DNA from: Geobacter sp. AOG2 | Lineage (GTDB): Bacteria > Desulfobacterota > Desulfuromonadia > Geobacterales > Pseudopelobacteraceae | Assembly: GCF_019972295.1 (NCBI RefSeq) | Contig: NZ_BLJA01000001.1 | Span: 2,142,158-2,174,157, forward strand | Direction: 5' to 3' | Length of the DNA stretch: 32,000 nucleotides | The notes under the pieces: model-generated | What the model saw: only the letters and a program-made list of their open reading frames with translations | The model's database searches: none | What the model was told of the DNA's origin: nothing | Shown: positions 1 to 32,000 of the stretch, one piece after another | Layout: every line of letters starts with the position of its first letter | How positions within the stretch are numbered: the stretch's first letter is position 1 | Translations under genes and position numbers: made by a program

Positions 1-14
1 TCCATGTGCTCCCC

Positions 15-1616
15 CTATATGCTCATTTTCTTGGCTGTTCCCTTGTGCAGGAACAGGTCGAAGGTCACCTTGGTGCCGATCAGCGAGGTAAACAGGTTGA
101 TGATGACACCCAGGCTGAGGGAAACGGCAAACCCCTTGACCGGACCGGTGCCGAACTGGAACAGCACCGCCGCCGTGATCAGGGTGGTGATGTGGGAGTC
201 CATGATGGTCATGAAGGCCTTGTCATAACCGGCATCCAGGGCCGCCTTGGGACTCTTGCCCAATTTGAGCTCCTCGCGGATGCGCTCGAAGATAAGAACG
301 TTGGAGTCAACCGACATACCGATCAACAGGACGATAGCGGCGATACCCGGCAGGGTCAGGGTGGCGCCCAAAGCCGCCAGCGCTCCCATCAGGTAGACCA
401 CGTTCAGCACCATGCCCAGGTTGGCCACCAAGCCGGACAGCTTGTAGTAGATCGTCATGAAGATAACGACCAGCACCACCCCGATCAGGCCGGCCATCAG
501 GCCTTTGTTGATGGAGTCCTGCCCCAGGGAGGGGCCGACGGTCACGTTCTGAATGATCTTGACCGGAGCGGGGAGCGCGCCGGCGCGGAGCACGATTGCC
601 AGGTCCGAGGCGGTCTTCTCGGTGAAGTTGCCCGATATCTGGGCGCTGCCGCCGGAGATGCGCTCCCGGATGACCGGGGCCGAATAGATGTTGTTGTCCA
701 AAACGATGGCAAAACGTTTGCCCACGTTGGCGGCGGTCACCTGATCGAACAGCTTGGCGCCCAGGGAGTTGAACTCGATGGCCACGTAGGGCTGGTTGAA
801 CTGGGAATCGATGCGCACCTGGGCGTCGGTCAGCAGATCGCCGGTGATGAGCGATTTTTTCTGCAGCACGAACGGTGTCTCGCTGACGGCGCCGGTGGCC
901 GGATCGACGGATTTTTCCTTCAGGATTTCCGAATCGTCGGGAATCGTGGCTGCGGACGGCGAGATATCCTCCCGGACCATCTTGAACTCAAGCCGCGCCG
1001 TGCGTCCGATCAGCTCGATGGCGCGCTGGGGGTCCTTGATGCCGGGAAGCTGAACGACGATGTGGTCCACGCCCTCCCGCTGGATGATCGGCTCGGAGAC
1101 GCCGAACTGGTCTATCCTGTTCCTGATGGTCTCCAGCGCCTGCTGAACCGCCTTGTCCTTGCGGTCCTGGGCATCTTTCTCGCTCACCCGCAGATCCAGG
1201 GCGACAAAACCGCCTTCGTCGTGGAGAGGGCTCTGCTCATAGCCGGGATACTTGTCTTTGAGGAGCTTCTGCACCGTGTCGGCAGTCCCTTTTTCGTAAA
1301 GGACCAACGTCACCTTGTCGGAACCGGTCCGGCTGATTCGTTTGAAGTGGAGGTTTTTACTGGTCAGCGTGTCCTCAAGGTCGGTTGCCACGATGTCCAG
1401 GGTACCCTCGACCGCCTTCTGGGTATCGACCTCCAGTACGAGGTGGGTACCGCCCTGCAAGTCAAGCCCCAGATGGATCTTGTCCTTGGGCAACAGGCCG
1501 CTCCACCAGGAGGGCAGCTTGGGTACCAGGGTCGGGGTCAGGTAGAGAAACGACAGCAGGATGAAAATGCCTATAAGGCCAAAACGCCAGCCAATTCCTT
1601 TCGGCATGAGGCTCAT
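15..1616 (-). CDS. secD: Protein translocase subunit SecD
   Basis: 533-aa ORF with an N-terminal TM helix, the LGLDLQGGTHLVLEV motif and a C-terminal multi-TM SecD/F export domain. ATG at 1616 follows AGGGAGA. It sits in the canonical yajC-secD order. GGGGAG-N3-ATG at 5..3 (minus), just after the stop, looks like secF starting and running off the window. Confidence 0.95.
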   Translation of the reverse strand: MSLMPKGIGWRFGLIGIFILLSFLYLTPTLVPKLPSWWSGLLPKDKIHLGLDLQGGTHLVLEVDTQKAVEGTLDIVATDLEDTLTSKNLHFKRISRTGSDKVTLVLYEKGTADTVQKLLKDKYPGYEQSPLHDEGGFVALDLRVSEKDAQDRKDKAVQQALETIRNRIDQFGVSEPIIQREGVDHIVVQLPGIKDPQRAIELIGRTARLEFKMVREDISPSAATIPDDSEILKEKSVDPATGAVSETPFVLQKKSLITGDLLTDAQVRIDSQFNQPYVAIEFNSLGAKLFDQVTAANVGKRFAIVLDNNIYSAPVIRERISGGSAQISGNFTEKTASDLAIVLRAGALPAPVKIIQNVTVGPSLGQDSINKGLMAGLIGVVLVVIFMTIYYKLSGLVANLGMVLNVVYLMGALAALGATLTLPGIAAIVLLIGMSVDSNVLIFERIREELKLGKSPKAALDAGYDKAFMTIMDSHITTLITAAVLFQFGTGPVKGFAVSLSLGVIINLFTSLIGTKVTFDLFLHKGTAKKMSI

Positions 1617-1674
1617 TCTCCCTTCGATGTAATAACATTGTATACCGCGTCCTGCTCAGTGTCCTGCTTTTACA

Positions 1675-1998
1675 CTAGTCCTTCTTGATGGTAGCGATGT
1701 AGCTCTTGGTGATCTTGATGTTGACGCCGGTGGCGATCTCCAGGGTCACCATGGTATCGTCGACCGACGTCACCTTGCCGTGCACCCCGCCGGCGGTAAT
1801 TACGCTATCGCCCTTTTTGAGCGCATCCAGAAGCGTTCTGTGCTCCTTGGCCTTTTTCTGTTGCGGGCGGATCAACAGGAAATAAAAAATGGCGAACATC
1901 AAAACCAGCGGGATGATCTGCTGAAATGCAGCCATGCCGCCCGCCTGCCCTGCTGCCCCACCTGGGGGGCCAGCCATTGCGAATGCCAATCCAAACAT
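1675..1998 (-). CDS. yajC: Preprotein translocase subunit YajC
   Basis: 107-aa ORF with one TM helix followed by the YajC core (LLIRPQQKKAKEHRTLLDALKKGDSVITAGGVHGKV). It lies between tgt and secD, as in many bacteria. Confidence 0.9.
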   Translation of the reverse strand: MFGLAFAMAGPPGGAAGQAGGMAAFQQIIPLVLMFAIFYFLLIRPQQKKAKEHRTLLDALKKGDSVITAGGVHGKVTSVDDTMVTLEIATGVNIKITKSYIATIKKD

Positions 1999-3324
<1,326 letters not shown>

Positions 3325-4356
3325 TCATATAATCAACATTGCATCGCCGTAGCTGTAAAACCTGAAACCGCGGGTAACGGCCTCCCGGTAGGCGTCGAGA
3401 ACGAACTCCCGCCCGGCAAAGGCGGCCACCAGCATGAGCAGCGTCGATTCCGGGAGGTGAAAATTGGTTATCAGGCCGTCCACCACCCGGAAGCGGTAGC
3501 CGGGATAAATAAAAATATCGGCTTCACCGGCGCCGGCCCTGATGTTGCCGTCATCGTCGGCGGCAAACTCCAGCGCCCGGGCACTGGTGGTGCCGACCGC
3601 AACCACCCTGCCTCCCCGCTCCCTGGTGGAACGGACGGCATCGGCGGTTTCCGTGGGAATGGCATACCATTCGCGGTGGATGCGATGTTCTTCCACCTGT
3701 TCCACCCGCACCGGCTTGAAGGTGCCAAGCCCCGTATGCAGGGTCAACCGGGCGCTGCCCACCCCCTTGGCCTCCAGCTCGGCCAGCAGCTCACGGGTGA
3801 AATGGAGGCCCGCCGTGGGCGCGGCCACCGCACCGGGGACCTGTGCGATCACCGTCTGGTACCGTTCCCGGTCCTGCACGTCGTCATCGCGCTGAAGATA
3901 CGGGGGAAGCGGTATGTGCCCCTCCCGTTCGAGCCACGTATCGAACGGTTCGGCGCCCGAAAACGCCACCCGCCACGATTCGGGCCCCTGGCGGGCGATC
4001 ACCCGCGCCGTCATCCCGGCGGCAAGCAGAATCGGTTGCCCTTCCCGAAAGCGTTTCGACCCGCGCAGCAGGCATTCCCACTCGTCTCCCCCGGGGGATA
4101 ACCGCTTCACCAGAAACAGTTCCACGCTCCCGCCGGTTTCCTTGGCGCCGAACAGCCGGGCCGGAATGACCCGCGTGTCGTTCATCACCAGCAGATCGCC
4201 GGGGCGCAGATGGTCCCCCAGGTGGGCGAAAACATCCTCGCCGATGGTTTTCGAACCGCGACCCAGGAGCATCAGGCGCGACGCGTCCCGTTCGGAAGCC
4301 GGATAACGGGCGATCAGTTCCTGGGGCAGGTGGTAATTGAAATCCTTAACAAACAT
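3325..4356 (-). CDS. queA: S-adenosylmethionine:tRNA ribosyltransferase-isomerase
   Basis: 343-aa ORF with full-length QueA-like sequence (FNYHLPQELIARYP, LLVMNDTRVIPARL, PLPPYL, AAPTAGLHFT, GTTSARALE). It is adjacent to tgt, the other queuosine-pathway gene. Confidence 0.95.
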   Translation of the reverse strand: MFVKDFNYHLPQELIARYPASERDASRLMLLGRGSKTIGEDVFAHLGDHLRPGDLLVMNDTRVIPARLFGAKETGGSVELFLVKRLSPGGDEWECLLRGSKRFREGQPILLAAGMTARVIARQGPESWRVAFSGAEPFDTWLEREGHIPLPPYLQRDDDVQDRERYQTVIAQVPGAVAAPTAGLHFTRELLAELEAKGVGSARLTLHTGLGTFKPVRVEQVEEHRIHREWYAIPTETADAVRSTRERGGRVVAVGTTSARALEFAADDDGNIRAGAGEADIFIYPGYRFRVVDGLITNFHLPESTLLMLVAAFAGREFVLDAYREAVTRGFRFYSYGDAMLII

Positions 4357-4370
4357 AACCGTACGACCGT

Positions 4371-5501
4371 TCAGCGAATGTCAGAGAGCTTTTTCAGTTC
4401 CGTGCCGGGATAATAGTAGGAAAGGATCTCGGCATACGAAAAGCCTTCCAGAGCCCGTTGTTTGGCGCCCCACTGGCAGAGCCCCACGCCGTGCCCGTTG
4501 CCGAGGCCTGAGAATATGGCGTCCCCATTGACAACCTTGACGGTGAAATTGGTGCTTTTGATAATGCCGTAGCCTATCGCCTTGCGGAACTGGTTGCCGG
4601 GTACGGCGACCTCGCCCCGCCGGGTAACGGCGATGACATCCTTCAGCCGGCCGCTGCTGTTGCGAGCCCCGGCCCGGATATCGATCAGGCCCGTCGCCTT
4701 GTAACCGGCGGCCTTAAGTCTTTCCTCCAAGTCCCGCAGGCTCAGCTTCTGGTCCCAGGCGCTGGACGGCGACAACCGGCAGTACTGGCAATCGACCCCC
4801 TTGAGATAGGGAATGCTCATTCCCCATACATTCTCCGCCGCCTCGGTCTTGCCGCCGCAATTGGAGTGATAGAAGGCCTGGATGATGGCGCCGTTGTAGG
4901 TCAGCACCTCGCCCGCGGTTTCCGAGACCCCCCGCCGGGCGCGGTTATCCTCGATCTCGCAGCCGTTGTACACCTGGTCGATAACCGACGATTCGAGATG
5001 ATACAGCGCATCGCGCCGGGATTCTCTCCGGTTGACGGCATAGGTCCTGGCGATCACCGCCTGGGCCTTGATCGCCTCGATCGGCCAGGCGGAGGAGATC
5101 TCGCAATTGATCAGGCCGACCAGGTAGTCCTCAAGAGGCAACTCGTTGACGACCAGCAAGCCCTTATCGTTAAAACGTATCTCGGCAACCCCGCGATACC
5201 GCTTGCCGTTGATGGAAACCGCCGACGCCGCCGAGAAGACCAGCCGGCGGTAAGGCACGCCATCCACAAGCACATCGTCCCGGCCCGCCTTAACGGCAAC
5301 AGGGGGGTTCAGGGCAACGGCGGCGCCGTTTTCCCGGAGTGCCAGGAGGCCGTTACCGTCAACGGTGACACCGGGGGCGTTCTTGACAATGGCGACCCTG
5401 ATCGTATCCACCGACAGCGCGGCATCGCACCTGCGTCCCGCCAAAACGACAAAGGCCGCCGCAATCAACAACCCAGCCATAACTATGCGTATTTTTGTCA
5501 T
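4371..5501 (-). CDS. SpoIID/LytB-domain protein (secreted, peptidoglycan-lytic enhancer family)
   Basis: SpoIID-family motifs: KAQAVIARTYA, FYHSNCGGKTE, GHGVGLCQWGA. I chose the ATG at 5501 because MTKIRIVMAGLLIAAAFVVLAG reads as a signal peptide. The track ORF extends 15 codons further to a TTG with no RBS. Confidence 0.8.
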   Translation of the reverse strand: MTKIRIVMAGLLIAAAFVVLAGRRCDAALSVDTIRVAIVKNAPGVTVDGNGLLALRENGAAVALNPPVAVKAGRDDVLVDGVPYRRLVFSAASAVSINGKRYRGVAEIRFNDKGLLVVNELPLEDYLVGLINCEISSAWPIEAIKAQAVIARTYAVNRRESRRDALYHLESSVIDQVYNGCEIEDNRARRGVSETAGEVLTYNGAIIQAFYHSNCGGKTEAAENVWGMSIPYLKGVDCQYCRLSPSSAWDQKLSLRDLEERLKAAGYKATGLIDIRAGARNSSGRLKDVIAVTRRGEVAVPGNQFRKAIGYGIIKSTNFTVKVVNGDAIFSGLGNGHGVGLCQWGAKQRALEGFSYAEILSYYYPGTELKKLSDIR

Positions 5502-5704
5502 CTGCAAAACTTGATGATAAGACCACACAAAGAGGCTGTATGTCAATTTGTTTTAACATCCGGCCGCCGTGCGACGGCCGCCAAATTTACCATTGAAATG
5601 TGGGGGGAGACTCGTTACACTGCTGCCGCAATGACTCTCCATTATACGAATAGAGCGCCTTTACCCCCGCGACGTCGCCATGCCTCCCCCGGCAGGGTCC
5701 GGCA

Positions 5705-6667
5705 ATGAGCGCGCTCCTCTCGATCAAACATCTGAGCACCTGCTTCAGAACCCCGCAAGGGGTCCTGGCGGCGGTCAACGACGTCAGCCTGGAGGTCCGC
5801 AAGGGGAGCACCGTGGCCCTGGTGGGCGAATCCGGGTCGGGCAAGTCGCTGACCGCGCTCTCCATCATGCGCCTCATCCCCTCGCCCGGTTTCATCAGCT
5901 CCGGCGAGATCACGTTCGACGGCACCGATCTCGTCCCGCTCCCGGAGGAGGCCATGCGCTCCATCCGGGGCAGCAGGATCTCCATGGTGTTCCAGGAGCC
6001 CATGACCTCCCTCAATCCGGTTCTGCGCATCGGGGAACAGGTTACGGAGCCGCTCCGGCTGCACCGCGGCATGTCGCGCCGGGAAGCCGAGGCCTGCGGG
6101 GCCGACTTGCTGCGCAAGGTGGGGATCCCGTCGTCCGGGGACCGCATGCGCGACTATCCCCACCAGTTGAGCGGCGGCATGCGCCAGCGGGTCATGATCG
6201 CCATGGCCCTGGCCTGCAGCCCGGCGCTCCTGATCGCCGACGAACCGACGACCGCGCTGGATGTCACCATTCAGGCCCAGATCCTGGAACTGATCGACTC
6301 CCTCAGGCGGTCGGAGGACATGGGCATCCTGCTGATCACCCACGATCTGGGTATTGTGGCCGAACGGTCGGAGCGGACCTGCGTCATGTATGCCGGGCGC
6401 ATCGTGGAATCGGCCCCGACGGCGGAACTTCTCGGCGCCCCCCGGCACCCCTATACCGCGGCGCTTCTTGCGTCCCTCCCCCAGAACGCCCAGCCGGGAC
6501 AGCCGCTTGCCACCCTTCCGGGACAGCCTCCCGGCCTGACGAAGCAACTGTCCGGGTGCGGCTTTTGCGAGCGCTGCCCCCATGCGGAGCCCCCGTGCCT
6601 GACCCAGGTCCCCGAGCTGGAAGAGGTCTCTCCCGGCCATCTCGTCCGTTGCTGGAAACGCCTATGA
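5705..6667 (+). CDS. Oligopeptide/dipeptide-type ABC transporter ATP-binding protein (OppD/DppD-like)
   Basis: Walker A GESGSGKS, signature LSGGMRQR, Walker [14 protein letters not shown]-loop ITHDL, and an Opp-type C-terminal extension with a Cys cluster ([15 protein letters not shown]). Confidence 0.9.
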
Positions 6668-7650
6668 CAGAGAATCAACCGCTACTCGGCGGAGTGAAAC
6701 TCCGCAAACAGTTCCGCGTCAGCGCCGGTCCCGCCTCGCAAACAGGGGTGCTCACCGCGGTGGACGAGGTGGATGTGGAGATCGCCAGGGGAGAAACCGT
6801 CGGCATTGCGGGCGAATCCGGGTGCGGCAAATCGACCCTGGCCAAGCTCCTGGCCGGCCTCTTGCCCTCCGACGGCGGCGAGGTCCGCTACCGCGGTACG
6901 GCCATCGACACCCTCTCCCCGGCGGAACGGAAACAATTCCGGCAGCGGACCCAGATGATCTTCCAGGACCCCTTTTCCTCCCTGAACCCGCGCATGCGCA
7001 TCGGCGATTCGATCGCCGAACCGCTGGTCATTGCCGGAGGCGCTTCCCGGCAGGCCATCCGCGCCAAAATGCTGGAGCTGCTGGAGTCGGTCGGCCTGAA
7101 GGCCGAGCACGCCGACCGTTTCCCCAACGAATTTTCCGGCGGTCAGCGCCAACGCATCGGCATAGCGCGGGCCCTGGCCTCGTCGCCCGAGATCATCATC
7201 GCCGACGAACCGGTCTCCTCTCTCGACATCTCCATTCAGGCCCAGATCATCAACCTGCTCCAGGCCATGAAGTCCGAGCACCACCTGACCATGATCATCG
7301 TGTCCCACGATCTTTCGGTGCTGCGCCATGTATGCGACCGGGTGCTGGTCATGTACCTGGGGGTCATCGTGGAGAGCGCCCCGGCTGCCCAGCTCTTCCA
7401 GCATTTCCAGCATCCCTATACCGAAGCGCTGATCGCGGCCATCCCGCGCATCGCCGGGCAACGCCGCGACGCGCCGGTCCTCCTGGCCGACGACCTCCCC
7501 TCGCCCCTCGCCATCCCCGGCGGCTGCCGTTTCCATCCCCGCTGCCGCTACGCCGCCGAAATCTGCCGCACCACCCCACCCCCTCTGGAGGAGAAACGGG
7601 ACGGCCATTTTGCCGCCTGTCACCTGAGCAGGGACATCTTCGCCGGCTGA
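6664..7650 (+). CDS. Oligopeptide/dipeptide-type ABC transporter ATP-binding protein (OppF/DppF-like)
   Basis: Its ATG overlaps the upstream stop (ATGA at 6664-6667). Walker A GESGCGKST, signature FSGGQRQR, Walker B IIIADEPVSSLD, H-loop VSHDL, and a C-terminal GCRFHPRCRYAAEIC motif. It occupies the 3' part of the long track ORF 5680..7650. Confidence 0.9.
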   Translation: MTENQPLLGGVKLRKQFRVSAGPASQTGVLTAVDEVDVEIARGETVGIAGESGCGKSTLAKLLAGLLPSDGGEVRYRGTAIDTLSPAERKQFRQRTQMIFQDPFSSLNPRMRIGDSIAEPLVIAGGASRQAIRAKMLELLESVGLKAEHADRFPNEFSGGQRQRIGIARALASSPEIIIADEPVSSLDISIQAQIINLLQAMKSEHHLTMIIVSHDLSVLRHVCDRVLVMYLGVIVESAPAAQLFQHFQHPYTEALIAAIPRIAGQRRDAPVLLADDLPSPLAIPGGCRFHPRCRYAAEICRTTPPPLEEKRDGHFAACHLSRDIFAG

Positions 7651-7651
7651 C

Positions 7652-7663
7652 CAGCCGCCTGCT
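7652..7663. repeat. Left copy of the island-flanking direct repeat CAGCCGCCTGCT
   Basis: Exact 12-mer, also present at 13067-13078. It starts 2 nt after the TGA (7648-7650) of the oppF-like gene. Confidence 0.6.
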
Positions 7664-7976
7664 TTGGATACCATTTAAAGTTCTCCAGGCATTTTCTCTT
7701 TAACAGCATGGGCCGGTATAGGGGCTTAAATAGGAAAACTCCCCATTTTAAGCCCTTGATGCAGGTGGAAAACCGGCCACCGAAAACAGACTGGGGTTGA
7801 AAAATTCACCCCTCACGATCCGGGGCGGACGGCGGCAACTTTCATGGTCGGCATGGGGTTGGTATGGGGGTTATGGATGAAATCATCGACACGGTGTTGA
7901 ACGACGTCAAGCAAGGCGTGATCCTTACCAACAATTGTCATAAGCACGACAAGGAAAAGAACAAACCCTGGAAAGC

Positions 7977-8299
7977 TTAGGAGCGCAAATTTAACAGCAA
8001 CATCATCGGCATAGACAGCAAGGTTACTCCGTTGAGGCGCAAGGTCGCTTGAGGTGGATTGAAATAATTTATTAGATAAAGATAAAAGAGATAGTGTGCG
8101 AAGGCGGCTTGGCTTACGCCGATCCTGGACCGTGTTTCGATGATCTCGGCGGGGTCATTTCCATAACTGGCGTAAGGCACGCTTCGTCGAATTCGCGCAT
8201 GGTCCTCGCATCAATCAACCCAATTTCATGCAGGTCTTGCGCCGTTTCGTGCGCCGCCTCCATGGCTTCACTTTTATACGCTCTAACTCTCTTCCTCAT
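7977..8299 (-). pseudogene. Frameshifted HTH antitoxin-like gene (COG2944 / HigA2 / NadS-like)
   Basis: The N-terminal part (MRKRVRAYKSEAMEAAHETAQDLHEIGLIDARTMREFDEACLTPVMEMTP) is in the frame of 8114..8299. The HTH part (AEIIETRSRIGVSQAAFAHYL) continues in the frame of 7977..8180. The two join if one base is restored in the run at 8148-8154 (minus-strand ACCCCGCCGAG). The C-terminus after AFAHYL passes through an AT-rich patch and no longer resembles the family. Confidence 0.65.
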
Positions 8300-8350
8300 C
8301 CGTAGGTAACCTCCGAGGTTCGGCCGCGTCCTGGTTGATAATCCTGACCG

Positions 8351-8677
8351 TCATTTTGCCACCCCCAGGAACACGGCCAGGCACCGCTCAATCTCCACCA
8401 GCGTATCTGCATCAACGTGCCCGAATGCCGGCCCTATCATGTCGTACTTGACGGTCATGGCCTTGTCCACCATTACCTGGGAAGGCTTCTGCAAGCCGTT
8501 CTCGCTGCTTGGCTGGACGGTGACACGCAACAGCGGGGCTTCCACCAGCGTGCTTGTCACCGGCAACACAGTAACAGTGCTATGCCCGTTGAACTGGTCG
8601 GACTGGATCACCAGGGCGGGCCTTGGCTTGCCAAAGTCACCTTGCATAGCAATGGTGACAAGCTCTCCGCGCCTCAT
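8351..8677 (-). CDS. mazF: Type II toxin, PemK/MazF-family endoribonuclease
   Basis: 108 aa with a MazF/PemK-like pattern: RRGELVTI...GKPRPALVIQSD...VTVLPVTS...VMVDKAMTV. Its ATG overlaps the stop of the upstream antitoxin (ATGA at 8674-8677). Confidence 0.85.
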   Translation of the reverse strand: MRRGELVTIAMQGDFGKPRPALVIQSDQFNGHSTVTVLPVTSTLVEAPLLRVTVQPSSENGLQKPSQVMVDKAMTVKYDMIGPAFGHVDADTLVEIERCLAVFLGVAK

Positions 8678-8898
8678 TCAGTCCACCCATCCACGTCCGC
8701 CAAGGCTTCATCCATGAAACGTTGCATATCCGTGTCGGCTTTGTCGGCTTGTGCCACAAGCCGGGATTGACGGCGGCATTCTTCGGCAAAGCCCGGTCGC
8801 CGGGTGTCCGGCACCCAAATCTGCACAGGCCGCAGACCTGCGGCACGCAGGCGATCTCTGTGGCTTTGTACTCGTTGTCTAACAGATTGGGTTCGCAT
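8674..8898 (-). CDS. mazE: Antitoxin partnered with MazF (DUF3018-like / MazE-type)
   Basis: 74 aa. VRQRVQSHRDRLRAAGLRPVQIWVPDTRRPGFAEECRRQS matches, from memory, the small antitoxins found upstream of PemK/MazF toxins. GGAGGA RBS at 8906-8911 (minus). Translationally coupled to mazF. Confidence 0.75.
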   Translation of the reverse strand: MRTQSVRQRVQSHRDRLRAAGLRPVQIWVPDTRRPGFAEECRRQSRLVAQADKADTDMQRFMDEALADVDGWTE

Positions 8899-8914
8899 AA
8901 AAACATCCTCCTTT

Positions 8915-8948
8915 TGTTACATGTAACACCAGGCCGAAAGGATGTCAA
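8915..8948 (-). promoter_or_regulatory. Putative mazEF promoter/operator: -35 TTGACA plus a 14-bp perfect palindrome
   Basis: The minus strand reads TTGACA (8948..8943), 16-18 nt, then TGTTACATGTAACA (perfect palindrome, 8915-8928), then AAAGGAGGA and the ATG at 8898. The palindrome covers the expected -10 position, as expected for an autorepression operator. The -10 hexamer itself is weak. Confidence 0.5.
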
Positions 8949-9034
8949 GGGGTATTGCCCGGCATTGCCTGGGTGTCAATGCGGCGGTAGCTTGTCATTT
9001 TCAGATTATTTCACTTTCAAGGGCTGACCCCGCC

Positions 9035-11560
9035 TTATACTCTTTCACCAATTCTACTTAGAAGATCGTTTCTCATCTCCATATAAATCGCACCTATTTT
9101 TGTTATAGACATTAGCATCTTCTTCGCTGTGTCGAAATGTTTAGAATCGGACGTTGCCGTAGCAATTCCATACAGCACAAGCACAAAATCCAATTTTTCT
9201 CCGTCATCTAACTTTTCTATGTCTATCGATGTTAAATATTCATTAGCCTCTTCAAAGTTTTTCAACGCTAAGCTTGCTTTTGCAATAAATATATTACCAA
9301 CTGGGGAAGGTTCGATGGCTATGCTATCAATAAAATATCTCCTTGCCTCAGTAAACTTACCAATGTGGAAATTCAGCTCTCCCAAGATAAAATATGCTCT
9401 AGCTAAATCAGACGGGGACAAGGCTGAACTTTCTTGCAATTGGGTTAGAATCATTAGTGATTCATTCAGGTGATTTTCTTCATCAGTTAAAGTACCTAAA
9501 TAGTATAAGCAATCAGCAAAAAGAACTTTTTCTGAACTTGAAGAACTTGCGAGGTGGCCCTGTTTAAATGATGCAATGGTATTATGAAGAAGATTGATGG
9601 CAGAATTAACGTCTTTGTTCACATAAAGTAGCATCGCCTTCATGGTTTGATAGTGCAGAACTGTTCCGGCCTCTGGGTTCGCATCAAGAATGCGGTCAAT
9701 AATTGAAATCTTTTCTTCCGAAGTTAATTGTTCCCCAACAAGTTGCAGATAAAGATTTAATACCTTTATATCTGTAGTTGTTTCTAGGTCTGAAATTTTT
9801 TTTAATTCTTTATAAGCCAGTTTTATATTTCCAGCTTTCTCCAATTGATACAATGCCTTCAAGTAGGCTATTTCATCATACCATCGCTGGTCTTCGACTG
9901 CTTTTGAATGGAATTTCAGAACTCCGTAATAGTCTTTTCCATTTCCAGCCATATCATAACATTTCTTTAAAAATTGAATTATACCTGTTAGCGCATCAAC
10001 ATCCATAGTTATAAACTTGTCAGCAATATCTGCGCCTGTCTTTATTAAAGGTACGGTATGAGCTCTGTGACAAAGTAAGTACCACGTGAGATGTAAACGA
10101 CCGGCTCTAAGTGCGTCTTTATAGTTCTCGCATGCATATGCTTTTCTAGCCTCACTCATAGCCACACTACTGTACAGCCCCCTGCAGCAGTTTTTAAATT
10201 TTTGACCAGAACCACACAAACATGAATCTTTAGGCCCTGGCTCAAATGTATGCAAATAATGCTGTGTTAAAACTTTGTCTGAGTACGGATAATAAGGATC
10301 AACTTCTTGGTCTAGGACTTCTGGTGAATTGCGTTTAATTCCCCAGATTTTTTGTACTGGAACAAAGAAATTAGGCACAAGCTTATCTTCTTGTGGTGGT
10401 CCTAAAACACACTTACCGTTTATTTTGCGGAAAGGAATGGCGACATTCCGACATTCCCCCAACGATGATAGCCCAGAGATTGCAAGGATCTCTTGCTTAT
10501 CAGAGATCTTATCAGGCGTGCCGAATTCGATCTTATCAGCAACACTATAATTCCAAGCTTCTCCGACAAAAAATACTTCTTTGATGCCATGCTGTTTTGC
10601 TTTTTTTGCAATATTCTGCCAGAATAAATATTTATCTTCTTGATTCCTAAAATTTGTTTGCACCATTTCCAAGCGACGGTGAGAGCTAACCATAAATACC
10701 ACCGTCATATGATACCCGTCTGCTTCTAATAGTTGTTTTGCTGTTTCTAAAAAGTAACTGAACCGGCCCTCGAAGGAGTCGGGCATTTCCTTATAGGTAC
10801 TACCATATCTTTCTTTTGCAGCTTCCAAAATTTCAGCTGGCATTTTTAATGGAAGAAACCTTAAATGAATTGGTTTTAAGTCTGGGATAGATAGCCATTC
10901 CGTTCGATAATCTTCAAAGCTCTGCATGCACGACGGAGTATATTCTTCAAGAAGCTGAAATATTATTCCTGGTTCTATTTTCGTCTTTTCTTTATCGAAT
11001 ATCGGATAAATTCTGTCTGGCCCCAATTTGTCGTCTATATCGTTCACTAAAATGATAAGCACTGTGAAGGCGTGGGCAAGGGCGCTTAGCAATTCAATGC
11101 TCTCTAGATTCTTATCAATCCATCGCCTTTCAACTTTTAAATACCCCTTTTCAGCACCAAACGATGAATCCATTTCAACAACCATTTTGCCTATCGTTTC
11201 GATTTTTTCTAATGGGTTGACTTCCAGTGTAAATGATGGTTCTTTTAGATAATTGTTATGTATAGATACGATTGCTACACTTTTGGTTTCTAAGTCAGAT
11301 TGTTTTACAATTTGATTTCGTGCATCTCTGCACCATATCATTATCGTATCTTTTGCCATAGCTTGTTGCCATAGAGCATACCAATCTTCGAAGTTATGGA
11401 TTTTTGACTTCTCAGACTGCAACGCAAAGGTAACATTGCGTAAAGCTTGGATGCAGGCATTTAAATAAATGACAAACTCATCTGAGTTTTTGTATGACTC
11501 AGCTGCCTTTACCCAATGCGAAAAAGCCTCACGAAGCCGTTTACTGGCAGTCAATTCCAT
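9035..11560 (-). CDS. Orphan 841-aa protein: unrecognised N-terminal ~440 aa, SEC-C zinc-binding motif, C-terminal TPR-like repeat region
   Basis: Uninterrupted 2.5-kb ORF in AT-rich DNA (hand counts: 20/60 G+C at 9061-9120, 25/60 at 10021-10080, against 38/60 at 6001-6060). ATG at 11560 with GAGGA 4 nt upstream. SEC-C motif CLCGSGQKFKNCC at aa 447-459 (nt ~10178-10228). Residues ~470-841 are helical repeats with TPR-like units, e.g. ARAYFILGELNFHIGKFTEARRYFIDSIAIEP. Confidence 0.85.
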   Translation of the reverse strand: MELTASKRLREAFSHWVKAAESYKNSDEFVIYLNACIQALRNVTFALQSEKSKIHNFEDWYALWQQAMAKDTIMIWCRDARNQIVKQSDLETKSVAIVSIHNNYLKEPSFTLEVNPLEKIETIGKMVVEMDSSFGAEKGYLKVERRWIDKNLESIELLSALAHAFTVLIILVNDIDDKLGPDRIYPIFDKEKTKIEPGIIFQLLEEYTPSCMQSFEDYRTEWLSIPDLKPIHLRFLPLKMPAEILEAAKERYGSTYKEMPDSFEGRFSYFLETAKQLLEADGYHMTVVFMVSSHRRLEMVQTNFRNQEDKYLFWQNIAKKAKQHGIKEVFFVGEAWNYSVADKIEFGTPDKISDKQEILAISGLSSLGECRNVAIPFRKINGKCVLGPPQEDKLVPNFFVPVQKIWGIKRNSPEVLDQEVDPYYPYSDKVLTQHYLHTFEPGPKDSCLCGSGQKFKNCCRGLYSSVAMSEARKAYACENYKDALRAGRLHLTWYLLCHRAHTVPLIKTGADIADKFITMDVDALTGIIQFLKKCYDMAGNGKDYYGVLKFHSKAVEDQRWYDEIAYLKALYQLEKAGNIKLAYKELKKISDLETTTDIKVLNLYLQLVGEQLTSEEKISIIDRILDANPEAGTVLHYQTMKAMLLYVNKDVNSAINLLHNTIASFKQGHLASSSSSEKVLFADCLYYLGTLTDEENHLNESLMILTQLQESSALSPSDLARAYFILGELNFHIGKFTEARRYFIDSIAIEPSPVGNIFIAKASLALKNFEEANEYLTSIDIEKLDDGEKLDFVLVLYGIATATSDSKHFDTAKKMLMSITKIGAIYMEMRNDLLSRIGERV

Positions 11561-11780
11561 TTGATCCTCATTTGCATTGCAAGGAGAACTCGGGGACCGA
11601 GAGGACCCACATAATTTCCTCTAAACTTATACTCTTAGATGCGTCTCCTTGGCTGCCCACCCTGTACCTCCAATTCCATTTGGCCAACGGGAATGGCTTT
11701 GACCCGCCAGCCTTTTTGGGCGTGTCGTAAGTCTTGTAAGTGCCTGCGCTGCTGTTGAGCACCTTTAGATGTGTCTTGTA

Positions 11781-12077
11781 TCAAGGCTTGCTTTTCGACT
11801 TCTTAGGCCACTTCTGAGCCCCATGCAGAAACCGCAGAATCTCTATCCGCTCGCCCATGATGCGGTAGATAGTAATAAAAGGGGTCTGACTGATAACCAA
11901 CTCGCGGGTTCCCTTCACTCTCCCAATCCGCCCCATTTCCGGCTGCAAAACAATAAGACTGGTTTGCCGCTCAATCTCCTCATCCTGCGAGATCGCCGCA
12001 AGCGGGTTGTCCTGGGCGATGTAGTCCAGTTGCTCGAAACGTTCCTCTGCGGCAATGGGCAACCATACTAGGATCAC
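11781..12077 (-). CDS. parE: Type II toxin, ParE/RelE superfamily
   Basis: 98 aa with a ParE-like pattern: W...A..DL..I..YIA.DNP.AA...IE......L...P..GR.GRV.GTRELV....PFI..YRI....IEILRFLHGAQ. GTG start overlaps the antitoxin stop (GTGA at 12074-12077). Confidence 0.8.
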   Translation of the reverse strand: MILVWLPIAAEERFEQLDYIAQDNPLAAISQDEEIERQTSLIVLQPEMGRIGRVKGTRELVISQTPFITIYRIMGERIEILRFLHGAQKWPKKSKSKP

Positions 12078-12538
12078 GCGGCACGCCCTTTAGCCTGCTT
12101 TGCCCACGCCTCCCGGCGCTTCGCGCTCATTGCCTTGACCTCGGCATCAGAAAGCCATGCCGCGCTCGGGTTGTCTGCCTGCCGGATACCCTCTGCAACC
12201 TGCTCCCGGAACCACTTGTCATGCTCGGCGGCGTCGAAGGTCCGCTTCATCCGGGCTGCCGCGTCAGGGCGTACCCGCTTCTCGGCAGGGTCATAGTTAC
12301 TGGCATTGACGTTGAACTGCGATATACCAATGCTCTTGAGGTAGTTCACAAGGGTTTCAAACCGGCTGAAAACCCTGACGGCACCACGCCGGGCTGCCAA
12401 AGTCCGTTCCATCATGCCATATTTGATGACGATTCCCCACCCCCCCGGTTGGCCGATGACTTCCGCGCCGCGCACGGCCCCGGCCTCGACCAGGTGTTGC
12501 AGGGTCACATGATCTATTGTGTCCATCGTTGTTGCCAT
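12074..12538 (-). CDS. ParD/stability-determinant-type antitoxin with an extra N-terminal domain
   Basis: The C-terminal ~55 aa (AEHDKWFREQVAEGIRQADNPSAAWLSDAEVKAMSAKRREAW) resemble the short stability-determinant antitoxins paired with ParE toxins. The N-terminal ~95 aa are an additional domain I cannot name. I chose the ATG at 12538 (MATTMDT), 7 nt after GGAGGTG, over the track's GTG at 12547. Confidence 0.7.
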   Translation of the reverse strand: MATTMDTIDHVTLQHLVEAGAVRGAEVIGQPGGWGIVIKYGMMERTLAARRGAVRVFSRFETLVNYLKSIGISQFNVNASNYDPAEKRVRPDAAARMKRTFDAAEHDKWFREQVAEGIRQADNPSAAWLSDAEVKAMSAKRREAWAKQAKGRAA

Positions 12539-12563
12539 ACAACCCACCTCCGGTTACTTACTT

Positions 12564-12602
12564 TGTAATTACATTTATAACCAAATAATAAATAATTGGC
12601 AA
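12564..12602 (-). promoter_or_regulatory. Putative parDE promoter with a palindromic operator
   Basis: The minus strand reads TTGCCA (12602..12597), a 17-nt spacer, TATAAA (12579..12574), then directly the perfect 10-bp palindrome TGTAATTACA (12564-12573), about 12 nt before the GGAGGTG RBS. Confidence 0.55.
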
Positions 12603-12741
12603 CGGGCAAATGAATACCCCGCCCGGCAACTTGACATAGCATCCCCACTGGGCGCGATTAAGAGGCATTTACAGTTTCACCAAATAAATCTGGCTATTAC
12701 AATTGGCGTAATGCCATGTTTCGGATAGGTTGATTTCATAT

Positions 12742-12986
12742 ATTAAAGGGTTTCCACGATAAAGACAGCGAAGTGCTCTTTGATGATCGGTTTGTAAAAC
12801 GTTTTAGGCTTTTGAGAGACATACGCATCAATGGCAAATGGCGTATCTGCTTCAAATGGCTTGGGAACGTACTTCGGGGTGTCACCGGAGGTGTGGTTGA
12901 ATCTCCAGGCCGATTATGATCTGCGGGTTGCCCGGCGAAATATTCGCCTTGCACATTGTGCATCTGGAGCTTGCCGTATAAATTAA
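12742..12986 (+). pseudogene. Fossil higB-higA module (frameshift plus internal deletions)
   Basis: IKGF (12742-12753) shifts by +1 nt into HDKDSEVLFDDRFVKRFR...IRINGKWRICFKW, from 12755. These are the N- and C-terminal HigB (plasmid-maintenance killer) motifs, with about 40 central residues missing. From 12864, in a third frame, TYFGVSPEVWLNLQADYDLRVA is the C-terminal HigA signature, ending at TAA 12984-12986. No intact start codon. Confidence 0.6.
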
Positions 12987-13066
12987 GCAAAATCGAATAG
13001 ATACGTGACAAACCGTAAAGTCCTTTCGAGAACCGGGTCAAAAGAGGGACCTTTTTGCCCCCCGAT

Positions 13067-13078
13067 CAGCCGCCTGCT
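13067..13078. repeat. Right copy of the island-flanking direct repeat CAGCCGCCTGCT
   Basis: Exact match to 7652-7663. It lies ~35 nt upstream of the arsR-family promoter. Confidence 0.6.
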
Positions 13079-13111
13079 CCGAATATTATTAATTCTCCGC
13101 GCTTATTCTCC

Positions 13112-13140
13112 TTGACAGCTCAGAAATCAATATATATATT
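13112..13140 (+). promoter_or_regulatory. Sigma-70-type promoter of the ArsR-family gene
   Basis: TTGACA (13112-13117), a 17-nt spacer, TATATT (13135-13140), then a ~29-nt leader with GAGGA before the ATG at 13170. AT-rich inverted repeats (AGAAAT...ATTTCT) around the -10 could be the autoregulatory site. Confidence 0.6.
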
Positions 13141-13169
13141 TTTTCATTATTTCTTATACGAGGACAACC

Positions 13170-13442
13170 ATGGAATTCAATGTAAATATGCAATTTGCGA
13201 CAGAAGCAGAGGTTTTGAAGGTACTGGGACACCCGATCAGGCTCAAGATCGTGGCCGGCCTCTGCACCCAGGAATGCAACGTGAAGCATATCTGGGAGTG
13301 CCTCAACCTGCCGCAAGCCACGGTATCCCAGCACCTTGCCCTGTTGAAACACAAGGGCATCATCGAAGGCAAACGGGATGGCGTCGAGGTGCACTACAGC
13401 GTCATCCACCCCCTGGCCAAGAAGATCATAGCCGTCCTGTGA
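13170..13442 (+). CDS. ArsR/SmtB-family HTH transcriptional regulator
   Basis: 90 aa: VLKVLGHPIRLKIVAGLCTQECNVKHIWECLNLPQATVSQHLALLKHKGII is the ArsR winged-HTH core. CTQEC sits at the alpha-3 position, where metal-sensing family members carry cysteines. Confidence 0.85.
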   Translation: MEFNVNMQFATEAEVLKVLGHPIRLKIVAGLCTQECNVKHIWECLNLPQATVSQHLALLKHKGIIEGKRDGVEVHYSVIHPLAKKIIAVL

Positions 13443-13452
13443 AATTCGGGCG

Positions 13453-14265
13453 TCAAGCCGGCTTTATCATAAGATATATCACCTCGTAGGTCGCAGGGAT
13501 CATCCCATCCGCAAAGAAGCGCCGTTGGTAAACCTCCGACATATCCTCGATAATTCTCCGCCAGCCGAGTCCGCCCGCGCCGCCCCGCGCCGCCGCGCCG
13601 GCGCCGATGCCCTTGATGGACCTGAGCAGCCCCTGCACGTCGGGGTGATGGTCCATCTCGATCTCGCTGGTCACCTGCACCTGCCCGAGATCGAGGCGGG
13701 CCAACGCCTCCCGCACCGCCGCAACCCCCATGAACCGATGCAGCCGCCCGAGACGGGGGTCGTCCGGCGCTGCCCGCCGGGCAAGCGCTTCGCGGTAACT
13801 CTCCTGCAACTCCCACAGCGTCGCGCCGCCGAAGAAGGCCAGGGCGATAAACCCGTCCTTTGTAACGATGCGCCGGCATTCCCGGAGACAGCCATCCAGC
13901 GAACCGAGCCATTGCAGCGTGGATGCGGAGACCACAAGGTCGAAGGAACCATCCCGGAACGGGAGGTGTTCCGCATCCCCGTTGACGAACAGGCAATCCC
14001 CCTCCTCCTTGACGCTGGCCTGCCGAACCATGTTGAGCGCCAGATCGAGCCCGCAGCGGTGCACCTTCGGGTAGCGCTCCTTCAGGGCGGCCGTCAGCGC
14101 CCCGGTGCCGCAGCCGATGTCCAGCGCAATCCGGGGCGTCTCCGTCACGCGCCCCGCCAACAGTTCCATGAGACGCCGCACCACGCGCTGCTGCACCGAG
14201 GCAAGCCGGTCGTATGCGTCGGCATGGCGGTGAAACGATCTGCCTACCTTGCGCCTGTCAAACAT
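13453..14265 (-). CDS. bioC: Malonyl-ACP O-methyltransferase BioC
   Basis: 270 aa. N-terminal KVGRSFHRHADAYDRLASVQQRV, the SAM motif LDIGCGTG, and DLVVSASTLQW. Last gene of a bioF-bioH-bioC run; overlaps bioH by 8 nt. Confidence 0.85.
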   Translation of the reverse strand: MFDRRKVGRSFHRHADAYDRLASVQQRVVRRLMELLAGRVTETPRIALDIGCGTGALTAALKERYPKVHRCGLDLALNMVRQASVKEEGDCLFVNGDAEHLPFRDGSFDLVVSASTLQWLGSLDGCLRECRRIVTKDGFIALAFFGGATLWELQESYREALARRAAPDDPRLGRLHRFMGVAAVREALARLDLGQVQVTSEIEMDHHPDVQGLLRSIKGIGAGAAARGGAGGLGWRRIIEDMSEVYQRRFFADGMIPATYEVIYLMIKPA

Positions 14266-15085
14266 ATGCGCCGCGCACCTCCCGGCTGAAATCCGCCAGA
14301 CCGGCGTTGAACCCGTCGCAACGGGTCAGGAAAGGGGCATGGCCGCACCCGGCATAGGTCACATGGCGGCCGGCGGGAATCCGTTTTGCCATGAAGGCCG
14401 AAGCCGCAGACGGGCAGATCGGGTCGTGTTCGCCGCTGATCACCAGGGTCGGCCGGTCGATGGCCGCAAGCTGTTTCCGCAGGTCGGCCTCCGCGAGCGA
14501 GGCCAGGGATTGCAGCGCCACGGCCGTTTCCGGGACCGGCACCGCATCCAGTAGGGCACGGATCTCCTCCTCCCGGCCGCTCGCGGCCAACTCTCCCGGA
14601 ACGAACATGCGGGCAACAAACCCCTCAAGGGCCCGTTTCAGGTTACGGCGCACCTTGAGGGCCATGCCCTGGGCCTCGGCCGGGGCCAACCCGTGGGGAA
14701 AATCCGCGGCGGAGGTAAACAGCGGCGTTCCGCAGATCAGCACCAGGCCGCTCAAACGCTCCTGCAAGAGGGGTACGGCGCGTACCGCCACCTGGGCCCC
14801 CTGGGACCACCCCGCCAGGATGGCGCCGTTCAGGTCGAGATAACGGAACAGGTCGATAATATCGGAGCAAAACGTCTCCAGGCGGCACTCGCCGGAACCC
14901 ACGGGAGAGTCGCCGTGGCCGCGCAGGTCCGGGGCGATCACGCGGAACCGGGCGGAGAGCCGGTCAAGCTGGAGGCTCCAGACGGCGGAGGACATGCACC
15001 AGCCGTGGATCAGCACCAGCGCCGGTCCCTGCCCCTGTTCCCGGTACCGGAGCCGCTCCCCCCGGCTATCTTCATACCACGGCAT
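14258..15085 (-). CDS. bioH: Alpha/beta hydrolase, probable pimeloyl-ACP methyl ester esterase BioH
   Basis: 275 aa. LVLIHGWCMSSAVWSLQL...LRGHGDS, the nucleophile elbow GWSQGA, and a C-terminal GCGHAPF (His of the triad). Sits between bioF and bioC. Confidence 0.7.
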   Translation of the reverse strand: MPWYEDSRGERLRYREQGQGPALVLIHGWCMSSAVWSLQLDRLSARFRVIAPDLRGHGDSPVGSGECRLETFCSDIIDLFRYLDLNGAILAGWSQGAQVAVRAVPLLQERLSGLVLICGTPLFTSAADFPHGLAPAEAQGMALKVRRNLKRALEGFVARMFVPGELAASGREEEIRALLDAVPVPETAVALQSLASLAEADLRKQLAAIDRPTLVISGEHDPICPSAASAFMAKRIPAGRHVTYAGCGHAPFLTRCDGFNAGLADFSREVRGAYV

Positions 15086-16261
15086 CTAGATGACCCCCAA
15101 TCTGCGGCCGACCGCTATGACCCGCTCGGCCGCCCGGTCCAGGTCTGCGTCGCCGTGGGTCGCCATGAGGGTAAAACGGAGCCGGCAGGCACCGGCAGGC
15201 ACGGTGGGGGGACGAATCCCCTGGACGTACAACCCTTCTTCCAACAGCATCCCGGAAAACCGCATGGTGGTGTCGGCCTCCCCGGTCACGAGCGGCACGA
15301 TCTGGGTTTCGCCGTCGGGGAGCGTGAAACCGGCCGAGCGCATATGGTTTCTGAACAGAGCGCTCTTGCGGCGGAGTTGTTCCCGCAGGCTCTTCACTTC
15401 CGGCGATCGGACCAGTTCGACCGCCGCCAGGGACGCCGCCAGCACGGCCGGCGGCAGGGAGGTGGAAAAGATGAAGCTGCGGGCGCGGTTGAGCAACAAC
15501 TCCCGTAACTCCGCCGAAACCGCGGCATAGGCGCCGTAGCTCCCCAGAGCCTTGCCGAAGGTGCCCATGCCGATATCCACGCCGTCCGTGACGCCCAGCA
15601 TTTCGGCCGTGCCCCTCCCCTGTTCCCCCAGGACCCCGCTGCCGTGGGCGTCATCCACCATCAGGAGCGCCTTGTGGTCGGTCTTGAGCCGGACCAGTTC
15701 CCCGAGGGGGGCGATATCGCCGTCCATGCTGAAGACCCCGTCCGTGACGATCAGGGCGCGGCCCGTGCCCCGGTGTTTTTCCAGCAGCCGGGCCAGAGCG
15801 GTATGATCGTTGTGGGGATAACGCACCAGCCGCGCGCCGGACAGAAGAGCGCCGTCAACGATGCTGGCATGGTTGAGCCTGTCGGAAAAAATGACGTCGC
15901 CACGCCCGGCCAGCGCCGGGATGATGCCGGTATTGGCGGCGTAACCGCTGTTGAAGAGCAGCGCCGCCTCCGTCTGTTTGAAGCGGGCCACCGCCGCCTC
16001 CAGGCGCTCATGCAACTCCATGGTGCCGGACACGAGCCGCGAGGCCCCGCTCGAAACGCCGAACCGGGTTGCGGCGTCGGCCGCCGCCGCGATCAGGGCC
16101 GGATGATCGGCAAGCCCCAGATAGTTGTTGGAACAGAGCAACAGCACCTTTTTGCCGGCCATCTCCACCCACGCCGACTGGCGCCCCTGGATAAGGCGCG
16201 TCCTGCGATACAGTCCCCGCTCCTTGATCTGCTCCAACTCCTGTTGAATGGAAATCTCCAC
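15086..16261 (-). CDS. bioF: 8-amino-7-oxononanoate synthase
   Basis: 391 aa, class-II aminotransferase fold. GLYRRTR near the N-terminus, [17 protein letters not shown], and the PLP-lysine context [11 protein letters not shown] start at 16261, 4 nt after GGAGG. Confidence 0.9.
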
Positions 16262-16273
16262 AATGCCTCCGAA

Positions 16274-16305
16274 TAGTCAACCCGCATCAATACCGAGGTT
16301 GACAA
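16274..16305. promoter_or_regulatory. Putative BirA operator (bioO-like inverted repeat) upstream of bioF
   Basis: The minus strand reads TTGTCAACC-N14-GGTTGACTA (8/9 symmetric), ending 12 nt before the bioF start. It resembles the E. coli-type bioO half-sites TTGTAAACC...GGTTTACAA. Confidence 0.5.
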
Positions 16306-16370
16306 GTATGGCAAAAAAAATGCTGGTGTTCGCATGCCCGGTTTTTCACACACATGAGCCGTACAGGACC

Positions 16371-17528
16371 CTAACCCAGGGGCAGGGAAAAGGAGAAAAC
16401 CGTGCCCTCGTCCTGATTGCTTCTGAAATCGACCTTGCCCTTGAGATAGCGCTCCCCGAACAATTTCATGCTGTACGTGCCGATGCCCCGGCCCAACGCA
16501 GATTTCGTGCTGAATGAGCGCTTGAACAGTTGCAACTGCGCCTCCGACGGAATCTCGCCGCTATTGTGTACCTCGATAGTTGCCCGCGATCCGTCCGAAT
16601 CGGCCGAAAGCGTCACCACGCCTCCGACCGGTGTGGCCTCCAGGGCATTCAGCGTCATATTGCCGATGATCCGGCGCAGGATCGCCGCATCGGTGGTGAC
16701 GATGAAATCCGGGCCGTCCTTCAGCACCAACTCCCTGCCGGGCGCCCTCTCGTGATGGTTGAAAAGCCGGCTGGTTTCGAGCAATACCTCCCGGATGCTT
16801 ACGGGGGCGCATTCGGGCACGAACTCTCCCCGTTCCGCCGCCAGCAGATTGCGTTGTCCCTGGATCTCGTCCAGCAGGTTTCCCGACAGCGTCACAAGCC
16901 AGCCGACGTAGTCGGAAGGCGCATGCCCGGACACGTCCTCCCGCTCCGCCATAAGGGAGGCCAGACCATGAATGCCGCCGGCCGTATTGACGACATCATG
17001 GAAAAAAAGCTGCTCCAGAACCTCGCGACGTTTTTCGTTGCTGATATCCTGGAGTACCACGATGGTGAATTTCCGGTCGTGGATACGGATCGGCGTCGCC
17101 GTTGCCAGCATATCGAGGGCAAGCTCCCTGTCGCCCTTCACGGCGACCAGGCACTCGCGCACAACCTGTCCGCCGCTCTCCTGGCTCTTCAGAATGGCGA
17201 GCACGGCGCCGCATACGGAACAATACTCACTGGTGCCGCACCCGCCGGAGGAATCTTCGGCATGGGCGCAGTTGAGCACCTCGCCGAGACGCTTGCCGAC
17301 CAGTTCCCCATTGTCGGCAGCCCCGGAAAGCTGAAGCGCGTTACGGTTACAGGCCACGATCTGCCGCTGTTCGTTGACCAGCACCACATAGCCCGGCATG
17401 GCCTGGATAAGGGTGTCCACCAACTCTTCGTGGAGAACGGCCCGCTGCTGTTCCGCCAGAACATCGCCGGAGGCCAGCTCGGCAGGGGCAAACCGGGTCA
17501 TGGAGAGTGCGGATTGTGTTTGAGCCAT
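16371..17528 (-). CDS. Sensor histidine kinase (cytoplasmic; PAS-like sensor with a 4-Cys motif; HATPase_c)
   Basis: 385 aa with no TM segments. H-box FFHDVVNTAGGIHGL, N-box IIGNMTLNALEA, and G-boxes HNSGEI and GRGIGTYSMKL. The sensor region contains C-x9-C-x5-C-x2-C (NCAHAEDSSGGCGTSEYCSVCG). Starts 9 nt after the manC stop. Confidence 0.85.
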   Translation of the reverse strand: MAQTQSALSMTRFAPAELASGDVLAEQQRAVLHEELVDTLIQAMPGYVVLVNEQRQIVACNRNALQLSGAADNGELVGKRLGEVLNCAHAEDSSGGCGTSEYCSVCGAVLAILKSQESGGQVVRECLVAVKGDRELALDMLATATPIRIHDRKFTIVVLQDISNEKRREVLEQLFFHDVVNTAGGIHGLASLMAEREDVSGHAPSDYVGWLVTLSGNLLDEIQGQRNLLAAERGEFVPECAPVSIREVLLETSRLFNHHERAPGRELVLKDGPDFIVTTDAAILRRIIGNMTLNALEATPVGGVVTLSADSDGSRATIEVHNSGEIPSEAQLQLFKRSFSTKSALGRGIGTYSMKLFGERYLKGKVDFRSNQDEGTVFSFSLPLG

Positions 17529-17537
17529 GCCAGCCCC

Positions 17538-18614
17538 CTACAAATAGGACGTAAGCCCGCGCGCCGTCAGTTGCTCGACCACCTTTTTCACATCCTGGGC
17601 CCGCTCCCGGTCGCACACCAGCAGGGCATCCGGGGTTGACACCACCACCAGCCCCCGTACCCCGACCGTGGCCACCATTTTGCCGTCGGCGTAGATCAGG
17701 CAATCCGACGAATCGATGGCCACATGGCCTGCGGCGTTGATGCAAACCGTGCCGGAGGCGTCCGGGGCGACCACCTCGGGGAGGGCGCTCCAGCTTCCCA
17801 CATCGCTCCACCCCATTTCCACCGGCACCACCAGGACCTTGGAGGATTTCTCCATGACGGCGTAATCTATGGAAACGCCGGCAACGGCGTCGTACATCGT
17901 CTCGATCTGCGCGGCAAGGTCCGAGAGTTCCCAGACATCGCCGGTAAACGATATGCCCGCCAGGGCCCGCCCCAAATCGGGTACATGGAAGGCTATCTCC
18001 CCCAGGATCGTGTCGCAGCGCCAGATGAACATCCCGCTGTTCCAGAAAAAGTTGCCCTCTTCCAGGTAACGGACCGCCTGCTCCAACGGCGGCTTCTCCA
18101 CAAAGCGTCGTACCGGGAACGGTCCGTCGCCGCGCAGTTCGAGATCGGCCTCGATATAGCCGTAACCGGTCTCGGGGCGGGACGGCATGATGCCCAGCGT
18201 CACCAGGTAACCGTTGTGCGCCGCGTGGCGGGCGCGCACCAGGGTTTCCCGGAGCCCCTCCTCGTCCTTGATGAAATGGTCCGCGGGCAGCACCACCATG
18301 ATCCCTGCGGGATCGTGGGCGGCAATGATGGCGGCCGCCAGCCCGATGGCCGGGGCGGTGTTCCGGGCCGAGGGTTCGGCGATGACGTCGATGGGCACGC
18401 CCTTGTAGCCGGAGAGCTGAAGCTCCGTCTCTTCGGCCTGAATCCGGTTGGTGATCACCAGGATACGCTTGGGGTTGAGCGGCAGCACCCGTTCGACCGT
18501 CCGCTGGAGCATGGTCCGGTCCCCGGTGATGGAGATGAGCTGCTTGGGACGGGCGGCACGGGATAAAGGCCAGAAACGGGTGCCGGAACCGCCGGCAAGG
18601 ATCACGATATACAT
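17538..18614 (-). CDS. manC: Mannose-1-phosphate guanylyltransferase (nucleotidyltransferase domain only)
   Basis: 358 aa. MYIVILAGGSGTRFWPLSR...PKQL and GYGYIE are typical of ManC/CpsB GMP enzymes. It lacks the C-terminal cupin/PMI domain. GAGGAAGGG RBS. Confidence 0.85.
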   Translation of the reverse strand: MYIVILAGGSGTRFWPLSRAARPKQLISITGDRTMLQRTVERVLPLNPKRILVITNRIQAEETELQLSGYKGVPIDVIAEPSARNTAPAIGLAAAIIAAHDPAGIMVVLPADHFIKDEEGLRETLVRARHAAHNGYLVTLGIMPSRPETGYGYIEADLELRGDGPFPVRRFVEKPPLEQAVRYLEEGNFFWNSGMFIWRCDTILGEIAFHVPDLGRALAGISFTGDVWELSDLAAQIETMYDAVAGVSIDYAVMEKSSKVLVVPVEMGWSDVGSWSALPEVVAPDASGTVCINAAGHVAIDSSDCLIYADGKMVATVGVRGLVVVSTPDALLVCDRERAQDVKKVVEQLTARGLTSYL

Positions 18615-18627
18615 GGTCGTCCCTTCC

Positions 18628-19140
18628 TCACTTGTATTGGATGCGATCTATAAAGTCGGATACCTCGCGGGCCAGGCTGTTGAGGGTTTCGCTGGTGTCG
18701 AAGACATCCCACAGGGTCTGCCGGAAATAGGCGACCTCCTGGCCTGTCGCACCGTCGTGGAGCGTCGCCGTGATGGAGACGCGAAAACGCCCCACCCTGG
18801 TAAATTTCCCCTTCAATACCAGTGTCGTCCCGGTTATCTCGCCGTCGCGGGTCACTTCCTGGTAGATATGCCGGGACAGGACGTACCGTTCTATCTGCCT
18901 GGCCAGTTCGTCGGGCATCCGGGCGTAGTTCCGCTCGCGCTCGCTCATGCGCTCTTCCGGGACGTTGGTGTACAAATCGCGGCTCAAGTCGAAGTTGCGG
19001 ATGACCAGGGATTTATAGGTAGCCATCGGTTGCTTGTTGGTGACGACCTCCTCATCCACAACCGTGGTGGATGTGGTGGCGCAGGCCGTCAGCAGGCACA
19101 ACAATACAAATATGGCGCTATATTTCAGATAATTGAACAT
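18628..19140 (-). CDS. Putative lipoprotein of unknown function
   Basis: 170 aa. Signal peptide with the lipobox LLTAC (MFNYLKYSAIFVLLCLLTAC). I recognise no catalytic motif. Confidence 0.7.
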   Translation of the reverse strand: MFNYLKYSAIFVLLCLLTACATTSTTVVDEEVVTNKQPMATYKSLVIRNFDLSRDLYTNVPEERMSERERNYARMPDELARQIERYVLSRHIYQEVTRDGEITGTTLVLKGKFTRVGRFRVSITATLHDGATGQEVAYFRQTLWDVFDTSETLNSLAREVSDFIDRIQYK

Positions 19141-19159
19141 ACTTAGTCACAGTAAAACT

Positions 19160-19519
19160 TTAAGAGGCATCGGGGAGATTGCACCGGTTGTAATCATCAT
19201 CGAAACGGACGATATCGTCTTCCCCGAGATACTCGCCGCTCTGCACCTCGATGACTACCAGGGGGATCTTCCCCGGATTTTCCAGGCGGTGGGTCTTCCC
19301 GATGGGGATGAAGGTGGATTCATTCACATTGACCAGAAACTCGTCATCACCGCAGGTGACCTTGGCAATGCCGGACACGATGATCCAGTGCTCGCTGCGG
19401 TGATGGTGTTTCTGCAACGACAAGCGTTGTCCCGGCTTGACCTCGATGCGCTTGATCTTGTAGCTGGTGTTCTCGTCCAGTACGACGTATTCCCCCCAAG
19501 GGCGCTCTCCCCGTTCCAT
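19160..19519 (-). CDS. Cupin-domain protein, resembles the type II phosphomannose isomerase C-terminal domain of bifunctional ManC
   Basis: 119 aa. [11 protein letters not shown]...[31 protein letters not shown]...[13 protein letters not shown] matches the cupin/PMI module normally fused to GMP enzymes. Confidence 0.75.
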
Positions 19520-19532
19520 ATCTTCTCCTGGG

Positions 19533-19653
19533 AGGTTGTTGAAAAACAGCCATCTCGCCTCCGTCCTCGAAAGCCCTTTTGTGCGGCGTAGCGCTGCTAC
19601 GCCTCCGCAGGGCCTTCTGCGGGTGCGACGATCTGACTATTTTTGAACAACCT
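19533..19653. repeat. 121-nt intergenic element: 27-bp imperfect inverted arms enclosing two hairpins
   Basis: The arms 19533-19559 and 19627-19653 pair at 21/27 positions (core GGTTGTTGAAAAA vs TTTTTGAACAACC). Inside are GGCGTAGC-GCT-GCTACGCC and CCGCAG-GGCCTT-CTGCGG. The element fills most of the rmlD-cupin spacer. Confidence 0.5.
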
Positions 19654-19671
19654 GAGTTTTTTAACAGCCTG

Positions 19672-20499
19672 TTATTTCCTCAATCTCAGATACGAGCGTA
19701 GCGCATCCCGCCACGGCTGCGGCCCATAGCCGCAATCGCGCAACAGTTTGCCGCAGTCCAGCGTTGAATAGAGCGGACGCCTCGCCGGACGGTTCAACTG
19801 CTCGGTGGTCATGGCGGTGACCTTTACCCCCATCCCCGCCTCCTGAAAAATGGCGCGGGCAAACTCATTCCACGAGCAATACCCCCCGTTGGCGGCATGG
19901 TAGACGCCGCGGCACCCCTTTTCGATCAGGGCCAGAATAGCGTGGGCCAGGTCCACGGTCCAGGTGGGGGAACCGATCTGGTCGTCCACCACCGAGAGTT
20001 CATCCCGCTCCGCGCCCAGGCGCAGCATGGTCTCGACGAAGTTCTTGCCGTGCAGGCCGTAGAGCCATTGAGTGCGGACAATCAGGTGATCGGGGTTGAC
20101 GGCTGCGTTCATCTCGCCCGCCAGCTTGGATTCGCCGTAGACGTTGAGGGGATTGGGGGCGTCGTTCTCAAGATAGGGCGCCCCCTTGCCTCCGTCGAAG
20201 ACATAATCGGTGCTGACCTGGACCAGGCGCGCTCCGATCATGCGGGTAGCCATGGCCAGATGGGCCACACCTTCGCCATTGACCTGCATGGCGGTTTCCT
20301 GATTGCTCTCGCAGCCGTCCACATCGGTGTAGGCGGCGCAATTGACCACCACCGACGGGCGCACCGCCGTGAGAACGCGCTCGGTGGATTCCAGCGAGGT
20401 GATGTCGATATCGTCGATATCCACACCCCGCCCCCGTTCGCCGAGCAGGGCCATCATGTCCCGGCCCAGCATGCCGTTGGCTCCGACTACCAGAATCAT
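19672..20499 (-). CDS. rmlD: dTDP-4-dehydrorhamnose reductase
   Basis: 275 aa from the ATG at 20499 (MILVVGANGMLG), which overlaps the rmlB stop (ATGA). Motifs VVNCAAYTDVD, STDYVFDG and YGESKLAGE. The upstream 99 codons of the track ORF overlap rmlB and are rejected. Confidence 0.9.
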   Translation of the reverse strand: MILVVGANGMLGRDMMALLGERGRGVDIDDIDITSLESTERVLTAVRPSVVVNCAAYTDVDGCESNQETAMQVNGEGVAHLAMATRMIGARLVQVSTDYVFDGGKGAPYLENDAPNPLNVYGESKLAGEMNAAVNPDHLIVRTQWLYGLHGKNFVETMLRLGAERDELSVVDDQIGSPTWTVDLAHAILALIEKGCRGVYHAANGGYCSWNEFARAIFQEAGMGVKVTAMTTEQLNRPARRPLYSTLDCGKLLRDCGYGPQPWRDALRSYLRLRK

Positions 20500-21566
20500 G
20501 GTTTGCCCCCGTATTGCTGCGTGTAATATTCCCGGTACGCCCCGGAGGTAACCTCGGCCACCCACTCCTGATTGGCCAGATACCAGTCGATGGTCTCGGC
20601 AATCCCCTGCTCGAAGGTAAAGGCCGGGCCCCAGCCCAGGTCGTTTTTCAGCTTCGAGGCGTCGATGGCATAGCGCCGGTCGTGGCCGGGGCGGTCCTTG
20701 ACAAAGGTGATGAGGCTGCGGTTCTCGCCGGCAGGCCGGCCCAGACGTGCGTCCAGCAGGTCGCAGACCAGATGAACGATGTCGATGTTCTTCCACTCGT
20801 TATTGCCGCCGATGTTGTAGACCGAGCCGGGGGCGGCCTGCTTCAGGACCGTCTCCACCGCCGCGCCGTGATCGCGCACATGCAGCCAGTCGCGCACATT
20901 CAGGCCGTCGCCGTAGACCGGCAGCGGCTTTTTGTTGATGATGTTGTGGATCATGAGCGGGATCAGTTTCTCGGGGAAATGATAGGGGCCGTAGTTGTTG
21001 GAACAGCGGGTGTTGAGGGTCGGCATGCCGTAGGTCTCGTGGTAGGCCCGCACCAGGAGGTCGGCACCGGCCTTGCTGGCCGAATAGGGGGAATTGGCGG
21101 ACAGGGGCGTCTGCTCGGTAAAATAACCGGTTTCGCCAAGGCTGCCGTAGACCTCGTCCGTGGAAATCTGGAGATAGCGGAAGCCGGTGACCGCCCCGGA
21201 CTGCCAGTGCTTGCGGCTCTCCTCCAGCAGGACCTGCGTTCCCAGCACATTGGTGCGCACGAAGATCTCGGGGCCGGTAATGGAACGGTCCACATGGGAT
21301 TCGGCGGCAAAATGGACGACCGCATCGACCTTCCGCTCTTTCAGTACGGCCGCCACCAGAGTGGCATCGCAGATGTCGCCCTTGATGAAACGGTAGCGGG
21401 GGTTGCCCTCCACCGCGGTCAGGTTCTTCAGATTGCCCGCATAGGTCAGGCAATCAAGGTTGGTCACGTCGCAGCCCGGATTGGCGGCAACGAAAGAATG
21501 GATGAAGTTGGAGCCGATGAAACCGGCACCTCCGGTCACGAGAATGGATGTCGGCTGGAATGGCAT
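20496..21566 (-). CDS. rmlB: dTDP-glucose 4,6-dehydratase
   Basis: ILVTGGAGFIGSNF, HFAAESHVDRS and the YSASKA catalytic motif; full-length RmlB-like. Start at the ATG at 21566 (MPFQPTS) after GGAGAG. Confidence 0.92.
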   Translation of the reverse strand: MPFQPTSILVTGGAGFIGSNFIHSFVAANPGCDVTNLDCLTYAGNLKNLTAVEGNPRYRFIKGDICDATLVAAVLKERKVDAVVHFAAESHVDRSITGPEIFVRTNVLGTQVLLEESRKHWQSGAVTGFRYLQISTDEVYGSLGETGYFTEQTPLSANSPYSASKAGADLLVRAYHETYGMPTLNTRCSNNYGPYHFPEKLIPLMIHNIINKKPLPVYGDGLNVRDWLHVRDHGAAVETVLKQAAPGSVYNIGGNNEWKNIDIVHLVCDLLDARLGRPAGENRSLITFVKDRPGHDRRYAIDASKLKNDLGWGPAFTFEQGIAETIDWYLANQEWVAEVTSGAYREYYTQQYGGKP

Positions 21567-21749
21567 CTTGCGGGCTCTCCTCGGAGACACATGGTAGTGA
21601 TCTGTTAACCGAAAAAATGTACCATATTTGCCGGTGGTCTGCGAATAAAAAAACTCCTGCCGGGCAAGCGGCGGGGCTCTACCCTTGCCCGTGCGGCCAA
21701 GTTGGTATATAAATCGGAAAAGGACATCTCACGAAAGGAGGGAAAGACC

Positions 21750-21932
21750 ATGACAACAGCAACCTGCCGCTGCGGCGGAACCACCCACAGCCACATGTGC
21801 ATGCTCAGAAGCAACGGGAAAACCGAAGAGATCGCGCGCATCACCACCGACCCCAAGTTCTATTGTTTCACCTGCGGAGCCGAGGCCAACTGTGCCGAGA
21901 ATCTGTGCGAACCGGCCCCCATCGAGGCCTGA
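21750..21932 (+). CDS. Small cysteine-rich protein (60 aa), unknown function
   Basis: The ATG at 21750 follows a strong RBS (GAAAGGAGGGAAAGACC). MTTATCRCGGTTHSHMCMLRSNGKTEEIARITTDPKFYCFTCGAEANCAENLCEPAPIEA has 7 Cys and 2 His, including CxC and CxxC. The track ORF starts 16 codons earlier without an RBS. Confidence 0.55.
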   Translation: MTTATCRCGGTTHSHMCMLRSNGKTEEIARITTDPKFYCFTCGAEANCAENLCEPAPIEA

Positions 21933-21954
21933 GACGGTTGTTCAACAGCCTGCG

Positions 21955-23088
21955 CTAGGGACCATCGGCGCGTACGATCCAATCCTTCTTGCAGCAGGCG
22001 GAGGCAAGCCCCCCCGTGGCGGTCAACAGGACGGTCACGGCGTTGAAGACCTCATCGACCGTGATATCGCTCATGCACCGGGCGGCAATGGGACACGGCG
22101 GCGTGGTGCCGAAGGTCGTACAGGGCGAACAGGGCAGGCCCTTGTTGATCACAATGTGGCGATCCCCCCGGGGAGCCCATTTTCGCGCCCTCCCCGGCCC
22201 GAACAGCGACACGGTGGGAATCCCCAGCCCTACGGCAATGTGCAGCACGCCGGAATCGCCGCCGAGCAATAAGGCGCTCTTCCGAATAACCGCCGCGGTT
22301 TCGGACAACGAGGTCCGGCCCGCCAGGTTCAATCCCTCTCCTCCCGCTACGATCATCTCCCCCTGGGCTTTATCCTCCCTGCCGCCCACCACGACGACCG
22401 GAACCCCCACGGCAGCCAACAGTTCAGCCGTTTTTCCGAACTTATCCGCCCCCCAGCGCCGCTCCGGGATGCTGGCGCCGGGGAAGATCGTCACGAAGGC
22501 CCTCCCCGTGAATTTCTCCACGAGTGCATCCGCCCGCTCCACCGCCGCCTGGGGAACGGTGAGAAAAGGCAACGAAACCTCGCCCTGCTCGATACCCAAC
22601 GGCCCAAGCAGTTTTACAAAGCTGTCGATCTCATAGTCGTCCTGGGAATAGGCCACGGGATGCGTAAACAGGCGAGCGCGCTCGTTGGCGGCAAAGCCGA
22701 TCGACACGGGTGCGCGGATCAGGCGCGCCACCACGGCCGACAGGCGGTGCCACTGTTCGGTGTCGATGACCACATCGTACCTGCCGCGCAGGGCGCGGAA
22801 TAGTTCGGCCGGACGGTCGTAATGCAAGATCTGGCGGACATGGGGGGAGAGGCTAAAGACGGCGCTGTTGCGCTTTTCGGCGAGGCAATCGATGGCTGCG
22901 TCCGGGTATGCCGATTTGATGGCGCTGATGGCGGGGATCAGGTGCACGGCGTCGCCGATGCCGCCGGGGCGGATGAGGAGGATGGCGGTGATTGGAGCAG
23001 GCGTGGCCTTCACGCCGGGCCGGGGCATCAATGAGGCCGCCAGCCGCCCGATCACGGCGTCCAGGGATTTCATCACACCGATATTCAT
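21955..23088 (-). CDS. Glycosyltransferase family 9 (heptosyltransferase-like)
   Basis: 377 aa from the ATG at 23088, which overlaps the upstream stop (ATGA). ILLIRPGGIGDAVHLIPAISAIK, PGASIPERRWGADKF and GGDSGVLHIAVGLGIPTVSLFGP are GT9 signatures. The 190 upstream codons of the track ORF overlap the preceding gene and are rejected. Confidence 0.85.
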   Translation of the reverse strand: MNIGVMKSLDAVIGRLAASLMPRPGVKATPAPITAILLIRPGGIGDAVHLIPAISAIKSAYPDAAIDCLAEKRNSAVFSLSPHVRQILHYDRPAELFRALRGRYDVVIDTEQWHRLSAVVARLIRAPVSIGFAANERARLFTHPVAYSQDDYEIDSFVKLLGPLGIEQGEVSLPFLTVPQAAVERADALVEKFTGRAFVTIFPGASIPERRWGADKFGKTAELLAAVGVPVVVVGGREDKAQGEMIVAGGEGLNLAGRTSLSETAAVIRKSALLLGGDSGVLHIAVGLGIPTVSLFGPGRARKWAPRGDRHIVINKGLPCSPCTTFGTTPPCPIAARCMSDITVDEVFNAVTVLLTATGGLASACCKKDWIVRADGP

Positions 23089-24440
23089 CGGGAAGCGCCG
23101 CTTACCGTCGGTTCGGGCTTGCCGAGCAGGAGCCGGTCCACAACCTCCACGCCCTGCATGAAGGAATGATCCATGTTGCCCACCTCGTATTTCCAGGCCC
23201 CGAAACGGCCGCGGGAATAGACGTTGCGGGATTCGAGATACGGCTGAATCAGGTCGAGCGCCCTGTCCCGCCCCAACGTCGGCACCGGATAGGAATAGGG
23301 AATATCGATCAGGTAACGGCTGACGATATCCTCCCTCTGCCTGTTTTCGATCATGCCGCTGTTGACCAGCCCCTGGACCGTTTCGTCCACAATGGCCGCT
23401 GGAGACGCCGGCTTGTGCGGCGAATAGGTGGTCTCGCACATGAGGGAAAACGCATGGTCCGTATCGCCCAGCGGCACATTGTAGGGAGAATAATTGTGAA
23501 AGTTCGTCACCCGGTAGAACGGGCTGTCCTTCTCCGGGAAGTACATCCAGCACTTCGTATCCTCCCGATGCCCTGTAAAGCCGAGTCCAACGATCAGGCC
23601 GCCATTGTGGACCAGGCCCTCCGTGGCGGAAGCAACCGCTTCCGGCACGGCGCTGCACGACCCGACAAACAGGTCCAGCGGGACCGTGGTGATCAACACG
23701 TCATACGATTCCACCCTGCCGTTGGCGAATCTGACCTGTTTCGCCTCCAGATCGACCGTCCGCATCTCGTGATTCAGGTGAATCCTCTCCCTGAGCGGCC
23801 CGGCGATCCCCTCGTAGATGGCCCCGGTCCCCCCCTGTTTCGGGAATTTGAAGGTGTTGTTCGGCCCCCAGCTCAGGTCGTCCAATCCATCGGCGATGTT
23901 CTTTTCAATACGGGCCAGGTCCACCATGCTGACCCGTTCGGCGATCCATTCCTTGCTCATGGTTTCCAGCGGCACGCCCCACACCTTGCGGTTATAGGGC
24001 TCCATGAAGTAGTTAACGATGCCGCTGCCGAAGACCGTGTCCATCCACTCGCGGAAATTGGTTGTATTTACCGGGCTTCCCGAGAGATTGCGCAGTCCTT
24101 CGACGCACGCCTGCAACGCCTCGTCCGGCAGGTGGCGGACGTTGTTCTGGAAGGGATACGGCACCCAGGTTTGCAGGATGCGGACCCAGCTCTCCCGCTG
24201 GTGTTCGTAGTACGAGTCGCCCAGCGCGGCGGCAACGGCCTTGTCGAAATAGTCGTAGTGGGAAAAGAGGACATGCCCGCCGACATCCCAGGTAAAACCG
24301 GAATCGTCGAGAAAAGAGGCGGATAGCCCCCCAACATTACCGTTGCGCTCGAAGAGTTGCCAGTCGGTGTGGCCCAGTTTATCGAGGTGGTAGGCGGCGC
24401 CCAGGCCGGTGGGGCCGGCGCCCAGGATGAGGATGGTCAT
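23085..24440 (-). CDS. FAD-dependent UDP-galactopyranose mutase-like enzyme (long, eukaryote-type subfamily)
   Basis: 451 aa. Dinucleotide fold ILILGAGPTGLGAAYHL, then GGHVLFSHYDYFD, WVPYPFQNN, KCWMYFPE..SPFYRVTNFHNYSP and RGRFGAWKYEVGNMDHSFMQGVE. From memory these align block by block with fungal and kinetoplastid UGM. Confidence 0.65.
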   Translation of the reverse strand: MTILILGAGPTGLGAAYHLDKLGHTDWQLFERNGNVGGLSASFLDDSGFTWDVGGHVLFSHYDYFDKAVAAALGDSYYEHQRESWVRILQTWVPYPFQNNVRHLPDEALQACVEGLRNLSGSPVNTTNFREWMDTVFGSGIVNYFMEPYNRKVWGVPLETMSKEWIAERVSMVDLARIEKNIADGLDDLSWGPNNTFKFPKQGGTGAIYEGIAGPLRERIHLNHEMRTVDLEAKQVRFANGRVESYDVLITTVPLDLFVGSCSAVPEAVASATEGLVHNGGLIVGLGFTGHREDTKCWMYFPEKDSPFYRVTNFHNYSPYNVPLGDTDHAFSLMCETTYSPHKPASPAAIVDETVQGLVNSGMIENRQREDIVSRYLIDIPYSYPVPTLGRDRALDLIQPYLESRNVYSRGRFGAWKYEVGNMDHSFMQGVEVVDRLLLGKPEPTVSGASR

Positions 24441-24510
24441 GCTTTGTCAGTACCTTTTCTATACCTTAAGAGGGGTGGATAATTTCAGGGAAATTGGGCT
24501 TCGAGCAGAA

Positions 24511-25464
24511 TCACGTCTTGCCAAATTTCTTCCTGACCCTGGCTTCAAGAAATGAATCGTGCGATCTTTCAAGAAAACGAGGTGCTCGTCCCATTATTGT
24601 TAAAGCACCGTAAAGATATGCCAGACTTTCCGAAAGTGCCCCAGTATAACGTAATGGCCACTTCATCCCTAGAACCGTACGTAGGCGACATAAAGCAAAC
24701 CTGAAAGCGGGGAAAGGAATGTTATGTTTTTTAGCAAAATAGATTCGATTCCTACTCCAGTAAAACCAGTTTAGAGGATGATCCCTTCGCCCTGTTGACG
24801 ATCCTACTTTATGATAGAGGATTGCGGATGGTATAACATAATTGAAGCTTCCCATATTCCGTACCCGCAAGCTTAGTTCCGAATCCTCCCAATACATAAA
24901 AAAATTTTCATCAAAGCCTTCGATGTTTTCCCACAACTGCCGGCTTCCGAACATTGCACAACCGGTAACAAAGTCTGTAACCGTAATGTCATCGTAACCG
25001 CCATCATCAATGCAGCCTTCTTCTCCATGATATCCTTTTAACTCGGGAAAATACTCCAGTATTCCACCGCAATATTGAATTGTTTCGGGCTCATCATAAT
25101 AGTAGATCTTGCATCCCAAGAGACCTGGATTAGTCAAGACGGAGTGTGCCTGCAACAGACGACTAACAATATCAGGTTTAACAATAGTGTCGTTATTGAG
25201 AAGAAAAATGAAGTCAGCCTTATGACTCAAGGCAAAGCTGATCGCTCTGTTGTTAGCTCTTGCGAATCCAAGATTTTCGGAATTAATAATCAAGAAGACA
25301 TCTGGATATTTCAATTTTATTACTTCCACAGTATTATCAGATGACGCATTATCAACTACCACGACTCTGTAGTTGCTGTAATCTATTGACCTAAGAGATT
25401 CGAGACACTCCACGGTATCAGCCAGACCATTCCAATTTACAATGATGATATAAACAAGTGGCAT
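24511..25464 (-). CDS. Glycosyltransferase family 2
   Basis: 317 aa. IIIVNWNGLADTVECLESL, VVVVDNASSDNT, NLGFARANN, LNNDT and a later WEDSEL (the DxD/ED region of GT2 rhamnosyl/galactosyl-type transferases). Low-GC DNA (25/60 at 25201-25260). Confidence 0.85.
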   Translation of the reverse strand: MPLVYIIIVNWNGLADTVECLESLRSIDYSNYRVVVVDNASSDNTVEVIKLKYPDVFLIINSENLGFARANNRAISFALSHKADFIFLLNNDTIVKPDIVSRLLQAHSVLTNPGLLGCKIYYYDEPETIQYCGGILEYFPELKGYHGEEGCIDDGGYDDITVTDFVTGCAMFGSRQLWENIEGFDENFFMYWEDSELSLRVRNMGSFNYVIPSAILYHKVGSSTGRRDHPLNWFYWSRNRIYFAKKHNIPFPAFRFALCRLRTVLGMKWPLRYTGALSESLAYLYGALTIMGRAPRFLERSHDSFLEARVRKKFGKT

Positions 25465-25511
25465 GCCAGTTAAGTCCGCTCCTGAATGGTAATTCCCTTA
25501 CAAGGGATGTT

Positions 25512-27137
25512 CTATTTCAGCAAAGAGTGCACTGCATCAAGGACCATTTCAACCGTTATGGCGGATATACAAGGGGGTTCACCATCAACAAAACAGAGGT
25601 CTCCACACCCGGAGCACCCCAACTCTGCCTTCACGATCAGATACTCGGAACATAGCGGTCGGCAAAAAGATACCAGGCCCGCTCCGTAAAGTGCAACAAT
25701 CTTTCTATCAAGAGCTGCCGCAATATGCATAACACCTGTATCTGGTGTTACTACAAGGTCAGAAATAGACAATAATGAGACTAGCTGGTTTAGATTTAGC
25801 GTGCCAACCAAATTAGGTAGTGGCCGATCAATCAGAGCATTAATCGTCTCTCCAAGTTCACGCTCACCTTCTCCGCCGACTATCACGGGGAAGATATCCT
25901 TTATCTCTGTCAGTGCACTGACCAGACCGGCGTATTTGTGCGGACTCCATCTTCTCTTTGGGCTCCCGGCTCCGATATTGATAGTAACAACGATGGAGTG
26001 TGGGTTCCACTTGTGTGCTGTTAGAGTCTGAAATACGGCTAACTTATCTGCCTTAGAAACTAGAAGTGACTTATGCAAGTAAGATCGCACGTTCTTACAA
26101 CTTAATTCCTCAGCCATAAATGCCGGCAAATCAGCAATGTGGTACATCATATATGTTGGGATAACTACAGACTGAACATGGTGAACCATGAGTCGCGCCA
26201 GTGGTAGTCTTTCCGCAATGGTGGCAACAGTTACCTTTCCCTTAAGAAGTGTGGCGAATAACACTCCCGTTCCAAGCTCGACCGGTTGGATGATGATGTC
26301 GTAGCGTTCCAAACGTAACTGAAGAACACGTTGGAGAATCCTAAAAAACGCCTTAAATCCTTGCAGTTGAACTTTTTGCTCGTGCCAAGGCGCTTGCCAA
26401 TACTGGAGTCGGTCACAAAATCTCGCTGGCTGCACTCTATGTTGTTCCTCGATTATGCTGCCGCTTCTTCGGGACGCAAGCACCGTTATTTCAGATTCGG
26501 GGTATTTCTCACGTATGGCGAGTAAAGTTGGAAGGGTTAAGACCATATCGCCCAACACGTCAAGACGTATGAAAAGAATCCTGTGGCGGTCAGAACCTTT
26601 TCGAAAATACACAAGGATGCCGAGCAGTGTCTGAAAGACTAAAGCTACGATATAAACGATGCGCACCTTAAACGCTATTTCAAGCTCACGTCTGGCGTAG
26701 CGGCGAGATAAGCGGCTTATTTCTCCCGCGTTGTCCTTTCCTGATTGCAAGAAATCGCGTAGCTTAAGGGTATTTCTCAGGAGATAAACAGCATAAGGGA
26801 TGACGGACGGGACGACCCGATAGAGTTCAAGATCGCCAGGAGCAAAATTGTGCTTAAAAAAAATGAAGACGCTTTCCGAACTCTTACTTGATAGAGCAGC
26901 GGAAAGTTGGTCCTTTCCCTCCGTGATAACAAGGTTGTCAAAGGGAAAACTCTCTGAAGCGGCATAACAGTCGGCCCAGTTGGTCAATTTAACCCTGTGT
27001 AGGATCGCATTGACCTTTACACCAACATACTGTTTTCGAATTTCATCGACAATTGGAAGGAAATGTTCCGAAAAGTCAGCCGAAAATTCAGCGACGACCA
27101 GAATGGCGTTCGTAATGGCACTCGGTGAATTACACAC
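25512..27137 (-). CDS. Glycosyltransferase family 9 domain with a ~180-aa N-terminal extension and a TM helix
   Basis: 541 aa. Residues ~186-541 are GT9-like (ILFIRLDVLGDMVLTLPTLLAIREKYP, GAGSPKRRWSPHKY, TPDTGVMHIAAALDRKIVALYG). Residues ~157-178 (VRIVYIVALVFQTLLGILVYF) are hydrophobic. There is no internal Met before aa 197, so the extension is probably real. GTG start with a weak RBS. Confidence 0.75.
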   Translation of the reverse strand: MCNSPSAITNAILVVAEFSADFSEHFLPIVDEIRKQYVGVKVNAILHRVKLTNWADCYAASESFPFDNLVITEGKDQLSAALSSKSSESVFIFFKHNFAPGDLELYRVVPSVIPYAVYLLRNTLKLRDFLQSGKDNAGEISRLSRRYARRELEIAFKVRIVYIVALVFQTLLGILVYFRKGSDRHRILFIRLDVLGDMVLTLPTLLAIREKYPESEITVLASRRSGSIIEEQHRVQPARFCDRLQYWQAPWHEQKVQLQGFKAFFRILQRVLQLRLERYDIIIQPVELGTGVLFATLLKGKVTVATIAERLPLARLMVHHVQSVVIPTYMMYHIADLPAFMAEELSCKNVRSYLHKSLLVSKADKLAVFQTLTAHKWNPHSIVVTINIGAGSPKRRWSPHKYAGLVSALTEIKDIFPVIVGGEGERELGETINALIDRPLPNLVGTLNLNQLVSLLSISDLVVTPDTGVMHIAAALDRKIVALYGAGLVSFCRPLCSEYLIVKAELGCSGCGDLCFVDGEPPCISAITVEMVLDAVHSLLK

Positions 27138-27184
27138 CTCTAAGAATCCTTATCGCTATCCAGTAATTCGAGATACAACTCATG

Positions 27185-28342
27185 TCAGCATTCATTCATA
27201 GCTATCTCACCCAAGATTTTTTCCATTGTGTCCACTGAAGATTCCCAAGTGAACTTTGTAGCCATCTCCTCTCCCTTTAATGAAAGGTTATTCCGGTAAT
27301 CAATATCGACAATCAGCTTGCACAAGCCGTCGGCAATCGACTCTACATTCCTAGGCTCAACGATATGGGCGGTATCAGCATGAAAAGCGTAATCTTCTGT
27401 ACCAGGCTGCGTTGTTATCACAGCTAGACCACAGGCCATCGCTTCGATAGGAAACAAGGGAAAACTCTCATACCACGACGCGCTGAGGAGAATATCCGCC
27501 TTATTGTAGGCTTGACCGAGCTCTACAGGTTTTAAAAACCCCAGGGGCAGGTAACGGGCTACCGGGTTATCCGGTGGCAGTATGGCGTTTCCATAAACAA
27601 ACCACTCGATGGTGTAATTAGGTAGACGTGATCGAGTTAGCGCCACGGCCTTTGCCATTTCAAGGAAACCTTTCCAAGCCGCGCAGCGTCCACCGTAGCT
27701 GATAATCTTGACGGATTCGGTATCCTTGGCAAAGTGCATGTTCTTGTAAATTTCGTGATCTACAGCATTCAAACATTTAAAGATATCGGGTTTTAGGCAA
27801 TGTGAACGAGCATACTCATTCACCGTATTGTAGAGCCATTGTGAGTTTGCAATCTTGACAATAGGCAATTGATAGGTCATTTCACACTTCGTTTTCTCAT
27901 AGCACTCTCCATCGAAGAATACTGTTTCGAAGTGTTGCATGAAATAGACCTTCTTCCCGCTGCCGAATTTGATGACCGGCTCCACAGTGTCCCACGCCGT
28001 TGCAATGGTGATCACTGAATCTGTTGGCATGATTCGCGCGAAATAATCATTTGTTATGGCAGCCTTCATCTCCTGAGACCTGTAGTTAAAACTGGCTATT
28101 TCGATCATATTCAAAATACTATGTTTGAATTCAGAAATGCTTGACAGTTTCAGCCTATTCTTCTCTCTCAACAGAAAAGAGGCGTCACATCTTATCCATT
28201 TTGGCATAGCACTATGCACACCAGGCGTAATTATGACGTCATGGCCTTTACGAGCAAGTCCATCCGCGTATTTTAATATACAGTAAATGCCACCGCTAAA
28301 ATTGGTGGCACTCAGAGGAGGAGTTACAAAATTAAGCTTCAC
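27185..28342 (-). CDS. Glycosyltransferase, GT-B fold (GT4-like)
   Basis: 385 aa. N-terminal GGIYCILKYADGLARKGHDV and C-terminal ADILLSASWYESFPLFPIEAMACGLAVITT (the E-x7-E region). GTG start 5 nt after AGGAGG; overlaps the wzt end by 11 nt. Confidence 0.8.
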   Translation of the reverse strand: MKLNFVTPPLSATNFSGGIYCILKYADGLARKGHDVIITPGVHSAMPKWIRCDASFLLREKNRLKLSSISEFKHSILNMIEIASFNYRSQEMKAAITNDYFARIMPTDSVITIATAWDTVEPVIKFGSGKKVYFMQHFETVFFDGECYEKTKCEMTYQLPIVKIANSQWLYNTVNEYARSHCLKPDIFKCLNAVDHEIYKNMHFAKDTESVKIISYGGRCAAWKGFLEMAKAVALTRSRLPNYTIEWFVYGNAILPPDNPVARYLPLGFLKPVELGQAYNKADILLSASWYESFPLFPIEAMACGLAVITTQPGTEDYAFHADTAHIVEPRNVESIADGLCKLIVDIDYRNNLSLKGEEMATKFTWESSVDTMEKILGEIAMNEC

Positions 28343-29588
28343 CGGGGCCTCCTGTCGTTCTAGGCGATACCAACCACGAATCAGGCAGCTTCATGTAACC
28401 CTTGTAACCTTCACCATTTATTTCAAGTAGCGAATCATCCCGCAACACGTCAAAGGCACACAAACACTCGTTCTGGTCGAAACAGGTGGAGTTCCCCCAA
28501 ATGGCTCCTTCGACCCGATAGTGGCCTGAATGAAATAGTTTCATCGGTATCTTGAGTATGTATTCATTAATACCGAGACTTACATGTGTCATGCTGTCCA
28601 GAATGCACGATGACAGCAAAGGGATACCGATGGAATTGTAGATGGTGATGCCACAGTTTATGTTTTTATTGAAACCTATTTCAACGACTATCGACAGGTG
28701 CACGTTGTCGCGTTGGCTCAGCACGCCGACGTCTCCACCCTCAATAGAGACAGACTTGAATCTGTTTATCTTTGCCGAGGGGCTAAGCTGTTGCTGCTTT
28801 TGTAGGTCCAGATATTTAGCAAAAAGCGCTTCGAAGTCGGTGCTTGATCCAGCTATGGCCCCAGCATGCATACAGAGGCAACTACTACACATTGCCTTGA
28901 TTGCACCAAGATTGTGGCTCACGAACAACACTGTCCTTCCTTCTTTAGATGAGACCTCCTCCATTTTCCCGAGACATTTTGCCTGAAACAGAACATCCCC
29001 GACCGCCAGGACCTCATCGACGACAAGAATCTCCGGCTCCAGATGGGCCGCCACGGCAAAGGCCAGCCTTACGTACATCCCCGAGGAATAGCGCTTAACC
29101 GGTGTATCGAGAAACTTCTCGATCTCGGCAAAGTCGACGATCTCGTCGAACTTTTTCCTGATCTCCGCCCGCCCCATCCCCAGGATGGCGCCGTTGAGGT
29201 AGATGTTCTCCCGGCCGGTCAGCTCGGGATGAAAACCGGTCCCCACCTCCAGCAGGCTGGCCACCCTTCCCTTGATGCGGACGCTGCCGGTGGTCGGTTC
29301 GGTGATGCGGCTGAGAATCTTGAGCAGCGTCGATTTGCCGGCGCCGTTACGGCCGATGATGCCGATGCGGTCCCCCTGCTTGACCTCGAAGGACACATCC
29401 TTCAGCGCCCAGAACTCTTCCCGCTCCGCACTGCGCGTCGTTGCCCCGCCCCGCCCCAGCAGCCTGCGGCCGAGAGTTTTCACGCCGTCGCTCAGCACGT
29501 CGCGCAAGGCCACATACGGCTGTTGGCCGGACTGGTGCCGCAGGAGGTATTTCTTGCCGAGATTTTCGACCGTAATGACCGTGGACAT
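28332..29588 (-). CDS. wzt: Polysaccharide ABC exporter ATP-binding protein with a C-terminal glycan-binding-type extension (Wzt/TagH-like)
   Basis: 418 aa from the ATG at 29588 (MSTVITVENLGKKY). FWALKDVSFEV, Walker A GRNGAGKST, GFHPELTGRENI, signature YSSGMYVRLAFA, Walker B ILVVDEVLAVGD, H-loop VSHN. A ~165-aa extra C-terminal domain follows, as in O-antigen Wzt proteins. Confidence 0.9.
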   Translation of the reverse strand: MSTVITVENLGKKYLLRHQSGQQPYVALRDVLSDGVKTLGRRLLGRGGATTRSAEREEFWALKDVSFEVKQGDRIGIIGRNGAGKSTLLKILSRITEPTTGSVRIKGRVASLLEVGTGFHPELTGRENIYLNGAILGMGRAEIRKKFDEIVDFAEIEKFLDTPVKRYSSGMYVRLAFAVAAHLEPEILVVDEVLAVGDVLFQAKCLGKMEEVSSKEGRTVLFVSHNLGAIKAMCSSCLCMHAGAIAGSSTDFEALFAKYLDLQKQQQLSPSAKINRFKSVSIEGGDVGVLSQRDNVHLSIVVEIGFNKNINCGITIYNSIGIPLLSSCILDSMTHVSLGINEYILKIPMKLFHSGHYRVEGAIWGNSTCFDQNECLCAFDVLRDDSLLEINGEGYKGYMKLPDSWLVSPRTTGGPGEA

Positions 29589-29592
29589 GCGG

Positions 29593-30417
29593 TTACACCA
29601 CGTCCGCAAAGCTGCGTTCCATGCGGCGGAAGTAGAAAACTCCGCCGGCAAGGATCAGGACGACGAGGACAAAGGAGAGAGCAAAGCCGGGCCAGTTGAC
29701 CGGGAAGGCGTCCCCCAGGAGCGCCCAGCGAAAACCGTCGATAACGCCGACCATGGGGTTGAGAAAGTACAGGAAGCGCCACTGCTCCGGCACGATGGCG
29801 CTGGAAAAGCCGACCGGCGAGATGTAGAGCCCGAACTGCACCAGAAACGGCACCACGTAGCGGAAGTCGCGATATTGCACGTTGAGCGCCGAGAGCCACA
29901 ACCCGGCGCCGAAAGAGGCCATGAACGCCATCATGAAGAAGGCGGGCAAAAAGAGGATTCTCATGTCGGGGACGAAACGGTACCAGACCATCAGCCCGAC
30001 GAGGATGACGGCGGAGATGAGGAAATCCACCATGCTGACGATGACCGAGCCGGCCGGGACGATCAGGCGGGGGAAGTAGACCTTGGTGAGCAGGTTCGAG
30101 TTGTCGATCAGTGAATTGCTGCTCTCGGTGAGCGAGTTGGCGAAGAACTGCCACGGCAGCATGGCCGCGTAGACCATGATCGGATAAGGGACGCCGTTGG
30201 AGGGAAGTTTGGCCAGCTTGCCGAAGACGATGGTGAAGACCACCATGGTCAACAGCGGGCGCAACACGCTCCAGGCGATACCGATGGCGGTCTGCTTGTA
30301 GCGCACCAGAATATCCCGCCACGCCAGAAAGAAGAAAAGCTCCCGGTAGCGCCAGATATCGCGCCAGTAGTGGAGCGCGCCCATACCGGGCTTTATGATG
30401 ATTTCCGGCTGTTCCAT
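29593..30417 (-). CDS. wzm: Polysaccharide ABC exporter permease (ABC-2 type, Wzm/TagG-like)
   Basis: 274 aa from the ATG at 30417 (MEQPEIIIKP). WRYRELFFFLAWRDILVRYKQTAIGIAWSVLRPLL is the typical ABC-2 N-terminus, followed by six hydrophobic segments. Confidence 0.88.
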   Translation of the reverse strand: MEQPEIIIKPGMGALHYWRDIWRYRELFFFLAWRDILVRYKQTAIGIAWSVLRPLLTMVVFTIVFGKLAKLPSNGVPYPIMVYAAMLPWQFFANSLTESSNSLIDNSNLLTKVYFPRLIVPAGSVIVSMVDFLISAVILVGLMVWYRFVPDMRILFLPAFFMMAFMASFGAGLWLSALNVQYRDFRYVVPFLVQFGLYISPVGFSSAIVPEQWRFLYFLNPMVGVIDGFRWALLGDAFPVNWPGFALSFVLVVLILAGGVFYFRRMERSFADVV

Positions 30418-30421
30418 CGTC

Positions 30422-31324
30422 TCAATTGTACTGAAAGCCTTCCTTTTTGAAAAGGGAAACAAACACCCCGGCAAAAAAGCCGATGCCGAAGCGCCCCATC
30501 TCCCGGCATCGCCTGACGGGAAGCAGGTACAAGGGTGCGTGCCGGGAGCAGTTGAGGATGATTATCAGCCAGATCGGCAAGGGGTATTTCGAGCGCAAGC
30601 CATAGAACGAGTGTCCCACGGACCGTGGCTTGCGAAAATTGGGGACCAGGAGCGGCGGATGAAAATAGTTCAGTTCCGGGACGTTCTCCGAGCGCTTGCC
30701 GGCCATCAGAAACCTGACGACGAATTCCACGTCCTCCTGCCCCACGAAGTGGGACATGAATCCGCCCAACTCCTCAAGGACCTCCCGGCGATAGGCGGTA
30801 CAGCGGCTGGTCATGAAATAGGGATCATGGAAGCCGTAGCGGCCCCGGATCAGGTTGAAGCTGGCATGGCCGTGGGGCACCACGGCATCCGGGCCGGCAT
30901 CCCGCCCGAACCGGTCGTCGAGGATCGCGAGGAAATCCCGCTGCAATATGATGGTGTCGTCGTCCAGGAACAGCACGATCTCGCCCTTGGTCCGGGACAG
31001 GCCGAAGTTCCTCGAATAGCCCATTTTACCGAAATTCGCATCGAGGGGGAGATAGACGATCCGCAGCCGGTCCGAAAAATGTTCCGCAAGCCGCCTGCCG
31101 CCGTCCGTGCCGTTCCGGTCCTCGACGAGGACCACCTCGAAACGGTCCCGGTCATAGCGCTGCTGGGCAAGGGAGTTAAGAATGCCGGACAGCAGGTCGA
31201 GCCGGCCGTAAAAGTTGATGACGCAGGAGATGCGGATACCGTCCCGCGCCTGGGGCACGGAACAATCCCCCCGCAGGTCGAACGGGAACGCCTTGTAAAG
31301 CCATCCCAGCAGGGCGCGTCTCAT
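30422..31324 (-). CDS. Glycosyltransferase family 2
   Basis: 300 aa from the ATG at 31324, which overlaps the upstream stop (ATGA). ISCVINFYGRLDLLSGILNSLAQQ, VVLVEDRNGTD, LFLDDDTI and GQEDVEF. Hydrophobic C-terminal tail. The 125 upstream codons of the track ORF overlap the UbiA-like gene and are rejected. Confidence 0.8.
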   Translation of the reverse strand: MRRALLGWLYKAFPFDLRGDCSVPQARDGIRISCVINFYGRLDLLSGILNSLAQQRYDRDRFEVVLVEDRNGTDGGRRLAEHFSDRLRIVYLPLDANFGKMGYSRNFGLSRTKGEIVLFLDDDTIILQRDFLAILDDRFGRDAGPDAVVPHGHASFNLIRGRYGFHDPYFMTSRCTAYRREVLEELGGFMSHFVGQEDVEFVVRFLMAGKRSENVPELNYFHPPLLVPNFRKPRSVGHSFYGLRSKYPLPIWLIIILNCSRHAPLYLLPVRRCREMGRFGIGFFAGVFVSLFKKEGFQYN

Positions 31325-32000
31325 GGGGCGTAGATCCCCCACCCCACCATCAGCATCCAGGCGAGCCCCACCATGAACAGCGGCAGGTCCCTGGTCAGGG
31401 ATTCGGTCGGGTCGCCCCCCTTCCCGGACTGGACCCGGAGGATGTAGCGAAGGAGCCCGAAGCAGCAGAGCGGCACGGAATAGATGAGAATCGGCGAGTG
31501 GCGCGTGATCACGTAGAGGGTGTAGGTCACCAGCACGGCTGAGCCGGTCAGGTACATGGTTCCGTCCAGAAAGCCTTCGGGATAGGTGGCCAGCGCCTTG
31601 CGGTGATCGGCGGCGGACGCCCCCAGGCGGTTCTTCTCGCTTAGGCGCTTGCCGGTGCTGAGGAAGATCGCCAAAAGGAATACGCTGAGGAACAGCCATT
31701 CCGAGATCGTCACCCCGAAAGCGGCCCCCCCGGCTTCCAGCCGCAACAGAAATCCGGCCGATATGCAGAAGATGTCCACCAGGGCGTACTCCTTCAACCT
31801 GATGGAGTAGGCGCAGGAGACAAGGCCGTAGATCGCCAGGAAGAGCAGAAACGGCAGGGATACGCTCCAGGCGAGGCCCACGGCGGCCAGGGCCAGCGCC
31901 AGGGCCAGCATACCGGCGGAGACGGCCGATATCCGGCCGGAGGGCAGCGGCCGCAACCTCTTTTCCGGGTGGTTGCGATCGTTTTCCCGGTCCAGCAGGT
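31321..32000 (-). CDS. UbiA-family prenyltransferase, decaprenyl-phosphate phosphoribosyltransferase (DPPR synthase)-like; 5' end outside the window
   Basis: The polytopic membrane protein continues upstream of the track ORF. Nucleotides 31957-32000 (minus) translate as LLDRENDRNHPEKR, joined to LRPLPSGRIS. This is the D-x3-DR-x-HP-x-K-x2-RP-x-xSG motif I associate with Rv3806c-type enzymes. The apparent M at 31956 is an internal TTG Leu. Confidence 0.7.
   Translation of the reverse strand, partial: LLDRENDRNHPEKRLRPLPSGRISAVSAGMLALALALAAVGLAWSVSLPFLLFLAIYGLVSCAYSIRLKEYALVDIFCISAGFLLRLEAGGAAFGVTISEWLFLSVFLLAIFLSTGKRLSEKNRLGASAADHRKALATYPEGFLDGTMYLTGSAVLVTYTLYVITRHSPILIYSVPLCCFGLLRYILRVQSGKGGDPTESLTRDLPLFMVGLAWMLMVGWGIYAP

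Follow-up and report, generated by a model that had tools for sequence, protein, structure and literature searches.

A probable eroded tyrosine-integrase island at the oppF–arsR junction of Geobacter sp. AOG2

Between an oppF-like gene and an arsR gene of Geobacter sp. AOG2 lies a 5.4-kb segment that we consider likely to be an eroded tyrosine-integrase genomic island, inserted at the junction of the oppF 3′ end and the arsR promoter. Within the 32-kb stretch of DNA that we analyzed (the window), the segment is flanked by two diverged copies of that junction, carries the remnant of a P4-type integrase gene just inside the left copy, and is missing from the same place in related genomes.

Results

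The oppF-like target gene, which encodes an ABC ATPase (6664–7650, + strand; PF00005, PF08352) 100% identical to P0001, 'ABC transporter ATP-binding protein [Geobacter sp. AOG2]', lies to the left of the segment, and a core gene for an ArsR/SmtB-family regulator (13170–13442, + strand; PF01022; NF033788, E 4e-22) lies to its right. In eight related Geobacteraceae lineages oppF is followed directly by arsR, 60–143 nt away, and in relatives with a 76–90% identical OppF the site is unoccupied, with oppF joined to arsR. The arsR promoter is intact in AOG2 (13112–13140, + strand; TTGACA, a 17-nt spacer and TATATT, matching 11 of 12 consensus positions), and TTGACA followed by ATATATAT is kept in the spacer of every relative. 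The sequence-only reading of this DNA had predicted an empty junction in which a single repeat copy links the oppF stop codon to the arsR promoter, and this junction proved colinear with that of the closest relative (L082): once the interior and one of the two repeat copies are taken out of the window, the spacer measures 104 nt, compared with 105 nt in L082. Homology to the relatives' empty sites stops exactly at the repeat on both the left and the right, and synteny bore out the earlier statement that accessory DNA is confined between the copies with core genes outside them. The adjacency of oppF and arsR in eight lineages and the 104/105-nt colinearity thus establish both the insertion and its boundaries. 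Over window positions 3200–19000 the sequence was identical in an independent Logan assembly of run DRR200238 (L081), and the window contained no tRNA gene.

The same spacer holds unrelated extra DNA in at least four other lineages (a count that leaves out L092, whose contig ends before any arsR). Insertions recur at this spacer within the Geobacteraceae clade, which may merit specialist attention.

The 12-mer CAGCCGCCTGCT, which had been singled out as the bounding direct repeat, occurs on the + strand at 7652–7663 and 13067–13078, extends to 14 of 15 matches as GA[C/T]CAGCCGCCTGCT, and begins one base after the oppF-like stop codon (TGA, 7648–7650), just as described. It has only these two copies in the window, even with one mismatch permitted, compared with 0.17 copies expected by chance and two or more copies in 2 of 100 shuffles. 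The claim that such sharing is rare was also sound: 0.5% of random pairs of 200-nt stretches from this window have a direct 12-mer in common, and CAGCCGCCTGCT is not a common word, with only three occurrences outside this genome among 102 fetched loci. The flanking duplication is therefore real, but 12 bp is not its unit. CAGCCGCCTGCT is the longest perfect block within an imperfect direct repeat of 78/75 nt with 76% identity; gapped local alignment of 7630–7707 with 13045–13119 gave 57 identities over 75 aligned bases with one 3-nt indel, and a score of 32 compared with 10.0 ± 1.3 (maximum 16) for shuffles. Leftward of the 12-mer, 15 of 22 nt agree, a match that alone has a p of ~3e-4. The repeat comprises the last 21 nt of oppF and the first 57 nt of the oppF–arsR spacer, up to the arsR −35 box. 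The 32-kb window held no third copy, whether internal or at an additional junction scar, and a search for terminal inverted repeats of the island found none (score 9.0, null 8.9).

Local alignment, together with comparison of each arm with orthologous sites, indicated that both copies are hybrids. The left, attL-like copy (7630–7707, + strand) consists of the native oppF end (7630–7651), the identical 12-nt block (7652–7663), and a diverged inner arm (7664–7707) in which the −35 look-alike reads TTAACA. The right, attR-like copy (13045–13119, + strand) consists of a diverged look-alike of the oppF end (13045–13066) in which the TGA stop is now CGA, the identical block (13067–13078), and the native spacer through the arsR −35 box (13079–13119). 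In translation, 13045–13066 reads RDLFAPR, compared with RDIFAG-stop at the oppF end. Outer arms were nearer to the orthologous sites than inner arms: to the right of the block, the outer arm, which forms the right flank of the predicted empty junction, matched L082 at 36 of 41 positions and the inner arm at 30 of 44, while to the left the outer and inner arms matched seven close relatives at 14–18 and 12–15 of 22 positions, respectively, and the distant L102 at 10 and 8 of 22. With native sequence in the outer arm of each hybrid, oppF and the arsR promoter both stayed intact. The two copies differ by 24%, about the divergence between AOG2 and L082 over the same stretch (77% identity).

The segment had been described as integrase-less, which is correct in that it has no working integrase; however, just inside the left repeat lies a P4-type tyrosine integrase pseudogene (7757–8055, + strand) retaining the last ~93 codons, detected by nucleotide and tblastn matches to a metagenome contig (L103). 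The relic, which faces into the island, starts 50 nt past the left repeat copy; this placement strengthens the att reading. It corresponds to residues 338–430 of the 431-aa L103 protein (tblastn, E 1e-25), is 82.7% identical to the 3′ end of the L103 gene over 301 nt, and is broken up among three reading frames, containing both an in-frame stop and an insertion of 11 nt. Its motifs have changed from HDLRRT to HDPGRT and from H...Y to D...N, at residues that we take, from knowledge of the family, to be catalytic. P4-type integrases are an abundant family in Geobacteraceae.

L103 has an intact integrase (PF13356, PF22022, PF00589) and the same parE/antitoxin module, and the order int(+) ... parE(−) antitoxin(−) is common to L103 and the island, with 83% and 89% nucleotide identity for the integrase and the module, respectively. 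These two parts are all that the island shares with L103, the DNA between them being different. L103 also has AlpA and HTH_36 genes, neither of which was found in the island by tblastn with the L103 genes, and an att-like tRNA-Arg(CCT) half-site ~170 nt upstream of int, to which the island repeat showed no similarity. Because L103 uses this tRNA half-site and not oppF, the integrase is linked to the att-like copies in AOG2 through position and orientation only, and with just 93 codons left its specificity is no longer readable. Pfam and six-frame scans of the island detected no relaxase, T4SS, excisionase or transposase, and the 16 kb covered of L103, a contig that ends inside the element, contained no conjugation or relaxase genes.

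Two intact predicted type II toxin–antitoxin pairs, MazEF and ParE with its antitoxin, make up part of the cargo, each with adjacent genes and full-length family matches. The first comprises a mazF/pemK-type toxin gene (8351–8677, − strand; PF02452, E 3.8e-22, profile positions 1–109 of 109) and a mazE-like antitoxin gene (8674–8898, − strand; PF11455, E 9e-35; relatives at ≥90% identity in Oryzomonas sagensis and MAGs); compared with mazEF from plasmids, the pair has 79% nucleotide identity in Xanthomonas and E. coli and 72% in Pseudomonas. The second comprises a parE/relE-family toxin gene (11781–12077, − strand; PF05016, E 6e-14), with 88.6% amino acid identity to L103 ParE, and the gene for a 154-aa antitoxin with a ParC-like N terminus and a RelB-like C terminus (12077–12538, − strand, in an ORF extendable to 12547; NF041544, E 3.4e-11; NF050103), which is 93.5% identical to its L103 counterpart and has relatives on 395 plasmid records. 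The 89% nucleotide match to L103 spans 11781 to 12652 and so takes in the upstream region of the parE operon (12548–12652, − strand). A decayed higB–higA pair with an internal deletion (12736–12986, + strand) was recognized by six-frame translation, a match to the HigA C-terminal end (TIGR02607, E 9e-7), and PHROG matches to both toxin and antitoxin. A putative frameshifted HTH-type antitoxin relic (8090–8299, − strand; ORFs 8114–8299 and 7977–8180) was picked out by eye and had no match in Pfam, NCBIfam or PHROGs.

The largest cargo gene (9035–11560, − strand) encodes a predicted 841-aa protein that has a lambda-Ea47-like domain at the N terminus, a SEC-C zinc motif, and TPRs in the C-terminal half. 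Residues 6–335 are 28.5% identical to lambda Ea47 (E 3e-20) and PF26900 is a precomputed match, which place the predicted protein in the phage lambda Ea47 family (PF26900). The Ea47-like N-terminal domain is without a known fold, and structure models and fold searches matched the Ea47-like/SEC-C/TPR family to no solved fold. In most genomes the protein is split into two separate proteins. With ~1,350 cluster representatives, lambda Ea47 among them, and no function on record, the family may interest specialists.

The GC content of this gene is ~37–38% and its GC3 is 0.34, compared with 0.75–0.87 in core genes. The island as a whole has 46% GC, compared with 62% and 58% in its flanks, and is a mosaic of roughly 47%, 57%, 37%, 58% and 44%. 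Set against the 24% difference between the repeat copies, the lack of drift of the Ea47-like gene toward host composition may point to an attP that had already diverged or to assembly in several steps.

Discussion

The sequence-only reading had interpreted the repeat as an att-type duplication left by site-specific insertion. The insertion, its boundaries and the target duplication held up; that the event was site-specific is something that we still infer. In the scenario that we favor, a circular element carrying a ~78-nt look-alike of the target (21 nt of oppF end and 57 nt of spacer) would have undergone a single Campbell-fashion recombination with the chromosomal site, with the crossover in or beside the 12-nt identical block. 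Such an event would leave one hybrid with the native oppF end, the core and an element arm, and another with an element arm, the core and the native spacer and arsR promoter. For the recombinase, the most likely candidate is the P4-type integrase of the island itself, encoded directly inside the att site and facing inward, as is usual for such elements. Comparison with L103 shows that the first ~337 integrase codons were later lost and the remainder frameshifted; the island likewise lacks the excision and replication-type genes (AlpA, HTH_36 and others) that the intact relative has. HigBA decayed, as may have a second antitoxin gene, seen by eye only. What remains are the two intact plasmid-type toxin–antitoxin pairs, a kind that tends to resist loss, and the low-GC Ea47-like/SEC-C/TPR gene, which was probably acquired later or separately.

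It is possible, if doubtful, that the segment was built up stepwise at a hotspot through several independent insertions, with the repeat marking only the oldest. The unrelated DNA in the same spacer of at least four other lineages, the compositional mosaic, and the restriction of L103 similarity to the integrase relic and parE module are all in keeping with such a history, but a cargo swap in the donor before arrival is equally possible, and neither internal repeat copies nor further junction scars mark successive insertions. Because stepwise build-up also leaves the 78-nt duplication itself unexplained, we regard it as a supplement to integrase-mediated insertion and not a replacement for it.

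Integration of circular DNA by host recombination across the ~78-nt patch, again in Campbell fashion, would make the integrase fragment a passenger; possible donors include a circle released from this locus in a sister strain and a plasmid fragment that had acquired the locus. Both inner arms do resemble a diverged orthologue of the oppF end and spacer, sharing an AOG2-specific GCC codon and the core sequence while keeping TTGGATA like L092 and L096. Moreover, both intact toxin–antitoxin modules are of plasmid type, and the closest intact integrase targets a tRNA gene and not oppF. We nonetheless think this route unlikely, because the longest identical block is only 12 nt, far under the length normally needed for RecA-dependent exchange, the integrase relic is placed and oriented as the element's own would be, matching the att–int arrangement of L103, and no replication or mobilization gene is left.

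Insertion of a transposon or IS, with the repeat as its target-site duplication, would account for direct repeats flanking the insert, but we give it very little credence: target-site duplications are short and identical whereas this repeat is 78 nt long and imperfect, and there are no terminal inverted repeats and neither a transposase nor a relic of one. Coincidence, with the true boundaries elsewhere, is conceivable for a 12-mer shared by two GC-rich stretches (given the 0.5% of random pairs) and next to impossible for an extended alignment >15 standard deviations above shuffles whose ends are exactly where homology to the empty sites stops.

The earlier proposal that the island was either immobilized or moved in trans still holds. 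The island is unable to move alone and could be mobilized only by a compatible integrase in trans or by a newly integrating element in cis, as is the case for a cis-mobilizable element. Metagenome and viral contigs yielded no circular form, attP or attB junction, or second occupied oppF site. We consider it quite improbable that the island is a working hitch-hiker, with att copies usable by a related P4-type integrase, whether from another part of the genome or from an incoming element, and with the 841-aa gene acting alone as an uncharacterized anti-phage system that the two toxin–antitoxin pairs keep in place.

The locus offers a clean, fully bounded example, with both junctions, a reconstructed empty site, a dead integrase and an intact relative. 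It illustrates how a much longer, diverged target duplication can show itself to the eye as no more than a short 'att core'; here the duplication preserves a gene end together with the neighboring promoter.

Cis-mobilizable elements (CIMEs) are integrative elements in decay, with attL and attR still in place but the integration and transfer genes lost (PMC6323972, PMC5704250). Like them, the island lies between att-like direct repeats, which here duplicate the target at a gene 3′ end, lacks a working integrase, excisionase or transfer gene, and apparently derives by deletion from an integrase-bearing element. Unlike in CIMEs, its repeats are only 76% identical and its mobilization is conjectural; and whereas the CIMEs first described, in Firmicutes, are ICE derivatives, the 16 kb covered of the intact relative L103 contain no conjugation genes.

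Islands with P4-type (DUF4102/Arm-DNA-bind_3) integrases usually enter the 3′ half of tRNA genes. The AOG2 island resembles them in having a relic of the same integrase family directly inside an att copy, in carrying a copy of the target 3′ end, and in having empty sites in relatives. It departs from them in that its target is the end of a protein-coding gene with the neighboring promoter instead of a tRNA or tmRNA gene, and that its set of arm-binding, central and catalytic integrase domains is incomplete, which makes it a remnant and not a working member.

The element e14 and phage 21, at icd, and SGI1, at trmE, integrate in the 3′ end of a protein-coding gene and bring a substitute copy of that end; the SGI1/trmE pairing is mentioned in PMC6531882. 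As with these three elements, the end of the insert distal to oppF in AOG2 holds a diverged duplicate of the gene 3′ end. Unlike in those cases, the crossover here falls just past the stop codon, so that oppF retains its own end and the look-alike borne by the element is an unused copy.

The repeat at the ends of the island

The sequence-only reading had described the ~5.4-kb insert between the oppF-like ABC ATPase gene and arsR as an integrase-less island flanked by a 12-bp direct repeat. The 12-mer, CAGCCGCCTGCT, indeed occurred at 7652-7663, next to the stop codon of the oppF-like gene (7648-7650), and again at 13067-13078, with the claimed 14/15 extension and with no other copy in the window when one mismatch was allowed. 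The 12 bp, however, proved to be a small part of the repeated unit: without gaps the match could be extended to 46 nt (74% identity), and a gapped local alignment paired 7630-7707 with 13045-13119, where the copies agree at 57 of 75 aligned positions and differ in length by a single 3-nt indel. This unit comprises the final 21 nt of oppF (TGA included) and 57 nt of intergenic sequence, whose closing bases are the −35 box of the arsR promoter (TTGACA-17-TATATT, 13112-13140; 11 of 12 positions agree with the consensus); here the left copy reads TTAACA. A third copy was sought throughout the window, the island included, and none was found.

A repeat arising by chance is excluded by the alignment score, which was 32 compared with 10.0 ± 1.3 (maximum 16) for shuffled sequences. 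Random pairs of 200-nt stretches of the window had a direct 12-mer in common in 0.5% of cases, and immediately left of the 12-mer the copies agreed at 15 of 22 positions (p ~3e-4), independently of the core. The earlier observation of a direct repeat is confirmed and is stronger than had been stated. Nor is the repeat or the island an artefact of assembly, because an independent assembly (DRR200238) was identical to the window at every base over 3200-19000; the OppF encoded in the window was 100% identical to that of Geobacter sp. AOG2 (P0001). The 12-mer is not a common word, with only three occurrences outside the AOG2 genome among 102 fetched loci.

Empty sites in relatives

In four distant relatives (L001, L003, L004 and L007; OppF 54-61% identical) arsR directly follows oppF, with spacers of 60-123 nt. 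A scan of GTDB genomes with OppF gave 61% identity as the best among the matches listed, and closer relatives with an empty site, with OppF 85-90% identical, were found by protein search followed by exact look-ups. Their empty spacers measured 105 nt in the lineage of OppF P0002 (L082-L087), 109 nt in Geobacter sp. FeAm09 (L088), 102 nt in the P0009 lineage (L096/L097) and 143 nt in the P0006 lineage (L101). Removing one repeat copy and the interior (5,415 bp) from the window left a 104-nt spacer that aligned base for base with the 105 nt of the closest relative, L082, as expected if relatives retain the empty site that the sequence-only reading had predicted.

Comparison with these relatives also separated the arms of the two repeat copies. 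Against L082, the right outer arm (13079-13119) matched at 36 of 41 positions and the left inner arm (7664-7707) at 30 of 44; against seven close relatives, the oppF end at 7630-7651 matched at 14-18 of 22 positions and its look-alike at 13045-13066, which has lost the stop codon, at 12-15 of 22. Judged by these alignments, the outer arms of both copies are native, and the comparison shows an insertion with its boundaries at the repeat. The left copy is native-plus-foreign and the right copy foreign-plus-native, the signature of a circle having undergone one reciprocal crossover with the chromosome. A GCC codon and the core sequence are common to both copies and were seen in no other lineage, which argues that the incoming copy came from AOG2's own or a sister lineage. 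The inner arm has TTGGATA, as in L092 and L096, where the native arm has changed, and at several positions the inner arm looks as if it keeps the ancestral state and the native arm is derived.

If the element was once excised as a circle, its attP junction would read ...GCCCCCCGATCAGCCGCCTGCTTTGGATACC... and the restored attB junction ...GGCTGACCAGCCGCCTGCTCCGAATATT.... A junction pattern that would fit attL, attR, attB or attP, GAYCAGCCGCCTGCTYYGRATA, had no match in viral contigs and one match in JGI metagenome contigs, about the number expected by chance; we rejected this contig (L091) as a related junction, since it has nothing else in common with the window.

A dead integrase beside the left repeat copy

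The statement that no integrase remains did not hold. A relative of the island's ParC-like antitoxin, with at least 90% identity, is encoded on the metagenome contig L103, which also carries a complete 431-aa integrase of P4 type (PF13356, PF22022 and PF00589). At the DNA level, 7757-8055 of the window matched the final 300 nt of this integrase gene with 82.7% identity, and 11781-12652 was 89% identical to the parE-antitoxin operon of L103. A tblastn search with the L103 integrase recovered residues 338-430 in three frames (E 1e-25). The resulting tyrosine-integrase relic lacks the first ~337 codons and, compared with L103, carries a 1-nt deletion, an 11-nt insertion and an in-frame stop; the HDLRRT of the L103 protein has become HDPGRT, and a downstream His and Tyr have become Asp and Asn, all residues that we take from family knowledge to be catalytic. 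The relic starts 50 nt past the left copy of the repeat and is directed into the island, the canonical att-proximal position. Six-frame translations of the non-coding ends of the island, scanned against Pfam at E ≤ 1, gave no integrase, and even the frameshift-corrected relic fell below Pfam and NCBIfam detection; the relic emerged only from DNA comparison with L103, and the negative Pfam scan was misleading. A hairpin at the truncation point (7720-7756) was no more stable than shuffles (z = −0.9).

The island and L103 agree in the order and orientation int(+) ... parE(-) antitoxin(-); among the further genes of L103 that the island lacks are those for AlpA and an HTH_36 protein. L103 also contains a short higB-like relic (12945-13005) that is 79% identical over 61 nt to 12744-12804 of the window. 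Upstream of its intact integrase, at a distance of about 170 nt (~9812-9857 in original coordinates), L103 resembles the 3′ half of tRNA-Arg(CCT) from the anticodon loop to CCA, as identified by alignment to the tRNA-Arg(CCT) of L025, another fetched locus; this half-site, which neither ARAGORN nor Rfam calls, is probably the att copy of the L103 element. The att regions of the island and L103 had no similarity when compared. Viral contigs scanned with the L103 integrase gave distant matches only, and no AOG2 integrase was among the best 120 of ~2,800 relatives of this protein.

Toxin–antitoxin pairs and a large cargo gene

From left to right, the island consists of a non-coding stretch, mazF-mazE, an 841-aa gene, a parE/relE toxin with its antitoxin, and a decayed higB-higA. 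Both mazF and mazE (8351-8898) are intact. Their DNA has 79% identity with mazEF from plasmids of Xanthomonas (X. citri) and E. coli and 72% with that of Pseudomonas plasmids, which is unusually close given such distant hosts; MazE relatives at least 90% identical occur in Oryzomonas sagensis. The antitoxin of the parE pair (12077-12538, 154 aa) is composed of a ParC-like N-terminal domain that matches the plasmid 'ParC partition-associated' family (NF041544, E 3.4e-11) and a short stretch resembling RelB. Plasmids of Xanthomonas, Rhizobium and Aeromonas often encode this architecture, and relatives of the antitoxin were found on 395 plasmid records. The C-terminal end of the decayed HigA matches TIGR02607 (E 9e-7), and at ~8090-8299 there may be the relic of a second antitoxin, seen by eye only. 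A search of phage DNA with the island gave no match. Promoter and terminator counts did not exceed those of shuffles, except for the arsR promoter, and no Rfam family was found in 7000-13600 save a sub-threshold match to SNORD69 (E 0.64), which we dismissed as chance.

The 841-aa gene (9035-11560) has a GC content of 38%. Residues 6-335 of its product are 28.5% identical to Ea47 of phage lambda (E 3e-20), and its C-terminal half, with a SEC-C motif at 445-459 and a TPR region, resembles 'SEC-C domain-containing' proteins of rhizobial plasmids. An exhaustive search of a library of 1.8 billion proteins yielded a family of 1,349 cluster representatives, most of them separate proteins of ~415 aa (N-terminal type) or ~465 aa (C-terminal type), which makes the island gene a fusion. 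AlphaFold models were confident (pLDDT 82 and 84); the full model matched generic TPR proteins only, and the N-terminal domain model had no match among solved structures. One homologue lies beside a ParE/Phd pair (locus L098) and another amid Mrr, HNH and IS genes (locus L099), a gene context from which a role in defence is a guess.

Other inserts in the same spacer

Foreign DNA has landed repeatedly in the oppF-arsR spacer of this clade, with unrelated inserts in four other lineages: a 1.9-kb insert that contains an RmuC fragment and a lipoprotein-like ORF of 267 aa (L093-L095, 9988-11896), a 3.7-kb insert encoding a 999-aa M6 peptidase (L102, 9985-13706), a 0.49-kb insert with a relic of a REP-associated tyrosine transposase, RayT (L089, 9988-10473; NF047646, E 6.5e-10), and a 431-nt insert (L005, 10982-11412). 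Among the inserts compared, only that of AOG2 duplicated its target, and the L102 insert had no flanking repeat. The L093 insert is bracketed by three copies (10071-10147, 11391-11467 and 11678-11754) of a 77-nt hairpin-containing repeat unrelated to that of AOG2 (GGGGACATAATAC...GTATTGTGTCCCC, 83-88% identical), and units of 77 nt that include the palindrome GTGTCCAGAAACTGGACAC are arrayed in tandem at 11160-11348. These repeats look like REP- or MITE-like elements, which we set beside the RayT relic at the same site in the sister lineage L089. In the P0005 lineage (L092, 9326-9902), oppF is followed by a native-type spacer start, CCTGCTTTGGATATTAT, and then by 325 nt of AT-rich sequence and a Lys-rich 83-aa ORF in place of arsR, where the contig ends. 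Elsewhere in the window, 24001-29000 (44-51% GC, with glycosyltransferase and ABC-ATPase genes), within an LPS/O-antigen cluster of 60-65% GC, is probably a horizontally exchanged sugar-chain segment.

Origin of the island

The comparisons established an insertion, a target duplication with hybrid arms, a dead att-proximal integrase and an intact relative. The likely explanation is site-specific integration followed by decay: an integrative element with a 78-nt sequence resembling the oppF/arsR junction would have recombined with the chromosome, with the crossover inside or beside the 12-nt identical block, after which the integrase and accessory functions would have been lost through deletion and point decay and the toxin–antitoxin pairs and the large cargo gene would have outlasted them. 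The att-type insertion proposed from sequence alone is supported by the repeat, the empty sites and the position of the integrase relic; the link between that integrase and this site is putative, and the att region of L103 is dissimilar. The main weakness is that the nearest intact integrase sits beside the tRNA-Arg(CCT)-like half-site, not beside an oppF-like one.

The 24% difference between the repeat copies equals the difference between AOG2 and L082 over the same stretch (58/75 identical), yet the GC3 of the Ea47-like cargo gene is 0.34, compared with 0.75-0.87 in the host. On these values, an attP already diverged on arrival, or cargo acquired later, would be a better fit than prolonged decay at the site.

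Stepwise accumulation at a hotspot may possibly have supplemented integration, given that the island is a mosaic in composition and that other lineages carry unrelated inserts in this spacer, but it leaves the target duplication unexplained. We consider it improbable that a circle from a sister strain entered by homology-driven Campbell insertion: the orthologue-like inner arms and plasmid-type cargo would suit such an event, but perfect identity extends over only 12 nt and the position of the integrase relic would be a coincidence. Target duplication by a transposon is excluded, as a search for terminal inverted repeats of the island found none.

Relation to known systems

At icd, e14 and phage 21 carry a copy of the end of their protein-coding target gene. 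The AOG2 island likewise duplicates the end of its target gene, but oppF keeps its own end. Working members of the islands with P4-type integrases differ from it in that its integrase is dead and its target is not a tRNA gene. CIMEs are decayed integrative elements that have kept attL and attR and lost their integration and transfer genes (PMC6323972, PMC5704250); like them, the island has flanking att-like repeats and no working mobility genes, and relatives show the empty site. By this comparison it is best placed beside CIMEs or, equally, regarded as the remnant of a genomic island of the P4-type-integrase group; it is an ordinary decayed genomic island of a known kind.

Follow-up and report, generated by a model that had tools for sequence, protein, structure and literature searches.

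The 841-codon gene analysed here, from Geobacter sp. AOG2, combines two independently mobile modules in a fusion that recurs among relatives: a domain of the phage lambda Ea47 family at the N-terminus and, C-terminal to it, a module composed of a SEC-C zinc knuckle and TPR-type helices (Table 1). This is a genuine and intact gene of foreign origin, which was recently acquired by horizontal transfer and lies within a small islet rich in toxin-antitoxin (TA) genes. A role in phage defence, to which the genomic context points, is plausible but unproven. NCBI lists a protein of 100% identity as "SEC-C domain-containing protein [Geobacter sp. AOG2]". The window referred to below is the whole stretch of DNA that was analysed (32,000 nt).

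Table 1. Coordinates of the gene, its encoded domains and the neighbouring features, in window positions.
Feature	Position	Strand	Remarks
Ea47-like + SEC-C + TPR gene	9035..11560	minus	intact 841-aa ORF, ATG start
GAGGA ribosome-binding site	11565..11569	minus	4 nt before ATG
Phage lambda Ea47-family domain, aa 3-412	10325..11554	minus	PF26900, phrog_19262
Probable flexible linker, aa 413-431	10268..10324	minus	low confidence; pLDDT <50 at 412-431
Predicted SEC-C zinc knuckle, aa 445-459	10184..10228	minus	C447, C449, C458, C459
Conserved helical subdomain, aa 466-574	9839..10165	minus	consensus TWYxLxHRAHTxP...PRW
TPR-type superhelix, aa 579-840	9041..9826	minus	fold matches
Stretch with DNA copy in metagenome contig L046	8993..9786	minus	92.8% identical
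Upstream co-directional TA pair	11781..12547	minus	ParE 11781-12077 and 157-aa antitoxin 12074-12547, 4-nt overlap
Downstream co-directional TA pair	8351..8898	minus	MazE-like 8674-8898 and PemK/MazF 8351-8677, 4-nt overlap
Left direct-repeat copy, imperfect, 46 nt	7630..7675	plus	overlaps 3' end of plus-strand ORF stopping at 7650
Right direct-repeat copy	13045..13090	plus	74% identity between copies, 12-nt exact core

The gene and its islet

The reading frame has a G+C content of 0.379 (0.47, 0.33 and 0.34 at the three codon positions), at which 841 stop-free codons would arise by chance with a probability of ~1e-27. This confirms the view of a sequence-only reading that the ORF is intact and under selection in low-GC DNA, and the ribosome-binding site that the reading had assigned to the gene is confirmed as well. 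The 220-nt gap upstream of the gene yielded no sigma-70-like promoter. The surroundings, previously put at ~63% G+C, have a value of 0.62 over the rest of the window (two low-GC blocks left out), but the flanking TA genes are intermediate (0.51–0.54). Similarly, the shift in composition, said to track both ORF ends to within ~50 nt, does so at the 3' end, but only to within ~50–100 nt at the 5' end (100-nt windows). The ORF stops 6 codons earlier than in a 91%-identical relative, and the protein has no counterpart of the tail "PNxFGxGIN" seen in many SEC-C/TPR modules (hereafter C-modules). Damage or truncation of the C-terminus was considered and rejected: apart from these 6 codons, the relative ends at the same place and, therefore, the missing tail is a feature of the lineage.

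The two copies of the 46-nt direct repeat bracket a 5.4-kb islet of lower G+C, which holds the gene and both TA pairs. The ParE toxin is identified by PF05016 (E = 6e-14), the MazE-like protein by PF11455 (E = 9e-35) and PemK/MazF by PF02452 (E = 4e-22). The gene is separated from the ParE stop by 220 nt and from the MazE start by 136 nt, which bears out the earlier description of a parDE pair 220 nt upstream and a mazEF pair ~140 nt downstream, except that the antitoxin of the ParE pair is not a classical ParD; its N-terminal matches are ParC-like and its C-terminal ones RelB-like, and neither reaches the curated cut-offs. The gene does not itself belong to a type II (two-gene) TA system, since both flanking pairs are complete and self-contained and no conserved partner emerged from 32 loci. 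The islet in the window contains no backbone genes of phages or plasmids. The picture of a foreign gene flanked by TA pairs in a small island is thus confirmed. Judged by its translation, the plus-strand ORF stopping at 7650 encodes a putative ABC-transporter ATPase.

The SEC-C/TPR module

The SEC-C motif CLCGSGQKFKNCC lies at residues 447–459, where PF02810 scores 21.7 bits, above its gathering threshold of 20.4. TPR matches by sequence fall under the Pfam cut-offs (TPR_2, 23.8 against 27). In the full-length AlphaFold2 model (pLDDT 92.6, pTM 0.56), residues 466–840 are all-helical, and the model yielded 244 PDB matches to TPR superhelices at E ≤ 1e-3, with consensus TPR, OGT, LGN and APC/C TPR structures matched at probability 1.0. 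The knuckle and the helical repeats (aa ~470–841) are, thus, where they had been placed before. The conserved helical subdomain (residues 466–574) is the last part that a recurring group of relatives with ~575 aa has kept. The pTM of 0.56, together with the disordered linker, points to two rigid bodies.

The claim that the protein has no P-loop also holds, as the 841 residues contain no Walker A motif and no NTPase family (NACHT, NB-ARC, AAA) was matched in Pfam, NCBIfam and PADLOC scans. PADLOC, proposed at the outset for the island, gave local matches only when run with the protein, of the SEC-C region to the E2, E1-E2 and PDC-S12 models, along with a weak TPR match; beyond this short motif, no system of PADLOC-DB v2.0.0 was matched. 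The SEC-C region matches the CBASS E2 model in 23 of 26 C-modules and the PDC-S12 model in 10 of them.

The Ea47 domain

Residues 1–440 had been regarded as unplaceable. This does not stand, as residues 3–412 belong to the Ea47 family. PF26900 (Phage_lambda_Ea47) is the precomputed assignment of both the cluster of the query (P0001) and its relatives; phrog_19262 is matched with an E-value of 7e-25 (residues 8–337 against profile positions 9–328 of 410); and tblastn aligns residues 7–336 (330 aa) to lambda ea47 (NC_001416) with a sequence identity of 28.5% (E ~5e-22). In the family alignment, lambda Ea47 can be aligned along the whole ~410-aa domain. It has the same two-lobed architecture and invariant residues; however, lambda Ea47 (PF26900, PHROG 19262) and most of its relatives stand alone at ~410 aa, whereas the 841-aa protein adds a SEC-C motif and a helical/TPR module of ~380 aa. 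Members of the family come from many phyla of bacteria, from CPR lineages and from one archaeal MAG.

The domain was modeled with a pLDDT of 89.6 and consists of a 4-helix bundle (residues 4–87), a β/α part (residues 93–177), a variable linker and an α/β subdomain (residues 263–406). The invariant residues include Tyr23, Asn34, Gln38, Arg41, Thr44, Gln48, Trp60, Tyr61, Trp76, Arg81, Asn82, Lys86, Asp89, Ser94, Trp147, Glu156, Lys310, Trp336 and Glu357. The structure modeling and fold search that had been suggested gave a confident Ea47 fold, in addition to the TPR matches of the C-terminus, but no PDB match for the N-domain: Foldseek detected no PDB fold for it (best E 0.012, TM 0.11), a profile search of PDB sequences returned 0 matches, and the BFVD matches are small uncharacterised phage proteins only, with ~160–190 columns covered. 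Scans of 97 proteins with the domain revealed no match to a Pfam catalytic family and no consistent match to PADLOC models. No functional report for lambda Ea47 or any family member was found in the literature and, to our knowledge, Ea47 is one of a small number of lambda proteins that have yet to be assigned a function.

An invariant polar face of the domain (Asn34, Gln38, Arg41, Thr44 and Gln48, with Arg81, Asn82, Lys86 and Asp89) is consistent with binding of nucleic acids or nucleotides, or with a catalytic role. The invariant or near-invariant acidic residues Glu144, Glu156, Glu334 and Glu357 are compatible with the same roles. The invariant RNxIVK was considered as a HEPN motif and rejected, since Arg81-Asn82-x3-Lys86 has a lysine in place of the histidine of Rx4-6H, none of the 97 members has a HEPN match in Pfam, and no HEPN structure is among the Foldseek matches. 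A PD-(D/E)xK reading of the second subdomain was set aside; it is matched only by BglI and EcoRI, at noise level and in one member each, and the order of strands and helices is unsuited.

Relatives and their genomic context

The protein had been called an orphan, which is not the case. An exhaustive search recovered 1350 cluster representatives at E ≤ 0.001, 342 of them at E ≤ 1e-30 (both modules counted together); only 7 close relatives were recovered from 5.8 billion proteins. The 154 top representatives comprise 103 Ea47-only proteins, 26 SEC-C/TPR-only proteins and 20 fusions, the remainder being one protein with SEC-C N-terminal to Ea47, three with Ea47 and other domains, and one with another N-domain preceding SEC-C/TPR. 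Distant relatives with 26–46% identity have the fusion as well, and its full architecture is conserved down to 26–28%. No split pair of Ea47 and SEC-C/TPR genes was found, and a scan of IMG/VR viral contigs with patterns of this clade returned no relatives. The focal genes almost always have a lower G+C content than their loci. The closest copy, in contig L046, is a remnant of the 3' third of the gene situated between NACHT/UvrD and NTase-conflict genes, its TPR fragment directly after the NACHT gene; dN/dS relative to this copy is 0.22 over 249 codons. The relatives include truncated or fragmented copies, such as those in L046 and L054.

On the Bradyrhizobium plasmid pBBta01, a stand-alone SEC-C/TPR gene is preceded by an HNH-like gene 18 nt upstream, in an island with two TIR genes and caspase, Fic and ImmA genes. 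In two other loci (L009 and L010), a HEPN_Toprim_N/Toprim gene lies directly downstream of such a gene; this neighbor was compared with Ea47 as a possible divergent member and rejected. Further stand-alone copies are flanked by two giant AAA ATPases or adjoin genes of mobile elements, and one lies next to an ArdC-type anti-restriction gene and a resolvase. A 46%-identical fusion adjoins a ParE/Phd pair, a TA pair is also located beside a decayed C-module copy, a 54%-identical relative resides in an element with integrase, resolvase and Hypoth_Ymh genes, and relatives occur on plasmids, among transposases. Ea47-only genes are found in mixed contexts: some are related to defence and many to housekeeping, such as the interior of a cobalamin operon or the interval that separates GGDEF from ligA genes. 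The proposed inspection of neighborhoods, in which defence neighbors were counted with a crude ORF caller and without a matched background control, gave some defence-type contexts (NACHT, TIR, caspase, HNH and Toprim genes near close relatives and C-module copies), but also many Ea47-only genes among housekeeping genes. No neighbor gene recurs in the 32 loci, and an all-against-all comparison of 233 neighbors gave one pair only. Downstream ORFs of ~192–203 aa in three loci (L001, L002 and L005) were considered as a conserved partner, but are unrelated to each other.

Comparison with known systems

Rugutis is a validated single-gene antiphage system of a lactococcal plasmid, with 359 residues and an N-terminal SEC-C (PMC11381338). 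Compared by its published description, it is a single polypeptide in which SEC-C directly precedes a domain that has no match in the PDB. The stand-alone C-modules also start with SEC-C; however, Rugutis has no Ea47 domain according to the same description (PMC11381338), and tblastn of plasmids with two C-module queries returned no Lactococcus match (Rugutis is pUCCL633_059). STAND/Avs/NLR proteins likewise combine an N-terminal functional domain with a C-terminal TPR array in one chain and are located in defence islands. In contrast to these proteins, which have a central P-loop NTPase, the 841-aa protein contains a SEC-C knuckle instead, and thus is not one of them. CapRel offers a conceptual parallel only, as a single chain in which a C-terminal sensor/antidote gates an N-terminal active domain; it has no sequence or fold similarity to the query (noise-level Foldseek match, E 0.23, TM 0.12). 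The C-terminal metal-binding domain of SecA, YchJ and YecA share the CxCxSGx8CC zinc-knuckle motif with the 841-aa protein, but the likeness is limited to this motif of ~20 residues and the rest is unrelated. The SecA domain is reported to bind SecB and ribosomes.

Proposed function and alternatives

The gene product may be a self-contained conflict protein, most likely with an anti-phage or abortive-infection role, in which a TPR sensor is joined to an Ea47 effector; we advance this as a working proposal that falls somewhat short of probable. The TPR array would act as the sensor by binding a phage or other foreign protein. The Ea47 domain would take the effector position, a place that other versions of the SEC-C/TPR module give to an HNH-like or a Toprim protein, or to a different N-domain. 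Acting through the flexible linker, ligand binding could then set the Ea47 domain free or activate it, while the SEC-C knuckle might dock on a cellular partner, as the metal-binding domain of SecA does on ribosomes and SecB, or mediate assembly. Since Ea47 is matched by no PADLOC model, Pfam catalytic family or PDB fold, "effector" is here a positional analogy only, and the occurrence of most Ea47 members alone, without a regulator, is awkward for a toxic effector. An effector-plus-sensor logic without an NTPase switch had been suggested before, and gains support from the SEC-C/TPR modules that stand alone beside HNH-like or Toprim genes or are attached to another N-domain.

It is conceivable, although rather doubtful, that the Ea47 family as a whole, lambda Ea47 included, represents a new-fold effector or target-binding domain of widespread, unrecognised single-gene conflict systems, with SEC-C/TPR as an exchangeable, NTPase-less sensor cassette for Ea47, HNH-like, Toprim or other effectors and SEC-C as the coupling or docking element. 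The link between Ea47, a large cross-phylum family and TPR-sensor fusions in defence islands offers a testable hypothesis for lambda Ea47, with E. coli and lambda as a tractable system. Should the fusion act in immunity, the known designs would be extended by one in which sensor and effector share a single chain without an NTPase, together with a new effector fold, and a role would be suggested for the SEC-C knuckle, which is also seen in Rugutis, CBASS E2 proteins and PDC-S12. Otherwise, the label "orphan" is still corrected.

A sensor-effector protein of the host has to be weighed against an accessory protein of a mobile element or phage that serves the invader, in counter-defence or host takeover; Ea47 would bind or inactivate a host factor, and the chromosomal copies would be cargo of degraded elements. 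We consider this unlikely, but not negligibly so. The founding member is a phage gene from the non-essential b region of lambda and belongs to the early lytic cycle, which fits a phage-side role equally well, and the relatives among plasmid-borne transposases, the SEC-C/TPR gene next to ArdC and a resolvase, and the commonness of low-G+C single-gene insertions are consistent with it. However, those close relatives and C-modules that have informative neighbors are found among NACHT, TIR, caspase, HNH and Toprim genes, not in leading regions or anti-defence clusters, the islet is devoid of phage or plasmid backbone genes, and the viral-contig scan with patterns of this clade gave nothing. The TA pairs beside the query, the 46%-identical relative and the decayed C-module copy bring to mind a fused, TA-like addiction gene that stabilises the islet, with Ea47 as the toxin, the C-terminal part as a cis-acting antidote and no dedicated anti-phage role. 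The lack of a conserved partner gene and the two bodies joined by a flexible linker would suit such a design. This explanation is nevertheless improbable: most members are Ea47-only, with neither a fused nor an adjacent antidote, so the domain is unlikely to be constitutively toxic, and elsewhere this C-module is paired with nuclease-like genes that are separate from it.

Two further explanations appear more remote than a defence role, carriage by an invader or addiction. The matches of SEC-C to YchJ/YecA-type models, the ribosome and SecB binding ascribed to the SecA domain and the likeness of the TPR fold to generic scaffold proteins might suggest a cellular proteostasis or Sec/ribosome-associated factor, with SEC-C as the part that binds ribosomes or SecB and the TPR array as a co-chaperone scaffold. 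The patchy distribution, the foreign G+C, the location in an islet or mobile elements, the scarcity of close relatives and the absence of conserved housekeeping synteny leave this analogy the slimmest chance of all. Hardly more credible is an inert passenger that is bound for decay, with a frame intact merely through recent arrival. TA remnants nearby are frameshifted or truncated, broken relatives exist in L046 and L054, and the query stops short of its 91%-identical relative, all of which would agree with decay; against it stand the improbability of an 841-codon frame at 38% G+C, the low dN/dS relative to the closest copy, and a fusion architecture that is kept at 26–28% identity.

An Ea47-family domain fused to a SEC-C/TPR cassette

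The 841-codon gene of the lower-GC islet is a foreign, intact and selectively maintained fusion of an Ea47-family domain with a cassette of a SEC-C zinc knuckle and helical/TPR repeats. It encodes a protein that matches 'SEC-C domain-containing protein [Geobacter sp. AOG2]' at 100% identity. The intact frame and separate ribosome-binding site claimed in the sequence-only reading were both recovered, and a stop-free run of this length has a chance probability of ~1e-27 at the composition of the ORF (G+C 0.379; 0.47/0.33/0.34 at codon positions 1/2/3). The surrounding G+C, previously put at about 63%, is 0.62 for the window with its two low-GC blocks excluded, but the adjacent toxin-antitoxin (TA) genes are intermediate (0.51-0.54).

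Features of the islet and of the second low-GC block (window coordinates)
Feature	Position	Strand	Remarks
841-codon ORF	11560 to 9035	minus	ATG start
Ribosome-binding site GAGGA	4 nt before ATG of ORF		
ParE toxin gene	220 nt upstream of ORF		PF05016, E 6e-14
157-aa antitoxin	12074-12547	minus	Overlaps ParE gene by 4 nt; ParC-like N-terminus, RelB-like short C-terminal stretch
MazE-like/PemK pair	136 nt downstream of ORF		E 9e-35 and 4e-22; genes overlap by 4 nt
Overlapping palindrome ACATGTAACA...	8910-8933		Just 5' of MazE start
Imperfect direct repeat, 46 nt	7630-7675 and 13045-13090		74% identity, 12-nt exact core; brackets whole lower-GC block
COG2944/HigA-2-like antitoxin remnant	8114-8299 and 7977-8180, within 7977-8299	minus	Split over two frames; read by eye from translations
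C-terminal end of HigA/XRE-type antitoxin	12831-12986	plus	Decayed remnant; read by eye from translation
Second low-GC block	24400-29000	minus	G+C 0.40-0.48; four co-directional ORFs

The protein had been described as an orphan with an unplaceable N-terminus, a view that is no longer tenable. Its cluster has a precomputed match to Pfam PF26900, named Phage_lambda_Ea47 in context look-ups; the N-terminus lacked a Pfam match because this model was missing from the Pfam set scanned. PHROG 19262 (410-position profile) matches residues 8-337 with an E of 7e-25, and tblastn finds the ea47 gene of lambda and lambdoid phages with 28.5% identity over 330 residues (E ~5e-22). The gene is a variant on two known kinds, the Ea47 family (catalogued in Pfam and PHROGs, and uncharacterised) and TPR-sensor single-chain immune proteins; it is neither categorically new nor an orphan. 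We found no paper describing the Ea47-SEC-C-TPR architecture or an exchangeable SEC-C/TPR cassette.

HMMER, run exhaustively against 1.84 billion cluster representatives, returned 1350 hits at E<=0.001 (342 at E<=1e-30), and the best 154 were sorted by architecture with domain HMMs built for this analysis. These comprise 103 Ea47-only proteins (~400-460 aa), 26 SEC-C/TPR-only proteins (~450-480 aa) with SEC-C at the extreme N-terminus, 20 fusions of Ea47 with SEC-C (and helical/TPR repeats), three combinations of Ea47 with other domains (one with DUF5677), one Ea47 protein with the SEC-C motif only (P0129), and one different N-domain on the same SEC-C/TPR module (P0075). The query therefore joins two modules that are each mobile on their own. 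Ea47 and the SEC-C knuckle became linked in several arrangements: the knuckle is N-terminal to Ea47 in P0071, of the fusion class, and a recurrent ~575-aa group of that class ends after the first helical subdomain. Two Ea47 proteins, P0041 (928 aa) and P0044 (720 aa), have in common another, unannotated C-terminal domain (IRNIELD...PPVLLFR...WPW...GGLLT[VI]TVMGKIP), and P0037 carries DUF5677 N-terminal to Ea47; thus, the Ea47 domain joins several other modules. Residues 139-169 of the alternative N-domain of P0075 contain a D...ELK pattern that recalls PD-(D/E)xK nucleases by motif alone, with no backing from Pfam or PADLOC.

Structure predictions

The AlphaFold2 model of residues 1-440, built on a 97-sequence alignment, is confident (pLDDT 89.6, pTM 0.85) and consists of a four-helix bundle (residues 4-87), a β/α part (93-177), a variable linker and a second α/β lobe (263-406). 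Twenty alignment columns do not vary within the family. Helices 2 and 4 carry many of these residues on a single face (N34, Q38, R41, T44 and Q48; R81, N82, K86 and D89); W147, E156, K310, W336 and E357 are also invariant, and E144 and E334 nearly so. Foldseek found no PDB relative of the model (best E 0.012, TM 0.11). The family profile found 0 PDB sequences, no consistent Pfam family emerged from the 97 members scanned, and the BFVD matches, to one Ea47 lobe, are all small uncharacterised phage proteins. The full-length model (pLDDT 92.6, pTM 0.56) has two rigid bodies with a disordered joint at 412-431. The expected TPR-like repeats are borne out: the chain is wholly helical from residue 466 and matches TPR superhelices (consensus TPR, OGT, LGN and APC/C subunits) at probability 1.0. 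The protein has no Walker A motif, as the sequence-only reading had noted for the P-loop, and lacks hydrophobic segments of the membrane-helix type.

Genomic context of the two modules

A full-length fusion at 46% identity adjoins a ParE/Phd pair. Integrase, Rep, resolvase and Hypoth_Ymh genes share an element with a 575-aa form (54% identity). On a metagenome contig (L046), a copy of 794 nt with 92.8% identity to window 8993-9786 persists as a 3' remnant that separates UvrD-helicase and NACHT genes from an NTase-conflict gene. At 2491-5570 of this contig, a gap of ~250 nt lies between a 706-aa NACHT gene and a downstream 236-aa TPR ORF, which has 91% identity to the C-terminal end of the protein in the window; this ORF is either a remnant or was taken over by the NACHT protein as a separate repeat partner.

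Stand-alone cassettes have distinct neighbours. In Bradyrhizobium pBBta01, the SEC-C/TPR gene lies 18 nt after that of a protein that scores against PtuB and PDC-M01B models (best E 3e-7) and bears a CxxC...DH...CxxCN signature, read here as a putative HNH; two TIR genes and caspase, metallophosphoesterase, Fic and ImmA genes are found in the same island. A HEPN_Toprim_N/Toprim gene directly follows the cassette gene in an Omnitrophica MAG, two giant AAA ATPases flank it in Mesorhizobium, and further copies adjoin resolvase/ArdC, IS/integrase or HigBA genes.

Ea47-only genes were located at 34 loci by genome scan, in Proteobacteria, Actinomycetes, Planctomycetes, Nitrospirales, CPR lineages and one Promethearchaeota MAG, and are nearly always below their locus in G+C. 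No neighbour recurs across these loci. The 150 neighbours within ±3 genes are mostly unrelated housekeeping genes, and include AbiU, PDC-S06, PDC-S08, PDC-S22, PDC-S35, PDC-M34A/B, a C5-methylase, two Mrr-type nucleases, two integrases and two AriA-like ATPases. The apparent enrichment, counted with a crude ORF caller and no matched control, is only suggestive. One Ea47-only gene (L012 10001-11269, the same site as L007; G+C 0.34) sits inside a cobalamin-biosynthesis operon of 0.55 G+C, with zero intergenic gap upstream and no mobility gene nearby.

Functional implications

A defence or abortive-infection role for the window's protein is plausible, and we propose it tentatively. Since the SEC-C/TPR cassette appears to partner nuclease-type genes or domains and to reside in conflict islands, Ea47 would most likely be the effector part of a sensor-effector protein made as one chain. 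The TPR array would bind a foreign protein, and through the knuckle the protein may dock onto a partner in the cell, by analogy with the SecA metal-binding domain, which binds ribosomes and SecB. SEC-C turns up in immune proteins as well: the validated single-gene antiphage protein Rugutis carries it N-terminally (PMC11381338), and PADLOC models match the SEC-C region of the C-modules (CBASS E2 in 23 of 26, PDC-S12 in 10 of 26).

Against a defence role, we found no function reported in the literature for lambda Ea47, PADLOC has no model for the domain, and most Ea47 members are without a fused or adjacent regulator. Lambda Ea47 is also produced early in the lytic cycle, in line with a role on the phage side. 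A counter-defence or accessory protein is unlikely. A fused addiction module is less probable again. Inert cargo is very improbable, and dN/dS between the 3' remnant and the window is 0.22. A housekeeping Sec/ribosome factor ranks marginally lower still. The finding connects a classic unexplained lambda gene with a large family of new predicted fold, and supplies a testable, inferential model for Ea47.

The islet and the second low-GC block

The 46-nt repeat bracketing the lower-GC block places the gene in a 5.4-kb islet. This repeat looks like an att-type target duplication; no tRNA gene occurs in the window, and no integrase family matched the island ORFs scanned. Its left copy overlaps the 3' end of a plus-strand ORF (stop at 7650) that, by translation alone, looks like an ABC-transporter ATPase. 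Of the two TA pairs claimed as intact, mazEF is present essentially at the expected ~140 nt. Upstream, ParE and an overlapping antitoxin stand at the expected distance, but the antitoxin is unusual and not a classical ParD, its ParC-like and RelB-like matches both lying under curated cut-offs (NF041544, ParC partition-associated, 42.7 bits versus 95). The palindrome near MazE looks like an operator. Given the decayed antitoxin remnants, which have no Pfam matches, the islet looks like a graveyard of TA modules. Three of the four ORFs in the second low-GC block match glycosyltransferases (GT9 heptosyltransferase-like, GT4-like and GT2-like), and the block probably represents a variable locus for LPS or surface polysaccharide.
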